Shown: piece by piece, positions 1 through 64,000 of the stretch
Position numbering within the stretch: position 1 is the stretch's first letter
Layout: the number at the start of each line of letters is the position of its first letter
From: Alphaproteobacteria bacterium
GTDB taxonomy: Bacteria; Pseudomonadota; Alphaproteobacteria; UBA828
Assembly (NCBI GenBank): GCA_963667785.2
Contig: CAXXMU010000002.1
Span: 704,001-768,000 of the forward strand
Length of the DNA: 64,000 bases
Direction: 5' to 3'
The notes under the pieces: generated by a model
Seen by the model: the letters and a program-made list of their open reading frames with translations, nothing else
Database searches by the model: none
Told to the model about the DNA's origin: nothing
Made by a program: the position numbers and the translations under genes

Positions 1-3000
1 CGTCCAGTCGGCGCCCAGCATGCTGCTCAGCACCTCGCCGTCGAGAGCGAGCGCGCCCTCGCGCCCGTGGAACCGACCGACCGTTCCCCGGCCCCACACG
101 GCGGTGACGCCATCCTCCGCCGTTCGTCCCGTCAGGGTGAAGGACGTGCCGGTAAGCAAGTCGCGCCCCGTCACCTGCCGCGACGTGAATCCGCGCGCCT
201 CGTCCTCGTCACTCCCGCCGCCGAGCCATCCCGCCAGCGTTTCGAGGCCGGCTTCCGCCTCCCGCGCTTCGGCGTCATCCGATGCGGCGCTGCCGTCGAC
301 CCGCTGCCCCGCGATGCTCAGCTCCGTCTCCGCGACCGGCGCCGATGCCAGGCGGTCCTCGACCGCCGCGAGCACCTGGTCCGCGACCGTGCGCCCGAGG
401 CGCGCCAGCCACGCTTGCGGCATCGCATCGCTGTTGCGAATTGTCCCCACGGCTTCGCCATCGACGATCATCGCCCGCTTCGGATTGCTCAACACGAGCG
501 TCAGGGTCTCGCCGTCATCGTCGATCGTATCGTCGAGCACCGGCACGGAAACCGTCTTCGACGTCTCGCCGCGCTCGAAGATGAGTCGGCCCGAGACAGC
601 CGTATAGTCCAGGCCCGCGGTTGCCGTACCGTCCGCCGTCCGGTAATCGACCTTGACCCGATAGGGCGCCGTGCCGCTCAGCGTCACGACGAACCCCAGC
701 GCCGCGCCCGGCCCCTCCTGGACCTCTGCGTCCGCCACCGTGATCTCGTGCCCCGGCCCCGGCACCGAGAGAGATATCGACCTGGAGAGCGGCCTCTTGT
801 CCGCGGTGCAGATCGCTCCCTGCGCAGCGCAGTCGGGCGTAGCGGCCAGCGTCAGCGCCAGGGGACGGGTGGATGTCGGCATCACCCTGATCGCCCACAG
901 GTCGCCTTTCTTCTCGCCGCTACCATTCGCGACCTGCCACAGGCCGTCGATGACGCCGTCGGTCACCGTCAGGGCATGGTTGCGAAGGCTCCGCGCGCTG
1001 ACGGTCACCGGCTCGCTGAACTTCACGCGGACCACGAACTTCATGCCGTCACCGGAATGGCCGGGCGGGAATTTCGCCCACTGGGCGGTCAGCGAGGGCC
1101 CGGGTGTCGGCGGCGGCGGCCTCCGGCTCTCCTTCGTAGCCCCCGCATGGCCAAGCTGTGCCGACGGCCCGTTGGGACTCCCGATCGTGCCGCCGTTCAG
1201 CGTCAGGCTGTCCGCCAGCACGGCCACGCTGTAGACCGGGCTCTGGGCGGCCGTCACCGCATGCTCGAAGACGAGCGTTTCGCCACCCGACCCCCGGGCA
1301 TAGGGCGCCTGCACCGTCTCGCCGTCGACGGTGAGAGTGACCGAGGGGACTCCACCCTCCGTCGCCACGACCACGTCCTCGCGGAAGTCGATCGCGACGC
1401 CGACATGCTCGCCTGCCGCCCAATTTCCGTTCCGATCGTCGTCGTCGAGGATCTCGACGGTCCTGATGAGCGGTCGATAGAGCGTCGCGGTGCTGCTCGC
1501 GTCGCAATCGGTTGAGTCGGACGTGTTCCGACGGAAGACGTTCGAGGCCAGGTTCGGTGTCCCCGTTTCGGCATGGGTCGCCGCGCCTGCGGGAACGCTC
1601 ACCGTCACCGGCTGTCCCCAGTCGGTGGGCGTGACCCGGATCCGATACCCCAGGTTCCGGCTGTAGGGACGATCGATGAGTTGCGCGGACGCGTTCACGA
1701 GCGTCACGTCATCGCCCAACACGAATCCGTCCACCTCTTCGTAGTAAAGGAAGAGTTCCGGCCCCGTCGTGAACCCGATATTGACGATAAAGGTGCCCGC
1801 GTCGTTCTCGGGCGTCGCCGGATCGTCGTAGTCGCGGCACACGGTGGCGGGCACCTCGGTGTCTCCCGCTTCGCCGGAATTGCCCGCCATCACCTCGGTG
1901 CGAACATCCCTGGCCATGTCGACCGATGCCGCCTCGGCATCGTTCGACAGCGCCCAGCCGCCTCCGTGCCTGGCGCGCATCCTGAACGCGTAGCGGACAT
2001 TCGCGACGATGCCGCTGCTCACGCGGAGACCGATGCTGCCCGCCTCGCAGTCGGCTGCGTCAGACGGGGACCAGGGAGAGAAGACCTCATCGCTCCACTC
2101 TCCCGGCATCGAGGGGTGGAGCTTTCTCTTCTGGATCGCGAAGCTTCCCAGGTCGCTTGCCGCGACATCGGTGGGCTTCCAGCAGAGGTCGACGGTCGGC
2201 ATGCCGTGCGGCGCGTCCTCGACTGCCAGACCCGTGACCGTCAGCCCGCCGACTGCGATCGTCGCGTTGGCCTCCGCCGCGTCCGACGCCGGGCCCGTAC
2301 CGCCGCCCCCGCCGAAAATGGCCGAGACCCGGTAGTGGCGGGTCTCGCCGGCCATCAGGCCCGAGCGGTGGGTGTAGGCCGTGCCGGTTCCGCCCGTATC
2401 GGCCATCACCTCGGCCCAAGAGGAGCCGCCATCGTAGGACGCCTCGACCCGGTAGCCGACGACCGTGCCGGGGGAGGGCGCCGTCCAGCTCAGCGCGACC
2501 CTGCTGGCGGTGGCGTCGGTGGTCAGCCCCGTCACCCGGCCCGGAATGTCCGGCGCCGCCTCGTCGTCCGCTACCGTCACCGCAACGTCCGACGCCGTCT
2601 CGGAGCCGTAGTCCGCTCCGGCCACCGCGTGGGAGACGGTCGCCGTGTCGTTGACCGCGTCCGCATCCTCGGCCGCGCTCACCGTCACCGTCTGCTCCGT
2701 GTCCCAGGTCGACGGCGTGAAGGTCAGCGCGCCGCTCACCGTCACGTCCGTATCGCCGCTCGTGCGCGACGGCGTCACCGTCACGGTGCCCGTGGGCTCG
2801 CTGTCGAGCACCACCGTGTAGGTCGCCGTGTCGCCCTCTGGCACCGGGAGCGCGGTCTGCGACACCGTCACCCCGCGCGTGTCGTCGTCCACGATCGTGC
2901 CGGTGACGTTGACCGCATTCGTCGCCGTGGGCGCCACCCCCGACCAGGACAAGCGCCAGTCGATGGCGAGCGTTTCGTCTTCCTCGTCGATATCGTCGTC

Positions 3001-6000
3001 GACGATGGTCACCTGAAAGCTCGCCGACGTCTGCCGGGACGGTATGGAAATATCTGCATCAACGCCAAATTCGACGAACCGTTCGTAGTCGGCCACCGCC
3101 GTCGCCGTGCCCTGGACGCGGTTGGATTGGGTTCTGTAGACCACTTCTCCCTCGACCGGATGGCTCAGCTCGAGAACGAACGTCATGGTTCCCGCGTCTT
3201 CGTCGACCGACACGTCCTCCATGGTCGCCGTGGGCGGGGACTCGTTGTCGGGCCCCACCAGCACCACCAATATCGTCCCGTTGATGCCGAATACCGCCGG
3301 GTCCGTCGGGTTGCTCAGGGCGAGGGTGACGTTTCCCGCGCCGGCCGGCTCGTACACCGAGTCGTCCAGAATCGAGAGGGTGAACGTCTTTCGCGTCTCG
3401 CCCGGCGCGAACGTCAGGGTGTCGCTGACCGGCGTGTAGTCCTCTCCGGGCAACCCGTGGCTGCTGCTCAGCGTGGCGTAGTCCACGCTGACGGCTTCGC
3501 CGAGCGCCGGCGTCAGGATCACCCCGATTTCCACGTCACCGGCGTCCTCCCCCTTGTAGAGGCCCGTGTGCTCCCATTCGATCACCGGGGCGGCCCGCGT
3601 CAGCTCGATCGTGTAGGCTTGCTCGGTTTCCCCGTCTTCCGCGGTCACCGTCACCGTGACGGTGTTCTCGCCGAAGGCCATGGCCAGATCCGCCTGGTTC
3701 GGGGTGCTCGTGTCGTCGTCTCCCGCGATCGCGACCCTCGCCTTGCGGTGGCTGGTCGCGACGGCGACGCTCACCGTCGCGGCGGTGTTCTCGACCTCTC
3801 CCTCGTAGCTGTACGTCCCCGACGCGAAGGCCGGCGTCAGGGCGACGTCGCTGCTGCCCACCTTGACCGTCAGCGACGTCAGGGACGCGTCCGTCGATGC
3901 CGCATCGTCGTTCAAGATGGTGCCCGTCGCCGTCTTCGGCGTTCCCAGCGCGGCGTTGGACGAGGGGTTGGAGAGCGTCAGCGTGAAGGTCTCGTCGTCT
4001 TCGTGCGCCGTGTCGCTCCCGGTGGAGATGGAGACGGTCTTCGATGCCTGGCCGGCGGAAATCGTGAGCGTGGCGCCGCCTGCGGGCGCGGTGTAGTCCG
4101 CCCCGTCTTCGTGCTGGGAGTCCGATGTCGCCGTGCCGTCGCTGGTCCCGTACTGCACCGTGACGTCGCGCGATGCGACCGGGTCGAGCGTGACCGTGAA
4201 CTCGACGGCATCGCCTTCCGTCGCCGAGGCGTTGGCGATCGTCAGCGTCGGGGTTTCGTCGTCGGTGATGGTGCCCGTGGCCATCGCGGCGGCGAGGGTG
4301 GCGTTCGACGCGTTGCTCAGCGTGACCTTGAAGGTCTCGTTGCCCTCGCCGACCGAGTCGTCGACCAGCGCGACCTCGATGGTCTTCGCCGTCTCGCCCA
4401 CCGCGAATTCGAGCGTGCCCGACGCCGCGGTGTAGTCGGAACCCGCTTCCGCGGTGTCGTCCGAGGTCACGTAGTCGACGGCTGCCGCCTCGCCGCTCGC
4501 CACGTCCAGTGTCACCGCGAATGCGACCTTGCCGGCATTCTCCGCCGCGGTCGCGCTCGCGATCGAGATCGCGGGCTCGGGGCTGCCGTTGCGCACCGTG
4601 CGGCCGGTGAACTGGGCCGCCTCGTTGCCCCAGCGGTCCTTGATCCTGTCGGTTCCCGGCGTGTAGCCCACCGTCACCGTCTGCGCATGACCGACGGGCG
4701 AAACGAGCGTCAGCGTCACCGTCGCGCCGTCCACGTCCACGCCGGTCACCGACCGCGACGCCCCCGCCACGGCGACCTGGAAGGCCCCCGGCGCGGGCGC
4801 CGAGTTCTCGTTCAGATGCTCCGCGACGCCGCTCGCCCGCTCGAAGGCCAGGACCAGCTCGGTCCCGTCCACCGTCGCGCCGTCGGCGGCGCTCGCCAGC
4901 ACGGGCCCGGTGGTGTCCACCCGCGCGGCCGCGGTGCGCTGGCGATGACGGATGTTCACGGCGATACCGTCGTCATTCTCGATGGTGCCGCCGCCCAGCG
5001 TCAGGCCGCTGCTGCCGTTGAGCCCGATGCCCCGGACGTTGGTCGGAACCACGAGGGCGGCGCCGTCGCCCGGCACCTGAGCCGGCACCGTCCAAGCGAA
5101 CACCAGCGCCGTGGTCCCCGTGCCGCTCTCGTAAGGCGCGGTGTGGACCGTCGAGTCGCTGCCGGAGCGGAACTTCAGCGCCGGCGTGCCGTTCGTCTCG
5201 TCGACATCGACGGCATTCTCGAACGTCACGGTGAAGCGGACGGTCTCGCCGGGGCCGTAGACTGGGTCCCCGGTCACCGTCTCCGGCACCGTCGGCGTGG
5301 AGGTCACGGCGACGCTCTTCACCCACCGCGTGTCGAGGCTCAGGCCGCTGGAGTGAAACGCATGGTCGAGGCGGGCGTCGACGGTCGTCCCCTTGTTCCG
5401 GATGGTCCCGCCGTTGCGCTGGAGACCGTTCGTCGCGACCCGGACACTGGAATCGTCGTCGTCGTTGCCGGTCACGACGCGCTTGAAGACGAGCACCCTC
5501 TCTGTGCTGGAGGCTGCGTCGTAGTAGGCATACTCGTTGAGTCTGTGCGCGTCGATGAAGTAGAGCTTGACCCGCGGCGTTCCGCCGACCTCCACGGCGA
5601 TGTCGAACGTGACGCTCACCTCGATCACGTCGCCCAGGTCGTAGACGTTGTTCGACGGCCGGCTGGTGAAGGCGACGTTCGTGACCACCGCCGGATCGGT
5701 ATCGTCGTCCTCGATGGTGCCCGTCGCGGTCTTCGGCGATCCGAGCGCGGCGTTCGACGACGGGCCGGAGAGCGTCAGCGTGAAGGTCTCGTCGTCCTCG
5801 TCCGCCGTATCGTCCCCGGTGGCGACGGAGATGGTCTCCGACGTCTTCCCGGCGGCGATCGTGAGCGTGGCGTTGCTGGCCGGCGCGGTATAGTCGGCGC
5901 CGTCCGCGTGCGCGGAATCTGCCGTCGCGCTGCCGTCGGTGGTGGCGTACTGCACCGTCACGTCGGTCTGAGACGCCGGGCTCAGCGTCACGGCGAATTC

Positions 6001-9000
6001 GACCGCATCGCCCTCGGTCGCCGAGGCATCGGCGATGGTCACCGTCGGCGTTCCCTCGTCGTCGGTGATGGTGCCCGTGGCCTCGCCATTGGCGATGCTG
6101 GCGTTCGCCGCGTTGCTCAGCGTGACCTTGAAGGTCTCGTCGCCCTCGCTGAGCGCGTCGTCGCCGAGCGTGACGGTGATGGTCTCGGACGTGTCGCCCG
6201 CCGCGAATCTCAGGGTGCCGGACGCCGCGGTGTAATCCGAACCCCCTGTGGTCGTCACGTCCGAGGTGGCGTAGTCGACCGTCACCTCTTCGCCGCTCGC
6301 CACATCCAGCGTCACCGCGAACGCGGCCGCGCCGTCGTCCTCGTCCACCGTGACGCTCGCGATCGAGAGCGTCGGCTCGGGGCTGTCGTTGCGCACCGCG
6401 CGGCCCGAGAAGCCTGCCGCCTCGTTGCCCCAGCGGTCCTTGATCCTGTCGGTCCCGGGCGCGTAGCCCACCGTCACCGTCTGCGCATGGCCGACGGGCG
6501 ACGCGAGCGCCAGCGTCACCGTCGCGCTATCCACGTCCACACCCGACACCGTCCTCGTGCCCACGCTCAGGACCGTGACCGTGAAATCGCCCGGCGCCGG
6601 CTCGGAGTCCTCGTCCAGATGATCCGGAACGCCGCTCGCCCGCTCGAAGGACAACACCAGCTCGGTTGCGTCCACGACCGCGCCGGCAGGCCCGGTCGCC
6701 ACCACCGGGCCGGTGGTGTCGACCAGCGAGTCGGTCGCGTAGCTCCCGTGCCGGACGTTCACCGCCCTGGCGCCGGCGTCCTCGATGGTTCCGCCGTTCA
6801 GCACCAGGCCGCCGTTGGTCAGGAGCGTCCGGTCAGCGGCGGTATTGGAAGGAACGCCGATCGGCGTCCCGTCGCCCGCGACGGCCGCCGGCACCGCCCA
6901 GGCAAACACCAGCGCCGTGCTGCCGGACCCGCTCTCATATTCCGCATCCTGGCGCCCCCCGCTGCCGGCGACGATCTTCAGCGCCGGCGTGCCGGACGCC
7001 GTGTCCACCGTGACCGCGTTCTCGAACGTGACAGTGAGCCGCACCGTCTCGCCGGGACCGTAGATCGGATCCCCGGTCACGGTCTCGGGCACCGTCGGCG
7101 TGGACGTTACCGCGATGCCCTCGATCCACCGCGTGGCGACGGTCGCGCCGTTCGAGACCGCCGCATGGCCGAGGGCCGCCGCCACCGCGGTCCCCTGGTT
7201 GACGATGCTGCCGCCGTTGAGCTCCAACGCGTCGTCGGGCACGCCGATCCCGTCCGTGTCGTCGTCGTCCGCCGCCGTCACCGTCTTGCGGAACACCAGC
7301 ACGGTGGCCGAGCTGGCGCCGGCGTCGTACGCCGCGTAGCTTGCAGACGCGTCCGTGCCGTCCATGGACAGGCCCACGCGCGGCGTGCCCGTCACGTCCA
7401 CCGCGGCGTCGAAGGTCACGCTGACCTCGATGGAGTCGCCCAGCCCGTAGCTCCCCGACGACGGCACGTCGGTGAAGGTCACGGAAGCGACCGACGCCGC
7501 GGTCACGTCATCGTCCACGATGGTGCCGGTCGCCGATCGCGCCGTTCCGAGCACGGCGTTGGACGAGGGGTTGGAGAGCGTCAGCGTGAAGGTCTCGTCG
7601 TCCTCGTCGGCCGTGTCGCCGGTCGTGGCGATAGAGGCCGTGCCCGAGGTCTGGCCGGCGTCGATGGTGAGCGTTTCGCCGCTGGCGGCGGTGAAGTCGT
7701 CCGCCGACGCCGTGTCGCCGGATTCGATCGAGGTGTCGTACTGGACCATCACCGCGCTCGCGGCCGCCCGGCTGAGGCTGACCGTGAACTCGACCGCGGC
7801 GCCCTCCGTCGCCGATGCGGCCGCGACGGTGAGGGTGGGCAGGTCGGGGCGCCCCGCGACCTCGGTCGACCAGGCCCCTTCGAGACTGCCGCGAACCGCG
7901 AGCACGCGCACGGTGTAGTCGGTGCCGTCGGTGAGCGAGGGGATCGTGTGGCTGGTGGTCGAGCCCGAAGAGATGCTCGCCTCGCGCCCGTCGGAGGAGG
8001 CGGTTGCGAAGGTCTGGTCGCCGGACTTCCACTGCACCTTGTAGCCGTCGGCGCCGAGCACCCCGTCCCAGCTCACGCCCAGCGAGCCGCCGGCGGGCGT
8101 CAGCGCCACCCCGGTCACCTGGGCCGGCGGACTGTCGTCGTCGACGATGACGATGTTCCATGCACAGACGGTGCCGCATGTAGAGCCGTCGGAACCGGCC
8201 AGGGCCACCGCCGCGGGAAAGTTGTTCTTGATAAGCCGGAGCGAGAAACCTTCGTTTCCCTCGACGAGGTCGTCATCGGTGAGGGTCACGTCCACGGACT
8301 TGGTGGCCACGTACCGGCCGTCCTGCGCCGCGAAGTCCGATGCCTGGAAGCTGACGAAGCTGGTGCCGAGGGCCTCGTAGTCCAGGTTTCCCACCGCCGT
8401 TCCGTTCTGGGTGCTGACGATGAGCCTGAAGGATATCCCGGCCGGCTCGGGCACCCCCGCCGCGGTCTCCGCGACGAACCCGATCGAATGCGTTCCGGAG
8501 TCTTCGGGAAACACGTGCGCGGCGCTGGAGGGCCGCACGGTGATCGCCGGGTCGGCGGCCACCATCGCGACGCTCGCGGAGCCGTCGCTCCCGATCGCAT
8601 AGGTCGAGTGCGACGCGATGCTCGCGGTGAGCGTGCCGTCTGCCGTGGCGCCGCCGGTGAAGTCGCCCGGCTCGAGGGTGAGCGTGGCGGAGGTCTGGTT
8701 GGCCGGGATCGTGACCGTCCGGGACAGCTTGCTGGACGGCAGGAAGTCCTGGTCCTGCGTGAAGGCGAGGTTCACGGCAAGCGCCTCGGCGGTCGCCGCG
8801 GCCCGCGTGACCGTGAGCGTGAAGCCCTGGAGGTGGAAGGCGAGCGTGGACACGTCGGCGGCGATCGAGACGCTCGGCCTCACCTGCGATACCGTCAGCG
8901 TATAGGTCCCGTCCGGCCGCGGCGCCCTGACCGCGGTGACGGTGATCTCCGTCTCCGCGCCGTCGATCCGCACCTGGTGTCCGGTGGCGTTGCTGTCCGC

Positions 9001-12000
9001 ATCGGCGGGCAGGATCCTCGCGTTGCCGCCTCCCGCCGCGGAGGCCGACACGGTCACGAACTCGACGCTGGCGGACACCGTGGCCTCGTACGCGGTCGTC
9101 CCGGACGCGAACGGCGGCGTCAGGTCGAGCGATGTGGTGCCGTGGGCGAGCCCCAGCGAGGCGAGCGTCGCCGCGGCCAGCGTCTGGCTACCGTCCACCC
9201 GGTGCCCCCCTTGCGTCGACAGCGCGGTCCCGCCGAGCTCGGCGTCGCGCTGGTCGGCACCGGCCCGGATGGTCGCGCCGTTGAGCGCGAGGGCGTCGTC
9301 CCCGACGCTGATGCCGTCACTGTCGAGGTCGCCGGACTGAACCACGTATTCGAACGTCAGCGTCCTGTTTCCGGCCATGCCGGCGTAGCCGACGTTCCTG
9401 GACGAGGAACCGATGTCCACCTCGAGATGGGGCGAGCCGTTGCCGGTATCCACGACCACGTCCCGATCGAACTTCACCGAGAGGGCGATGGTCTCGCCAC
9501 TCGCGTAGGTGTTGCCGGTGTGCAGGGGCCGGGAGGTGACCGTGACGCCGCCCGTGTCCGCGATCTTCGGCACGTCGCGCACGATGGTTACCGGCAGCTC
9601 TCCCGCCGCCAGCGCGCCGGAGTCGTACCCGCCGCCGTCGCCCGTGTGCGTGAGGGTCTTCGTGGCATCCTGAGCGGAGACCTGCGCCGCCGCCGTCACG
9701 GTCACCGTTTGCCCGTCGTTCCAGTTGTCCCGCGTGAACGACAGACTGTCCGGCTCGACGGTCAGGCTGCTGCCGCCGCCCGCGATGGTCACGCCGAGGT
9801 TCGCGGACGGCCGTTTGCCGAGCTTCAGCGTGTAGCTGGTAGTCCCGTCCTCGGCCAGCGATAGCGCGGTCTCCGAGAACACGTAGCTTTTCTGTGCGTT
9901 CTCGTCCTCGATGAGCACCGGCAGATCGACGACCGGCGCCGAGCCGTACCCGCCGCCCGCGGCCCGGTGGCGCAGCTCGTGTTCCCGGTTCCCTGTCACG
10001 ACGTTGCTGGACGCAGCGACAACGATCCTCTGCGACTGATCCCAGTTATCCGGCGTGAAGGTCAGCGTCGCGCTTTGACCCGATGCGGAGGAGGTGCCGA
10101 TGAACAGCGGGGCGCCGTTGACCCGTGTGACCTGAACCGTCACGTCGCTCGCGGGCTGGAGGCCGAGAGCGACCCTGTAGGCGACGGCCGCTCCGCCTTC
10201 CTTGACGTGCAGGCGGGTCTTGTTGAGCACGATCGACGCCGCGACCGTGTCGACGACCTCCACGGCGACGCTCGCGGAGACTCCCCCGTAGTCGCCCCCG
10301 CTCGCGGTGTAGGTCAGGGTCTCCGGGTCGTTGTCGGCGTCCAGGTCTGCCGCGGCCTCGACCGTGACCGTCACGGGCGTGTCCCAGTCGCCGGGTTCGA
10401 ATTCGATGGCGCTCGGCGCGACCGTGAGATCGGTGCCGGCGGTGCCGGCAAGCTCCAGCGTCACCTTCTCCGTGGGCAGGGTCGCGAGCGCGACCGTATA
10501 GGTGGCGCTGCCGTCCTCGGGCACCGGCAGGGCGGTCTGGGAGAGCACGATGGCGGGCGTGTCGTCGTCCGTCACCGCAACCGGCAACGTGGCGGCGACC
10601 GATCCGTAGTCCCCGCCGCTGGCGGTGTGCGTCAGCGTGGCGCTGCCGAGCGAGGCGTCGTCGTCGTGATCCGCGCTCACGCTCACGGTCTGCGGCTCGT
10701 CCCAGTTCGTCGGCGTGAAACTGAGCTGGCTCGTGCCGAGCGTCAGTCCGGAATCCCCGCCGGCGGCGATCGAGACGCTCACGGTGGCGCTCGGCTTGGT
10801 CGTCAGCGCCACCGTGTAGCTGCTGCCGGCGCCTTCGGTGACGCCGAGGATCGGCGCCGAGAACACGAGCCCTGCCGTGTCGTCGTCCTCGATGGTGCCG
10901 GTCGCCGAGGTCGCCGTGCCCAGCTCGGCATTGGACGAGGGGTTCGAGATCGTGAGCGTGAGCGTCTCGTCGGATTCGTCGATGGAATCCTGGGTGGTGG
11001 CGATGCTGATCGCGGTCTCGGTCTGCCCGGCCTCGATCGTCGCCGTCTCGCCGCTTTCGGCGGTGAAGTCGCTCGCGGACGCGGTGTCGCCGGTGCCGAT
11101 CGACGTGCTGTATTCCACCGTGACGTCGGTGTCCGTCACGAACCTGAGGCTGACGGTGAAGCTCAGGTTCGCGCCTTCGGTGGCCGACGCGCCGGCCACG
11201 CTGACGGCCGGCTTGCCGTCGCCGTCGAGAATCGTTCCGGTGGCGGACTTGACGGTCCCGAGGTCGGCATTGGACGAGGGGTTGGACAACGTCACGGTGA
11301 AGGTTTCGTCGGCCTCGTCGACGCTGTCTTCGGTCGTGGCGATGCTGAATTCGGCGACGGTGTCTCCGGCGGGGATGGTGAGCGTCTGGGACGAGGCGGC
11401 CGTGTAGTCCGTTCCCGCGATCGCGGTAACGTCGCCGGTGTCGTACTGCACCGTCACCACGCCATCGGTCGCATTGTCGAGGGAGACGGCGAACCGCACG
11501 GGGCTGCCCTCGAGCGCGGACGCTGCGGCGATGCTCAGCGTCGGGTTGGCGTTCTTGTAACCGCGAATGTCGATCCGCAGGGGGTCGGCTGCGGTGTTCC
11601 AGGAGGTTCCGCTTTGCTGCAGACGGGCATTTCCGATGCTCCAGCCCGGCAGCGACGTGCTGTCCTCCCCACGCGAAGCCGTCTTTCCCCACCCTTGCCA
11701 GTCGCTCTGTGCCTGCTCCTCGTTCAGGACGATCCAGTAGGTGGTGTTCGCCTGCAGGATCGTGTTTGCCGGAGCCGCGTAGGCGAAGAAGTCCCCCGGC
11801 ACGTAAGCGTCGTCGGGAGTCGCGAGCGCGGCCACCAGGGTGCCCGGCCGGCCGGCGCTGTCTTCCTTGATGGCGACGAACGTGCCCGAGTCGCCCGCGA
11901 AGTCGCGAAACGGCAGGAGGCTGATGGAGGAGAGCGTGTATCCGGTGCCGTGCGGGCCGGTGGTGAAGCTCTGGGCCTGGATCGACGGGGTGGCGCCGGA

Positions 12001-12141
12001 GAGAGCGCTCTGGCCCGTGTTCGAGACGAGCGTATCGACCGTCTGTGCCCGGGCGGTGGCGGCGAACAGGCCTGCGAGGCACAGGATGAGGCAGACCGGG
12101 AGCAGGACGCGTGTCGCCAGCGGCGGAATGGACAAACACAT
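1..12141 (-). CDS. Giant repetitive surface adhesin/autotransporter, 3'-partial (>4047 aa): signal peptide, many Calx-beta, cadherin-like beta-sandwich, FN3 and SwmB-like repeats, start of a C-terminal beta-barrel
   Basis: Manual translation from ATG at 12141 (AGGA about 10 nt upstream) gives MCLSIPPLATRVLLPVCLILCLAGLFAATARA|QTVDTLVSNTGQ...AQSFTTG. It continues with Calx-beta motifs (DYTAASGTLxF...DEDDETFTLTLSNP...ATGTIxDDD), FN3 (PAQVTGVALTPAGGSLGVSW), cadherin-like (GENTVTVTVTAEDG) and SwmB-like (ATVDGTELVLAF...VTLTLVSPV) units, and ends NSDAMPQAWLARLGRTVADQV...DGEVLSSMLGADWT at base 1. One reading register is kept throughout, mirrored by the antisense + ORFs starting at 67, 1573 and 9967. 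Confidence 0.92.
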   Translation of the reverse strand, partial: MCLSIPPLATRVLLPVCLILCLAGLFAATARAQTVDTLVSNTGQSALSGATPSIQAQSFTTGPHGTGYTLSSISLLPFRDFAGDSGTFVAIKEDSAGRPGTLVAALATPDDAYVPGDFFAYAAPANTILQANTTYWIVLNEEQAQSDWQGWGKTASRGEDSTSLPGWSIGNARLQQSGTSWNTAADPLRIDIRGYKNANPTLSIAAASALEGSPVRFAVSLDNATDGVVTVQYDTGDVTAIAGTDYTAASSQTLTIPAGDTVAEFSIATTEDSVDEADETFTVTLSNPSSNADLGTVKSATGTILDGDGKPAVSVAGASATEGANLSFTVSLRFVTDTDVTVEYSTSIGTGDTASASDFTAESGETATIEAGQTETAISIATTQDSIDESDETLTLTISNPSSNAELGTATSATGTIEDDDTAGLVFSAPILGVTEGAGSSYTVALTTKPSATVSVSIAAGGDSGLTLGTSQLSFTPTNWDEPQTVSVSADHDDDASLGSATLTHTASGGDYGSVAATLPVAVTDDDTPAIVLSQTALPVPEDGSATYTVALATLPTEKVTLELAGTAGTDLTVAPSAIEFEPGDWDTPVTVTVEAAADLDADNDPETLTYTASGGDYGGVSASVAVEVVDTVAASIVLNKTRLHVKEGGAAVAYRVALGLQPASDVTVQVTRVNGAPLFIGTSSASGQSATLTFTPDNWDQSQRIVVAASSNVVTGNREHELRHRAAGGGYGSAPVVDLPVLIEDENAQKSYVFSETALSLAEDGTTSYTLKLGKRPSANLGVTIAGGGSSLTVEPDSLSFTRDNWNDGQTVTVTAAAQVSAQDATKTLTHTGDGGGYDSGALAAGELPVTIVRDVPKIADTGGVTVTSRPLHTGNTYASGETIALSVKFDRDVVVDTGNGSPHLEVDIGSSSRNVGYAGMAGNRTLTFEYVVQSGDLDSDGISVGDDALALNGATIRAGADQRDAELGGTALSTQGGHRVDGSQTLAAATLASLGLAHGTTSLDLTPPFASGTTAYEATVSASVEFVTVSASAAGGGNARILPADADSNATGHQVRIDGAETEITVTAVRAPRPDGTYTLTVSQVRPSVSIAADVSTLAFHLQGFTLTVTRAAATAEALAVNLAFTQDQDFLPSSKLSRTVTIPANQTSATLTLEPGDFTGGATADGTLTASIASHSTYAIGSDGSASVAMVAADPAITVRPSSAAHVFPEDSGTHSIGFVAETAAGVPEPAGISFRLIVSTQNGTAVGNLDYEALGTSFVSFQASDFAAQDGRYVATKSVDVTLTDDDLVEGNEGFSLRLIKNNFPAAVALAGSDGSTCGTVCAWNIVIVDDDSPPAQVTGVALTPAGGSLGVSWDGVLGADGYKVQWKSGDQTFATASSDGREASISSGSTTSHTIPSLTDGTDYTVRVLAVRGSLEGAWSTEVAGRPDLPTLTVAAASATEGAAVEFTVSLSRAAASAVMVQYDTSIESGDTASADDFTAASGETLTIDAGQTSGTASIATTGDTADEDDETFTLTLSNPSSNAVLGTARSATGTIVDDDVTAASVASVTFTDVPSSGSYGLGDSIEVSVTFDAAVDVTGTPRVGLSMDGTDASASYAAYDAGASSATVLVFRKTVTAADDDDTDGIGVPDDALELNGGSIVNQGTAVAAALGHAAVSNGATVATRWIEGIAVTSTPTVPETVTGDPIYGPGETVRLTVTFENAVTVDTASGTPALKIVAGSGGRQDAEYESGSGSTALVFAWAVPAAVAGDGTPIGVPSNTAADRTLLTNGGLVLNGGTIEDAGARAVNVRHGSYATDSLVDTTGPVVATGPAGAVVDATELVLSFERASGVPDHLDEDSEPAPGDFTVTVLSVGTRTVSGVDVDSATVTLALASPVGHAQTVTVGYAPGTDRIKDRWGNEAAGFSGRAVRNDSPEPTLSIASVTVDEDDGAAAFAVTLDVASGEEVTVDYATSDVTTTGGSDYTAASGTLRFAAGDTSETITVTLGDDALSEGDETFKVTLSNAANASIANGEATGTITDDEGTPTVTIADASATEGDAVEFAVTLSPASQTDVTVQYATTDGSATADSAHADGADYTAPASNATLTIAAGKTSETISVATGDDTADEDDETFTLTLSGPSSNAALGSPKTATGTIEDDDTDPAVVTNVAFTSRPSNNVYDLGDVIEVSVTFDIAVEVGGTPRVKLYFIDAHRLNEYAYYDAASSTERVLVFKRVVTGNDDDDSSVRVATNGLQRNGGTIRNKGTTVDARLDHAFHSSGLSLDTRWVKSVAVTSTPTVPETVTGDPVYGPGETVRFTVTFENAVDVDETNGTPALKFRSGSDSTVHTAPYESGTGTTALVFAWTVPAQVPGDGAALVVPTNVRGIGLNGSSGLTLGGGTIENDDGIAVNIRHRQRTAAARVDTTGPVLASAADGATVDGTELVLAFERASGVAEHLNENSAPAPGAFQVAVAGASRSVTGVDVDGATVTLTLVSPVGHAQTVTVGYTPGTDRIKDRWGNEAAQFTGRTVRNGSPEPAISIASATAAENAGKVAFAVTLDVASGEAAAVDYVTSDDTAEAGSDYTAASGTLEFAVGETAKTIEVALVDDSVGEGNETFKVTLSNASNATLAAAMATGTITDDETPTLTIANASATEGDAVEFTVTLDPVASRDVTVQYGTSDGTATSDSQHEDGADYTAPAGGATLTISAGQASKTVSISTGSDTAHEDDETFTLTLSNPSSNAALGTPKTATGTILNDDAASTDASLTSLTVKVGSSDVALTPAFASGTYSYEGEVENTAATVSVAVATSHRKARVAIAGDDDTSTPNQADLAMAFGENTVTVTVTAEDGETEQAYTIELTRAAPVIEWEHTGLYKGEDAGDVEIGVILTPALGEAVSVDYATLSSSHGLPGEDYTPVSDTLTFAPGETRKTFTLSILDDSVYEPAGAGNVTLALSNPTDPAVFGINGTILVVLVGPDNESPPTATMEDVSVDEDAGTMTFVLELSHPVEGEVVYRTQSNRVQGTATAVADYERFVEFGVDADISIPSRQTSASFQVTIVDDDIDEEDETLAIDWRLSWSGVAPTATNAVNVTGTIVDDDTRGVTVSQTALPVPEGDTATYTVVLDSEPTGTVTVTPSRTSGDTDVTVSGALTFTPSTWDTEQTVTVSAAEDADAVNDTATVSHAVAGADYGSETASDVAVTVADDEAAPDIPGRVTGLTTDATASRVALSWTAPSPGTVVGYRVEASYDGGSSWAEVMADTGGTGTAYTHRSGLMAGETRHYRVSAIFGGGGGTGPASDAAEANATIAVGGLTVTGLAVEDAPHGMPTVDLCWKPTDVAASDLGSFAIQKRKLHPSMPGEWSDEVFSPWSPSDAADCEAGSIGLRVSSGIVANVRYAFRMRARHGGGWALSNDAEAASVDMARDVRTEVMAGNSGEAGDTEVPATVCRDYDDPATPENDAGTFIVNIGFTTGPELFLYYEEVDGFVLGDDVTLVNASAQLIDRPYSRNLGYRIRVTPTDWGQPVTVSVPAGAATHAETGTPNLASNVFRRNTSDSTDCDASSTATLYRPLIRTVEILDDDDRNGNWAAGEHVGVAIDFREDVVVATEGGVPSVTLTVDGETVQAPYARGSGGETLVFEHAVTAAQSPVYSVAVLADSLTLNGGTIGSPNGPSAQLGHAGATKESRRPPPPTPGPSLTAQWAKFPPGHSGDGMKFVVRVKFSEPVTVSARSLRNHALTVTDGVIDGLWQVANGSGEKKGDLWAIRVMPTSTRPLALTLAATPDCAAQGAICTADKRPLSRSISLSVPGPGHEITVADAEVQEGPGAALGFVVTLSGTAPYRVKVDYRTADGTATAGLDYTAVSGRLIFERGETSKTVSVPVLDDTIDDDGETLTLVLSNPKRAMIVDGEAVGTIRNSDAMPQAWLARLGRTVADQVLAAVEDRLASAPVAETELSIAGQRVDGSAASDDAEAREAEAGLETLAGWLGGGSDEDEARGFTSRQVTGRDLLTGTSFTLTGRTAEDGVTAVWGRGTVGRFHGREGALALDGEVLSSMLGADWT
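3900..7500 (-). repeat. ~1.8-kb (~600 aa) tandem duplication inside the adhesin; boundaries approximate
   Basis: CTCGTTGCCCCAGCGGTCCTTGATCCTGTCGGT occurs at 4621 and 6421. GAGAGCGTCAGCGTGAAGGTCTCGTCGTC occurs at about 3971, 5768 and 7574. TSTPTVPETVTGDP(V/I)YGPGETVR is encoded twice. Confidence 0.85.
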
Positions 12142-12228
12142 GGTCGGCTGGTCCTGATGAAACGATACGGGACGAGGGGTGCGAGGCGCGCCGGCGGGGT
12201 GTCGGCCCGTCTCGAAGCGCGACGGGAG

Positions 12229-12291
12229 TTATGGCGGTGGCGGGTGGGAAGGCGGCACGGCAGGCGAACTCATTTCCTCAAGGCTGTGCAT
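12229..12291 (-). CDS. Putative proline-rich leader peptide MHSLEEMSSPAVPPSHPPPP*, in frame with the adhesin
   Basis: GGAG 6 nt before the ATG at 12291, TAA at 12231-12229, same register as the adhesin. An alternative start at 12414 gives 61 aa (AGGAGG 14 nt upstream). Confidence 0.4.
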   Translation of the reverse strand: MHSLEEMSSPAVPPSHPPPP

Positions 12292-13131
12292 GACATTCTC
12301 CGCACCCGATTGGCCCGACGGACAGCGCGCCACATGCGTCTCCCTCCGCTTGAGGAAGCCTTCGCAGGCAGGAGAAACATTCGTCGTCACGAACAGTCCG
12401 GAATTGTTTTTCATGAGCTCGCTCGCAGCCTCCTACTCGTTGGCAGCAGCGGTGACTCTCCCTTTTTGGAAACCAAGCAACGCTCTCTTTGGGCCTGTCG
12501 TTGACGGAGCGCCGGGCCGCTCTGTTGGCGGCGCCAAGAGAGCGGGACGAGGCGCGCAGTCTCTGGGTCGGGAGACGCGGATGTCGTTGAAGCACCGACA
12601 GAACAGGGACGTTTGAAACGCGAGCGTTCGCGGCGCTTCGGGATGCCGCAACCCGATTCGCTGGCCGACCCTTTCGAGGCAGCGGGTGCCGCAAGCTCCG
12701 CGCCAGCCAACCCGGTGTGCCCGGGGAGGGCCGTTTTTCCACTGCTTCTCCCAACGCTTTCAACGCGTGTTGCCATAAAGAACCTCGACCCTCGACAGCA
12801 GGAGTCCGTCCTTCGGATTTTCCTTCGCCAGAATCGTTGCCGGCGCGGGAGAATAGACGCTCCGTTCGCGCGGGCGCTTCCCCAACATTGGGGATTTTCG
12901 GGAAAAAATTTGCTGCGGGGCATCAGGTAAGACCGGCGAGGCTGAAGATCGTTTCAGCGCTGAGCGGCGATTGCTCCCGCCTGCGCCCGAGCGGGCGACG
13001 AGAGGCGAGCGGCCCAAGGGGATGCGACAGGACGGAGCAAGTCCGGGTCGCCCTCTTGGCGAACGCGACGCCGGCGGGTACCTTCCCGCCATGCGGCCCG
13101 GCCCGGCCGAATCGACTGCGCGGAGGACGTC

Positions 13132-14967
13132 ATGGGATGGCAAGGCAGACTGTTACGCGTCGACCTCACCGCCGGCTCCTGCACCGAGGAGCCTCTCAAC
13201 ATGGAGTGGGCACAGTCTTACCTGGGCAGCAGGGGCCTTGCCAGCAAGTATCTCGTGGAGGAGATGGACCCGAAGGCGGATCCGCTCTCGCCCGATAACA
13301 AGCTCATCTTCGCCACCGGCCCGCTGACCGGAACCACGGCGCCGACCGGCGGCCGCTACACGGTCGTCACCAAGGGCGCGCTGACCAACGCCATCGCCTG
13401 CTCCAACTCGGGCGGCTACTTCGGCGGCGAGCTGAAGCTCGCCGGCTGGGACATGGTGATCTGCGAGGGCCGCTCGCCGCGCCCGGTCTATCTCTACATC
13501 AAGGACGACCACGCCGAGCTCGTCGACGCCGAGGGCTTCGTCTGGGGCAAGTCGGTGTGGGATACCGAGCCGCTGATCAAGGCGCGCCACCAGGACGGCG
13601 CCATCAAGATCGCCTCCATCGGCAGGGCAGGGGAGACGCTGTGCCGCTACGCCTGCGTGATGAACGACCTCGACCGCGCCGCCGGGCGCTCCGGCGTCGG
13701 CGCCGTGATGGGGTCCAAGAACCTGAAGGCGATCGCCGTGCGCGGCACACGCGGCGTCGCGGTGGATGACGACGACGCCTTCGCCGAGGCCACGGACGCG
13801 GCCCAGGCGAAGCTCGCGGCAAGCCAGACCCGCGCCGACCTCGCGCGCACCGGCACGCTCTCCATGATCGACGTCACCCAGGCCTTCGGCAGCCTGCCCA
13901 CCCGCAACAACCGGGACGTGCAGTTCGAGGGCACCGACAACCTCGGCCCCGACGCGATGGCGAAGGTGCGGCGCTCCGACGGCTCCGCCAATCTGGTCGC
14001 GAACCGCGCCTGCTTCGCCTGCACCATCGGCTGCCAGCGCGCCTCCAAGATGGATCCCTCGCACTTCGCGGCTCGGGGCGAGGGCAGGGAGCGCTACCGG
14101 AAGGTGAGCGGCGGGCTCGAGTACGAATCGGCCTATTCGCTCGGCCCCATGGTGGGCGTGGACGACATCGAGGCCGCGACCTTCGCCAACTTCGTCTGCA
14201 ACGAGGACGGGATGGACCCGATCTCCTTCGGCGCCACCGTCGCCGCGGCGATGGAGCTCTACGAGGAGGGCGCGATCGGCGACGCGGAGACCGGCGGCGT
14301 CGCCTACACCTTCGGCTCGGCCGAGGCGCTCTGCCACGCGGCGGAGCAGGCCGGCACCGGCACCGGGTTCGGCAAGGATCTCGGCCTCGGCGCCAAGCTG
14401 CTCTGCGAGAAGTACCGCCGGCCGGAGTTCGCCATGGTCGCCAAGGGGCAGGAGTTCCCCGGCTACGACGGTCGCTCCATGCAGGGCATGGGGCTCGCGT
14501 ATGCCACCAGCAACCGCGGCGCCTGCCACCTGCGCGCCGACCCCTACGAGGACGACTTCTCCGGCGGCAAGCTGGAGGGCAAGGCGAAGATCGTGAAGGA
14601 CAGCCAGGATTCGAACGCCGCCATCGATTCGGTCGGCATCTGCGCCTTCCCCATGATGATCTGGGGGCTGGAGGACGTGGCCAGCCTGGTCGATTCCGCC
14701 TGCGCGGGCGAGTGGACCGTGGACCGGCTGAACGAGACCGGCGAGCGCATCTGGAACATGGAGCGCCAGTTCAACCTCGACGCCGGCATGACCGCGGCCG
14801 ACGACACGCTGCCGCAGCGCATCCTCAAGGAGGCGGTGAAGAGCGGCTCCGGCAAGGGCAAGGTCTGCGAGCTCGACACCATGCTGCCGCAGTACTACGA
14901 GCTGCGCGGCTGGACCGACGACGGGCGGCCGACGGCGGAGACCATGCAGCGGCTCGGCCTCGGATGA
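13132..14967 (+). CDS. aor: Aldehyde:ferredoxin oxidoreductase family protein (tungstopterin, 4Fe-4S)
   Basis: GRLLRVDLT, DPLSPDNKLIFATGPLTG, AAGRSGVGAVMGSKNLKAIAV, CFACTIGC and SNRGACHL motifs; GGAGG RBS. Confidence 0.93.
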   Translation: MGWQGRLLRVDLTAGSCTEEPLNMEWAQSYLGSRGLASKYLVEEMDPKADPLSPDNKLIFATGPLTGTTAPTGGRYTVVTKGALTNAIACSNSGGYFGGELKLAGWDMVICEGRSPRPVYLYIKDDHAELVDAEGFVWGKSVWDTEPLIKARHQDGAIKIASIGRAGETLCRYACVMNDLDRAAGRSGVGAVMGSKNLKAIAVRGTRGVAVDDDDAFAEATDAAQAKLAASQTRADLARTGTLSMIDVTQAFGSLPTRNNRDVQFEGTDNLGPDAMAKVRRSDGSANLVANRACFACTIGCQRASKMDPSHFAARGEGRERYRKVSGGLEYESAYSLGPMVGVDDIEAATFANFVCNEDGMDPISFGATVAAAMELYEEGAIGDAETGGVAYTFGSAEALCHAAEQAGTGTGFGKDLGLGAKLLCEKYRRPEFAMVAKGQEFPGYDGRSMQGMGLAYATSNRGACHLRADPYEDDFSGGKLEGKAKIVKDSQDSNAAIDSVGICAFPMMIWGLEDVASLVDSACAGEWTVDRLNETGERIWNMERQFNLDAGMTAADDTLPQRILKEAVKSGSGKGKVCELDTMLPQYYELRGWTDDGRPTAETMQRLGLG

Positions 14968-15206
14968 AGGTGACGGTGGAGCTCGTTGCCATCGAGCTCC
15001 CCCAGTTCGGCAGCGCGAAGAGCCGCAGCCTCGATCTGGCGGCGGGTGCGAGCGTCGCGGACGCGCTCTCGGGCCTCGGCGTGGACGGCGATCCGGCGCT
15101 GCTCGCTATGGTGAACGGCGAGGCCGTCCCCCGCGATCAGTGGCCCGAAACCCCGCTCTCGGCCGACGACACCATCAGCCTCTTCCGGCCGTTCAAGGGA
15201 GGCTAA
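14964..15206 (+). CDS. MoaD/ThiS family sulfur carrier protein
   Basis: 80 aa, ATGA overlap with aor, MVNGE motif, C-terminal ...FRPFKGG. Confidence 0.88.
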   Translation: MKVTVELVAIELPQFGSAKSRSLDLAAGASVADALSGLGVDGDPALLAMVNGEAVPRDQWPETPLSADDTISLFRPFKGG

Positions 15207-15281
15207 GCCGGCGCGTCCGGCCTCGCCGGGCGTGACACCGTGGGGGAACGGGCGGGTTACATCGAGATCGCGCTGCGGCCG

Positions 15282-15767
15282 TCAGCCGCCGGCCCGGCTC
15301 AGGTCCTTGACCGCCTCCAGCACCTTCTCCACGTGGCCGGCCACCTTCACCTTGCGCCAGACCTCGGCAACGGTGCCGTCGGCGTCGATGAGGAAGGTCG
15401 CGCGCTCGATGCCCATGTAGGTCTTGCCGTAGTTCTTCTTCTCCACCCAGACGCCGTAGCGCTCGCAGATGTCGCTCTCGGCATCGGAGACGAGGGTGAA
15501 GGGGAGGCCGTACTTGTCGCGGAACTTGTCGTGCTTCGCGGGGGTGTCCTTGGAGACGCCGACGATCTCGGCGCCGGCCGCCGCGAACGCGGGCAGGGCT
15601 TCGGTGAACTCCTGCGCTTCGCGGGTGCAGCCCGGCGTGTCGTCGCGGGGGTAGAAGTAGAGCACCACCGCCTTGCCGCGCAGGCTTTCGAGGCTGAGCG
15701 AGCCGCCGCCGTCGGTGGGCGCCGTGAATGCGGGCGCAGGCTGGCCCGCGTCGATTACCGTCGTCAT
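15282..15767 (-). CDS. bcp: Peroxiredoxin Q / BCP
   Basis: VVLYFYPRDDTPGCTREA and GIERATFLID motifs. Confidence 0.95.
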   Translation of the reverse strand: MTTVIDAGQPAPAFTAPTDGGGSLSLESLRGKAVVLYFYPRDDTPGCTREAQEFTEALPAFAAAGAEIVGVSKDTPAKHDKFRDKYGLPFTLVSDAESDICERYGVWVEKKNYGKTYMGIERATFLIDADGTVAEVWRKVKVAGHVEKVLEAVKDLSRAGG

Positions 15768-15791
15768 GTGCGACTTCCCCTCGTTTTCCCG

Positions 15792-18761
15792 TCACTCTCC
15801 GCCGAGCGCCGCCGCCGGGCCTGCGATCAGGCGATGATAGACGGCGCGGACGCGATCCTGAACGGCGACGATCCTCTCCTCCAGGGCGGCGAAGCTATCT
15901 GCGCCCGTCGCCCGCGCCAGGGTCTCGCGGACGCCGGGCGTGAAGCGCTCGACGTCGCGGTTGGTGCCGACGGTGAGCCTGAGCAGACCCTGGAGCCGCT
16001 GGAGGAAGGCGACCATGTCGGCGAGGTCGAACGCCTCCTCGTTGTCCAGGATGCCGGCCTCTCCCAGCCGGCGGAACATCGACTGCGTCGACTGAACCAG
16101 GATCGAGGGGTGCCGGGTGGCGTGGAGCAGCAGGTGGTATTGGGCGATGAACTCGAGGTCGAGCAGGCCGCCCCGCACATGCTTGAGGCGCCACCGGTTC
16201 CCGGTCTCGCGCTCGCCGGCCACCCGCTCGCGCATCGAGGCCACGTCGGCGAGCAGCCTCTCCGGCTCGCGGCGGGCGCAGAGGACCGCCCTGATCCCCT
16301 CCATCGCCGCAGCCGAGAGGGCATCGTCGCCCGCCACCGGCCTGGCCCGGGTGAGCGCCATGTGCTCCCAGGTCCAGGCGTCCTGCTCGTGGTAGCGGCG
16401 GAAGGCGGCGGCCTCGGTGGCGAGCGGCCCCGATTCGCCTGACGGGCGGAGCCGCGTGTCGATCTCGTAGAGCCGCCCCTCCGCGGTGAGCGCGCTGACG
16501 GCGTGCGAGAGGCGCTGGCTAAAGCGGGCGTAGTAGTGGCTGGGCGCGAGCGCCTGTGCTCCGTCCGAGTGCGTGTCGCCCCCGTCCGGTGCGCCATAGA
16601 GGAAGACGACGTCGAGGTCGCTGTCGAAGGTCAGCTCGCGGCTGCCGAGCTTGCCCATGCCGAGCACGGCGAAGGCGGCGCCCGGCACCGAGCCGTGCCG
16701 CCGGGCGAACTCCTCCTGCACCCGGGGGAGCAACGCCCCGATGACAGTATCGGCGATATCCGAGAGCGCCCCCGACAGCTTGTCCACGGGCACGTCGCCT
16801 CGCAGGATCTGCATGCCGACCTGGAACTCACGCTGGTGCTGCCAGCGCCTCACGCCGTCGAGCATGTGCGGAAACTCGGCCACGGTCGCGAGCGTGCGCT
16901 CGAGATCGTCGTTCAGCTCATCCCGCTCCGGCAGCCGCTGGTGGAGGTCGCCGCTGATGAGTCCTTCGAGCAGGGACGGGTTGCGGCTGAGATGCAGGGC
17001 GATGCGCGGCGCGCTGCCCAGGATCTCGGCAAGGGTGGCGAGCAGGCCAGGATTGTTGTGGAGCAGCAGGAAGGGCTGTACGCCGGACGGCAGCCTGCCG
17101 AGAAACTCGTCGAGCTTGCGGAAGGCGGAGTCCGGATCGGCCGTGTTGGCCAGCGCACGCAGGAGAGCCGGCATCAGCTCGGTCAGAAGCTCGCGCGCGC
17201 GGGTGCTGCGGGTCGCCCGGATGCGGCCGTGGTGCCAGTGGCGTATCGTCGAGGAGACGGCCGGCGCATCGGCGAAGCCCATCCGCGTGAGGCTCGCGAG
17301 GGTGTCGGGATCGTCGTCGGTGCCGGTGAACACCAGGTTGCCGTCCTCGCCGCCGAGCGCCGGCTCGTCCTCGAAGAGCGCGGCATAGTGCCGCTCGACG
17401 GCGTGCACGCGGGCGAGCAATGCGTCCGCAAGGGCGTCCTCGTCGGCAAAGCCGGCGAAGCGGGCGAGTGCGGCGCGGCCCTCGGCATCGTCCGGCACCC
17501 GCCAGACCGGCTCGCCCCCGATCAGCTGCAGGCGCTGCTCAAGCCGGCGGTGAAAGCGGTACGAGGCGATCAGCTCGTCTGCCGTCTCCCGGCTCGCATG
17601 GCTGGCGGCGGCGAGCGCGTCCAGCGCGTCGCAGGTCGCGTGCGCGCGGAGCGCCGGATCACGGCCGCCCCAGATGAGCTGCTGCGTCTGGGCATAGAGC
17701 TCGATCTGGCGAATGCCGCCCCGGCCGAGCTCCATGTCGTGGCCGGCGATATCGGCCAGGCGGCGACCGGGCTCCGCGTTGATCTGGCGCTTGATCGACT
17801 GGATATCCTGAATGGCGGCGAAATCCAGGTACTTGCGCCAGATGAAGGGACGCAGACGCTCGATCATGGCGGCGCCGACGGCCGGATCGCCGGCGACCGG
17901 GCGCGCCTTGATCATCGCGGCTCGTTCCCAATTCTGCCCGTGGCTCTCGTAGTACTGCTCGGCCGCCAGGGTGGAGAGCGCGAGCGGCGTGCCGCCGATG
18001 TCGGGCCTGAGCCTGAGGTCGGTCCGGTAGATGCTGCCTTCGTCGGTGCGTTCTTCCAGAATGGCGGTGAGATCGCGAACCAGGCGGTGCAGGATCTCCG
18101 TCGGCTCGCCGCGCCCGCCGCTCTGCACCCGCTCCGGGTCGAACAGCACGACGAGGTCGAGCTCGCTCGCATAGGTGAGCTCGCCCGCTCCCAGCCTGCC
18201 GACGCCGAGAACCGTCAGCCCGCTGGTCGCTGCCGGCTCGTCCCGGTCCGCCGGCGCGAGCGCACCGCGCGCCATGGCCACGTGGAGCAGATGGTTGAGC
18301 GTGCCGGCTAGCACGGCCTCGGCTGTGCGGGTCAGCGCCGCCGATACCGTCTCCAGCGGCCAGGCGCCGGCGAGATCGGCGAGCGCGATGACGAGCGACG
18401 CCCGCCGCTTGGCCGTCCGCAGCCGGATGGCGACGGCGCGACGGTCATCGCTCAGGCAGGCATGGCCGGCGATCTCGTCGAGCGCGCCGCCGAGCGCTGC
18501 CTCGGGCCCGTTTTCCGCCATGGTGCGAAGCTGGCCTGGCTCGCGGGCGAGCGCCCGGCCGAGCGCGGGACTTGAGCCCAACACGCCGTCGAGGAAGGCG
18601 CCGGTGCGCCGCTCGCCGACAAGGGCGCTGGCGAACGCTTCGTCGCTGTCGCCGAGCGCGGCGGCGGCCTGCAGCCATGCCTCCCGACCCGCTTGGGCGC
18701 GCTCGGCCGGGGCCGGGACGGGATGCTCCGCATCGTCTCTGAGGAAGGGCAAGAGGGACAC
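15792..18761 (-). CDS. glnE: Glutamine synthetase adenylyltransferase/adenylyl-removing enzyme; N-terminal site looks degenerate
   Basis: Two nucleotidyltransferase domains; RTDLRLRPD, GQNWERAAMIKARP, GMGKLGSRELTFDSDLD, EIDTRLRPSG and WTWEHMALTRAR motifs. Confidence 0.95.
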   Translation of the reverse strand: MSLLPFLRDDAEHPVPAPAERAQAGREAWLQAAAALGDSDEAFASALVGERRTGAFLDGVLGSSPALGRALAREPGQLRTMAENGPEAALGGALDEIAGHACLSDDRRAVAIRLRTAKRRASLVIALADLAGAWPLETVSAALTRTAEAVLAGTLNHLLHVAMARGALAPADRDEPAATSGLTVLGVGRLGAGELTYASELDLVVLFDPERVQSGGRGEPTEILHRLVRDLTAILEERTDEGSIYRTDLRLRPDIGGTPLALSTLAAEQYYESHGQNWERAAMIKARPVAGDPAVGAAMIERLRPFIWRKYLDFAAIQDIQSIKRQINAEPGRRLADIAGHDMELGRGGIRQIELYAQTQQLIWGGRDPALRAHATCDALDALAAASHASRETADELIASYRFHRRLEQRLQLIGGEPVWRVPDDAEGRAALARFAGFADEDALADALLARVHAVERHYAALFEDEPALGGEDGNLVFTGTDDDPDTLASLTRMGFADAPAVSSTIRHWHHGRIRATRSTRARELLTELMPALLRALANTADPDSAFRKLDEFLGRLPSGVQPFLLLHNNPGLLATLAEILGSAPRIALHLSRNPSLLEGLISGDLHQRLPERDELNDDLERTLATVAEFPHMLDGVRRWQHQREFQVGMQILRGDVPVDKLSGALSDIADTVIGALLPRVQEEFARRHGSVPGAAFAVLGMGKLGSRELTFDSDLDVVFLYGAPDGGDTHSDGAQALAPSHYYARFSQRLSHAVSALTAEGRLYEIDTRLRPSGESGPLATEAAAFRRYHEQDAWTWEHMALTRARPVAGDDALSAAAMEGIRAVLCARREPERLLADVASMRERVAGERETGNRWRLKHVRGGLLDLEFIAQYHLLLHATRHPSILVQSTQSMFRRLGEAGILDNEEAFDLADMVAFLQRLQGLLRLTVGTNRDVERFTPGVRETLARATGADSFAALEERIVAVQDRVRAVYHRLIAGPAAALGGE

Positions 18762-18852
18762 CGCGCACCGATTGTATTACAAGGATCGGCGGCGGGAACA
18801 GGCAAAGGGGGCGCAGGGGCGCGGCAGCAGCGGCCGTCTCCGGACCACCGAG

Positions 18853-21800
18853 ATGAGATCGACGGCCCGCGTCGCTCTCCACGTATTCGGCGCGCTGTTC
18901 GGCGCACTGGCCGTCGTCTTCGGCCTGGGCGCCTGGCGCCTGACCGAGGGGCCGCTCTCGCTCGGCTTCCTCTCTCCCTACGTGGAGGAGGCCCTGCATG
19001 GCGAGGACCTCTCCTACCGCTTCGAATTCGAGGACACTCTCCTGGTCTGGGCCGGCTGGGGCCATCCGCTCGAAATCCAGCTGACCGATCTGCGCATCGC
19101 GGATACCGAGGGCGAAACCCTGGCACAGGTGCCGGCGGCGGCGATCGGACTGAGCGGCGCGGCGCTTCTGCGAGGCGTCGTCGCGCCGACCTCGATCGAG
19201 CTTCGGGAGCCGCGCCTCGGCCTGGTTCGCAGCCTCGACGGCCAGCTTCACCTCGCCGGCAGCGGAGACGGCCGCGTGGAGGCGGGCGCTGCCGACGCCG
19301 GCGCCACCGACTCCAGCGACGCCGCCGACGATCTGGTGGCCGACCTGCTCGACCCGCCCCGCGAGGACCACCCGATGGCACGGCTCCGGCGCGTCGCCCT
19401 CAGCGACGCCGCCGTGGACCTCCACGACGAGGCGTCCGGTCTCACCTGGACGTCTCCCACTACCGACCTCACCCTCGATCTGGACGGGGCCTCGATCGTC
19501 GGCCACCTCTCCGCGGACCTGCACGTGCAGGACGCCGAAGCGCATCTGGAGGTGCAGCTTTTCCACCATCGGGAGACCGGGATGGGCAGCGCCGCGGTCA
19601 CGTTCGCGGGGCTCGAACCGATGCAGCTCGCCGCCATCGCACCCGAGTTCGGGGACTTGGGCGGGTGGAGGCTCCCGCTTTCTGGCACCGTGACCGTCGA
19701 TGTGGCGCCGGGGAGCGCCTTCGGCGGCGCCGTCTTCGACATCACGGGCGGGCCCGGCGAGGTCGCTCTGCCGGCGGTCTTTCCCGCGCCGGTGCCGGTA
19801 CGCAGGCTCGCCGCCTCAGGCTCCGTCGACGACACGCTCACGCGGCTGGTCCTCGATTCGTTCACCGTCGGCACGGACCGCCCGAGCGTCTCCCTCGAGG
19901 GAGAGATCTGGGAGGCGGACGCGGGCATCGGCGTGCGCGGAAGTGTCCGGGTGCGCGACATGCCGTTCGACTCGCTCGGCGACTATTGGCCAGAGGACAT
20001 CCTCGAGGAGGACCGCACCTGGATCGTCGACAGCATCAAGGGCGGCACGATCACCGCCTTCGACGCGACGCTCGATATCGCGCCCGGCGCGCTGGAGGAG
20101 GGCGGGGCCGGCGCCGCCTCGGCGGCCGGCACGCTCGCGTTCGAGAATGCGGGCATCCGCTACGCGGGTGCGGCGCCGGCAGCCGAGGGAGGCGACAGCA
20201 TTCAGCTCCCGCTCACCGGCACCGTGACCTTCGATCTGGCGCCGGAGAAGGGCGCCGGCGGCGCCTTCTTCGACATCACGGGCGGGCCCGGCGAGGTCGT
20301 CCTGCCGGCGGTCTTTCCCGCGCCCGTGCCGATACGCACGCTCGCCATCTCGGGCTCCGTCGACGAGACGCTCTCGCGGCTGGTCCTCGATTCCCTCACC
20401 GTCGACACCGACCGCCCGAGTGTCTCCCTCGAGGGAGAGATCTGGGAGGCGGACGCTGGTATCGGCGTGCGCGGAGACTTCCGGATGCGGGACATGCCGT
20501 TCGAATCGCTCGGCGACTACTGGCCCGAGGACTTCCTGGAGGAGGGGCGCGAGTGGATCGTCGACAACGTCAGGGGCGGCACGATCACCGGCTTCGACGC
20601 GGCGCTCGAAATAGCACCCGGCGCGCTGGAGGAGGGCGCGGCCGGCGGCGCGTCTGGGTCCGGCACGCTCGCGTTCGAGAACGCCGGCATCCGGTACGCG
20701 CGCGCGTCGCCGGCAGCCGAGGGGAGCGACAGCATCCGGCTCCCGCTCTCCGGCACCGTGACCTTCGACCTGGCGCCGGAGAGCGCCCCCGGTGGCGCCT
20801 TCTTCGACGTCACAGGCGGGCCCGGCGAGATCATCCTGCCGGATGTATTCAGCGCGCCGGTGCCGATACGCCGGCTCGCCGCCCGGGGCTCGGTCGACGA
20901 CACGCTCACGCGGCTCGAGTTCGACTCGCTCACCGTCGAATCCGACCGCCCGAGCTTCTCCCTCGACGGGGAGATCTGGCAGGCCGACGCAGGCATCGGG
21001 GTGCGCGGCAATTTCCGCATGCGCGACGTGCCGTTCGAGTCTCTCGGAACCTACTGGCCGACGGCGCTTCTCGGTCCGGGCCGCAACTGGATCGTCAATA
21101 ACGTCGAGGACGGCGTGATCAGCCAATTCGACGCCGCGCTCGATCTTCCGCCCGGCGCGCTGGAGGAGGGTCGATTCGGTGCCGATGCGGCGGCCGGCAC
21201 GCTCGCGTTCGAGAATGCGAGCGTACACTACCTGCGCCCGCTGCCGGCGGTGGAGGGGGTCGACGGCACCGGGCGCTTCACCGGCGATTCGCTCGCGCTC
21301 GAGATGAGCGGCGGGCGCATCGGGGGCGTCACGGGCTCCCGCGGCAGCGCCCTCCTGAGCGACTTCTATTCGGCGGAGCCCCGGCTCTCCACGATGATCG
21401 AGGCCGAAGGACCAGTGGACGAGGCCCTGGCGCTGCTCGACCATCCCCGACTCGCGCTGGTGACGAAGACGGGCCTGCAGCCGAGCGGGGCCGGCGGCCG
21501 GGTGCAGACGCTCTTCACGGTCTCTCTGCCGCTGATCGGTTCGCTGACGGCCGAGCAGGTCGACGTGAGCGCGGTGGCGCGGCTGCAAGATGCCCGGCTG
21601 GACGGCATCGCCGGCCTCGTCGACCTGACGGCGGGGGCGCTGAGCCTCGGCGTCGACAACAGGAGCATGGACGTGCGCGGCACGGCCCGCCTTCAGGGCA
21701 TGCCGGCGACGATCTCCTGGCAGGAGGGGATCGGCGACGATGCTCCGCTCGCGCGGCGCTTCGACGTATCCACGACGGTGACGCGGGAAGGGCAGGCCGC

Positions 21801-23034
21801 GCTGGGGCTCGATCTCGCGCCTCATGTGCAGGGGAGCCTGGCGGTCGAGGCGCAGTACGACGATCCGGGCGGCGACGAGGTGCCGCGGGCGGAGCTCCGC
21901 TTCGACGCGACGGAGGCGCAGTTCTTGATTCCGGATCTGTACTGGTCCAAGCCCGCCGGCGAGCCCGGGAGCGTGCACGTCCTCGCCGCTTTTTCCCCCG
22001 ACGGCTCGGTGGAGCTCACCCGGGTCGAGGTGGACACGGAGACGCTCAGCGCCGTCGGCCGGGCGACGCTCGCACCCGGACTAGGCACGGTGCGCGACAT
22101 CACCATCGAGAGCCTGCGCAACGGGACGAACGACATCGCCGGCCGAATCGAGATCGACGACGGGATCGCGCGGGTCTCGATTCGAGGGTCCAGCTTCGAC
22201 GCGCGGCCCTATCTCGACAGTCTGATGGACGAGAGCGAGTCCCGATCCGGCGCGCTTACCCTCGATCTCGATATCGAGCGGCTCGTGGTCGACGACGACG
22301 GGCAGCTAACCAATGTCCGCGCCCGTTTCGAATCGGATTCCGGGGGCCGCCACGCCGGCTTCATGGAGGGAACGCTCGCGACCGGCGTGCCCATGCACTT
22401 CTCGGTGGAACCGCACGAGAACAAGCGCAGAGTGACCGTCCGCTCCAGCGACGCCGGCGCGGTGGCCCACGCCTTCGACATCTACGACAATGCCGTCGGC
22501 GGCGAGCTTCTGCTTGAGGCGGTGCTGCACGATGACCGGCCGGGCGTGCCCATTACCGGCACGGTCAGGATAGACGACTACCGCGTGATCAACGCGCCGA
22601 CCCTCGCGCAGCTCCTCTCCATCGCCACGCTGTTCGGCCTGGTGGACATCCTGCGGGGCGATGGCATCGCGTTCTCGGAACTGGAGATGCCCTTCTCGAT
22701 CGAAGACGACGTCCTGACCATCCGGGAGGCTCGAACGTCCGGCTTCGTCGTCGGCGTCAATGCGGAAGGAACCGTCGATCTCGAAACGGAGCGGGTGAAC
22801 ATGCGGGGCACGATCGTTCCGGCCCATACGCTCAACACCCTCGTCGAGGTCGTTCCCGTGATCGGCGAGCTGCTGACCGGCGGGAAGGGCGAGGGGCTGT
22901 TCGCGGCCGCCTACCAGGTCAGCGGCACGACCGAGGAGCCGGAAATCCAGGTGAACCCGCTCACCGTGCTCACGCCAGGCTTCCTCCGCAACCTGTTCTC
23001 GTTTCTGGGCGGGAGAAGCGACGAGGAAGAGTAA
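18853..23034 (+). CDS. AsmA-like / YhdP-type (DUF3971 + AsmA2-like C terminus) envelope bridge protein with internal triple repeat, 1393 aa
   Basis: N-terminal TM segment followed by WRLTEGPLSL; beta-rich body; C-terminal GTIVPAHTLN...VPVIGELLTGG..EGLFAAAYQVSG..EP.I.VNPLTVLTPGFLR. Divergent from glnE, as is typical in Alphaproteobacteria. Start re-assigned to ATG 18853 because the ORF-track start overlaps glnE. Confidence 0.88.
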   Translation: MRSTARVALHVFGALFGALAVVFGLGAWRLTEGPLSLGFLSPYVEEALHGEDLSYRFEFEDTLLVWAGWGHPLEIQLTDLRIADTEGETLAQVPAAAIGLSGAALLRGVVAPTSIELREPRLGLVRSLDGQLHLAGSGDGRVEAGAADAGATDSSDAADDLVADLLDPPREDHPMARLRRVALSDAAVDLHDEASGLTWTSPTTDLTLDLDGASIVGHLSADLHVQDAEAHLEVQLFHHRETGMGSAAVTFAGLEPMQLAAIAPEFGDLGGWRLPLSGTVTVDVAPGSAFGGAVFDITGGPGEVALPAVFPAPVPVRRLAASGSVDDTLTRLVLDSFTVGTDRPSVSLEGEIWEADAGIGVRGSVRVRDMPFDSLGDYWPEDILEEDRTWIVDSIKGGTITAFDATLDIAPGALEEGGAGAASAAGTLAFENAGIRYAGAAPAAEGGDSIQLPLTGTVTFDLAPEKGAGGAFFDITGGPGEVVLPAVFPAPVPIRTLAISGSVDETLSRLVLDSLTVDTDRPSVSLEGEIWEADAGIGVRGDFRMRDMPFESLGDYWPEDFLEEGREWIVDNVRGGTITGFDAALEIAPGALEEGAAGGASGSGTLAFENAGIRYARASPAAEGSDSIRLPLSGTVTFDLAPESAPGGAFFDVTGGPGEIILPDVFSAPVPIRRLAARGSVDDTLTRLEFDSLTVESDRPSFSLDGEIWQADAGIGVRGNFRMRDVPFESLGTYWPTALLGPGRNWIVNNVEDGVISQFDAALDLPPGALEEGRFGADAAAGTLAFENASVHYLRPLPAVEGVDGTGRFTGDSLALEMSGGRIGGVTGSRGSALLSDFYSAEPRLSTMIEAEGPVDEALALLDHPRLALVTKTGLQPSGAGGRVQTLFTVSLPLIGSLTAEQVDVSAVARLQDARLDGIAGLVDLTAGALSLGVDNRSMDVRGTARLQGMPATISWQEGIGDDAPLARRFDVSTTVTREGQAALGLDLAPHVQGSLAVEAQYDDPGGDEVPRAELRFDATEAQFLIPDLYWSKPAGEPGSVHVLAAFSPDGSVELTRVEVDTETLSAVGRATLAPGLGTVRDITIESLRNGTNDIAGRIEIDDGIARVSIRGSSFDARPYLDSLMDESESRSGALTLDLDIERLVVDDDGQLTNVRARFESDSGGRHAGFMEGTLATGVPMHFSVEPHENKRRVTVRSSDAGAVAHAFDIYDNAVGGELLLEAVLHDDRPGVPITGTVRIDDYRVINAPTLAQLLSIATLFGLVDILRGDGIAFSELEMPFSIEDDVLTIREARTSGFVVGVNAEGTVDLETERVNMRGTIVPAHTLNTLVEVVPVIGELLTGGKGEGLFAAAYQVSGTTEEPEIQVNPLTVLTPGFLRNLFSFLGGRSDEEE
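19672..21231 (+). repeat. Three tandem in-frame 534-bp (178 aa) repeats; third unit slightly shorter
   Basis: Units begin CTCCCGCT(T/C)...GGCACCGTGACC at 19672, 20206 and 20740. Each encodes LPL(S/T)GTVT.D.AP...FD.TGGPGE...GSVD.TL.RL...GEIW.ADAGIGVRG...YWP...GTLAFENA. Confidence 0.95.
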
Positions 23035-23061
23035 GCCGGCGAACGCCGCCGTCGTGCGCGT

Positions 23062-23727
23062 CTAGCCTGCCCGTGGCGGGGAGGGCGCGGCCTCACCCCC
23101 GACATTGCCGGAGGCCGCAAGCTCGAAGACCCGCTCGAAGATGTCCGGCTCCTGCGCGCCGGTCACCGCGTAGCGCCCCTCGAAGATGAAGCAGGGCACG
23201 CCCGAAATGCCCGTGCGGCTGGCAGCCTCGCTCTCCTGCCGGACCTCGTCGATGCCCCCGCTTCCCGCCAGGAAGCGGCGCACCTCGTCTTCGTCGAGGC
23301 CGCCGTCCGCGCCGGCTCGTGCGAGAACGGCGCCGTCGCCGATGTCCTCGGCCTGCTCGAAATAGCGGCGGAACAGGGCCTCGACCACCTCGTCCTGCAC
23401 CCCGCGCTCGCCTGCGAAGGCGATCAGGCGGTGCGAATCCACCGTGTTGGGGGTGCGCGCGATGCGGTCGAAGGCGAAGCGGATGCCTTCCGCCTCGCCG
23501 GCCTGCTCGATCATGCCGAAAATCTCGGCGACGCGCTCCTCGGAGCCGAACTTCGCCACCATGTAGCGCTGCCGGTCGACGCCTTCGGCGGGCATGTCCG
23601 GGTTGAGCTGGAACGGGCGCCACTCGACCGCGAGATCGGCCGGACGGCCGGCGTGGGCACGCTCGAACCGGCGCTTGCCGATGTAGCACCAGGGACAAAT
23701 CGTGTCGGAGACGATGGCAACCTGCAT
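23062..23727 (-). CDS. DsbA/FrnE family oxidoreductase
   Basis: VSDTICPWCYIG, WRPFQLNP and GISGVPCF motifs; start re-assigned to 23727. Confidence 0.9.
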   Translation of the reverse strand: MQVAIVSDTICPWCYIGKRRFERAHAGRPADLAVEWRPFQLNPDMPAEGVDRQRYMVAKFGSEERVAEIFGMIEQAGEAEGIRFAFDRIARTPNTVDSHRLIAFAGERGVQDEVVEALFRRYFEQAEDIGDGAVLARAGADGGLDEDEVRRFLAGSGGIDEVRQESEAASRTGISGVPCFIFEGRYAVTGAQEPDIFERVFELAASGNVGGEAAPSPPRAG

Positions 23728-23857
23728 CGGCGGAGTATAGCCGCCCGCCCGGGGCGGCGCGAGCGCACGCCCCGCCTGCCGCGAGGGCGCCCGATCTTGA
23801 CGCTGCGCCCGCCCACCGCCGACCATGGGCGCATCGGCGGCGAAGGAGAGCGGAGGC

Positions 23858-25552
23858 GTGTCGGACAAGAACCGCTACGAGCGCGGGCTCGAACGGGTAT
23901 CGGCCAACCATGCGGCGCTCACGCCCTGCGACTTCATGGCGCGGGCGGCCGCGATCTACCCGGCGCGGACGGCCGTGGTGCACGGCGCGCTGCGGCGGAG
24001 CTATGGCGAGACCTATGCGCGCTGCCGGCGGCTGGCAGGCGCGCTCGCCGGGCGCGGCATCGGCATCGGCGATACGGTCTCCATCATCGCGCCGAACGTG
24101 CCGGCGATGCTGGAGGCCCATTTCGGCGTGCCCATGGCCGGTGCGGTGCTGAACGCGCTCAACACCCGCCTCGATCCCGCTTCCATCGCAGGCATGCTCG
24201 CGCATGCGCGCTCCCGCGTGCTGATCGCCGATTCCGCCCTTGCCGGCGTGGTGGAGGAGGCGCTGGCAGGGCTCGACCACCGCCCGCACGTGGTGGCGAT
24301 CGAGGACGACGATGCGGAGGGTGGCGGGACGGGAACGGGGAGCGGCTTCGCCGACGAGGACTACGAGGCGCTGCTCGCCACCGGCGCGCCGGACTTCGAC
24401 TGGCCCTGGCCCGAAGACGAGTGGCAGGCGATCTCGCTCAACTACACGTCTGGCACCACGGGCCGGCCGAAGGGCGTGGTCTATCACCACCGCGGCGCCT
24501 ACCTGAACGCGCTCAGCAATGTGCTGATGAACGGGATGACCCGGGACGCGGTCTATCTCTGGACGCTGCCGATGTTCCACTGCAACGGCTGGACCCATAT
24601 CTGGGCCGTGACCGCGGCGGCGGGCACGCACGTCTGCCTGCGCCGGCCGGAGCCGGCGGAGGTGTTCCGGCTGATCGCCGAGGAGGGGGTGACCCACATG
24701 GCCGGCGCACCGGTCGTGCTCGGCATGCTGATCAACGCGCCGGAGAGCGAGAAGCGCCGCTTCGACCATGTGGTGGAGGTCGCCACCGGGGGCGCGGCCC
24801 CGCCGGCGCCGGTGATCGCGGCCATGGAGGCGATGGGCTTCAACGTCACCCATCTCTACGGGCTCACCGAGGTCTACGGGCCGGCGCTCGTGGCGGCGCC
24901 GCAGGAGGGCTGGCCGGCGCTGCCGCTGGAAAAGCGCGCGGCGCTGATGGCGCGCCAGGGCGTGCGGCATCACGCAATCCGGGGCGCCATGGTGGCGGAC
25001 CCGGAGACGCTCGCGCCGGTGCCGGCCGACGGCACCACCACCGGCGAGATCATGCTGCGCGGCAACACGGTGATGAAGGGCTATCTCGAGGATGCCGACG
25101 CCACCGCCGAGGCCTTCCGCGGCGGCTGGTTCCACAGCGGCGACCTCGCCGTGACCCATCCCGACGGCTACATCCAGATCACCGACCGCGCCAAGGACAT
25201 CATCATCTCCGGCGGCGAGAACATCTCCAGCATCGAGGTGGAGAACGCGCTCTATGGTCACGAGGCCGTGCTCGAGGCGGCGGTGGTCGCGCGGCCGGAC
25301 GAGAGGTGGGGCGAGACGCCGTGCGCCTTCGTCGCTCTGAAGCCCGGCGCCGGGGCGACCACGGAGGAAGCGCTGGTCGAGCATTGCCGGACGCGCCTCG
25401 CCCGCTTCAAGGTGCCGCGCACGTTCGTCTTCGGCGGGCTGCCGAAGACGGCGACGGGCAAGATCATGAAGTACGAGCTGCGGGAGCGTGCTCGCGCGCT
25501 TTCCGAAGACGCGGACGAAGGGAACGAGAGGGAAGCACGAAAGGCGGGCTGA
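23858..25552 (+). CDS. Acyl-CoA synthetase (AMP-forming; medium-chain/DmdB-like subgroup)
   Basis: YTSGTTGRPKGV, HLYGLTEVYGP, GWFHSGDL, DIIISGGENISS and LPKTATGK motifs; GTG start after AAGGAG (alternative ATG 23825). Confidence 0.9.
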   Translation: MSDKNRYERGLERVSANHAALTPCDFMARAAAIYPARTAVVHGALRRSYGETYARCRRLAGALAGRGIGIGDTVSIIAPNVPAMLEAHFGVPMAGAVLNALNTRLDPASIAGMLAHARSRVLIADSALAGVVEEALAGLDHRPHVVAIEDDDAEGGGTGTGSGFADEDYEALLATGAPDFDWPWPEDEWQAISLNYTSGTTGRPKGVVYHHRGAYLNALSNVLMNGMTRDAVYLWTLPMFHCNGWTHIWAVTAAAGTHVCLRRPEPAEVFRLIAEEGVTHMAGAPVVLGMLINAPESEKRRFDHVVEVATGGAAPPAPVIAAMEAMGFNVTHLYGLTEVYGPALVAAPQEGWPALPLEKRAALMARQGVRHHAIRGAMVADPETLAPVPADGTTTGEIMLRGNTVMKGYLEDADATAEAFRGGWFHSGDLAVTHPDGYIQITDRAKDIIISGGENISSIEVENALYGHEAVLEAAVVARPDERWGETPCAFVALKPGAGATTEEALVEHCRTRLARFKVPRTFVFGGLPKTATGKIMKYELRERARALSEDADEGNEREARKAG

Positions 25553-25595
25553 GCGGCCGTTGCGGGCCGCTCTCTTCCGCCTTGTCTTTATTTCA
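25551..25595 (+). terminator. Putative intrinsic terminator hairpin
   Basis: GAGCGGCC-GTTGCG-GGCCGCTC stem-loop at the stop codon, followed by a pyrimidine/T-rich tract, between convergent genes. Confidence 0.45.
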
Positions 25596-25673
25596 TATCA
25601 ATAAAATACCCGCCTTTTCGCGTAATCCATCTGAAGATCTTCGGTGGTTATCGGGCGCCCCGCCGCCGGCCGG

Positions 25674-27077
25674 CTACTCGGCGGAAGCGGCGAGGGGCTC
25701 CGGGCCCATGCCTTCGCGGGAGGCCGCGTCGGCGAGCGCGTCCAGCACGTCGCCGAGGGTTCCCATCAGCTCGCCGATCTGCGCCTCCGTGATGATGAAG
25801 GGCGGGGCGACGATCACGGCATCCCCGATCGGCCGCGTCACGAGGCCCCGCTCGTAGGCAAGGCTCACGATCCGCTCGCCGACCTCGTGCTCCGGCGCGA
25901 AGGGGCGCTTGCCGGCCCTGTCGGCGACGATCTCGAGCGCACCGAGCAGGCCGACGTGACGCACCTCGCCTACCAGCGGATGGTCCTCGAAGGCGCCGAG
26001 CGCCGCCTCGAAGGCGGGTGCCACCGCCCTCACATTGTCCAGCAGGCCGCCCGGCTCGGTGATCAGCGCGATGGTCTCCAGCGCGACGGCGGCGGCGACC
26101 GGGCTGCCGCCGGTCGTGAATCCGTGGGGGAACTCGTCGTATTCGCCGGCCGCGCGGTGCAGCCGGCTGTCCATCTCAGGCGAGAGAAGCACAGCCGCCA
26201 TCGGGGCGTAGCCGGAGGTGAGCGCCTTCGAGGTGACCAGGATGTCCGGCGTGAAGTCGTAGGTCTCCGCGCCCCAGAGGTTGCCGGTGCGGCCCAGCCC
26301 GGTGACCACCTCGTCGGCGACGAACGGGATGCCGTGGCGGTTCAGGATCGCCTGAATGCGCGGGAAGTAGCCGGCCGGCGGCGGCACGGCGCCGCCCGCG
26401 CCCATCACCGGCTCGGCGAAGAAGCCGGCGATGGACTCGGGCCCCTCCGACTCGATCAGCCCCTCCAGCTCGGCCGCGAGGCGCTCGACATAGGCCGCCT
26501 CGCTCTCGCCGGGATGGGCGTTTCGCCAGTAGTGGGGCGCCTCCACATAGCGCACCTCCGGCAGCGGCAGCCCGAAGGCGCCGATGTAGGGCTTTCCGTT
26601 GAGGCTGCAGGAGGCCACGGTCGTGCCGTGATAGGCCATCGAGCGGGAGATGAGCGTGCGCCGCGCCGGCTCGCCGGCTCCGCGCGCCATCATCCAGAGC
26701 ATCTTGATCGCGGTGTCGTTCGCCTCCGAGCCGGAGTTGACGAAATAGACCCGCGCGACCTCCATCGGTGCGATCTCGACCAGCTTCTCGGCCAGCACGA
26801 CGGGCGGCAGGGCGGTGCGGCCGAAGAAGGTGTGGTAGGCCGGCATCTGCGCCATGGCGTCGGCCGCCGCCTGCACGATCCGGGGCTCGCTGAATCCGGC
26901 GACCACGTTCCACAGGCCCGAGACGCTCTCCAGATAGCGCTTGCCATGCGTGTCGTGGACATAGATACCTTCGCCCCGCTCCAGCACGAGCGGGCCGTCC
27001 CGTTCCAGGCTGGGGAGATGGGTGTACGAATGAAGATGATGCGCAAGATCGCGCGCCTCGGGGGAGTTCAGCGCCAT
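25674..27077 (-). CDS. Class III PLP aminotransferase (omega-amine/polyamine transaminase type)
   Basis: NSGSEAND, AYHGTT, FFAEPVMGAGG, ADEVVTGLGRTG and SKALTSGY motifs; start re-assigned to 27077. Confidence 0.92.
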   Translation of the reverse strand: MALNSPEARDLAHHLHSYTHLPSLERDGPLVLERGEGIYVHDTHGKRYLESVSGLWNVVAGFSEPRIVQAAADAMAQMPAYHTFFGRTALPPVVLAEKLVEIAPMEVARVYFVNSGSEANDTAIKMLWMMARGAGEPARRTLISRSMAYHGTTVASCSLNGKPYIGAFGLPLPEVRYVEAPHYWRNAHPGESEAAYVERLAAELEGLIESEGPESIAGFFAEPVMGAGGAVPPPAGYFPRIQAILNRHGIPFVADEVVTGLGRTGNLWGAETYDFTPDILVTSKALTSGYAPMAAVLLSPEMDSRLHRAAGEYDEFPHGFTTGGSPVAAAVALETIALITEPGGLLDNVRAVAPAFEAALGAFEDHPLVGEVRHVGLLGALEIVADRAGKRPFAPEHEVGERIVSLAYERGLVTRPIGDAVIVAPPFIITEAQIGELMGTLGDVLDALADAASREGMGPEPLAASAE

Positions 27078-27157
27078 CGCTCGGGACCTCGAACCGTTCC
27101 GTCGGTGGTGGCCGGCCCCGCCCGGCGCCGCGCGCAAGCGCGAACCGCGGAGCGACC

Positions 27158-28132
27158 ATGCCGAAGGTGATCATACACGACGCGATCGACGATGCCGGCA
27201 CCGATCTGCTGGCGGAGCGCAGCGACCTCGCCGTCCTGGCGGTCGAGCGGGACGACGAGGCCACGTTGCGCCGCGAGATCGCCGATGCCGACGGCCTCAT
27301 CCTGCGCTACCTGCCGCTCCGCGCCGGGATTCTGGAGGCCGCGACACGGCTCAAGGTGGTCGCGCGTCACGGCGTCGGCTGCGACAACATCGACATGGCG
27401 GCGGCGACCGCGCGCGGGATTCCGGTCGCAACCGTGGGCGACGCCAACGCCGTCACCGTCGCCGAGCTCACCCTCTACTTCATGCTGGCGGCCGCGAAGC
27501 GGGCCCGCCACTACGACGAGGCGGTCAGGCGCGGCGACTTCCTCGTGCGCGAGGCCGCCGATCATCTCGAGCTCTACAGGAAGACCGTGCTGATCGTCGG
27601 CTTCGGGCGCATCGGGCGGCGGGTCGCGGCGCGCTGCCTGGCCTTCGACATGCGCGTCGAGTGCTGCGATCCGTACATTCCGCAGATGGACATCATCGAC
27701 GCCGGCTGCGTGCCGGTCGCCGACCTCGCCGAGGCACTGCCGCGCGCGGACTACGTGAGCGTGCACGTGCCGCTGAACGACGAAACCCGCCACCTGATCG
27801 ACCGGGCGGCGCTGGAGCGGATGAAGCCGGGCGCGATCCTCGTGAACGCCGCCCGGGGACCGATCGTCGACGGCGCGGCCCTCCATGCGGCGCTCGAATC
27901 GGGCCGTCTGGCCGGCGCGGGCCTCGACGTCTTCGACGAGGAGCCACCGCGACCTGACGATCCGCTGCTGAGCCACCCGGCGACGGTGCTTATGCCGCAC
28001 ATGGGGGGCTCCTCGCGCGGCGCCTTCATCCGCATGGCGACCCGGTGCGCGCAGAACGTGCTCGACGCGCTGGACGGCCGGCTGGACCGGTCCGTCGTCG
28101 TCAATCCCGAGGCGTTCGACCGAAGCGCCTGA
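27158..28132 (+). CDS. D-isomer-specific 2-hydroxyacid dehydrogenase (SerA-like, no ACT domain)
   Basis: RHGVGCDNID, IVGFGRIG, VNAARG, GAGLDVFDEEP and PHMGG motifs. Confidence 0.9.
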   Translation: MPKVIIHDAIDDAGTDLLAERSDLAVLAVERDDEATLRREIADADGLILRYLPLRAGILEAATRLKVVARHGVGCDNIDMAAATARGIPVATVGDANAVTVAELTLYFMLAAAKRARHYDEAVRRGDFLVREAADHLELYRKTVLIVGFGRIGRRVAARCLAFDMRVECCDPYIPQMDIIDAGCVPVADLAEALPRADYVSVHVPLNDETRHLIDRAALERMKPGAILVNAARGPIVDGAALHAALESGRLAGAGLDVFDEEPPRPDDPLLSHPATVLMPHMGGSSRGAFIRMATRCAQNVLDALDGRLDRSVVVNPEAFDRSA

Positions 28133-28228
28133 GCCGCGTGCCGCGGCCGCTCCCACGCCCGAACGATCGCCGCCGCAGGGAAGACGGGGCTTGGCGCGCG
28201 GGCGCCGCGCGTGGCATAGGGGGCCGCC

Positions 28229-29242
28229 ATGAAACGGCGCGAGTCGCGATTCGGGCTGAATTCCCTGCGTGTGGCCGCCGGCGCGGCGCTCGTCGCGGCA
28301 CTTCTGGTCGGCGGCGGCGGGGCGGCGCAGGAGGTCGACGTCGAGAGCTTCGCCCAGTGGCGCGAGGGCGTGCGCAGCGAGGCGCTGGATCTCGGCATCG
28401 GCGCGGCCACCTTCGATCGGGCGTTCGAAGGCATCGAGCCGATTCCGCGCATCATCGAGCTGGACCGCCACCAGCCCGAGACCACCATCACCTTCGCCGA
28501 GTACATGGAGCGCGTGGTCCCGGAGTCGCGCGTGGCCCAGGGGCGGGAGCTTCTCGCCGCCCATCGCGACCTGCTGGAGCCGATCGGGCGGAAGTTCGGC
28601 GTGCCGCCCCGCTTCATCGTCGCACTATGGGGCATCGAGACGAGCTACGGCCGCTATCTGGGCGGGTTCCCGGTGATCGGCGCGCTGGCGACGCTCGCCC
28701 ATGACGGACGGCGCAGCGACTATTTCCGCCAGGAGCTGATGCATGCGCTCCGCATCCTGGAGGACGGCCACATCGCGCCCGAGGCTATGGTGGGGAGCTG
28801 GGCGGGCGCCATGGGGCAGAGCCAGTTCATGCCGTCGAGCTTCGTGCGCTACGCCGTGGACTACGACGGCGACGGCCGACGCGACATCTGGGGCACCCAG
28901 GGCGACGTGTTCGCCTCCGCCGCCAACTATCTCGTGCAGGCCGGATGGCGCACCGGCGAAACCTGGGGGCGGGCCGTGCGGCTGCCGGAGGGATTCGACC
29001 CCGCGCTGGTCGGGTTCGAAGTGAGCAAGTCGCTGGACGACTGGCGCGCGCTCGGCCTGCGGCGGGCCGACGGGAGCGATCTGCCGCAGGTGGCGATCAG
29101 CGGCTCCGTGGTCCTGCCCGGCGGGGAGGAGGGGCCGGCATACCTCGTCTACGGCAACTACCGGACGATCATGCGGTGGAACCGCTCCTTCTACTTCGCG
29201 ACCGCTGTCGGCACGCTGGCCGACAGGATCGGGGGGCGGTAA
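28229..29242 (+). CDS. mltB: Lytic murein transglycosylase (MltB/SLT_2 family)
   Basis: ALWGIETSYG, GSWAGAMGQSQFMPSS, DYDGDGRRD and WNRS motifs; signal peptide. Confidence 0.92.
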   Translation: MKRRESRFGLNSLRVAAGAALVAALLVGGGGAAQEVDVESFAQWREGVRSEALDLGIGAATFDRAFEGIEPIPRIIELDRHQPETTITFAEYMERVVPESRVAQGRELLAAHRDLLEPIGRKFGVPPRFIVALWGIETSYGRYLGGFPVIGALATLAHDGRRSDYFRQELMHALRILEDGHIAPEAMVGSWAGAMGQSQFMPSSFVRYAVDYDGDGRRDIWGTQGDVFASAANYLVQAGWRTGETWGRAVRLPEGFDPALVGFEVSKSLDDWRALGLRRADGSDLPQVAISGSVVLPGGEEGPAYLVYGNYRTIMRWNRSFYFATAVGTLADRIGGR

Positions 29243-29261
29243 GCGCCGGCCGGCCAGGCCG

Positions 29262-30233
29262 ATGAGACTGCACCGCCTTCTCCTCGCGTCGTTCGCCCTC
29301 TGCCTGCTTGCGCTCGCCGGGTGCGAAAGCGTGCAGCTTGCGTCCCATGTCGCCAAGACGATGAGGACCGCCGCCGTCGTCCCGGAGACCCGGCCGCTCC
29401 CCCGTGGCGCCCAGTCCCACTACAAGTTGGGCGCGCCCTACGCCATCAGCGGCAACTGGTACTATCCGAGCTACGATCCCAGCTACGACCGCACCGGCAT
29501 CGCCTCGTGGTACGGACCGGGCTTCCACGGCCGGCCGACGGCGAACGGCGAGCGCTTCGACATGAACGCAGTGAGCGCCGCCCACCCCACGCTGCCGTTG
29601 CCGAGCCGGGTCCGCGTGACCAACCTCGAGAACGGGCGCCAGCTGGACGTACGGGTGAACGATCGCGGCCCCTTCATCGACGGGCGCCTGATCGACCTGT
29701 CGCGCCGCGCGGCGCAGCTTCTCGGCTTCCATCGCGAGGGGCTGGCGCGGGTCCGGGTCGAGTATCTGGGGCTCGACGACCCGCTGCCCGATGCGCCGCC
29801 GGCTCCTGCGGATCGTCCGGTCCGCGTCGCCACAGCCGACGCACCGCCCGTCGTCTTCAAGCCTCGCATCCGCCGCGACGAGCTCGCGGCCGCAGCCCGG
29901 GTGGAGCCCGTGCCGCAAGTCAAGCCCGTGCGGACGGCGGAGCCGGCGCCGCGCCCTCCCCGGGCCCGGCTCGGGGCCGGTGGCGATGCATCCTCGCAGG
30001 CATTCCTGATCGAGGCCGCCGTGCTCGAAGGACACGACGCGGCCCAGCGCCTGGGCGCCCGGGTGCGCTCCTTCGGCAGCGTCGCGGTCGAGCCGGAACG
30101 GCGCGGCGGGCGGCTGGTCTACGCGGTCCGCATCGGCCCGGTCGATTCCGACGACGAGGCCGCCTCCATCGTCGCCCGGCTGGCCCGTGCCGGCGTCACC
30201 GGCTCGCAGATCGTCGCCGCCAAGTATCGCTGA
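29262..30233 (+). CDS. rlpA: Septal ring lytic transglycosylase RlpA lipoprotein with SPOR-like C terminus
   Basis: Lipobox LAGC; GIASWYG..FHGRPTANGE, AAHPTLPLPS and VRVNDRGPF motifs. Confidence 0.92.
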   Translation: MRLHRLLLASFALCLLALAGCESVQLASHVAKTMRTAAVVPETRPLPRGAQSHYKLGAPYAISGNWYYPSYDPSYDRTGIASWYGPGFHGRPTANGERFDMNAVSAAHPTLPLPSRVRVTNLENGRQLDVRVNDRGPFIDGRLIDLSRRAAQLLGFHREGLARVRVEYLGLDDPLPDAPPAPADRPVRVATADAPPVVFKPRIRRDELAAAARVEPVPQVKPVRTAEPAPRPPRARLGAGGDASSQAFLIEAAVLEGHDAAQRLGARVRSFGSVAVEPERRGGRLVYAVRIGPVDSDDEAASIVARLARAGVTGSQIVAAKYR

Positions 30234-30318
30234 CGGCCTTGCGGCGCTTGGCCCGGCCCATGGCGAGGGTGTACATCTTGGTGGTCGCCATGTTCCCGGA
30301 CCGAGGAGCCGATACACG

Positions 30319-31491
30319 ATGGCCGACCGCCGTGGAATGAGCCGCCGTCCCTGGCTCGGCGCTCTCTGCTGCGCCCTGGGGCTCGGCGCGCTCGTCGCCG
30401 TCTCGCACCCCCGCCCGTCCGCCGCGATCGAAACCAGCGCAAAGCAGTTCGTCCTGGTCGATGCTGCGACCGGCATGACGCTCGCCGCAAAGAATGCGGA
30501 CGAGCCGATGTATCCGGCGTCCATGAGCAAGATCATGACGCTCTACATCGCTTTCGAGCATCTGGCGGAGGGTCGCCTCGCCATGGAGGACACCTTCACG
30601 GTCAGCCCGAAGGCCTGGCGGATGAAGGGATCGCGGATGTTTCTCGAGGTCGATTCCAGGGTGACGGTCGGCGAGCTGCTGCGCGGGATCATCGTGCAGT
30701 CGGGCAACGATGCCAGCATCGTGCTGGCCGAAGGCATTGCCGGGTCGGAGAGCGCGTTCGCCGACATGATGAACGACAAGGCGGCGGAGATCGGTCTCGA
30801 CGACAGCCACTTCACCAACGCCACCGGCTGGCCGGACCCGGACCACGTGACCACGGCAAGCGATGTCGCCGAGCTGTCGCGGCGGATCATCGCGGACTTC
30901 CCCGAGTACTATCCGATGTTCGCGGAGAAGACCTACACCTACAACGGTATCCGCCAGGGCAACCGCAACCCGCTGCTCTACCGCTACGACGGGGCCGACG
31001 GCCTGAAGACGGGCTACACCAGCGTCTCCGGCCACGGTCTCGCCGCATCGGCGAAACGTGGCGAGCAGCGCCTGGTGCTGGTGGTGAACGGTCTCGACGG
31101 CGTCAACGTCCGCGCGCGAGAATCCGAGCGCCTGCTGGACTACGGCTTCCGGGCCTTCAAGACCTACGTCCTGTTCCGGGCCGGCGAGGTGGTCGACGAG
31201 TTCGATGTCTGGTTCGGCGAGGCCGACGTGGTGCCGCTGGTGGTGGATCGCGACGTTACGCTGTTGATGCCGCGCTCATCCCGCAAGCACATGGTGGTCA
31301 AGATCGTGGCCGACAGCCCGATCGCGGCGCCGGTCGAAAGCGGAGCGCCGGTGGCCCGGCTGGTAGTGAGCGCGCCTGAGGTCGAGACGCGCGAGTGGCC
31401 GCTGCTGGCGGGTGCCACGGTGGACAGCCTCTCCGGCTTCGGGCGAATCGGTGCCGCGATCGACGCATTGATCTGGGGCCGGGGCGGCTAG
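30319..31491 (+). CDS. dacA: D-alanyl-D-alanine carboxypeptidase (PBP5/6 family)
   Basis: PASMSK (SxxK), SGND (SxN) and KTG motifs; GAGGAG RBS before ATG 30319. Confidence 0.92.
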   Translation: MADRRGMSRRPWLGALCCALGLGALVAVSHPRPSAAIETSAKQFVLVDAATGMTLAAKNADEPMYPASMSKIMTLYIAFEHLAEGRLAMEDTFTVSPKAWRMKGSRMFLEVDSRVTVGELLRGIIVQSGNDASIVLAEGIAGSESAFADMMNDKAAEIGLDDSHFTNATGWPDPDHVTTASDVAELSRRIIADFPEYYPMFAEKTYTYNGIRQGNRNPLLYRYDGADGLKTGYTSVSGHGLAASAKRGEQRLVLVVNGLDGVNVRARESERLLDYGFRAFKTYVLFRAGEVVDEFDVWFGEADVVPLVVDRDVTLLMPRSSRKHMVVKIVADSPIAAPVESGAPVARLVVSAPEVETREWPLLAGATVDSLSGFGRIGAAIDALIWGRGG

Positions 31492-31526
31492 CCCGGCCTC
31501 CCTGCCATGGTCACGGCCTGCGTCGC

Positions 31527-32165
31527 ATGACGCGCGGACGCTTCATCACGCTGGAGGGCGGCGAGGGCGCCGGCAAGACGGCACAGACCGCCCGCCTCTG
31601 CGCGGCGCTCGAGGCGCGCGGCGTGGGCACGCTCGCCACCCGCGAGCCCGGCGGCTCGCCCGGGGCCGAGGAGATCCGCAAGCTCCTGGTCTCCGGCCCG
31701 GCCGAGCGTTGGGACCCGCTCGCCGAGGCGATGCTGCACGCGGCGGCGCGGCGCGATCACCTGCAGCACACCATCGAGCCGGCGCTCGCGCGGGGCCTCT
31801 GGGTCGTCTCGGACCGCTTCGTCGATTCGATGATGGTCTACCAGGGCCACGGCCAGGGCGCCGACCTCGCCGTCATGGAGCGTCTCAGCCAGCTCTCCCT
31901 CGACGGATTCGCGCCCGACCTGACGATCGTGCTGGACATTCCGGTGGCGGAGGGGCTTGCGCGCGCCGGCGCGCGCGCAGGCTCCAATCGCTACGAGCGC
32001 ATGGGGGCAGACTTTCACGAGCGCGTGCGGGAGGGCTTTCTCGCCCGCGCCCAGGCCGAGCCGGAGCGCTTCGCGGTGGTGGATGCGGCAGCAGACCCGG
32101 AGACGGTCGGCCGGGCGATCTTCGAGGTCGTGGCGGCGCGCCTCCCGGTTCCCTCCGATGGCTGA
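31527..32165 (+). CDS. tmk: Thymidylate kinase
   Basis: FITLEGGEGAGKT, REPGG and SDRF motifs. Confidence 0.95.
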   Translation: MTRGRFITLEGGEGAGKTAQTARLCAALEARGVGTLATREPGGSPGAEEIRKLLVSGPAERWDPLAEAMLHAAARRDHLQHTIEPALARGLWVVSDRFVDSMMVYQGHGQGADLAVMERLSQLSLDGFAPDLTIVLDIPVAEGLARAGARAGSNRYERMGADFHERVREGFLARAQAEPERFAVVDAAADPETVGRAIFEVVAARLPVPSDG

Positions 32166-33240
32166 AAGCGAGACCCCCGCCTTCGCCTGGCCGGCGCCGC
32201 GCGAGAACCCGCACCTCGTCGGCCACGAGGCCGCCGCCGACACCCTCGCCGCGGCGTGGCGAAGCGGGCGGCTCGCCCACGCCTGGCTGATCGCGGGCCC
32301 GCGCGGCATCGGCAAGGCGACGCTGGCGTACCGCTTCGCCCGCTTTGCGCTGAGCGGCGGCGAGGGCGGCGCCGACGACCTGGCGATGCCGCCCGACCAT
32401 CCCGTCTTCCGGCGGGTCGCGGCCGGCGGCCACAGCGATCTCGCCGTCATCGAGCGCGGTCTGGGCGAGCGCGGCCGGCTGCGCGCCGAGATCGTGGTCG
32501 ACGACGTGCGCGCGGCCAGCGCCTTTCTCTCGCTCACCGCGGGCGAGGGCGGCTGGCGGGTCGTGGTGGTCGATGCGGCGGAGGAGATGAACCGCAACGC
32601 CGCCAACGCGCTCCTCAAGCGCCTGGAGGAGCCTCCCGGCCGGGTGCTCTTCCTCCTCGTGAGTCACGCGCCGAGCCGCCTGCCGGCGACGCTGCGCTCA
32701 CGCTGCCGCGTCCTCACCCTGGCGCCGCTCCCGGCGCCGGCGCTGGAGGGGCTGCTCGCGGAAGCGATGCCCGGCCTTGCGGCTGACGAGCGCCGCGTGC
32801 TGGGGCTGCTCGCCGAAGGTAGTCCGGGGCGCGCCGCGGCACTGGCGGAGCAGGGCGGGGCTGCACTCTACCGGCGCGTGATCGGGCTCGTCGGCACGCT
32901 TCCCGCGCTCGACGCCAAGCCGCTGCACCAGCTTGCCGACGGGCTCGCGGGACGGGACGGGGTGGATCGCCTGCGCACGCTCGCCGAGCTGATCCTCTGG
33001 TGGCTCGGCCGCTCGATTCGCGCCGCAGCACGGGGCGAGCTCGGCACGATGGACGAGGTGGTGCCCGGCGAGAGGGCGAGCGCGGCCATGCTGGACGGAG
33101 CGGCGCTTGATCGCTGGGTCGGCGTGTGGGAAAACCTGCGCCGCTCGTTCGCCGACGCGGACGGGCTCAATCTCGAGCCCAGGCAGGTCCTGATCGGCGC
33201 CTTTACGACGCTGCAGGAGGCCGCGCGGGCGCGGGCCTGA
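32158..33240 (+). CDS. holB: DNA polymerase III delta-prime subunit
   Basis: HAWLIAGPRGIGKATLA, AANALLKRLEEPP and TLRSRC motifs; synteny tmk-holB-metG. Confidence 0.93.
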   Translation: MAESETPAFAWPAPRENPHLVGHEAAADTLAAAWRSGRLAHAWLIAGPRGIGKATLAYRFARFALSGGEGGADDLAMPPDHPVFRRVAAGGHSDLAVIERGLGERGRLRAEIVVDDVRAASAFLSLTAGEGGWRVVVVDAAEEMNRNAANALLKRLEEPPGRVLFLLVSHAPSRLPATLRSRCRVLTLAPLPAPALEGLLAEAMPGLAADERRVLGLLAEGSPGRAAALAEQGGAALYRRVIGLVGTLPALDAKPLHQLADGLAGRDGVDRLRTLAELILWWLGRSIRAAARGELGTMDEVVPGERASAAMLDGAALDRWVGVWENLRRSFADADGLNLEPRQVLIGAFTTLQEAARARA

Positions 33241-33263
33241 GCGGCAGGACCGGAGGCGAGCCC

Positions 33264-34823
33264 ATGGCGCCCAGAGCGGCGTACTACCTGAGCACCCCGA
33301 TCTACTACGTGAACGATTCGCCTCATATCGGGCATGCCTACACCTCGCTCGCCTGCGACGTGCTGGCCCGCTTCATGCGGCTCGACGGCCGCGACGTGCT
33401 GTTCCTCACGGGCACCGACGAGCACGGCCAGAAGGTGCAAAAGTCGGCCTCGGCCGCCGGCATGGAGCCGCAGGCGTTCGTCGACGGGGTCTCGGAGCGC
33501 TTCCGCGCCCTCGGCGACGTGATGGGCTACAGCAACGACGATTTCATCCGCACCACCGAGGATCGTCACACGCGCTCCTGCGAGGAGCTGTGGCGCCGCA
33601 TCGCGGCCAACGGCCACATCTATCTCGGCAAGTACGCCGGCTGGTACTCGGTGCGGGAGGAGGCGTTCTACGCCGATTCGGAGGTCACGACGGCGGCCGA
33701 CGGCAGCAAGGTGACGGCGGGCGACGGCTCGCCGGTCGAATGGGTCGAGGAGCCGAGCTACTTCTTCCGCCTCTCCGCCTGGCAGGAGCCGCTGCTCGAG
33801 TTCTACGAAAAGAACCCGGATGCGATCGCGCCGGAGAGCCGGCGCAACGAGGTCATCAGCTTCGTCACGAGCGGGCTGAACGACCTCTCCGTCTCGCGCG
33901 CGAGCCTGACGTGGGGCATCCCCGTGCCGGGCGATCCCGACCACACCATGTATGTGTGGCTCGATGCGCTGACCAACTACATCAGCGGCGCCGGCTTCCC
34001 CGACACTGACTGCGAGACCTGGCGCACCTACTGGCCAGCCGATCTGCACATGGTGGGCAAGGATATCCTGCGCTTCCACGCGGTCTACTGGCCGGCCTTC
34101 CTGATGGCCGCCGGAGTCGAGCCGCCCACGCGCGTCTTCGCCCACGGCTGGTGGACGAACGAGGGCGAGAAGATGTCGAAGTCCCTCGGCAACGTGATCG
34201 ACCCTCACCAGATCGTGGCGCGCTACGGGCTCGACGCCGTCCGCTACTTCCTGCTGCGGGCGCTGCCCTTCGGCAGCGACGGCGACTTCTCGCACCGGGC
34301 GATCGTCGGCCGCATGAACGACGACCTGGCGAACGACTACGGCAACCTGGCGCAGCGGGTGTTGACCATGATCCACCGCAACTGCGACGCCGCCGTGCCG
34401 GAGCCGGGCGCCTTCGAGGCGGCGGACGAGGCCCTGCTCGGCGCCGCCGAGGGGCTGGTGGAGACGGTGAGGGCGGACCTCGGCGCGCAGTCCTTTCATC
34501 GGGCCCTGATCCACGTCTGGGAGGTGGTCGGCCAGGCCAACCGCTACGTCGACGAGCAGGCGCCCTGGGTGCTGCGCAAGTCTGACCCGGCACGGATGGC
34601 GACGGTGCTCTACGTGGTGGCCGAGACGCTGCGGCACCTCGCCGTGCTGACGCTCGCGTTCATGCCGGCCTCGAGCGGGCGCATGCTCGATCAGCTCGGC
34701 GTGCCGGCGGAGGCGCGCACGCTCGCGGCGCTCGGGCCGGAGGGGCGACTCGCGCCCGGAACACCGATCCCGAAGCCCGCGCCGATCTTCCCGCGATACG
34801 AAGAGGATACGGCGGAAACCTGA
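33264..34823 (+). CDS. metG: Methionyl-tRNA synthetase (short form)
   Basis: PHIGH, TGTDEHG, YVWLDAL, GKDILRFH and KMSKS motifs. Confidence 0.97.
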   Translation: MAPRAAYYLSTPIYYVNDSPHIGHAYTSLACDVLARFMRLDGRDVLFLTGTDEHGQKVQKSASAAGMEPQAFVDGVSERFRALGDVMGYSNDDFIRTTEDRHTRSCEELWRRIAANGHIYLGKYAGWYSVREEAFYADSEVTTAADGSKVTAGDGSPVEWVEEPSYFFRLSAWQEPLLEFYEKNPDAIAPESRRNEVISFVTSGLNDLSVSRASLTWGIPVPGDPDHTMYVWLDALTNYISGAGFPDTDCETWRTYWPADLHMVGKDILRFHAVYWPAFLMAAGVEPPTRVFAHGWWTNEGEKMSKSLGNVIDPHQIVARYGLDAVRYFLLRALPFGSDGDFSHRAIVGRMNDDLANDYGNLAQRVLTMIHRNCDAAVPEPGAFEAADEALLGAAEGLVETVRADLGAQSFHRALIHVWEVVGQANRYVDEQAPWVLRKSDPARMATVLYVVAETLRHLAVLTLAFMPASSGRMLDQLGVPAEARTLAALGPEGRLAPGTPIPKPAPIFPRYEEDTAET

Positions 34824-34841
34824 GGGGAAATATTGCTGCGG

Positions 34842-35636
34842 ATGCTGGTCGACAGCCACTGCCATCTCGACTTCCCCGACTTCGCCGCCGACATCGACGG
34901 CGTGCTCGCGCGCGCGGCCGAAGCCGGGGTCGGCGCCCTGCAGACCATCTGCACGCGGGTGACGCGGTTCGATGCGGTGCGCGGCCTGGCAGAGGCCCAC
35001 CCCCAGGTCTGGTGCTCGGTCGGCATCCATCCGCACCACGTCGCCGAGGAGCCGCCGATCACCGCCGAGCACCTGGTCCGCATGGCCGCCCATCCCAAGG
35101 TGATCGGGATCGGCGAGACCGGGCTGGACTTCCACTACGACAACAGCCCGAGACCCGCGCAGGAAGCCAGTTTCCGCTGCCATATCGCGGCTGCGCGGGA
35201 GACCGGGCTGCCGCTCATCGTGCACACGCGCTCCGCCGATGCGGAGACCTGCCGAATCCTGCGCGAGGAAGCGGGGCAGGGGACCTTCCCCGGCGTCATC
35301 CACTGCTTCAGCGCTGGCCGCGCGGTCGCCGAGACCGCGCTCGAGATCGGCCACTCCATCTCGTTTTCGGGCATCCTCACCTTCAAGAACGCGGACGAGG
35401 TGCGGGCCGTCGCCCGGGACGTGCCGGCAGACCGGCTCCTGGTTGAGACCGACGCGCCCTACCTCGCGCCGGTGCCGCACCGGGGCCGGCGCAACGAGCC
35501 CGCCCATGTGCGCCACACCGCCGCGCGACTCGCCGAGCTGAAGGGCCTGGACGAGGCCGCGCTGGCCTGCGCGACGACCGACAACTTCTTTAGACTCTTC
35601 TCGAAGGCGCACCCAGACAGAACTGTCATGCAATGA
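34842..35636 (+). CDS. tatD: TatD family nuclease
   Basis: DSHCHL, GETGLD, HCFS and ETDAPYLAP motifs. Confidence 0.93.
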   Translation: MLVDSHCHLDFPDFAADIDGVLARAAEAGVGALQTICTRVTRFDAVRGLAEAHPQVWCSVGIHPHHVAEEPPITAEHLVRMAAHPKVIGIGETGLDFHYDNSPRPAQEASFRCHIAAARETGLPLIVHTRSADAETCRILREEAGQGTFPGVIHCFSAGRAVAETALEIGHSISFSGILTFKNADEVRAVARDVPADRLLVETDAPYLAPVPHRGRRNEPAHVRHTAARLAELKGLDEAALACATTDNFFRLFSKAHPDRTVMQ

Positions 35637-36415
35637 AAATAACGATCCTCGGCTGTGGCACGTCGAGCGGCGTTCCGATGATCGGCTGCGACTGCGCGGT
35701 GTGCCGCTCGCCCGACCCGCGCAACCGCCGCCGGCGGGTCTCGGCGCTGGTCGAAACGGGTTCGACGCGGCTCCTGATCGACACGCCGCCGGACCTGCAT
35801 GCGCAGCTCGTGGACGCGGGCATCGCGCACCTCGACGCCGTGCTCTACACCCACGGCCATGCCGATCACGTGCACGGAATCGATGACCTGCGCTCGATCA
35901 ATTTCCACACGGGACGGGCGCTCGATGCCTTTGGCTCCGCCGCGACGCTGACGGCCATCCAAAAGCGCTTCGCCTATGTGTTCGAGCCCATGGGCACCAA
36001 GGGATGGGCCAAGCCCAGCCTCAACCCGGTGGTCATCGACGGCCCGTTCGCCGCGGGCGGCGTGGGCGTGACGCCGTTTCCGCAGACCCACGGGCGCGGC
36101 ATCACCACCGGCTACCGGATCGGCGACATGGCGTACTCGACCGACGTGAAGGTGTTGCCGGGAGAGGCGTTCGCGGCGCTCGAGGGGGTCGGGCTCTGGA
36201 TCGTCGACTGTCTCGGCTACCGCGAGCATCCGACGCACGCGCATCTGGACCTGACGCTCGAATGGATCGCACGGGTGCGGCCCAGGCTCGCGGTACTCAC
36301 GCACATGTCCCACCAGTTCGACTACGAGACGCTGCGCGCCAGCTTGCCGGCGGGCGTGGTGCCGGGCCACGACGGGCTCGTCATCGAGATGGAAGATCTC
36401 CAATGCGCCCCGTAA
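35633..36415 (+). CDS. MBL-fold metallohydrolase (PhnP-like phosphodiesterase)
   Basis: GCGTSSGVP..GCDCAVC and THGHADHVHG motifs; ATGA overlap with tatD. Confidence 0.9.
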   Translation: MKITILGCGTSSGVPMIGCDCAVCRSPDPRNRRRRVSALVETGSTRLLIDTPPDLHAQLVDAGIAHLDAVLYTHGHADHVHGIDDLRSINFHTGRALDAFGSAATLTAIQKRFAYVFEPMGTKGWAKPSLNPVVIDGPFAAGGVGVTPFPQTHGRGITTGYRIGDMAYSTDVKVLPGEAFAALEGVGLWIVDCLGYREHPTHAHLDLTLEWIARVRPRLAVLTHMSHQFDYETLRASLPAGVVPGHDGLVIEMEDLQCAP

Positions 36416-36452
36416 GCCGTTGCACCGGTGGGATCTTCTGGGACCACCTAAT

Positions 36453-36480
36453 ATTACCCATAATATATCTTATGCGATTT
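36453..36480 (-). other. dif: dif site (XerC/XerD chromosome-dimer resolution site)
   Basis: Minus strand reads AAATCGCATAA-GATATA-TTATGGGTAAT, an 11-6-11 layout matching E. coli dif GGTGCGCATAA-TGTATA-TTATGTTAAAT in the inner arms. It is an intergenic AT-rich islet, and GGGNAGGG motifs converge on it. Confidence 0.85.
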
Positions 36481-36569
36481 CTCTCACGGACGGTCCCGGC
36501 ATCTCGGGCGGCTCGCGCCTGTTTCCGAACAGCCCCTTCTCGTCCCTCCCGCGCGGCGGCGGTCGAGCC

Positions 36570-37436
36570 ATGAGCGGCGGACCGGCCGCCGGCATCGCAC
36601 GGCTGCTCGAGGTGATGGCGCGGCTGCGCGATCCGGCGGGCGGCTGCCCGTGGGACCTGGAGCAGAGCTTCGAGACCATCGCGCCCTACACCATCGAGGA
36701 AGCCTATGAGGTGGCCGAGGCGATCCGGCTCGGTGACAGGGCCGCGCTCCGCGACGAGCTCGGCGATCTGTTGCTGCAGGTCGTCTTTCACGCGCAGATG
36801 GCGCGCGAGGACGGCAGCTTCGACTTCGACGAGGTAGCAGACGGCATCGCCGAGAAGATGATCCGCCGCCATCCGCATGTCTTCGCCGGCGAGGAAACGG
36901 ACGCCAGGGCCTCGTCCCCCGGGCAGACCCGGGCCTGGGAGGCCCAAAAGGCCGCCGAGCGGGACGCACGCGCGCAGGCCGAAGGCCGGACGCCCAGCGC
37001 GCTCGACGGCGTGGCGCTCGCCCTCCCTGCCCTGCTGCGCGCGGAAAAGCTGCAGAAGCGGGCGGCACGCGTGGGCTTCGACTGGCCGGAGGCCGCGCCG
37101 GTCTTCGACAAGGTGCTTGAGGAAGTGGCGGAGCTCAGGGAAGCAGCGGCTGAGCGAGAACCGGCGGCCATGACCGCCGAACTCGGCGATCTGCTCTTCG
37201 CCTGCGTCAACCTCGCGCGCCATCTGGGCGTTGATCCCGAAGCCGCGCTGCGCGGCGCCAACGCCACATTCACCGCGCGCTTCCGCCATATCGAGGCGGC
37301 GCTGGCGGCATCGGGCCGCACCGCCGACGAGGCTGGTCTCGCCGAGCTGGACCGGCTGTGGGAGGACGCCAAGCGCGCCGAGCGCGGCCCTGCCGGCAAG
37401 ACCCCTCTCGACCCGGCGCAGGGGCAGGGCGACTAG
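36570..37436 (+). CDS. mazG: Nucleoside triphosphate pyrophosphohydrolase
   Basis: GCPWD, YTIEEAYEV, ELGDLLLQVVFH, RRHPHVF and a second ELGDLLF. Confidence 0.95.
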   Translation: MSGGPAAGIARLLEVMARLRDPAGGCPWDLEQSFETIAPYTIEEAYEVAEAIRLGDRAALRDELGDLLLQVVFHAQMAREDGSFDFDEVADGIAEKMIRRHPHVFAGEETDARASSPGQTRAWEAQKAAERDARAQAEGRTPSALDGVALALPALLRAEKLQKRAARVGFDWPEAAPVFDKVLEEVAELREAAAEREPAAMTAELGDLLFACVNLARHLGVDPEAALRGANATFTARFRHIEAALAASGRTADEAGLAELDRLWEDAKRAERGPAGKTPLDPAQGQGD

Positions 37437-37475
37437 CTACCGAGCCGTTCCCTCCCCTGCCGCCGGCGCCGACAC

Positions 37476-40400
37476 TCAGAACCGGGCGCTGACACCGACG
37501 TGAATCCTGTGCTCGGGCGCCGCCCCGAGCCGATGCTCGCCGTAGAGGTCGAGGCTCATGGCGCCGATGTCGTGGCGGATGCCTTCGCGCAGACGCCGCT
37601 CGTCTCCGTCGAGCTGCATCGTGCCGTAAGGCGTCCAGCGGCCCTGCCCCAGGCCCGATGCCAGGACGTAGCCCGCCTGCAGGCGCAGGCCCGAGGAGCC
37701 GCCCGAGGCCTCGTCGCTGCTCCACACCGGCGCATCCGGCACCGGACCCGCCAGCGCATCCACCGACACCGCAAGGCCCCGGCCGTCCGCCGCCTCCCCG
37801 TAGTGCGCCGTCAGCCGCGTCCCCGGGTCCTGCGTCCTCGGGCCGTCCACGCCGGCGCCCGCCTCGCCCGAGCCGCCGGGCCAGAGATGCGTCATCCCGT
37901 CGATCCGGAAGCGGTCGCGCGCATAGCCGAAGCCCGCCATCACCTCGCTGCGCATCGCCACGCCTCGCTCGTCGTCCTCATGGCGTACGCCGAACCCGAT
38001 CCTGGGCGTCCAGCCCCCGCCTTCGAGAGAACGCTCGAACAGCACGCCCGTGCGCAGCCGGCTCGCGTCGCCGGCAAGCGGGCCGAGCCCCGCGCGGCCC
38101 TCCGCCTCGAGCCGCACCAGGAAGCCGTCGGCCGACACCGTCGGCGCAAGGCCCGCCACGAGCGGCGCGAGTCCGTGGCGGCTGCCGAAGGCGAACATCT
38201 GCATCGAGAGGTCGGTCGCGACCGTGCCGACATCGTCGCTCAGCAGGAGCTCCCCCTCGCCCGCGCCCACCAGGCTCCACAGCTCGGTCGCTGCGCCCGG
38301 CGAGAGGTGCAGGTACTGGTATGCGCTCGCGAGCGACGCCTCGAGCGACTCCGACTCCGCGAGGCCGAAGCTGCCCTCGTTCACCGTATCCGAGAACGCC
38401 ACCCCGGCCACGAGCCCGCGGCCGAAGTCCCGCTCGAAGCCGAGGAAGCGGCTCTCGTCGATGCCCTCGGTGCCGCGGGCCTCGCCCCAGGCGCGCATCT
38501 CCTCGCCCACGGCGACATCGAAGCGGCTGCCGTGCAGGAACTCGCGCCAGCTGCCCGCGCGCTCCGGCCCCTCGAGGCCCGCCGGCTCCGGGCCAGCCCC
38601 GGCGAAGGAGAGCTCGCCAAGCGGGGATGCCGCCGTATCGGCCACGCCGGTCGCGAACGAGACCGGCTGGCCCGCGAGCGTCAGCGACGAGCCGCCCAGC
38701 GACCGACCCCGGCTGCTCATCGCCGCCACGGCGGACATGCCGAGGGACCGCGCCGCCTGCGACAGCGCCTGGGAGCCGGCCTCAAAGCGCGATGTCTCCG
38801 TGCTCTGGCTGGACGAGCTCCCGGTGAACGTGAAGTCGGTCACGTGTCGTCTTATTCCGCGATCGGTCGGATCGAGCTGGCCGCTGTGGGTTCCGGTGAG
38901 CCGAGTCCCGCGGAAGATCCTGACGGTGTAGCCGGCAGGAACGACTCCACGGAAGTAATTGACTCGGACGGTATAGCGCCCGGACGGCGCTCCGTTCGGC
39001 CACGCGATGTTCTCCGCGTTCGGGCTGTTCGGCGGGGTTCCGTTCCCCCTGTCGTCGATGTCCCACTCGCCCGTAAAGCCCCGGCAGGTGTTCCTGTCGC
39101 CCTCCCTGTAGCCCAGTGTCTGGCCACATGGATTCGTGACGTAGAGGTCGAGGTCGACGTCGGCGGTCCACGTAATGTTGACCCGCACGTCACCGCTCAT
39201 GCCGACGATGATCTCTTCGAGAAGGCGCAGGTGCAGGGTGTAGGGCCCGGTACGGCCGCCGGCGCCCGTCACCCGGACGCAGTAGGTGCCGCCGGAGACG
39301 CTCTGCTCGATGAGGAAGTTGCTGCCGCTGCCCCCGTTGTCGTCGCTGGCGAGCGTCGTACCGCCGGTGCTTTCCACGCGGCCGACGGTATCGGTGGTGC
39401 CGCTGGTGAAGGCCCGCAGCCTGCCGGCGCCGACGGTGACCCGGTAATAGTCCGTATCGCCCGCCGTCAGCTCGCCGTCTCGCTGCAGTTCGATGGACGT
39501 GGTCGAGCCCAGGTCGACGGCGGTGCCGCCAGTGCACGTGTCGCCATGATCGTCGCCGCCGCTCGGGGTCGCGTTGAAGCGCACGTGCAGGGTGTAAGGC
39601 CCGGCCGTACTCGCACTGATGCGGCCTCGAACATCGACGTAGTACGTCCCTGCGGAAACGTCATGCTCGATCCGGAAGTTGTTGCCGCTGCCTTCATCGT
39701 TGCTTTGGGCCAGCAGCGTTTGGCGGCTGTCCCTCAGGCGGCCGACGGTATCGGTGCTGCCGCTGCTGTAGACCGTCAGTCTGCCGGGCCGATCCACGAC
39801 GATCCGGAACCAGTCCTCGTCGCCGGCGGTCAGCTCGCCGGACGTGTCCGACGTCGTGGTGACGATCGTGGCGTCCGACGGTCTTTCGCCGTGGTCATCG
39901 ACCGTCGGGGCGGGCGTGAAGCGCACGTGCAGGGTGTAGGACCCGACCGTGCTGGCACCGTAACGGCCCAGCACCTCGACGTAATAGGTGCCGGCAAAGA
40001 CGTCGTACTCGATCCGGAAGTTGCTGCCGGTGCCCCCATCGTTGTCATAGGCAAGCTGATTGCCGCGAGCGTTCTCCAGGCGACCGACGGTATCGGTGCT
40101 GCCGCTGGTGTAGACCGTCAGTCTGCCCGGCTGATCCACGGCGACCCGGAACCAGTCCCTGTCGCCGATCGTCACCTCTCCGGGCGTGTCCGACGTCGTG
40201 GTGATGACCGTGGCGTCCGACGGCCTGTCGCCGTGGTCGGTGCCCGTCGAGGCGGGTGCAAAGCGCACGTGCAGGGTGAAGGACCCGAAACTGGTGCTGA
40301 ACCGGGGGCCCGACGTCACCCGCACGTAATACGTGCCGGCCGCGACGTCGCGCACGATTCGGAAGTTGTTGCCGCTGCCCCCGTTGTCGTCGCTGGCCAG

Positions 40401-41414
40401 CGCGGAGCCGCCGGAATCCTCCAGGCGACCGACGGTATCGGTGCCGCCGCTGGTATAGACAGTCAGTTCGCCGGGACGATCCAAGACGACCCGGAAATAG
40501 TCCACATCGCCGCTCGTCAACAGGCTGTCCGTGTCCGACCCCGTCTCGACGAGCGAAGCGGATTGCCGCGAGTCGCCGTGGTCGGCGCCTCCCGGCGTGA
40601 AGTTCACGTTGAGGGTGTAGTCGGGCGTCCTGCCTGCGAAATCCGCGGTCACCCGGATATAGTAGGTGCCGGCGGTGATGTCGCGAATCATCCGGAAGTT
40701 GCGGTTGGAACCCCCACAGCAGTAGTCGTCCAACAGCCCGCCGTTGGCGTCATACAGGCGGCCAGAGGTATCGTGGCTGCCGCTGGTGTGGGCATCCAGC
40801 CTGCCGGCCACGTCCACCGTGAACCGGAACCAGTCCTCGTCGCCTCGCGTCAAATTGCCCGCCGTGACCGATCCCGGCGCGATGGGCGTGGCGGTTTGCC
40901 GCGTGTCCCCATGGATGTCGCCCGGTGTGGAGGTGGAGGTAAAGCGCACGTGCAGGGTGTAGGGCCCGCTCGCGCGGCCGCCGTGGCCCCGCACCCGGAC
41001 GTAATGGGTGAGGTCCCTGACGCTCGTCTCGATCCGGAAGTTGAGGCCTGAGCCTCCATCGCCGTCTTCGCTTACAACTCTTTGGAATTCGTCATACAGT
41101 TGACCCTGGGTATCCGTGCCGCCGGTTGTGTAGACCAAGAGCGTGCCTTCCCGGTTCAGGGGGATCTCGAACCAATCCTCGTCGCCAGACGTCAACACGC
41201 CGGATGTGCTCGAGTCCGGCGCAACGCGCGTGGCGGTTCTCAACCCGTCGCCATGGTCGTCGCGAACGGTCGGCCCTCCGCCGGAGCCGTCTCCGCCGCC
41301 CCCGCCGCCGCAGGCGGTCAGGCCGAGGCTGAGCGCGATCACCATGGCTGCCAAGGCCGCACAGGTCGAACGGCTGAACGGTATCGGAGGCGAACATTTC
41401 GGGAGGAAGGGCAT
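37476..41414 (-). CDS. Lipoprotein autotransporter-like surface protein: six PPC-like repeats, YfaP/DUF2135-like domain, C-terminal beta-barrel
   Basis: Lipobox LTAC followed by GGGGGG; six (D/I)HG(D/E)...GDxD(W/Y)...DTxGxL...NFxI...YxVxV...TL(H/N) units; DVRVNITWTADVDLDLYVTNPCG...ENIAW; amphipathic beta C terminus ending in Phe (HVGVSARF). Confidence 0.8.
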   Translation of the reverse strand: MPFLPKCSPPIPFSRSTCAALAAMVIALSLGLTACGGGGGGDGSGGGPTVRDDHGDGLRTATRVAPDSSTSGVLTSGDEDWFEIPLNREGTLLVYTTGGTDTQGQLYDEFQRVVSEDGDGGSGLNFRIETSVRDLTHYVRVRGHGGRASGPYTLHVRFTSTSTPGDIHGDTRQTATPIAPGSVTAGNLTRGDEDWFRFTVDVAGRLDAHTSGSHDTSGRLYDANGGLLDDYCCGGSNRNFRMIRDITAGTYYIRVTADFAGRTPDYTLNVNFTPGGADHGDSRQSASLVETGSDTDSLLTSGDVDYFRVVLDRPGELTVYTSGGTDTVGRLEDSGGSALASDDNGGSGNNFRIVRDVAAGTYYVRVTSGPRFSTSFGSFTLHVRFAPASTGTDHGDRPSDATVITTTSDTPGEVTIGDRDWFRVAVDQPGRLTVYTSGSTDTVGRLENARGNQLAYDNDGGTGSNFRIEYDVFAGTYYVEVLGRYGASTVGSYTLHVRFTPAPTVDDHGERPSDATIVTTTSDTSGELTAGDEDWFRIVVDRPGRLTVYSSGSTDTVGRLRDSRQTLLAQSNDEGSGNNFRIEHDVSAGTYYVDVRGRISASTAGPYTLHVRFNATPSGGDDHGDTCTGGTAVDLGSTTSIELQRDGELTAGDTDYYRVTVGAGRLRAFTSGTTDTVGRVESTGGTTLASDDNGGSGSNFLIEQSVSGGTYCVRVTGAGGRTGPYTLHLRLLEEIIVGMSGDVRVNITWTADVDLDLYVTNPCGQTLGYREGDRNTCRGFTGEWDIDDRGNGTPPNSPNAENIAWPNGAPSGRYTVRVNYFRGVVPAGYTVRIFRGTRLTGTHSGQLDPTDRGIRRHVTDFTFTGSSSSQSTETSRFEAGSQALSQAARSLGMSAVAAMSSRGRSLGGSSLTLAGQPVSFATGVADTAASPLGELSFAGAGPEPAGLEGPERAGSWREFLHGSRFDVAVGEEMRAWGEARGTEGIDESRFLGFERDFGRGLVAGVAFSDTVNEGSFGLAESESLEASLASAYQYLHLSPGAATELWSLVGAGEGELLLSDDVGTVATDLSMQMFAFGSRHGLAPLVAGLAPTVSADGFLVRLEAEGRAGLGPLAGDASRLRTGVLFERSLEGGGWTPRIGFGVRHEDDERGVAMRSEVMAGFGYARDRFRIDGMTHLWPGGSGEAGAGVDGPRTQDPGTRLTAHYGEAADGRGLAVSVDALAGPVPDAPVWSSDEASGGSSGLRLQAGYVLASGLGQGRWTPYGTMQLDGDERRLREGIRHDIGAMSLDLYGEHRLGAAPEHRIHVGVSARF
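39220..41261 (-). repeat. Six ~110-120-aa PPC-like tandem repeats
   Basis: Recurrent GCACGTGCAGGGTG and CCGACGGTATCGGTG blocks; units 4 and 5 are the most similar. Confidence 0.85.
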
Positions 41415-41439
41415 GGTGCTTGCCTCGATATGGCTAACT

Positions 41440-41509
41440 TGATCTGTCAGATCACAGGGTCATGAAGCGCGCGTCTGCCGATATCGAGCGGAAATCTTCC
41501 GATTTCCGC
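41440..41509. promoter_or_regulatory. Two palindromes upstream of the lipoprotein autotransporter
   Basis: TGATCTG-T-CAGATCA (41440-41454) and GCGGAAATC-TTCC-GATTTCCGC (41488-41509), in an AT-rich upstream region. Confidence 0.4.
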
Positions 41510-41772
41510 AAAAGACGTCGCAGCATACATAAGTAGAGGGAATGTGCTTTGCGATCTAACATTGGACTTTTTTGATATAGCATGAAAGCGCAGCCGCTGC
41601 CAACGCGGCTGCCCGAGCGCGTGGCGACCCCTCTATGGCCGGGGACGCGGCGGTGGATTAACCCAGCGATTTCGGTGGAGTCGGGCCGGCGTACGAGCCC
41701 CCGCCCGGCAGCCGCGGGCCGCCACCCTTCTCGCCCCGCCCCTTCTCCCGAGGGGGAAGAGGGTGAGTTGGG

Positions 41773-43968
41773 CTACTCGGCGGCGTCGGGCAGCGGCGCG
41801 GCTTCGGTGACGGCGCGGAGGCCCGCGATCACGTCCTCCTGCTGGGCGAGCGCCGCCGTCTCCAGCACCTTGGAGACCACGGGCGCGGCCTGCGAGCCCG
41901 AGACCCTGAGGATCTCGTGGTCGAGCCAGTCGAAGAGCCGCTCCTGCGCCTCCTGGGCGATGCGCGCGCCGAGCGAGGGGCCGCGCGCGGTCTGCTCCAC
42001 GATCAGCAGACGGTTGGTGCGCCTGACGCTCGCGCCGATGGTCTCCCAGTCCATGCCGAGCGGGTCGAGGGTGCGCAGGTCGATCACCTCGGCGTCGATA
42101 CCGGCGGCATCCGCGGCCGCCGTGCTCACCGGCACCATGTTGGCGCAGGTCACCAGGGTGCAGGCGCTGCCAGGGCGCACGATGCGCGCCTTGCCGAAGG
42201 GGATGCAGTAGTCGAGGTCGTCGGGCACCGGGCCCGTCTCCTGATAGAGCGCCTGGCACTCGATGATCGCCACCGGATCGTTGCAGCGGACGGCGCTGTT
42301 GAAGAGTCCGACATAGTCGAAGGGCGTGGTCGGCGCGACGATGCGCCAGCCCGGCCAGAGCGCGAAGACGCCCGACGGGTCCATCGAGTGCTGCGAGCCG
42401 TAGCCACCGCCGGCGGCGACGCGGGCGCGCAGGATGAGCGGGGCCGTATGGTCGCCGCCGAACATGTGGCGCACCTTGGCGGCCTGGTTGAAGAGCTGGT
42501 CCGCCGCCACCAGGCAGAAGTCGGCGTACATGATCTCGACGATCGGCCTGAGCCCGTTGACCGCCGCCCCCAGCCCCATGCCGCAAAAACCGTTCTCGGC
42601 GATGGGCGTGCCGATGAGGCGCTCGGGAAAGGCCTCGGCGATCCCCTTGGTGGCGCCGACCGTGCCGCCCTTCAGCCGGTGCACGTCTTCGCCCAGCACG
42701 ATCACGCTCTCGTCCCGCTCCATCGCGTGGAACTGGGCGGCGGCGATGGATTCGATGTAGGTCATCTCGCGAGCAGCGGCGGGATCGACCTCCTCCGGCG
42801 CCATGGCGCGCACGCCGTCGAGCTCCGAGAGATCGCCGCGGATGCCGTGGTCGACCGCCGCAGCGTCGGGCCAGAGCGCCGGCACCACGCGCAGCCGGTT
42901 GGAGCCGGGCTCGGTCTCGGTCAATGCCTGCGCGGCCTTCTCCACGGCCTCGCCCGCCCGCCCCTCCAGCCGGGCGACGGCGGCCTCGCCCAGGATGCCG
43001 AGTTCCACCAGGCGCTTCGGCATGGTCGTCACCGGGTCGCGGGCGTGCCAGGCTTCCTCCTCGTCCTTCTCGCGGTAGCCGAAGGCGCTGCCCTTCATCG
43101 GCCCGTGCTGGTGGAAGTAGCGGTAGGTGAGGGACTCGATCAGCACCGGCCCGTTGCCCGCCTCGATCTCGGACCTCGCCCACTGCATCGCCTTGCGCAC
43201 CGCCATCACGTCCATGCCGTCGACCTCGACCGAGGGCACCGCGACCCCTTGCCCCCGCGCGCTGAGCCGCGTCTCGCGCGTGGTCTCGGAGACGTGGGTG
43301 GAGACGCCGTAGAGGTTGTTCTCGACGAAGAAGACGATGGGCAGGTCGTAGAGAGCGGCCATGTTGAGGGATTCGTAGGCCGCGCCGTTCTGCATCGCGC
43401 CGTCGCCGAAGAAGGTGACGGTGAGGTTGCCGCTCTTCCTCAGCTTCTCTGCAAGCGCGTAGCCCACCGCCTGCGGCGGGTTGCCGCCGACGATGGCGTT
43501 GGTGCCGAGCACGCCGGCCTCGTCCCAGCGCATGTGCATGGAGCCGCCGCGCCCGCCGCAGTAGCCCGGCGTGAGCCCCATGATCTCGGCCATCGAGCGG
43601 TGCACCACCTCCTGCATCGGCTCGGGCCAGTCGCTGCTGAGCGGGTCGTAGCCGAGCGGCACCGCGTGGTTGAGGAACTTGGCGAGGAACTGGTGGTGGG
43701 CGCGGTGGGTGGCGTTGATCTTGTCGTCATCGGTCAGCGTCGACATGGCGCCGACCGCGCCGCCCTCCTGGCCGATGCTGGCGTGCGCCGGCCCGTGCAC
43801 GCAGCCCGCCTTGAAGAGCGCGAGGATGCGCTCCTCGAAGCGGCGGACGAGGAGGAGCTGCTCGAGCAGATAGGCCAGGATGCGCGGATCCTCGTCCCGC
43901 CAGTCGGCCTCGTCGGCCACCAGCCGGTGCCACGGAGTCTCCGAGGTCAGCGGTTCCATCGTCGGCAT
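41773..43968 (-). CDS. Fused E1 alpha/beta ThDP-dependent 2-oxoacid/acetoin dehydrogenase-like protein, 731 aa
   Basis: HASIGQEG, GRGGSMH and FFGDGA...ENN (ThDP motif); beta part has GEDV, TPIAENG, EIMYADF, SQHS and IDLRTL. Start re-assigned to 43968 after an AGGGGAGG RBS. Confidence 0.9.
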   Translation of the reverse strand: MPTMEPLTSETPWHRLVADEADWRDEDPRILAYLLEQLLLVRRFEERILALFKAGCVHGPAHASIGQEGGAVGAMSTLTDDDKINATHRAHHQFLAKFLNHAVPLGYDPLSSDWPEPMQEVVHRSMAEIMGLTPGYCGGRGGSMHMRWDEAGVLGTNAIVGGNPPQAVGYALAEKLRKSGNLTVTFFGDGAMQNGAAYESLNMAALYDLPIVFFVENNLYGVSTHVSETTRETRLSARGQGVAVPSVEVDGMDVMAVRKAMQWARSEIEAGNGPVLIESLTYRYFHQHGPMKGSAFGYREKDEEEAWHARDPVTTMPKRLVELGILGEAAVARLEGRAGEAVEKAAQALTETEPGSNRLRVVPALWPDAAAVDHGIRGDLSELDGVRAMAPEEVDPAAAREMTYIESIAAAQFHAMERDESVIVLGEDVHRLKGGTVGATKGIAEAFPERLIGTPIAENGFCGMGLGAAVNGLRPIVEIMYADFCLVAADQLFNQAAKVRHMFGGDHTAPLILRARVAAGGGYGSQHSMDPSGVFALWPGWRIVAPTTPFDYVGLFNSAVRCNDPVAIIECQALYQETGPVPDDLDYCIPFGKARIVRPGSACTLVTCANMVPVSTAAADAAGIDAEVIDLRTLDPLGMDWETIGASVRRTNRLLIVEQTARGPSLGARIAQEAQERLFDWLDHEILRVSGSQAAPVVSKVLETAALAQQEDVIAGLRAVTEAAPLPDAAE

Positions 43969-44232
43969 GGCGCCCTCCCCTGCCCGCTCCGGCACGCGTC
44001 CGCTCGGCGGCGCCGGAAGCGCCCGGTTCTTATAGCAGAGATGGCATGGCCGGCGCGCCTCGGCAGCCGCAGCTAGGCTTCGGCCCTCCAGCGCGCGTTC
44101 CGCGTGACTCTTCTCTGCGCGTCCCGCGCGACGCGGGCCGTGACAGCGGTCGGACATCCGGGCTAGAACCGCGCGCACGCACCGGCGGCTTCGCCGGACG
44201 GGATGATGCGGCGGAGAGGCCGACGGCACGCG

Positions 44233-45102
44233 ATGATCTACGACGAGCCGCGTTTCAGGCCGGGCGGCGACCGCTTCATCGAGATGGAGCTCGGCGACGA
44301 GCTCAATTTCGATCTCAACTTCCTGGTGCATGCGCTGACCGCGCGGGTACGCGAGGCCCGGCTCGACGGCATCATCGAGCTGTTGCCCAACATGGCCTCC
44401 ATCGTCATCAGCTACGCGCCCGAGCGGATCGGCTACGACGACGTCGTGCGCGAGATCGGCGCGCTCTTCGCCTCCCTCGGCTCGCTTGAGGACGTGGAGC
44501 TGCCGAGCCCGCTCTACACCTTCCCCGTGCTCTACTTCGACCACCTCACCCGTGCCTGCTGGGAGGACTACTGCGCCCGCATCGGCGAGAAGGAGTACGA
44601 CCCCGACCTCATGGTGAGGCTCAATGCGCTGGAGAGCCGCGCGCAGCTCGCGCGCATCCATTCCGGCACGGAGTACTGGGTCGCGGCACTGGGCTTCTAC
44701 CCCGGCCTCGCCTCGCTGATCGCGCTGGATCCGCGCTGCCGCCTCACGGCGCCGAAGTACAACCCGCCGCGCACCTGGACGCCGAAGGGAACGCTCGGCT
44801 ACGGCGGCTCCGTCACCTGCCTCTATCCGGCCCGCACCCCCGGCGGCTACCAGATCATCGGCCACTCGCCGGTGCCGGTGTTCGACCTGGAGCAGCGGCT
44901 GCGCGCCTTCCGCGATCGCCTCGCCCTGCTCCGGCCGGGCGACCGCGTGCGCTTCGTGCCCGTGGGCCGGGAGGAATACGACCACGTGACGGCAGAGGTG
45001 GAGAGCGGCGCCTACGAGCACCAGGTCGCGGCCTACGCGAAGTTCTCGATCCGCGCCTACCACGAGTGGCTCGCGACCCTCGACATGAGCGTCAGGTTCT
45101 GA
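44233..45102 (+). CDS. Carboxyltransferase / allophanate-hydrolase subunit 1 type protein (PxpB-like), copy 1
   Basis: GGDRF..ELG, GFYPG, PKYNPPRTWTP and PGGYQIIG motifs; 289 aa. Confidence 0.85.
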   Translation: MIYDEPRFRPGGDRFIEMELGDELNFDLNFLVHALTARVREARLDGIIELLPNMASIVISYAPERIGYDDVVREIGALFASLGSLEDVELPSPLYTFPVLYFDHLTRACWEDYCARIGEKEYDPDLMVRLNALESRAQLARIHSGTEYWVAALGFYPGLASLIALDPRCRLTAPKYNPPRTWTPKGTLGYGGSVTCLYPARTPGGYQIIGHSPVPVFDLEQRLRAFRDRLALLRPGDRVRFVPVGREEYDHVTAEVESGAYEHQVAAYAKFSIRAYHEWLATLDMSVRF

Positions 45103-46085
45103 TGATCGAAGTGGTCAAGGCCGGGCTCGAGACCGGCGTGCAGGATTTTCCCGGCCGCTACGGCTTCTGGGAGCAGGGCTTCCCGCCGTCGGGCCCCTTC
45201 GACATGTGGTCCTTCCGCCTTGCCAACCTGCTGGTGGGCAACGCGGACGACGCTGCGGGGCTGGAGATCCAGTTCCTCGGGCCGACGCTCCGCTTCGAGA
45301 GCGAGATGCTGATCGCGCTGACCGGTGCCACGATGGCGCCGACCCTCGACGGCGCGCCCATGCCCCAGTGGGAGAGCGTCGCCGTGCCCGCCGGAGCGGT
45401 GCTGGAGACCGGCTTCGCAAGCACCGGCGCCCGCGCCTACCTCGCCGTCGCCGGCGGCATCGACACGACCCCGGTGCTGGGCTCGCGCTCGACCTTTCAC
45501 ATGGCCGGAGTCGGCGGCATGGAGGGCCATGCGCTCAAGGACGGCCAGCGCCTGCCGCTGGGCGACGGGGCCGGGGCCGGCAGGCCGGGCCGGCGGGTCA
45601 GGGCCGACTGCCGGCCGCCGATCTCTGCGGGCAAGGAGTGGCGGATCGAGGTCGTCGCCGGCCCCAACGACGACTGGATCGACGAGGCGGGCCAGCGCAT
45701 GTTCCTGGAGAGCGCGTGGACGCTGCAGGCCCGCAGCAACCGCACCGGCTATCGCCTCTCCGGCCCGGAGTGGACCTTCGCCGCCCGCGCCACCGACAAG
45801 GGACCGGAGCACGGCGAGCATCCCTCCAACATCCTCGACCACGGCTATCCGGTGGGCGCGGTGAACCTCTGCGGCCAGACGCCGATCATCCTGGTCAACG
45901 ACGGGCCGTCGGCCGGCGGCTTCATCAACCCCTTCACGGTGCCGTCCGCCGCGTTCTGGAAGCTCGCCCAGTCCAAGCCCAACGACGTCTACCGCTTCGA
46001 TCTCGTCTCGGTCGCCGACGCGCAGGCCGAGCGGCGGCGGATCGACGCGCTCTGCAGCGAGACCAGCCTGGAGAACGCCGGGTGA
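45102..46085 (+). CDS. Carboxyltransferase / allophanate-hydrolase subunit 2 type protein (PxpC-like), copy 1
   Basis: VQDFPGR, GFPPSGPFD, ANLLVGN, LGSRST, SNRTGYRL and DGPSAGGF motifs; TGATG overlap. Confidence 0.88.
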   Translation: MIEVVKAGLETGVQDFPGRYGFWEQGFPPSGPFDMWSFRLANLLVGNADDAAGLEIQFLGPTLRFESEMLIALTGATMAPTLDGAPMPQWESVAVPAGAVLETGFASTGARAYLAVAGGIDTTPVLGSRSTFHMAGVGGMEGHALKDGQRLPLGDGAGAGRPGRRVRADCRPPISAGKEWRIEVVAGPNDDWIDEAGQRMFLESAWTLQARSNRTGYRLSGPEWTFAARATDKGPEHGEHPSNILDHGYPVGAVNLCGQTPIILVNDGPSAGGFINPFTVPSAAFWKLAQSKPNDVYRFDLVSVADAQAERRRIDALCSETSLENAG

Positions 46086-46951
46086 TCTTCGACGAGCCGC
46101 GCTTCCTGCCCGGCGGCGATACCTTCGTGCTGGTGCAGTTCGGCGACGATGCGCGCATCGACCTCAACTTCATGGCGCTGGGGCTGACGGCGGCACTGCG
46201 CGAGGACCGCACGAAGGGCGTGATCGATACCAACCCCTCCTACAATTCGGTGGTGGTGGAGTACGACCCGGACCTGATCGGCGCGGACGACCTGGAGCGG
46301 GAGCTCCGTCGTCTCATCGAGGGGCTCGGCCCGGTCGAGGACCTGGAGCTGGAGAGCCGCCTCGCCTACCTCCCCGTCATGTACCGCGACCCGTGGACGA
46401 AGGCCTGTGTCGAGGACTACGCCGAGCGCATCGCGCCGCGCGAAGACGACCCGGAATTCGTGGCCCGAATCAACGGGCTGGAGGACGCGGCTCAGCTCGT
46501 GCGCGTGCATTCGGGAACCGAGCACTGGGTCGTCGCGGTGTGCTCCACGCCGGGGCTGCCGCTGATGGTGGCGCTCGATCCGCGCTGCGCCATCACCTCG
46601 CCCAAGTACAACCCGCCGCGCACCTGGACGACGCTCGGCGCCATCGGCGTCGGTGGTCTCTCCACCTCGATCTACACGACGCCCGGGCCGGGCGGCTACA
46701 ACCTGATCGGCCGCACGCCGGTGCCGCTCTGGGACACGCAGGCGAGGCTGCCGGCCTACCGCGACCGGGTGGTGCTGCTGGATGCCGCCGACAGGGTCAA
46801 GTTCGTGCCCGTCGAGCGCGAAGAGTTCGACTACATCGAGAGCCGCGTGGCCGCCGGCACCTACACCTTCAACGTGACCGGCTACCAGCGTTTCTCCGTC
46901 CGTGCCTACAAGGCATGGGCCGCCTCCCTCGATGCGAGCGAGCGGTTCTGA
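46082..46951 (+). CDS. Carboxyltransferase subunit 1 type protein (PxpB-like), copy 2
   Basis: GTG start in a GTGA overlap; colinear paralog of 44233-45102 (IFDEPRFLPGGD, HSGTEHWV, PKYNPPRTWT, PGGYNLIGRTP); 289 aa. Confidence 0.85.
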   Translation: MIFDEPRFLPGGDTFVLVQFGDDARIDLNFMALGLTAALREDRTKGVIDTNPSYNSVVVEYDPDLIGADDLERELRRLIEGLGPVEDLELESRLAYLPVMYRDPWTKACVEDYAERIAPREDDPEFVARINGLEDAAQLVRVHSGTEHWVVAVCSTPGLPLMVALDPRCAITSPKYNPPRTWTTLGAIGVGGLSTSIYTTPGPGGYNLIGRTPVPLWDTQARLPAYRDRVVLLDAADRVKFVPVEREEFDYIESRVAAGTYTFNVTGYQRFSVRAYKAWAASLDASERF

Positions 46952-46954
46952 GAC

Positions 46955-47956
46955 ATGGGATTCACGGTCGTCAAGGGCGGTCTCGAGACTACGGTGCAGG
47001 ACTATCCGGGCCGAAAGGGCGCCTTCGGCATGGGCTTCCCACCGTCCGGGCCCATCGACCACTGGTCCTTCCGCCTCGCCAACGTCCTGGTCGGCAATTC
47101 GCCGGGCGCGGCGGCGCTGGAATGTGCCTTCATCGGGCCGGTGCTGCGCGCAGACCGGGACGCGGTAATCGCGCTCACCGGCGCCGACATGAAGGCCACC
47201 CTCGACGGCGCGCCCGTGCCGCTCTGGGAGAGTGTCGCCGTGCATGCCGGGCAGACGCTGGCGCTGGGCTCCGCCGTCACCGGCGCGCGCACCTACATCG
47301 CCTTCGCCGGCGGCATCGAGGTGGCTCCCTTCCTCGGCTCGCGCGCGACCTTCGTCATCGGCGCCTGCGGCGGCCTCGAAGGCGCCGCGCTGAAGGAGGG
47401 ACAGTCCATCCCTCTGGAGCCCACCGGCGCAGCAACGCCCGGCCGCAGGCTGAGGGAGGGTGCCCGCCCGCCCGCGCCCGCCGGCGGCGCCTGGGAGATC
47501 GAGGTCGTCGCCGGTCCCAACGACGACTGGATCGACGAGGCCGGCAAGCGGCGCTTCCTGACGAGCGACTGGCGGCTTTCGTCCAAGAGCAATCGCGTCG
47601 GCTTCCGCCTCGACGGGCCGGACTGGACCTTCACCGCGAAGGCGACCGACAAGGCACCGGCGAACGGCGAGCACCCCTCCAACGTGATCGACCACGGCTA
47701 CCCCATCGGCGCCATCAACCTCTGCGGCCAGACCCCCATCATCCTGATGGTGGACACCCTCACCCTCGGCGGCTTCATCAACCCCTACACGGTGCCGACC
47801 TGCGCCTGGTGGAAGCTCGGCCAGTCGCGACCCAACGAGATATACCGCTTCCGCGAGGTCACGGTGGCGGCCGCGCAGGCCGAGCGCCGCCGCATCGCCA
47901 CGCTGTGCACCGAGGACTCCCTGGCACCCGGGGAGCAGGACGGCGGCCGGGCATGA
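46955..47956 (+). CDS. Carboxyltransferase subunit 2 type protein (PxpC-like), copy 2
   Basis: TVQDYPGR, GFPPSGPID, SNRVGFRL and GEHPSNVIDHGY motifs; paralog of 45102-46085. Confidence 0.88.
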   Translation: MGFTVVKGGLETTVQDYPGRKGAFGMGFPPSGPIDHWSFRLANVLVGNSPGAAALECAFIGPVLRADRDAVIALTGADMKATLDGAPVPLWESVAVHAGQTLALGSAVTGARTYIAFAGGIEVAPFLGSRATFVIGACGGLEGAALKEGQSIPLEPTGAATPGRRLREGARPPAPAGGAWEIEVVAGPNDDWIDEAGKRRFLTSDWRLSSKSNRVGFRLDGPDWTFTAKATDKAPANGEHPSNVIDHGYPIGAINLCGQTPIILMVDTLTLGGFINPYTVPTCAWWKLGQSRPNEIYRFREVTVAAAQAERRRIATLCTEDSLAPGEQDGGRA

Positions 47957-49116
47957 GGATCGTCGAGATCCGCGATGTTGCTGTGCCCATGGGCGCGCCG
48001 ATGCGGAACGCCGTGATCGACTTCAGCCGGATGACCGTGAGCGCGGTCGCCGTGATCACGGACGTGGTGCGCGGCGGCCGGCCCGTGGTGGGCTTCGGCT
48101 TCAACGCCAACGGCCGTTACGCCCAGAGCGCGCTCATCCGCGAGCGGCTCGCCCCGCGCGTGCTGGAGGCGCCGGAGGAGCACGCGAGCGCGGACGGCTC
48201 CACCCTCGATGCGCGCACCATTCGCCGCCTGATGATGCGGAACGAGAAGCCCGGCGGCCACGGCGAGCGCGCGGTCGCGGTAGCGGCGCTCGACATCGCG
48301 GTCTGGGATGCCGCCGCCAAGATCGCCGACATGCCGCTCTGGGCGATGATCGCGGACGCGGCCGGCACGCGCGCGCCGGAGCGGCGCATCCCCGTCTACG
48401 CCGCCGGCGGCTACTACGACCCCGACAAGGGCACGAAAGGCCTCGTCGCCGAGATGCGGCGCTATCTCGATCAGGGCTACACCCAGGTGAAGATGAAGAT
48501 CGGCGGCGCCACCCTCGACGAAGACCGCGCCAGGATCGAGGCGGTGCTGGCGCTGCTGGGCGGCGACGGCGCCCGGCTCGCGGTGGACGCGAACGGTCGC
48601 TTCGACGCCGAGACCGCGCTCCGCTACGCCGACGCGCTCGTTCCCTACCGCCTCGCCTGGTACGAGGAGCCCGGCGATCCCCTCGACTTCTCCCTCAACG
48701 CGGCGGTGGCGGCGGCCTATCCCGGCGCGATCGCGACCGGCGAGAACCTGCTCTCGCTGCAGGACGCGCGCAACCTGCTCCGCTTCGGCGGAATGCGGCC
48801 GGAAACTGACTTCGTGCAGTTCGACCCGGCGCTCGCCTACGGCGTGGGCGAGACCATCGACATCGTCGCCATGATGGCGGCAGAGGGCTGGTCGCCCCGC
48901 CGCTTCCTCCCCCACGGTGGCAACCTGCTGGCGCTCGCCGCCGCCGGCGGCCTTGTACTCGGCGGCTGCGAATCCTATCCGGGCGTCTTCCAGCCCTTCG
49001 GCGGCTTCGCCGACGACACCCCGGTGGAGGATGGCCGGGTCAGCCTCGGCGATGCGCCCGGTGCCGGCTTCGAGCGCAAGGCCGCGCTCGCCGCACTGCT
49101 CGAGACCCTGCTCTGA
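47953..49116 (+). CDS. Mandelate racemase subgroup enolase-superfamily enzyme, D-tartrate dehydratase-like
   Basis: GFNANGRY, NEKPGGHGER, VYAAGGYY, KMKIGG, VDANG, WYEEPG, TGEN, PHGG and ESYP motifs closely follow my recollection of Bradyrhizobium TarD; ATGA overlap with the upstream gene. Confidence 0.85.
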   Translation: MRIVEIRDVAVPMGAPMRNAVIDFSRMTVSAVAVITDVVRGGRPVVGFGFNANGRYAQSALIRERLAPRVLEAPEEHASADGSTLDARTIRRLMMRNEKPGGHGERAVAVAALDIAVWDAAAKIADMPLWAMIADAAGTRAPERRIPVYAAGGYYDPDKGTKGLVAEMRRYLDQGYTQVKMKIGGATLDEDRARIEAVLALLGGDGARLAVDANGRFDAETALRYADALVPYRLAWYEEPGDPLDFSLNAAVAAAYPGAIATGENLLSLQDARNLLRFGGMRPETDFVQFDPALAYGVGETIDIVAMMAAEGWSPRRFLPHGGNLLALAAAGGLVLGGCESYPGVFQPFGGFADDTPVEDGRVSLGDAPGAGFERKAALAALLETLL

Positions 49117-49169
49117 ATTCCGGTCGGCACGCGGTCCCGGCGGCAGCCGGAGAGACGACGGGGCGGCCC

Positions 49170-50369
49170 ATGCCGAGCGCCGCCGAGTTCGTCCCGCTCG
49201 TCGCCCTGCTGATGGCGCTCGTCGCCCTCTCGATCGACGCCATGCTGCCGGCGCTGCCGGCCATCGGGCATGATCTCGGCGCGGCAGAGCGCAACGACGT
49301 GCAGCTCGTCGTGACCGCCCTCTTCCTCGGGCTCGGCTTCGGGCAGCTCCTCTTCGGCCCGCTTTCCGACGTCATCGGCCGCAAGCCCGCCATCTTCGCC
49401 GGCCTTGCGCTCTTCATGGCCGGCTGCGTCGTCTCGATCCTCGCACCCACCTTCGAATCCATGCTCGCCGGCCGCGTGCTCCAGGGCATCGGCGTCGCGG
49501 CGCCGCGCATCGTCTCGGTGGCGCTGGTGCGCGACCAGTACGAGGGCCGCCGGATGGCCCGCATCATGTCGTTCGCGATGGCGGTGTTCATCCTCGTGCC
49601 CACGCTCGCGCCAGCCATCGGCCAGGGTATCCAGGCGATCGCGGGCTGGCGCGCCATCTTCCTCACGCTCTTCGCCGCCGCCGCCATCGCCGGCATCTGG
49701 CTCATGCTGCGCCAGCCCGAGACGCTGCCGGCCGAGAGGCGCACGCGCCTCTCCCTCAGCGCGCTCGGACGATCGGCGATGGAGGTGCTGCGGGTCCGGC
49801 AGTCGATGGGATACACGCTTGCGCTCGGCTTCGCCTTTTCCCCCTTCGTCGCCTACCTGAGCACGGCCCAGCAGATCTTCCAGGACGCCTACGGCGTGGG
49901 CTCTCTCTTCCCCGCCTATTTCGGCGGGCTGGCGCTGGCGTTCGGCGTCACCGCGCTGGTGAACGGCCATCTCGTCATGCGCTACGGCATGGTCCGCCTC
50001 TCGAGTGTCGCGGCGGTCGGCGCCACCCTCGTCTCGCTGGCGTCGTGGGCGGGAACCTTCGCTTTCGACGGGCTGCTGCCGCTCTGGCTGTTCGTGGTCT
50101 CCCTGATGCTCGTCTTCGCGGCGGTCGGCCTTCTCTTCGGCAACCTGAACGCACTCGCGATGCAGCCTCTCGGCCACGTCGCGGGCGTGGGCGCGGCGCT
50201 CGTCTCGCTGCTGTCCACCCTCATCTCGGTGCCGCTCGGCGGGCTGATCGGCTACGCCTTCGACGGCACGCTCTACGTGCTGCTGGGCTCGTTCGCGCTC
50301 TTCGGCGCGGGGACCTTCGCCGCCATCCGCTGGGCAGCACGCGGCCGGGAGCCGGCGGGACACGCCTGA
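49170..50369 (+). CDS. Bcr/CflA family MFS transporter
   Basis: SIDAMLPALP, GPLSDVIGRKP, GRVLQG and VRDQY motifs; about 12 hydrophobic segments. Confidence 0.9.
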   Translation: MPSAAEFVPLVALLMALVALSIDAMLPALPAIGHDLGAAERNDVQLVVTALFLGLGFGQLLFGPLSDVIGRKPAIFAGLALFMAGCVVSILAPTFESMLAGRVLQGIGVAAPRIVSVALVRDQYEGRRMARIMSFAMAVFILVPTLAPAIGQGIQAIAGWRAIFLTLFAAAAIAGIWLMLRQPETLPAERRTRLSLSALGRSAMEVLRVRQSMGYTLALGFAFSPFVAYLSTAQQIFQDAYGVGSLFPAYFGGLALAFGVTALVNGHLVMRYGMVRLSSVAAVGATLVSLASWAGTFAFDGLLPLWLFVVSLMLVFAAVGLLFGNLNALAMQPLGHVAGVGAALVSLLSTLISVPLGGLIGYAFDGTLYVLLGSFALFGAGTFAAIRWAARGREPAGHA

Positions 50370-50472
50370 TTCGTCCATGCCGGCGCGCTTGTCGGAGCGG
50401 GCGGCGGGCGGGTAGAACCCTCGCAGCCGCCGGCACGGCGCGTGCCGGACGAGAGCGGGAGGTCACGGGCCA

Positions 50473-51399
50473 ATGAGCAAAGTCATCATCACCTGCGCGG
50501 TCACGGGGTCGATCCACACCCCCACCATGTCGCCGCACCTGCCGCTAACGCCAGACGAGATCGCGGCCGACGGCGTGGCCGCGGCTGAGGCCGGCGCCTC
50601 CATCCTCCACCTGCACGCGCGCGACCCCGAGGACGGGCGGCCGACACCGGACCCAGACGTCTTCATGGCCTTCCTGCCGCGCATCAAGCAGCAGTCCGAC
50701 GCGGTCATCAACATCACCACCGGCGGCGGGCTCGGCATGACGCTGGACGAGCGCCTCGCCGCGCCGCGCCGCGCGAGCCCGGAGATGACCTCGCTCAACA
50801 TGGGCTCCATGAACTTCGGCATCTACCCGATGCTGAACCGCTACAAGGAGTTCAAGTACGACTGGGAGAGGCCCCACCTGGAGGGCACGAAGGACTTTAT
50901 TTTCCGCAATACATTCAAGGATATCGAATACATTATGAAGGATCTAGGTGAAGGTCACGGCGTACGCTTCGAGTTCGAGTGCTACGACGTCGGCCACCTC
51001 TACAACCTGGCTCATTTCGTCGACAGGGGCCTGGTGAAGCCGCCGCTCTTCGTGCAGACCATCTTCGGTATCCTGGGCGGCATCGGCGCCGACCACGAGA
51101 ACCTGATGCACATGCGCCGCATCGCCAACAAGCTCTTCGGCGACGACTACCGCTGGTCGATCCTGGCCGCCGGCCGCCACCAGATGAGCTTCGTCACCAT
51201 GGGCGCGATGATGGGGGGCAACATCCGCGTCGGCCTGGAGGACAGCCTCTTCATCGGCAAGGGCGAGCTGGCGCCCTCCAATGCCGCCCAGGTCGCCAAG
51301 GCCAGGCGCATCGTCGAGGAGCTCTCCCTCGAGGTCGCGACGCCGACGGAGGCGCGCGAGATGCTGGGCCTCAAGGGCGGCGATCAGGTGAGTTTCTGA
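50473..51399 (+). CDS. Beta-keto acid cleavage enzyme (BKACE/Kce, DUF849)
   Basis: IITCAVTG, HLHAR, NITTGG, EFECYD and RVGLED motifs. Confidence 0.93.
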   Translation: MSKVIITCAVTGSIHTPTMSPHLPLTPDEIAADGVAAAEAGASILHLHARDPEDGRPTPDPDVFMAFLPRIKQQSDAVINITTGGGLGMTLDERLAAPRRASPEMTSLNMGSMNFGIYPMLNRYKEFKYDWERPHLEGTKDFIFRNTFKDIEYIMKDLGEGHGVRFEFECYDVGHLYNLAHFVDRGLVKPPLFVQTIFGILGGIGADHENLMHMRRIANKLFGDDYRWSILAAGRHQMSFVTMGAMMGGNIRVGLEDSLFIGKGELAPSNAAQVAKARRIVEELSLEVATPTEAREMLGLKGGDQVSF

Positions 51400-51466
51400 G
51401 GGAGCACATCCCCCCCTTAGACGCCAGATGTTCTCATCATGGTGGCCAACGCGAGATGACTGTCGT

Positions 51467-51608
51467 CAAGAGAACCGGGCCGCCAGGCGGCCCGGACGGC
51501 GCGACCGCACGTCGCACGTCCACGTGCGCAGGCGCACGATGCGCCGAAGGCGCGTAGCGTCGCGCGTCCACGCGCGCATGAGCGCGCGATGCGCCTGAGG
51601 GTTCTTGG
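51467..51608. repeat. Palindrome-rich intergenic element (hairpins plus an imperfect direct repeat)
   Basis: CCGGGCCGCC-A-GGCGGCCCGG (51475-51495); direct repeats at 51510-51545 and 51558-51595, each with a hairpin; AGAACC...GGTTCT flanks. Confidence 0.55.
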
Positions 51609-51619
51609 TAGAGTCCCTC

Positions 51620-52105
51620 TCAGAACCTCTCGGCGCGGAACGGTCGGTGGCAGCCGCCGCAGGCGGCGCCGACCGCGCCGAAGGCGCCCTGCAGGCTGGC
51701 GAGATCGGTGCCTGCCGCCGCCACCAGACCCTCCAGCGCCTTGGTCATCGCATCGGCCTTCTCGACGACCGCCGGGAAGGTGGTCCAGATCTCCGCCTTG
51801 GCCCGGGTCTTGCCGGGAAGCGCACCGTTGTCGGAGCCGGGCGGCCACATTGCGCCCACGTCCATCGTGGACAGCGCGAGCAGATTGTTGGCGATCCCGC
51901 TCGCCTGCGCCCCGTCGTAGGGAACCTGGCCCTTGGCGATGCCCGCGAGCTGGCCCATGAAGAAGCCGTTGAGCTGCATGTAGGCCAGGCGGGCCTTGAT
52001 TGCGCCCGAGTGGTCCTCCTGGGCGCTCGCCGTGCCGGTGCCGGCGAACGCCGCCAGCGCGAACACCAGTGCCGCCGCAGCCGAAATCAGTGCGCGTCTC
52101 GTCAT
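51620..52105 (-). CDS. Class II cytochrome c (c' / c556 type)
   Basis: Signal peptide, IKARLAYM helix, C-terminal CGGCH heme motif; start re-assigned to 52105. Confidence 0.9.
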   Translation of the reverse strand: MTRRALISAAAALVFALAAFAGTGTASAQEDHSGAIKARLAYMQLNGFFMGQLAGIAKGQVPYDGAQASGIANNLLALSTMDVGAMWPPGSDNGALPGKTRAKAEIWTTFPAVVEKADAMTKALEGLVAAAGTDLASLQGAFGAVGAACGGCHRPFRAERF

Positions 52106-52278
52106 CGTCTGCCCCCCTGCCCGTGCCGTCCGGGCTTCTTTCCCTGCGCGAATCCTACTCTCCCAAGCCGCCTCCCGCCATCGCCGATTGCCGTCCGCCG
52201 TTCCGACCCGCGCGCTGCGCCGGCTTGCGTTCGCCCCCGCCGGCGGCAATATGGCCGGCGACGGACGAAGGGCACGGC

Positions 52279-54399
52279 ATGAGCGAGAGGAACGGCGCCC
52301 GCTACGTGGTCGCGACCGACGTCGGCGGCACCTGCACCGATGCGGTGCTCTTCGCCGCCGGCGAGCCGGTGCGCCTGGGCAAGGCGCTCTCCACCCCGCC
52401 CGACTTCGCGGACGGCGTGCTCGCCGCCGTCGCCGCCGCGGCGGAAGGCATGGGCATCGCCACGGATGCCTTGCTGGCCGAGACGGGGCTCTTCGTGCAC
52501 GGATCTACGGTGGTCGACAACACGCTGCTCACCCGCACCGGCGCCAGCACCGGGCTCATCACCACGGAGGGCTTCGAGGACACGCTGACCATCACCCGCG
52601 GCGCCTACGGCCGCTGGGCCGGCCTCACCGAGGACGGAATCAAGCACCCCGTGGCGACCGACCGGGCGCCCGCGCTGGTGGCGGGGACGCGCACCAGGGG
52701 CGTGCCGGAGCGGGTGGACTACAAGGGCGCCGTCCTGCGCCCGCTGGACGAGGACGCGGTGCGCGCGGCGATCTGCGCGCTGGTCGAGGATGCGGGCGTG
52801 GACGCGCTGGCCGTCTCCTTCCTCTGGTCCTTCTACAACGACGCCCACGAGCGCCGGGTCGGCGACCTGATCCGCGAGATCGCGCCATCCGTCTACGTCA
52901 CGCTCTCGAGCGAGATCGCGCCGGTGCCGGGCGAGTACGAGCGCGCGTCGACGACGGTCATCAACGCCTATGCCGGGCGCATCGCCCGCGACTACGTGAC
53001 CACCCTGCAGGGGCTGCTCAAGGCGCGCGGCTATGACGGGCCGCTGCTGGTGATGCAGGGCTATGGCGGTCTGCTGCCGGCCGAGGAGGCGGCCGGACGC
53101 GCCGTCGGCATGCTCGAATGCGGCCCCGCCGCCGGCGTCATCGGCAGCCGCCATCTCGGCCAGCTCATGGAGGACGACGACATCATCGCCTGCGACATGG
53201 GCGGCACCACCTTCAAGGTCGGCGTCATCCAGGGTGGGGCGATCGAGTATGCCCGCGAGCCGATGGTCGACCGCTACCACTACGTGGCGCCGAAGATCGA
53301 GGTGGTCTCCATCGGCGCCGGCGGCGGCAGCATCGTGGCGCTGGACCCCGTCACGGGCGTGCCCGGCGTCGGCCCCGCAAGCGCCGGCGCGAGGCCCGGG
53401 CCGGTCTGCTACGGGCTCGGCGGGACCGAGCCGACGCTGACGGACGTCATGCTGCTGGTCGGCTACATGGACCCCGGCACCTTCCTCGGCGGCACCATCA
53501 CGCTCGATGCGCAAGCCGCCCGGCACGCATTCGAGGAGAAGGTGGCCAGGCCGCTCGCCATGAGCGTGGAAGAGGCGGCCATCGGCATCTACCGCATCGC
53601 CGCGGCACAGATCACCGACCTCATCCACGAGATCACGGTGGAGCGCGGCCTCGACTCGCGCGATTTCGTGCTGCACGCCTTCGGCGGAAGCTGCGGGCTG
53701 CTCTGCGGCGTGTTCGGCGCGGAGCTCGGCGTAAAGCGCATCGTGGTGCCCCACACCGCCGCGGTAAACGCCGCCTTCGGCCTGCTGGCCGCCGACATCG
53801 TCCACGAATACAGCGTCACCAGGACGCTGCCGGCGGACAGCCCGGCCGAGGAGATCAACGCGATCTACGCGCCGATGGTGGAGCGCGCCCGCGCCCAGCT
53901 CGCCGCCGAGGGATTCACGGGCGACGTGATCGCGCTGGACTGGTCGGTCGACCTGCGCTACAGCCGCCAGGTGCACGAGGTGACGACACCGGTGGCGGAC
54001 GGCGGGCCGATGGAGGATGCCGCCGTCGCCCGGCTCGCGGCCGATTTCGAGGCGCTCTACGAGCGCAAGTTCGGCAAGGGCTCCGCCTATCGCGCCGCCG
54101 GCATGGAGATGACCATGTTCCGGCTGTCCGCGCGCGGCCTGGTGGAGCGCCCTCCCATCGAGCGCACCCCGCCCGGCGACGGCGATCCGGCGCCCGCGCT
54201 GATCGGCCGGCGCGACATCTTCGTCGAGGCCGCGGGCGCGCTTGCGCCGGCGGACATCTACGACTTCGAGCGGCTCGCGCCCGGCAACGTCGTCGCCGGG
54301 CCTGCAGTGATCCACACGCCGATCACCACCATCGTCCTGCAGGCCGGCCAGGCCGGCCGCATGGACGCATACCGCAACATCGTCATCGAGCTCGGCTGA
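52279..54399 (+). CDS. Hydantoinase/oxoprolinase A subunit (HyuA-like, ATP-binding)
   Basis: DVGGTCTD, HGSTVVDN, EYERASTT, GPAAGV, DMGGTTF, IGAGGGS and GPVCYG motifs. Confidence 0.92.
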   Translation: MSERNGARYVVATDVGGTCTDAVLFAAGEPVRLGKALSTPPDFADGVLAAVAAAAEGMGIATDALLAETGLFVHGSTVVDNTLLTRTGASTGLITTEGFEDTLTITRGAYGRWAGLTEDGIKHPVATDRAPALVAGTRTRGVPERVDYKGAVLRPLDEDAVRAAICALVEDAGVDALAVSFLWSFYNDAHERRVGDLIREIAPSVYVTLSSEIAPVPGEYERASTTVINAYAGRIARDYVTTLQGLLKARGYDGPLLVMQGYGGLLPAEEAAGRAVGMLECGPAAGVIGSRHLGQLMEDDDIIACDMGGTTFKVGVIQGGAIEYAREPMVDRYHYVAPKIEVVSIGAGGGSIVALDPVTGVPGVGPASAGARPGPVCYGLGGTEPTLTDVMLLVGYMDPGTFLGGTITLDAQAARHAFEEKVARPLAMSVEEAAIGIYRIAAAQITDLIHEITVERGLDSRDFVLHAFGGSCGLLCGVFGAELGVKRIVVPHTAAVNAAFGLLAADIVHEYSVTRTLPADSPAEEINAIYAPMVERARAQLAAEGFTGDVIALDWSVDLRYSRQVHEVTTPVADGGPMEDAAVARLAADFEALYERKFGKGSAYRAAGMEMTMFRLSARGLVERPPIERTPPGDGDPAPALIGRRDIFVEAAGALAPADIYDFERLAPGNVVAGPAVIHTPITTIVLQAGQAGRMDAYRNIVIELG

Positions 54400-54407
54400 G
54401 GCCCGCC

Positions 54408-56237
54408 ATGGACCCGATCACCTTCTCGATCATCCGCCACCGGCTGTTCCGCGTCATCGACGAGGCCGTGATCACGCTGAAGCACGTCTCCGGCAGCGCG
54501 ATCACCAACGAGGGCCACGATCTCATGGTCTCGCTCTACCGCGCCGATGGCTCCCTGCTCATGGGCGGCGTGGGCTTCCTACACCATCTCACCAGCGCGG
54601 CGGAGGCCTGCAAGGCGGTCATCCGCCGCTTCGAGGGCGACATCGGCGAGGGCGACGTGTTCCTCACCAACTGCCCCTACACCGCCGCGCTGCACACCTC
54701 CGACATCTACCTGGTGGCGCCGATCCACTACGACGGCCGGCTGGTCGCGTGGAGCGCCTGCTTCGTCCACGTCTACGACATCGGCGCCATGGTGCCCGGC
54801 GGCTTCAGCCCGGATTCGCGCGACATCTTCACCGAGGGCTTCTCATCGCCCGGCATCAAGCTGGTGGAAGGCGGCACCATGCGCCGCGACGTGATGGACA
54901 CGCTGCTCAACATGGTGCGCGCGCCGGAGATGGTGGCGCTCGACCTCTCCTCGATGATCGCGGCCAACAACGTGGCGCGGGAGCGGATGGTGGCGCTAAT
55001 CGAGAAGTACGGCGCAGACCCCGTGGACGAGGCCTGCGCGGCGCTGGTCGACCAGTCGGAGACGCTCTTCCGCAAGCGGCTGCGGGAGCTGCCGGATGGC
55101 CGCTGGGAGGCACGGCAGTACTTCGACATCGAGGACGAGACCTGCCGGGTGCTGCTCGCCATGACCAAGGAGGGCGACGAGCTCACCTTCGATTTCACCG
55201 GCTCCAGCCCGCAGTCGCACTACGGCATCAACTGCACCTACTGGGCCTCGTGGGGCGGCTTCTTCGCCCCCCTCTTCCCGCTGCTCTGCTACGACATCAC
55301 CTGGAACGACGGCGTGCTCAGGCCGATCAGGATGATCGCGCCGGAGGGCTCGGTAGTGAACTGCACGCGGCCTGCGCCGGTCTCGCTCGCCACCGTGGGC
55401 GCGATCCAGTCGGTCAACAACGCCGCCTGCACCTGCATCGCCAAGATGCTGTCCGCGAGTGAGACCTACGCGAAGGAGGCCACGGCCGTCTGGCACGGCA
55501 GCCACTTCGCCATCTTCATGTTCGGCCTCAACCAGCGCCGCCAGGAGGCCATCGGCATCCTGACCGAGACCTTCGGCGGTGCGGGCGGGGCCCGCACCTG
55601 GGCCGACGGCATCGACGTCGGCGGCGAGATCCCGAACCCCATCGGCCGCATGGCCAATGTCGAGACCACCGAGGCGACCTTCCCGGTGCGCTACCTCTTC
55701 CGCCGGGCGCGCCCGGACACCGGCGGGCCGGGGCGCTGGCGCGGCGGCAACGGGATCGAGTTCGCCCTGGTGCAGCACGATTCACCCGAGGGCGGCATCA
55801 ACTACGTGGTCTCGGGCAAGGGCACCGAGTTCTCGATGAGCGAAGGACTGGGCGGCGGCTATGCCGGCGCGCCCTGCGCCTACCGCTGGGTGCACAACAA
55901 CCGCGCCAAAGAGGCCGGGCGCAACGTCAACCCCTTCCCCACCTCCCTCGACGAGATGACCGGCGAGGCGGAGACGATCTCCTGGGGCGTGTTCCCGCTC
56001 AAGGGCGACGACGCGCTCTACGTCCGCTCCGACGGCGGCGGCGGCTTCGGCGACCCGCTGGAGCGGGAGCCCGCGCGGGTGCAGGCCGACGTCCAGGCCG
56101 GCGCGGTCTCGGCGGAAGTGGCGGCCCGGGTCTACGGCGTGGTGACGGCGGCCGGCGGGGTGGACGAGGACGCGACACAGGCCCGCCGCGAGGCGCTCCG
56201 CCAAGCCCGGCTCGCGACGCCTGTGGCAGCCGAATGA
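54408..56237 (+). CDS. Hydantoinase/oxoprolinase B subunit (HyuB-like)
   Basis: MDPITFSII, GDVFLTNCPY...HTSD, HVYDIG, EG, DFTGSSPQ, GPGRWRGG and GGGGFGDPLER motifs. Confidence 0.92.
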   Translation: MDPITFSIIRHRLFRVIDEAVITLKHVSGSAITNEGHDLMVSLYRADGSLLMGGVGFLHHLTSAAEACKAVIRRFEGDIGEGDVFLTNCPYTAALHTSDIYLVAPIHYDGRLVAWSACFVHVYDIGAMVPGGFSPDSRDIFTEGFSSPGIKLVEGGTMRRDVMDTLLNMVRAPEMVALDLSSMIAANNVARERMVALIEKYGADPVDEACAALVDQSETLFRKRLRELPDGRWEARQYFDIEDETCRVLLAMTKEGDELTFDFTGSSPQSHYGINCTYWASWGGFFAPLFPLLCYDITWNDGVLRPIRMIAPEGSVVNCTRPAPVSLATVGAIQSVNNAACTCIAKMLSASETYAKEATAVWHGSHFAIFMFGLNQRRQEAIGILTETFGGAGGARTWADGIDVGGEIPNPIGRMANVETTEATFPVRYLFRRARPDTGGPGRWRGGNGIEFALVQHDSPEGGINYVVSGKGTEFSMSEGLGGGYAGAPCAYRWVHNNRAKEAGRNVNPFPTSLDEMTGEAETISWGVFPLKGDDALYVRSDGGGGFGDPLEREPARVQADVQAGAVSAEVAARVYGVVTAAGGVDEDATQARREALRQARLATPVAAE

Positions 56238-56509
56238 GCGCGACCCGCATCTCGGCCACCCTCGCGGTGAACGAGGACCGCACCATCGCATGCCTGGCGT
56301 GCGGCCATGCGCTGGGCCCTGCCGGCGCGCCCTGGAAGGAACACGCCCGGCTCGACGAGCAGCCCATGCAGGGCGCCGGCGGCGCGCCCTACAGCAACGC
56401 CGAGCGGGTCCTGCTGCGGCGCTTCTACTGCCCCGGCTGCAGCGCCCTGCTGGATACCGAATCGGCGCTCGCGGGCGATCCCTTCCTCACCGACATCGTG
56501 CGGGTGTAG
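56234..56509 (+). CDS. Acetone carboxylase gamma subunit-like Zn-binding protein
   Basis: CLACGH...WK and RFYCPGCSALLDTE motifs; ATGA overlap with the B subunit. Confidence 0.8.
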   Translation: MSATRISATLAVNEDRTIACLACGHALGPAGAPWKEHARLDEQPMQGAGGAPYSNAERVLLRRFYCPGCSALLDTESALAGDPFLTDIVRV

Positions 56510-56520
56510 AGGGCCATCCC

Positions 56521-57210
56521 GTGCACGATATCGCCATCCGCCCGGAGATCGTCGAGCGGGTCGTGAAGCGGCGCGGGCGGATGCGCCTCTTCGAGCGGCT
56601 CGATCCGGCGCGTTGCGCGGCAGTCTACATCGACATGCAGGTGACCTTCCTCGCGCCGGGCGCGCCGGTGGAGGTGCCGATGGCACGCGCCGTCGTGCCC
56701 CGGATCAACGCTCTCAACGCGCGGCTCAGGGCGCTCGGCGTGGCCGTCTTCTGGGTCGCCCACGCCAACGCGTGCCGCGACGACGGCGCCTCCGACTGGC
56801 CCGGCTTCTTCGACCATTTCGTCGCCGACGAGGCGCGCGCCCGCACTATTGCGGGTCTTGCGCCGGGTGCCGACGGCCAGAAACTCTGGCCCGCGCTGGA
56901 GGTCGCGGACGAGGACACCCTCCTCTTCAAGAACCGCTACAGCGCGCTGATCGCCGGGTCCTCGCCGCTCGAGGGGATGTTGCGCGAGCGCGGCATAGAC
57001 ACGCTGCTCATCGGCGGCACCAAGACCGACGTCTGCTGCGAATCGACGGCGCGGGACGCGATGATGCTCGACTTCAAGACCGTGATGATCGCCGACTGCT
57101 GCGCAGCGCTTACCGACGAGGAGCACCGCGACGCGCTGGAGACCGTCATCCAGCAGTTCGGCGACGTGATGAGCGCCGACGAGGCCCTCGCGGCGCTGGG
57201 GGGCGGCTAG
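56521..57210 (+). CDS. Isochorismatase-family cysteine hydrolase (N-carbamoyl/ureido amidohydrolase-like)
   Basis: Asp-Lys-Cys triad motifs IDMQ, KNRYSA and DVCCESTARDA; GTG start. Confidence 0.9.
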   Translation: MHDIAIRPEIVERVVKRRGRMRLFERLDPARCAAVYIDMQVTFLAPGAPVEVPMARAVVPRINALNARLRALGVAVFWVAHANACRDDGASDWPGFFDHFVADEARARTIAGLAPGADGQKLWPALEVADEDTLLFKNRYSALIAGSSPLEGMLRERGIDTLLIGGTKTDVCCESTARDAMMLDFKTVMIADCCAALTDEEHRDALETVIQQFGDVMSADEALAALGGG

Positions 57211-57252
57211 GCTTCCCTCCCCGCTTTCGCCCTTTGGCCGCGCCGCCCTTCC

Positions 57253-58110
57253 CTACGACGCAGGCACCTGGCGCCTGAGGACGGCGATGAAGATCAGCGC
57301 GGTCCCGAACATGAGGATGCTGTAGGTCGCCGCCGGCACGGTGGCGAGGCCGCCGCCGAAGACGAGCGTCGCCACGGCGATGGCCAGCGTACCGTTCTGG
57401 ATGCCGCATTCGATGGCGATGGTGACACGCTGGCGGGGGCCGGAGGCGAAGAGACGCGCCAGGAGATAAGCGATTGCCATCATCACGACGTTGAGCACCA
57501 CCGTCACCGGTCCCGCCTGGTCCAGGTAGTCCAACGCGTTCTCGTGCTCCTGGTAGATGGCGCCCGCGAGCACCAGGGCGAAGAGCAGCGCGGAGAGACG
57601 GTGCGCCGTCGCCAGGAAGCGCGTGGCGAAGCCCTCGGCCCAGCGTCGCACCGCGAGCCCGATCAGCGCCGGCAGGGTGACGATCAGGAAGACGCTCAGC
57701 GCCGTCTCGAGAACAGAGACCTCGCCCGCATCGCCGCCCATGAAGCGCTCGTGCGCGAACACCACGATGAGCGGGATGGTGATGACGGAGAGCAGGCTGA
57801 TGACGGCCGTCAGCGAGATGGACAGCGCCACGTCGCCGCGCCCGAAGGCGGCCAGCAGGTTCGAGGTCACCCCGCCGGGCGCCGCGGCGATGATCATGAC
57901 GCCGAGCGCGAGCTCCGGCGGAAGCGACCACAGGCTGACCAGGCCGTAGGCCACGGCCGGCAGCAGCACCACTTGCGACACGGCGCCCACGAGGAAGTCG
58001 CGCGGCCGCTTCGCGACCCGGACGAAGTCGCTGACGGTGAGTCCCAGCCCGAGCGAGAACATGATGATCGCAAGGGCGATCGGGAGGACGATGTCTGTCA
58101 CGATTCCCAT
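57253..58110 (-). CDS. Bile acid:sodium symporter (BASS) family transporter
   Basis: MFSLGLGL, PGGVTSN, GDVALS and ECGIQNG motifs. Confidence 0.92.
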   Translation of the reverse strand: MGIVTDIVLPIALAIIMFSLGLGLTVSDFVRVAKRPRDFLVGAVSQVVLLPAVAYGLVSLWSLPPELALGVMIIAAAPGGVTSNLLAAFGRGDVALSISLTAVISLLSVITIPLIVVFAHERFMGGDAGEVSVLETALSVFLIVTLPALIGLAVRRWAEGFATRFLATAHRLSALLFALVLAGAIYQEHENALDYLDQAGPVTVVLNVVMMAIAYLLARLFASGPRQRVTIAIECGIQNGTLAIAVATLVFGGGLATVPAATYSILMFGTALIFIAVLRRQVPAS

Positions 58111-58356
58111 GGCCGCTTCCCTGTCACTGGCGGCATCGAATCGGTATCGCGGAATCGTGCATCAGCCGATGACGCGCTTCAAGAACTCCTTCCGCGTCCC
58201 TGGCCGCGCCTGCCCCCCTTGCCGCAGCGAGCGAGAGCGCGCCGCCCCTCTGCATGCCCGATTGGGCGGCCTGCCCGTTGCTGCTAACATGCGGCGCGGA
58301 CTGGCGAAATCGATCATCGGCGGTCCCTTTGCGCGGGGGCAAGCGGGAGGTCTCGG

Positions 58357-59148
58357 GTGGCGCTGACCACGCTGAAGGAGATGGCGGCGACGCGGCGGGC
58401 CAAGTTCGGCACCGTCCTGATCGAGCTCGCCTCCCCCGGCATCGGCCACATCCTCAAGGCCGCCGGCGCTCAATTCGTGTTCCTCGACATGGAGCACTCC
58501 GGCTTCGGCTTCGACACGGTGAAGCAGCTCCTGCGCTACATGGAGGCGGCCGAGCTGCCGGCGTTCGTGCGCGTGCCCTCGCGTCACTACCACCACATCG
58601 CCCGTGCGCTCGACATGGGGGCCGAAGGGATCATGACGCCGATGGCGGGCACGGCGGAGGAAGCCCGGCGAATCGCGGCGCACGCCAAGTATCCGCCGCT
58701 GGGCAATCGCGGCGTCGCCCTCGGCATCGCCCACGACCGCTACGCGCCGGGCGCGCCGGTCACCAAGATGCGCGCCGCCAATCGCCATGTCGCGGTGTTC
58801 CTCCTGATCGAGACCCGCCAGGGCCTCGAGAATGTGGAGGAGATCGCCGACACGGACGGGATCGACGGTCTCTGGATCGGCCACTTCGACCTCAGCACCT
58901 CCCTCGGCATCCCCGGCCGCTTCGATCATCCCGATTTCCTGGCCGCTGTGGACCGGGTCGCGCGCGCCTGCGTCAGGCACAAGAAATCCTTCGGCTGTCT
59001 CGTGCTCGATGTCGAGGGCGGCATCGCCGCCTATCACCAGGGCTTCGACATGATCTGCTACTCCGCCGACGTCTGGCTCCTGCGGGAGACGCTCAGCCGC
59101 GGCATCGGCGACCTGAAGGCTGCGCTCGCCGGCCGCCAGCGGCGTTAG
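58357..59148 (+). CDS. HpcH/HpaI class II pyruvate aldolase family protein, copy 1
   Basis: LDMEHS, VRVP, LDMGA, YPPLGNRG, IET and IGHFDLS motifs; GGGAGG RBS. Confidence 0.9.
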   Translation: MALTTLKEMAATRRAKFGTVLIELASPGIGHILKAAGAQFVFLDMEHSGFGFDTVKQLLRYMEAAELPAFVRVPSRHYHHIARALDMGAEGIMTPMAGTAEEARRIAAHAKYPPLGNRGVALGIAHDRYAPGAPVTKMRAANRHVAVFLLIETRQGLENVEEIADTDGIDGLWIGHFDLSTSLGIPGRFDHPDFLAAVDRVARACVRHKKSFGCLVLDVEGGIAAYHQGFDMICYSADVWLLRETLSRGIGDLKAALAGRQRR

Positions 59149-59157
59149 GGGCAGGCG

Positions 59158-59964
59158 ATGCCGAGCACCGCTCTGCGCGCGATGATGGGCACGAAGAAGC
59201 CCAAGTTCGGCTCCTTCGTGATCGAGTTCGACAGCCCCGGCATGGGTCAGACGCTCAAGGCCGCCGGCTGCCAGTACGCGCTGCTCGACATGGAGCATTC
59301 CGGCTTCGGCTACGACCAGCTCAAGCGCATGCTGCGCTTCTACCAGGCGGCCGACCTGCCGGTGATCGTCTCCACCGTCGGCGGCGACTACGACATGGTG
59401 GCGCGCGCGCTGGACATGGGGGCGGACGGCATCCAGCCGGCCAAGGTCGGCAGCGCCGAGGAGGCGCGCGCCATTCTCGATCACGTCCGCTATGCGCCGA
59501 AGGGCGCGCGCGGCGTCGCCGTCGGCATCGCCCACGACCGCTACGTTCCCGGTCCGCCGGCGCCGAAGCTCCGCGCCGCCAACCGCGACGTGGTGTTCTT
59601 CCCCAAGATCGAGACGCCCGAGGGCATCGAGGAGGTCGAGGCCATCGCCGCGCTCGACGGCGTGGACGGCATCTGGATCGGCCATTTCGACCTCTCGGTC
59701 GCCATGGGGATCCCGGCCCGCTTCGACCACCCGCGATTCCAGGCGGCGATGGAGCGGGCGAGCGCCGCCTGCAGGCGGCACGGAAAGTCACTCGGCCGCA
59801 TCTGCGACGACACCGAAACCGGGGTGGCGCTGCATGACATGGGCTTCGACTTCCTATGCTATTCTGGGGACAGTTGGCTGGTGCAGCGGGGCCTCGCGGA
59901 GAGCATCGCCGCGCTGCGCAAGGCCTGCCGCGGCCCGCGCTCAGGCGCGGCGGCGAACAACTGA
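59158..59964 (+). CDS. HpcH/HpaI aldolase family protein, copy 2 (divergent active site)
   Basis: LDMEHS, YAPKGARG, KIET and IGHFDLS motifs; lacks the VR Arg. Confidence 0.88.
   Translation: MPSTALRAMMGTKKPKFGSFVIEFDSPGMGQTLKAAGCQYALLDMEHSGFGYDQLKRMLRFYQAADLPVIVSTVGGDYDMVARALDMGADGIQPAKVGSAEEARAILDHVRYAPKGARGVAVGIAHDRYVPGPPAPKLRAANRDVVFFPKIETPEGIEEVEAIAALDGVDGIWIGHFDLSVAMGIPARFDHPRFQAAMERASAACRRHGKSLGRICDDTETGVALHDMGFDFLCYSGDSWLVQRGLAESIAALRKACRGPRSGAAANN
59857..59865 (+). promoter_or_regulatory. Possible extended -10 promoter (TGnTATTCT) for the downstream SBP genes
   Basis: Run of AT-ending codons (CTA TGC TAT TCT) in a gene otherwise ending codons in G/C, about 150 nt upstream of 60013. 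Confidence 0.3.
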
Positions 59965-60012
59965 CTGGAGGAGGGCGCGGCGCCCGCCGCGCCGAATAAC
60001 GGGAGGCCATCC

Positions 60013-61428
60013 ATGGCAATCAGGTCGATGCGGTCAATGATCGGCGGGCTCGCCGCTCTTGCGGTGCTCGCTGGCGGGTCATCTGCCGCCTGGGCGGAGA
60101 GCGCCGCCGAGATCGCGGTGCGCGAGGCCAAGCAGTATGCCGGCACCGAGATCAACGTGTTCTGGGAAGCGGGGCTGCAGGCGCTGGGCCCGCAGAACTT
60201 CTCGGGACCGATGTGGGAGGAGCTCACCGGGATCAAGGTGAACATCATCGAAGCCCAGCATGACGAGATGTTCCCCAAGATGTTGCAGGAGCATCGGGGC
60301 GGCACCGGCGCCTATGACGTCCTGAACGTCGTTCCCGCCTGGATGGGCGACATGGTGCGCGCCGGCGCGGTCGAGCCGCTCGACGCCTACGTCGACAAGT
60401 ACGGCTATCGCGAGGAACTCGAGGACATCGGCGACGTCTACCGCGAGAACCAGATGCGGATCGGCGACACCATCTACGGCTTCCCGGATGATGGCGACGT
60501 GTTCATCCTTTACTACCGCAAGGACGTGTTCGAGGAGATGGGCCTCTCGGTGCCGACCACGTGGGACGAGTTCTACGAGGTCAGCAAGGCCATCACCGAC
60601 GCGATGGCGCCCGAGGTCTACGGTGCCGGCTTCATGCGCGCGCGCGGCCTCCTGCAGTACTTCTATCAGGAGCGGGCGCGGGTCGAGGGCTGCAAGTTCT
60701 TCGACGCCGAGAGCATGAAGGCGACGATCAACGGTCCCGGCTGCGTCAAGGCGCTCGCCGGCATGGTGAAGGACAACACGACCATGCCGCCCGGTATCGA
60801 AGCGTGGGGCTTCGTCGAGACCCTGGCCGCCTTCAACGCGGGCCAGACCGCCATGCTCCAGTCTTGGCCGCCGGTCGGCCGCTGGTCGGCGGGCTACGGC
60901 ACCGACGACATCGCCATGCAGTGGGTGCCGCCGTCGGTGGTCTCCGGCAAGGTGGGCTACGCGCTGCCGCCGGGTGGCCACCCGCAGCTCGCCGCCGGAT
61001 TCGCCATGGCGGTCTCGTCCAGCAGCAAGAACAAGGACGCGGCCTACCTCTACATCCAGTGGATCAACAGCATCGACATCAGCCACCAGCGGGTGCAGCT
61101 GCCCTACGCGCTGCGCGATCCCTTCCGCAAGTCGCACTTCTCGTCGCCGGAGTACCAGTCGCGCTGGCCGGACGCGAAGTACTATCTCGAAGCGGCTGAG
61201 AAGGGCGCGGTCTCGGGCCTGCTCGATCTCTCGATCATCAACACGTTCGCCTACATCGACGCGCTCGCGGCCGGGTTGCAGGCGGTGATGGGCGGCGGCG
61301 ATCCGCAAGAGGAGCTCGACGGCGTTGCCGCCAAGTGGGACGCGCTCACCGAGAAGGTGGGCGTCGATGCGCAGCGCGAGGCCTACATGGAATGGGCCTC
61401 TAAGCCCGCTGCCTATCCGGGCGACTGA
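60013..61428 (+). CDS. ABC transporter solute-binding protein (carbohydrate-type), copy 1
   Basis: Signal peptide ending AWA; WEELTGIKVN, YGFPDDGD, YYRKD and PTTWDE motifs. Confidence 0.9.
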   Translation: MAIRSMRSMIGGLAALAVLAGGSSAAWAESAAEIAVREAKQYAGTEINVFWEAGLQALGPQNFSGPMWEELTGIKVNIIEAQHDEMFPKMLQEHRGGTGAYDVLNVVPAWMGDMVRAGAVEPLDAYVDKYGYREELEDIGDVYRENQMRIGDTIYGFPDDGDVFILYYRKDVFEEMGLSVPTTWDEFYEVSKAITDAMAPEVYGAGFMRARGLLQYFYQERARVEGCKFFDAESMKATINGPGCVKALAGMVKDNTTMPPGIEAWGFVETLAAFNAGQTAMLQSWPPVGRWSAGYGTDDIAMQWVPPSVVSGKVGYALPPGGHPQLAAGFAMAVSSSSKNKDAAYLYIQWINSIDISHQRVQLPYALRDPFRKSHFSSPEYQSRWPDAKYYLEAAEKGAVSGLLDLSIINTFAYIDALAAGLQAVMGGGDPQEELDGVAAKWDALTEKVGVDAQREAYMEWASKPAAYPGD

Positions 61429-61439
61429 GCCCGGCTCTT

Positions 61440-61465
61440 GGGGGAGGGGCGTCGTCCCCTCCCCC
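61440..61465 (+). terminator. Stem-loop between the two SBP genes
   Basis: GGGGGAGGGG-CGTCGT-CCCCTCCCCC; the T-tail is weak, so this may be an mRNA-stabilising hairpin. Confidence 0.45.
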
Positions 61466-61507
61466 GTCGCTTTCCGGCGCCGTTGCGCCGAACGAGGGAG
61501 GTAATCA

Positions 61508-62923
61508 ATGACAATGAGATCGATGAAATCCACGATCGGCGGGCTCGCCGCGCTCGCGCTGCTCGGCGCGGGGTCAAGCGCCGCCTGGGCGGAGAGTGCC
61601 GCCGAGATCGCGGTGCGCGAGGCCAAGCAGTATGCCGGCACCGAGATCAACGTGATCTGGGAGGCCGGGCTGCAGTCGCTCGGCCCGCAGAACTTCTCCG
61701 GCCCGAAGTGGGAGGAGCTCACCGGGATCAAGGTCAACGTGATCGAATCCCAGGTCAACGAGATGTTCCCGAAGATGCTTCAGGAGCACCGGGCCGGGAC
61801 CGGCGCCTATGACGTGCTGAGCGTGGTGCCCGCCTGGATGGGCGACATGGTGCGCGCCGGCGCGGTCGAGCCGCTCGACGCCTACGTCGACAAGTACGGC
61901 TACCGTGACGAGCTCGAGGACATCGGTGACGTCTACCGCGAGAATCAGATGCGGATCGGCGACACCATCTACGGCTTCCCGGATGATGGCGACGTGCTGA
62001 TTCTCTACTACCGCAAGGACATCTTCGAGGAGATGGGCCTCTCGGTGCCGACCACGTGGGACGAGTTCTACGAGGTCAGCAAGGCCATCACCGACGCGAT
62101 GGCGCCCGAGGTCTACGGTGCCGGCTTCATGCGGGTGCGCGGTCTGCTGCACTACTTCTATCAGGAGCGGGCGCGCAACGAGGGCTGCAAGTTCTTCGAC
62201 GCCGAGACGATGAAGGCGACGGTCAACGGCCCGGGCTGCGTCGCGGCGCTCGCCGGCATGCTCAAGGACAACACGACCATGCCGCCCGGCGTGGAGCAGT
62301 GGGGCGCGATCGAATCGCTCGCCGCCTTCAACGCCGGTCAGATCGCCATGACCCAATGGTGGCCACCGGTGGGCCGCTGGTCGGCGGGCTACGGCACCGA
62401 CGACATCGCCATGCAGTGGGTGCCGCCGTCTGTTGTTGCCGGCAAGGTGGGCTATGCGCTGCCGCCGGGCGGCCATCCCCAGCTCGCCGCCGGGTTCTCC
62501 ATGGCGGTCTCGTCCGACAGCAAGAACAAGGACGCGGCCTACCTCTACATCCAGTGGATCAACAGCATCGACATCAGCCTGCAGCGGGTGCAGCTGCCCT
62601 ACACGCTGCGCGATCCCTTCCGCAAGTCGCACTTCTCGTCTCCGGAGTACCAGTCGCTCTGGCCGGATGCGAAGGAGTATCTCGATGCGCTGCAGGCGGG
62701 CGGGGTCTCGGGCCTGCTCGATCTCTCGATCATCAACACCTTCGCCTACGAGGATGCGTTGGCGATCGGGCTGCAGGCGGCGATGGGCGGTGCCGACCCG
62801 CAAGAGGAGCTCGACGGCGTAGCATCTGCCTGGGACGAGCTCACCGAGAAGGTGGGCGTCGACGCGCAGCGCGAGGCCTACATGCAGTGGTCCTCGAAGC
62901 CCGCTGCCTATCCGTTCGACTGA
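61508..62923 (+). CDS. ABC transporter solute-binding protein, copy 2 (close tandem paralog)
   Basis: Same length (471 aa) and long identical nucleotide stretches shared with copy 1. Confidence 0.9.
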   Translation: MTMRSMKSTIGGLAALALLGAGSSAAWAESAAEIAVREAKQYAGTEINVIWEAGLQSLGPQNFSGPKWEELTGIKVNVIESQVNEMFPKMLQEHRAGTGAYDVLSVVPAWMGDMVRAGAVEPLDAYVDKYGYRDELEDIGDVYRENQMRIGDTIYGFPDDGDVLILYYRKDIFEEMGLSVPTTWDEFYEVSKAITDAMAPEVYGAGFMRVRGLLHYFYQERARNEGCKFFDAETMKATVNGPGCVAALAGMLKDNTTMPPGVEQWGAIESLAAFNAGQIAMTQWWPPVGRWSAGYGTDDIAMQWVPPSVVAGKVGYALPPGGHPQLAAGFSMAVSSDSKNKDAAYLYIQWINSIDISLQRVQLPYTLRDPFRKSHFSSPEYQSLWPDAKEYLDALQAGGVSGLLDLSIINTFAYEDALAIGLQAAMGGADPQEELDGVASAWDELTEKVGVDAQREAYMQWSSKPAAYPFD

Positions 62924-62933
62924 TCCGGTACTC

Positions 62934-62960
62934 GGAGGGGGCGCGTCCCGCGTCCCCTCC
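62934..62960. terminator. Stem-loop between convergent genes
   Basis: GGAGGGGGCGCG-TCC-CGCGTCCCCTCC. Confidence 0.45.
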
Positions 62961-62983
62961 CCCTCTTCCCTCTGTCGTCGGCC

Positions 62984-63346
62984 TCAGCCGACCGGCGTGC
63001 GCTTCTTCAGCTCGACCGGCTGGCCGTGCGGCGTCTGGATGGTCGCCTCGGTCCAGTCGCGCCTGAGGCCGGCGAGCGCGGCCTCCGAACCCAGCCCCTT
63101 GTCGATCACGAGCTTCTCCAGCGCCCGCAGCCAGTGCTCGTAGTAGCGATCGCCCAGGTCGGGATCGCCGCTCCGCTTCGCCGCCGCTATCTCCGCTGAG
63201 AGGTAGTCCACCCACTCCGACCAGGTGAACACGCCCGACTCCGACAGCGTGACCGCCATGGCGAAGGCGGTCGCCTGCCACGGCTCCTTGAAGACCGGCC
63301 CGTCCTCGGCTTCCCAGGGAAGCTTCGGCAGGTCCTCAGCGCTCAT
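62984..63346 (-). CDS. Nitrile hydratase accessory/activator protein (beta-N-like)
   Basis: GPVFKEPWQATAFAM, GVFTWSEW and YYEHWLRALEKL motifs; ATGA overlap. Confidence 0.9.
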   Translation of the reverse strand: MSAEDLPKLPWEAEDGPVFKEPWQATAFAMAVTLSESGVFTWSEWVDYLSAEIAAAKRSGDPDLGDRYYEHWLRALEKLVIDKGLGSEAALAGLRRDWTEATIQTPHGQPVELKKRTPVG

Positions 63347-63696
63347 GCACTGTCAAGATAGTCGTCGAAGAGATCGATGTAGACGCAGGCGTTCGCATTG
63401 GCATCGGCGCCCCAGAGCTCGCTCCCCTCGAAGCGCACGCTGTAGACGTGCTGGGGGTCGCTGTGGGTGCCCGATACGGCGGAGGTGTCCGGGAACGAGA
63501 AGACGCCGTGATCGCGCGTGATCCGTCCGGTCCTGCCGCGGATGTAGCGCGGCAGCCGCGTATGGGACACGGGGTTGATGTCGCGGGCCGTGACCGTGTC
63601 GCCGACCTTGAACCTCGGAGCGACGTCCGCGTCCATGCGGCACGACGCGCCGCCGGCCACCAGGCCCGGGACCATCTCAGGCGTCAGAGTTGGCAT
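63343..63696 (-). CDS. Nitrile hydratase beta subunit, C-terminal (SH3-like) half as a separate gene
   Basis: PRFKVGDTV...HTRLPRYIRGRTG...YSVRF...ELWG...DLFDDYL; own ATG in a TGATG overlap with AGGAG upstream; 117 aa. Confidence 0.85.
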   Translation of the reverse strand: MPTLTPEMVPGLVAGGASCRMDADVAPRFKVGDTVTARDINPVSHTRLPRYIRGRTGRITRDHGVFSFPDTSAVSGTHSDPQHVYSVRFEGSELWGADANANACVYIDLFDDYLDSA

Positions 63697-64000
63697 CACG
63701 ACTCTCCTGCTTCGCGAAGGCTCGCGATCTTTTCCTCGATCTCGGCCCTGGTCAGAATGCCCCTCTCCACCAGCACGGTCTCGTAGACGTGCAGCCAGTG
63801 CTCGTAATACGAGGTCTCCAGATATTCGGCCGGCCCCATCCGCTCGATGGCGTGGCGGAACATGTCCACGTTGAAGTGGCCTTCGGCGAAGTTCGTGAAG
63901 AACATGCCGAAGACCCGCCCCTCCCACTGCTCGTGGAACCGGGGCTCGTTTTCCTCGCGGACGATCGGGCCCATGCACTGCATGCCGCCCATGTCGTGGA
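63696..64000 (-). CDS. Nitrile hydratase beta subunit, N-terminal half (5'-partial)
   Basis: (x)HDMGG...FHEQWEGRVF...FRHAIERM...YLETSYYEHW; stop at 63698-63696; start lies just beyond the window. Confidence 0.85.
   Translation of the reverse strand, partial: HDMGGMQCMGPIVREENEPRFHEQWEGRVFGMFFTNFAEGHFNVDMFRHAIERMGPAEYLETSYYEHWLHVYETVLVERGILTRAEIEEKIASLREAGES

Follow-up and report, generated by a model that had tools for sequence, protein, structure and literature searches.

Tandem split carboxyltransferase pairs followed by a TarD-like enolase gene in an alphaproteobacterium of the UBA828 lineage

Closest described systems and composition of the cluster

The closest described relative of the carboxyltransferases (CTs) treated here is the CT domain of urea carboxylase/urea amidolyase of K. 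lactis (3VA7, 5I8I), present in fused enzymes in the order C-then-B, for which PMC5770610 gives residue K1605 of KlUA as the likely general base. PxpABC 5-oxoprolinase (PxpB/KipI, PxpC/KipA and PxpA/LamB) belongs to the same superfamily and has the gene order B-then-C; PxpB and PxpC are assumed (PMC13274462) to phosphorylate 5-oxoproline with ATP. MSMEG_0435-0436 of M. smegmatis (3MML, 9YX5) is a naked PxpC/PxpB-like complex, that is, a B-C pair without its own biotin carboxylase (BC) or carrier (BCCP). According to PMC13012033 it binds the biotin of another carboxylase's BCCP domain, is reported without residues needed for urea carboxylase activity and is described as modulating acyl-CoA carboxylase rather than as belonging to a catabolic operon. 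The group also includes biotin-linked, uncharacterised operons with the arrangement PxpA-(BCCP)-BC-B-C(-BCCP). The reference for the enolase is D-tartrate dehydratase (TarD) of Bradyrhizobium (Bll6730; 2DW6, 2DW7).

The window, the whole stretch of 64,000 nucleotides that was analysed, contains five tightly linked genes, all on the plus strand. Their coordinates were re-read in the DNA and the junctions of the original prediction were borne out: a TGATG overlap at B1/C1, a GTGA overlap at C1/B2, a 3-nt gap at B2/C2 and an ATGA overlap at C2/enolase. The genes are:

44233-45102, plus strand: B1, CT_C_D subunit of 289 aa, long urea-carboxylase-like form
45102-46085, plus strand: C1, CT_A_B subunit of 327 aa
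46082-46951, plus strand: B2, CT_C_D subunit of 289 aa, GTG start
46955-47956, plus strand: C2, CT_A_B subunit of 333 aa
47953-49116, plus strand: 387-aa member of the enolase superfamily, D-tartrate dehydratase (TarD) type

Each of B1-C1 and B2-C2 is a split CT pair, with Pfam matches to CT_C_D (E 1.9e-41 for B1 and 4.6e-43 for B2) and CT_A_B (E 4.9e-87 for C1 and 1.5e-84 for C2). B1 shares 52% identity with B2 and 63% with the B of the C6 pair; for C1 the figures are 65% with C2 and 74% with its C6 counterpart. The best NCBIfam model for both B and C is urea carboxylase (TIGR02712) and the closest solved structures are the K. lactis CT domains cited above. The twin shares with urea carboxylase both Pfam domains, the catalytic lysine and a C-terminal extension of the B subunit, which aligns to KlUC 841-1116. 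It differs in being split into two proteins, B-then-C, in its tandem duplication, in having neither BC nor BCCP in cis and in an identity to the fused forms of only 43-47% (C) and 30-35% (B). The likeness to PxpABC extends to a PxpA gene adjoining the twin in one relative (G048). However, the twin proteins fall by wide margins under the equivalog cut-offs of PxpB (90.5 and 76.9 against 145.55) and PxpC (175 and 161 against 500), the B subunits, at about 289 aa, are extended as in urea carboxylase, the twin belongs to a separate clade and pxpA is absent from the operon here. The twin is not read as a classical 5-oxoprolinase.

The long-B split clade is supported in both trees (SH-aLRT 99 for C and 96 for B). 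The fused urea carboxylase is its sister in the C tree (SH-aLRT 99), a relation that the B tree does not recover. The biotin-linked BC-B-C-BCCP copies nest within this clade, with pair 1 nearer to them than to pair 2 in the C tree (SH-aLRT 95); their position is not resolved in the B tree. MSMEG_0435-0436 is distant from the twin (E 1e-26 to C2).

Conservation of the arrangement and its neighbours

The neighbourhood survey that had been proposed found the B-C-B-C arrangement in 20 related loci, so it is not due to chance. The twin is limited to this family among about 800 sampled proteobacterial genomes. The order B-C-B-C is unchanged in the 14 loci holding all four genes (14/14), and neither BC nor BCCP was found within the twin operon in any of the 20. 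The variants comprise two loci with a dehydrogenase gene inserted between B2 and C2; G222, with a single pair (E1-like <> B-C-BKACE); and G351, where the twin comes without the enolase and a lone pair-2-like pair lies beside amidase and nitrile hydratase genes. Purifying selection acts on both CT pairs, as given by median dN/dS values of 0.125 (B1), 0.177 (C1), 0.157 (B2) and 0.224 (C2), compared with 0.171 (enolase) and 0.150 (E1-like gene). The possibility, raised at the outset, of an arrangement unique to this genome with pair 2 under relaxed selection is contradicted by these results.

The fifth gene was rightly called TarD-like, with a full-length match to Bll6730 (PDB 2DW7; E 1.6e-138, 465 bits, about 60% identity) and Pfam matches to MR_MLE_C and MR_MLE_N. 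The alignment retains the KMK, DANG, WYEE, TGEN and PHGG stretches, and the predicted dehydratase keeps the catalytic and metal-binding stretches of TarD. The gene lies after C2 in the 16 related loci with sufficient flank (16/16), whereas the clusters of G351 and G222 lack it. The coupling to the CT genes is limited to a part of one family and does not extend to the G351 twin or to the TarD-like genes of 39 other sampled alphaproteobacterial genomes, none of which adjoin CT genes; such a gene comes after CT genes in this genome and its close relatives alone. In G045 the TarD homologue comes after LysR and TctCAB transporter genes, an arrangement consistent with import of a di- or tricarboxylate.

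The features surrounding the cluster are:

41773-43920, minus strand: fused E1 alpha+beta thiamine-diphosphate enzyme of about 715 aa, start approximate, divergent from B1
43921-44232, no strand: intergenic region between the divergent operons
49170-50369, plus strand: MFS transporter, Bcr/CflA type
50473-51399, plus strand: BKACE (beta-keto acid cleavage enzyme), NF053538
52300-56237, plus strand: hydantoinase/oxoprolinase-family A and B subunits (HydA, HydB) by Pfam; B at 54408-56237, A start approximate
56590-57210, plus strand: isochorismatase-family hydrolase, start approximate

The most constant neighbour is the E1-like gene (Pfam E1_dh, Transket_pyr and Transketolase_C; best NCBIfam models pyruvate dehydrogenase E1 alpha and beta, under cut-offs), divergent in 15 of the 17 related loci with B1 and present also in G351 and G222; a close E1-like gene was not found in G048. 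BKACE scores 550 bits against NF053538 (3,5-dioxohexanoate:acetyl-CoA acetone transferase, cut-off 430) and is downstream in 8 of the 20 related loci; in G351 and G222 it comes immediately after the CT genes. HydA/HydB, with caprolactamase CapA/CapB and acetophenone carboxylase as best NCBIfam models (all under cut-offs), occur on the downstream side of the twin in 7 of the 20, and the isochorismatase-family hydrolase comes after HydB in L040 and L044. Unrelated naked pairs in G247 and G304 also adjoin HydA/HydB. The MFS transporter was not found at the same place in related loci with the queries used. The intergenic region contains the short boxes TTATAGCAGA and GCTAGAACC, conserved among close relatives; it gave zero Rfam families at E<=1 and zero sigma-70 consensus matches.

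Remote partners and alternative readings

The statement that no PxpA or biotin module is present stands for the window, according to the Pfam matches of its large ORFs and to a whole-genome search with LamB_YcsF, Biotin_carb_C and Biotin_lipoyl, where zero matches fell within C2:704001-768000 (contig coordinates) and all lay outside. It does not stand for the genome, in which the suggested search identified two PxpA, one BC and one BCCP. The B and C genes of the genome number exactly four each, a fourth B-C pair among them. The single dedicated BC is a stand-alone gene beside the third B (BC-B, contig 1) and the single 70-aa BCCP adjoins the third C (C-BCCP, downstream of the twin at a distance of 51 kb). 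Both PxpA genes are orphans; the one at C2:820751 (contig coordinate) is 83% identical to the PxpA of G048, which is divergent and directly adjacent to B1 of the twin. Contiguous counterparts occur in two relatives, as BC-B-C-BCCP in G048 and PxpA-BC-B-C-BCCP in G351. Remote partners were found in this genome and in 7/7 relatives checked, the complete relatives with the twin (5/5) carry C and BCCP, with BCCP 91-96% identical, and B/C copy number goes from four to seven per genome. A cluster of the biotin-linked type occurs in the genome and in its relatives, and its B-C genes are paralogous to the twin pairs. The twin, by contrast, has shed BC, BCCP and PxpA, has been duplicated and has joined other catabolic genes. 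The term candidate new system is overstated, because the pairs are extra paralogues of a PxpA-BC-B-C-BCCP cluster type that had been noticed before.

A possible though rather unlikely alternative is a pair of biotin-independent, 5-oxoprolinase-like enzymes with substrates other than 5-oxoproline, in which each B-C pair would directly use ATP for activating the carbonyl group of a lactam or amide, and the product would be opened or hydrolysed by a PxpA encoded elsewhere. The activity assumed for PxpB and PxpC supports it. In G048 it is PxpA and not a biotin gene that stands beside the twin, which points to a PxpABC-like, possibly biotin-independent mode, in line with the closely similar orphan PxpA of the present genome. 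Naked pairs in G247 form the string HydB-HydA-PxpA-B-C, and among non-fused CT loci retrieved from other genomes PxpA is adjacent in 11 of 18 in one set and in 5 of 5 in a second. Apart from the missed equivalog cut-offs, this alternative is opposed by the adjacency of PxpA in only 1 of the 17 related loci with B1 and upstream flank, and by G773, where the orthologous PxpA appears frameshifted (possibly an assembly error) and the twin is intact. The twin also clusters with the biotin-linked and fused forms, not with the BC-less Pxp rows; in 6 columns separating the two types, a comparison including only 2-3 BC-less rows, pair 1 has the biotin-linked residue in 6/6 and pair 2 in 5/6.

The motifs quoted for pair 1 (GFYPG and DGPSAGGF) and pair 2 (CSTPG and DTLTLGGF) are confirmed in the DNA. 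The lineage-fixed changes are Y148H, L153V, G154C and Q207N in B2, with Lys175 retained, and W23F and S270T (DTLTLGGF motif) in C2; these pair-2-specific substitutions, in motifs conserved across the superfamily and at sites otherwise invariant, are fixed in 19-20 orthologues. Pair 2 could be non-catalytic, since it is without the Gly (G154) and Gln (Q207) invariant across all nine other groups. The lysine equivalent to KlUA K1605 is retained in both pairs, which suggests that both would be catalytically competent. An obligate four-subunit B1C1B2C2 complex, with pair 2 partnering pair 1 in a specialised or non-catalytic role, would agree with the loss of these two residues, with the translational coupling of all four genes and with their constant order. 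It is nevertheless improbable: one pair suffices in G222, a lone pair-2-like pair exists in G351, the dehydrogenase gene splits B2 from C2 in two loci and pair 2 retains the catalytic lysine. The undescribed four-subunit complex originally considered is thus disfavoured.

Equally little credence is given to a BC-independent transcarboxylase, where one pair would strip CO2 from a beta-keto acid onto BCCP and the other would pass it to an acceptor; the donor could be oxaloacetate, for example, from the TarD-like dehydratase, with the carboxylated product going to BKACE and pyruvate to the PDH-E1-like enzyme. Two differing CT pairs in a BC-free operon, the neighbours (TarD-like, PDH E1-like and BKACE above its equivalog cut-off) and the hydroxy-acid dehydrogenase and CoA-transferase genes recurring next to naked pairs fit this scheme, but G222 has one pair, G351 and G222 are without the enolase, G048 is without a close E1-like gene and the genome does hold a BC. 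No CT of this family is known to act on carbon acids, which also counts against it. Finally, that the pairs are regulators sequestering carrier biotin and not enzymes, as in the MSMEG_0435-0436 precedent (PMC13012033) and compatible with a weak predicted BCCP docking, is very improbable given the conserved catalytic lysine and most superfamily motifs, the translationally coupled catabolic operons and the four to seven copies per genome.

Preferred reading and proposed role

The preferred reading, held tentatively, is that of two separate, competent satellite heterodimeric CTs with diverged specificity, probably fed by a shared BC/BCCP. The original prediction that two enzymes of diverged specificity share a remote partner agrees with the conservation of both pairs under purifying selection, the fixed changes of pair 2 and the catalytic lysine, and the partners are present as described. 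A precedent is the naked pair MSMEG_0435-0436, with its binding to the biotin of another carboxylase's BCCP domain (PMC13012033). Complex prediction of B2 + C2 + BCCP gave a score of 0.44 (runs 0.41-0.49) against 0.01 for the best control; partner pLDDT was 88 or higher and the runs agreed on 94% or more of the contacts. Of 157 solved complexes, 116 pass the mark, as do 2 of 215 mismatches; with scores of 0.60 or below, only 18 of the 157 pass it, along with both of those mismatches. Since similar complexes have already been solved, passing may be due to resemblance alone, and the prediction supports the docking weakly. Against the shared-BCCP reading, BCCP may serve just its neighbouring C, and its use by the twin in trans is what we infer.

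As members of the split long-B clade, sister to the fused urea carboxylase CT domain in the C tree, B1-C1 and B2-C2 are proposed to be satellite paralogues of a complete PxpA-BC-B-C-BCCP system whose parts lie scattered in this genome. The dedicated BC would charge the 70-aa BCCP, from which the twin pairs most likely draw carboxybiotin, because the twin itself includes neither a carrier nor an ATP-grasp enzyme. The two pairs would deliver CO2 to different small substrates, since the motif set of pair 2 is remodelled. A search of the genome for allophanate hydrolase gave nothing above cut-off. The products may be processed by the island enzymes (E1-like ThDP enzyme, TarD-like dehydratase, BKACE, hydantoinase-like enzyme and amidase) or, alternatively, by a remote PxpA. 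The twin looks like a lineage-specific expansion of a urea-carboxylase-like two-subunit enzyme core.

The twin pairs and their surroundings

The five genes, their junctions and the motifs quoted in the original prediction are all present in the DNA, in a window with about 70% G+C. They comprise two pairs of carboxyltransferase (CT) genes, each formed by a CT_C_D subunit (B) and a CT_A_B subunit (C) and together called the twin, followed by an enolase-superfamily gene.

Features of the twin and its neighbours
41773 to ~43920, upstream, divergent: fused E1 alpha+beta thiamine-diphosphate enzyme (E1-like)
44233-45102: B1, CT_C_D (Pfam)
45102-46085: C1, CT_A_B (Pfam), TGATG overlap with B1
46082-46951: B2, CT_C_D (Pfam), GTG start within GTGA
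46955-47956: C2, CT_A_B (Pfam), 3-nt gap before the start
47953-49116: enolase-superfamily gene, MR_MLE_N/C (Pfam), ATGA overlap with C2
downstream, + strand: MFS transporter
50473-51399, downstream, + strand: BKACE, NCBIfam equivalog passed
downstream, + strand: hydantoinase-family A and B subunits (HydA/HydB), best matches caprolactamase and acetophenone carboxylase, both sub-threshold
downstream, + strand: isochorismatase-family hydrolase

The fifth protein matches the D-tartrate dehydratase Bll6730 (2DW7) over its full length (E 1.6e-138, 465 bits), and the stretches KMK, DANG, WYEE, TGEN and PHGG are identical in the alignment; they include the Lys-x-Lys motif, three metal-binding residues and the His that serve catalysis in D-tartrate dehydratase. 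The similarity is sufficient to place the gene with the D-tartrate dehydratases (mandelate racemase subgroup), conversion of D-tartrate to oxaloacetate being its putative activity. A TarD-like gene was identified in 41 of 401 alphaproteobacterial genomes (45-61% identity outside the family) and adjoins CT genes in only two of the 401, the window's genome (G000) and G048 of the same family. In another sampled genome, G045, it is located after a LysR gene and the TctCAB transporter genes.

BKACE scores 550 bits against a cut-off of 430 for the NCBIfam equivalog 3,5-dioxohexanoate:acetyl-CoA acetone transferase. Its identity across the family is 82-98%; of the island's proteins none is better conserved, and only a 70-aa biotin carrier (mini-BCCP) encoded elsewhere in the genome exceeds it. 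No passage about carboxylases or hydantoinases was found in the NetSyn BKACE preprint. After the island, the segment 58357-63999 encodes two aldolases of the HpcH type, two solute-binding proteins that are paralogues of each other and the beta subunit of a nitrile hydratase; nitrile hydratase and amidase also flank a pair resembling pair 2 in G351, a third member of the family (locus L050). Two large proteins are encoded on the - strand: one of 1312 aa with a PPC domain (37476-41414) and an open frame (1-12141) exceeding 4046 aa that continues past the window end, which is probably a huge adhesin because of its 9 Calx-beta stretches and its cadherin-like, fn3 and SWM repeats.

In the divergent intergenic region (43921-44232) the short boxes TTATAGCAGA and GCTAGAACC are kept in close relatives, and the palindrome TGTGATCACA is kept in the same region of more distant ones; they may be operator or promoter elements. 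Neither a guanidine riboswitch nor any other known RNA was identified, Rfam giving no match in 43600-44500 at E<=1 and none window-wide at gathering scores; the promoter scan found no promoter-like site, and the six terminator-like sites found do not mark the operon borders. One run labelled sponge metatranscriptome yielded contigs on 30 of 30 bins of 41500-57300 with 88-99% likeness, these being short contigs from relatives, in a type of library where DNA is possible, that do not show strand or transcript ends. In runs labelled sponge metagenome, 0.44-0.45 of the sampled words are present, and long contig pieces of one of them lie on the stretch.

Distribution and variant arrangements

A search with B2 over one genome per species gave 20 loci from 19 assemblies, with the titles Alphaproteobacteria, Rhodospirillales, Rhodospirillaceae and uncultured Rhizobiaceae MAGs. 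All four CT genes are found in the same order in 14 of the 20 loci, and the remaining 6 are cut by contig ends with consecutive genes in that same order. The enolase gene follows C2 in the 16 loci with enough flank (16/16), and in 15 of the 17 loci holding B1 the divergent gene next to it is E1-like. Downstream of the twin, BKACE was identified in 8 and HydA/B in 7 of the 20 related loci. Five complete relatives bearing the twin all contain the C gene with mini-BCCP (91-96% identity), 5-7 CT_A_B copies and 2-4 copies of PxpA, a LamB-type protein.

CT_A_B is present in 101 of the 401 alphaproteobacterial genomes, and two copies within 3 kb were identified only in three of the four genomes of the window's family (G000, G048 and G351, not G222). 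No twin outside G000 was found in 401 Pseudomonadota among the 150 matches listed (24 further), and none on plasmids, where 12 records have one place each among 72,556. The B-C-B-C-enolase arrangement is not unique to G000 and, among the matches listed for the sampled genomes, the twin is confined to the window's family.

Several members of the family depart from this layout. In G351 the E1-like and glyoxalase genes are divergent from B-C-B-C-BKACE-CoA ligase, lacking the enolase, and G222, from the same genus, has the same layout with a single B-C pair. G048 lacks the close E1-like gene and presents PxpA instead, divergent beside B1. A lone pair resembling pair 2 adjoins amidase, nitrile hydratase and hydroxy-acid dehydrogenase genes in G351, and in two related loci a hydroxy-acid dehydrogenase gene stands between B2 and C2. 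These variants argue for modular pairs, each working separately. The original interpretation is partly supported: of its two alternatives, two diverged enzymes with a remote partner agrees with the data, and a four-subunit complex, as an obligate one, is less likely.

The insert between B2 and C2 is 3-hydroxyisobutyrate/6-phosphogluconate-dehydrogenase-like (L038:6862-7803 and L039:7449-8354, both from MAGs), with a truncated remnant in L040; similar genes adjoin pairs without adjacent biotin genes (naked pairs) of G351 (L050) and of the sampled genome G247 (L060). The locus of one complete relative, L031, has inserts at 7100-7900, between B1 and C1, and at 10950-11411, between C2 and the enolase, whose short frames resemble, by eye from the translations, a toxin-antitoxin pair and a DUF559-like endonuclease. 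In L030, AT-richer DNA carrying different open frames (3800-7150) takes the place of the E1-like gene before B1, and it may be a mobile insertion.

Remote biotin genes, family assignment and phylogeny

Within the window no PxpA, biotin carboxylase (BC) or biotinyl domain was identified. The original statement that a PxpA or biotin module is missing holds for the window but fails for the genome, where BC, the biotin carrier (BCCP) and two PxpA genes are located elsewhere. The assembly contains exactly 4 CT_A_B and 4 CT_C_D genes, being the twin, a third pair on contig 6 that adjoins GST and CoA-transferase genes, and one split pair. The B gene of this fourth pair comes directly after the only stand-alone BC of the genome, on contig 1 (G000:C1:500505-502760, L023), and its C gene lies 51 kb downstream of the twin, immediately followed by the 70-aa biotinyl protein with EVMKTE (G000:C2:802055-803248, L020). 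In G048 and G351 these genes, dispersed in G000, make up a single contiguous cluster of BC, B, C and BCCP, with PxpA included in the latter genome. Both sites of the split in G000 are internal to long contigs; a class-IV aminotransferase gene precedes the contig-2 site and an FAD oxidoreductase gene follows it.

The four B proteins of G000 are of 289 aa each (the long-B form, urea-carboxylase-like) with 48-63% mutual identity, and the four C proteins share 59-74%; the contig-6 pair is the closest relative of pair 1 in the genome. The two orphan PxpA genes lie outside the window. The one at C2:820751 is 83% identical to the PxpA adjacent to the twin in G048, and the other is 78% identical to that of the PxpA-BC-B-C-BCCP cluster of G351. 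In G773, where the twin is intact, the orthologue of the former is in two frames (G773:C1:2282236-2282945), from a frameshift or an assembly error.

Among 18 CT loci of the non-fused kind taken from other genomes of the sample, chosen non-randomly by open frames of ~320-420 aa, BC was identified beside B-C in 12 and PxpA in 11, the usual order being PxpA-(BCCP)-BC-B-C(-BCCP); five further CT loci contain BC in 3 and PxpA in 5. In G247 (with PxpA) and G304, HydA/HydB adjoin naked pairs that share 64-71% identity with pair 1. In contrast to the biotin-linked PxpA-BC-B-C-BCCP clusters, the window and the 20 related loci lack adjacent BC and BCCP, which are present in trans in G000; common descent is shared, the long-B clade including the biotin-linked copies of G000, G048, G351 and G247.

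In the C tree (74 rows) the split genes of the long-B form are a clade (SH-aLRT 99) with the fused urea carboxylase as sister (99), and they do not group with the other clade, of PxpA-BCCP-BC-B-C type (100), or with the Pxp-type rows without BC. Within the long-B clade, pair 2 is a separate branch, and pair 1 groups with the contig-6 pair and the HydAB-linked naked pairs (99), the biotin-linked copies being their sister (95). The B tree recovers the long-B clade (96), pair 2 (96) and the pair-1 group (99), without resolving the biotin-linked copies or the link to the fused forms. L036, a duplicate of L049, and one partial row were left out.

Like urea/guanidine carboxylase, the pairs keep the CT_A_B and CT_C_D domains and the catalytic lysine equivalent to K1605 of KlUA, which PMC5770610 describes as the probable general base in CT catalysis. 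The aligned residue in B1 and B2 is K175, and every long-B group conserves it. Unlike here, BC, CT and BCCP are in one polypeptide in those enzymes, and TIGR02712 gives only 167-308 bits against 1303.85, over partial ranges. The fused form is absent among the four CT_A_B matches of the genome, and no carboxyguanidine deiminase-type (DUF1989) partner was identified near the CT genes, the DUF1989 genes being far from all CT loci. Since allophanate hydrolase has no match above cut-off in G000 (best 231 bits against 511), it is unlikely that any of the pairs is a urea carboxylase of the textbook kind. Genome-wide this model matched 30 stretches at ~25 places, several in two pieces and all sub-cut-off, which look like amidase-signature paralogues and, from this likeness, suggest a large amide-breakdown repertoire.

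Pair 1 as an ordinary 5-oxoprolinase with a distal PxpA, the alternative attached to the original prediction, is supported neither by the trees nor by the family scores, which fall below the equivalog cut-offs of TIGR00370 for PxpB (B1 90.5 and B2 76.9 against 145.55) and NF045499 for PxpC (C1 175.2 and C2 161.3 against 500). Decay of pair 2 under relaxed selection, which had been named as a refuting outcome, is rejected because its dN/dS is like that of its neighbours and its frames are intact in 19-20 orthologues. The median pairwise values are 0.125 for B1, 0.177 for C1, 0.157 for B2, 0.224 for C2, 0.171 for the enolase and 0.150 for the E1-like gene. Substitutions exclusive to pair 2, at sites invariant in the other long-B and fused groups, are Y148H, L153V, G154C and Q207N in B and W23F and S270T in C. 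They are fixed in the 19-20 orthologues, and G154 and Q207 are invariant in 9 of 9 other groups. From these changes, pair 2 probably has a substrate different from that of pair 1.

Proposed satellite carboxyltransferases and their meaning

The best reading of the twin is a set of two satellite CT enzymes that derive from a urea-carboxylase-like system dependent on biotin and were separated from its BC, BCCP and PxpA genes, where both pairs would probably draw on a single shared BC/BCCP. The complex prediction of B2 and C2 with the 70-aa BCCP supports docking weakly, reaching 0.44 (runs 0.41-0.49) against 0.01 for the best control, a value that may reflect only the likeness to similar complexes already solved. 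In this prediction the partner pLDDT is at least 88, and at least 94% of contacts are common to the runs. Among solved complexes 116 of 157 passed the mark, and among mismatches 2 of 215; with a score no higher than 0.60, only 18 of the 157 passed, together with both of those mismatches. A precedent is found in PMC13012033 (2026), where a naked PxpC/PxpB-like complex binds the biotin of the BCCP of another carboxylase.

In the main rival reading, the pairs would work without biotin, in the manner of PxpABC, with a remote PxpA. Of the 17 related loci holding B1 with upstream flank, G048 alone has PxpA beside the twin. In six columns that distinguish biotin-linked from BC-less proteins, the latter represented by 2-3 rows, the biotin-linked residue is found at 6 of 6 in pair 1 and 5 of 6 in pair 2. 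A purely regulatory role of the pairs, which keep the catalytic lysine, is less likely.

It is quite improbable that CT modules of the urea-carboxylase type form here a transcarboxylase dependent on biotin, or an enzyme that carboxylates carbon, in which one pair would unload CO2 and the other load it. The donor would be a beta-keto acid, e.g. oxaloacetate from the TarD-like dehydratase, the acceptor a ketone or amide whose product would pass to BKACE, and the 70-aa BCCP would be common to both pairs in a step without ATP. We know of no report of such chemistry for this CT family, for which it would be new if true.

Read as satellite CT enzymes, the twin is a variant of an already known but poorly understood enzyme type, and its value is that of a well-defined test case, a new mechanism not being revealed yet. 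Split urea-carboxylase-like B-C proteins, 5-oxoprolinase and urea/guanidine carboxylase aside, belong to the most common bacterial enzymes whose reaction is not settled. As pair 2 has fixed changes in four motifs conserved across the superfamily, it is useful for learning what such enzymes carboxylate. The lineage, present in runs labelled sponge metagenome, has multiplied them to 4-7 pairs per genome yet keeps a single dedicated BC and a single mini-carrier. Should several CT pairs that differ in specificity indeed be served by one BC/BCCP, this would parallel the shared alpha subunit of the actinobacterial acyl-CoA carboxylases, and these organisms would offer a natural panel of specificity variants.
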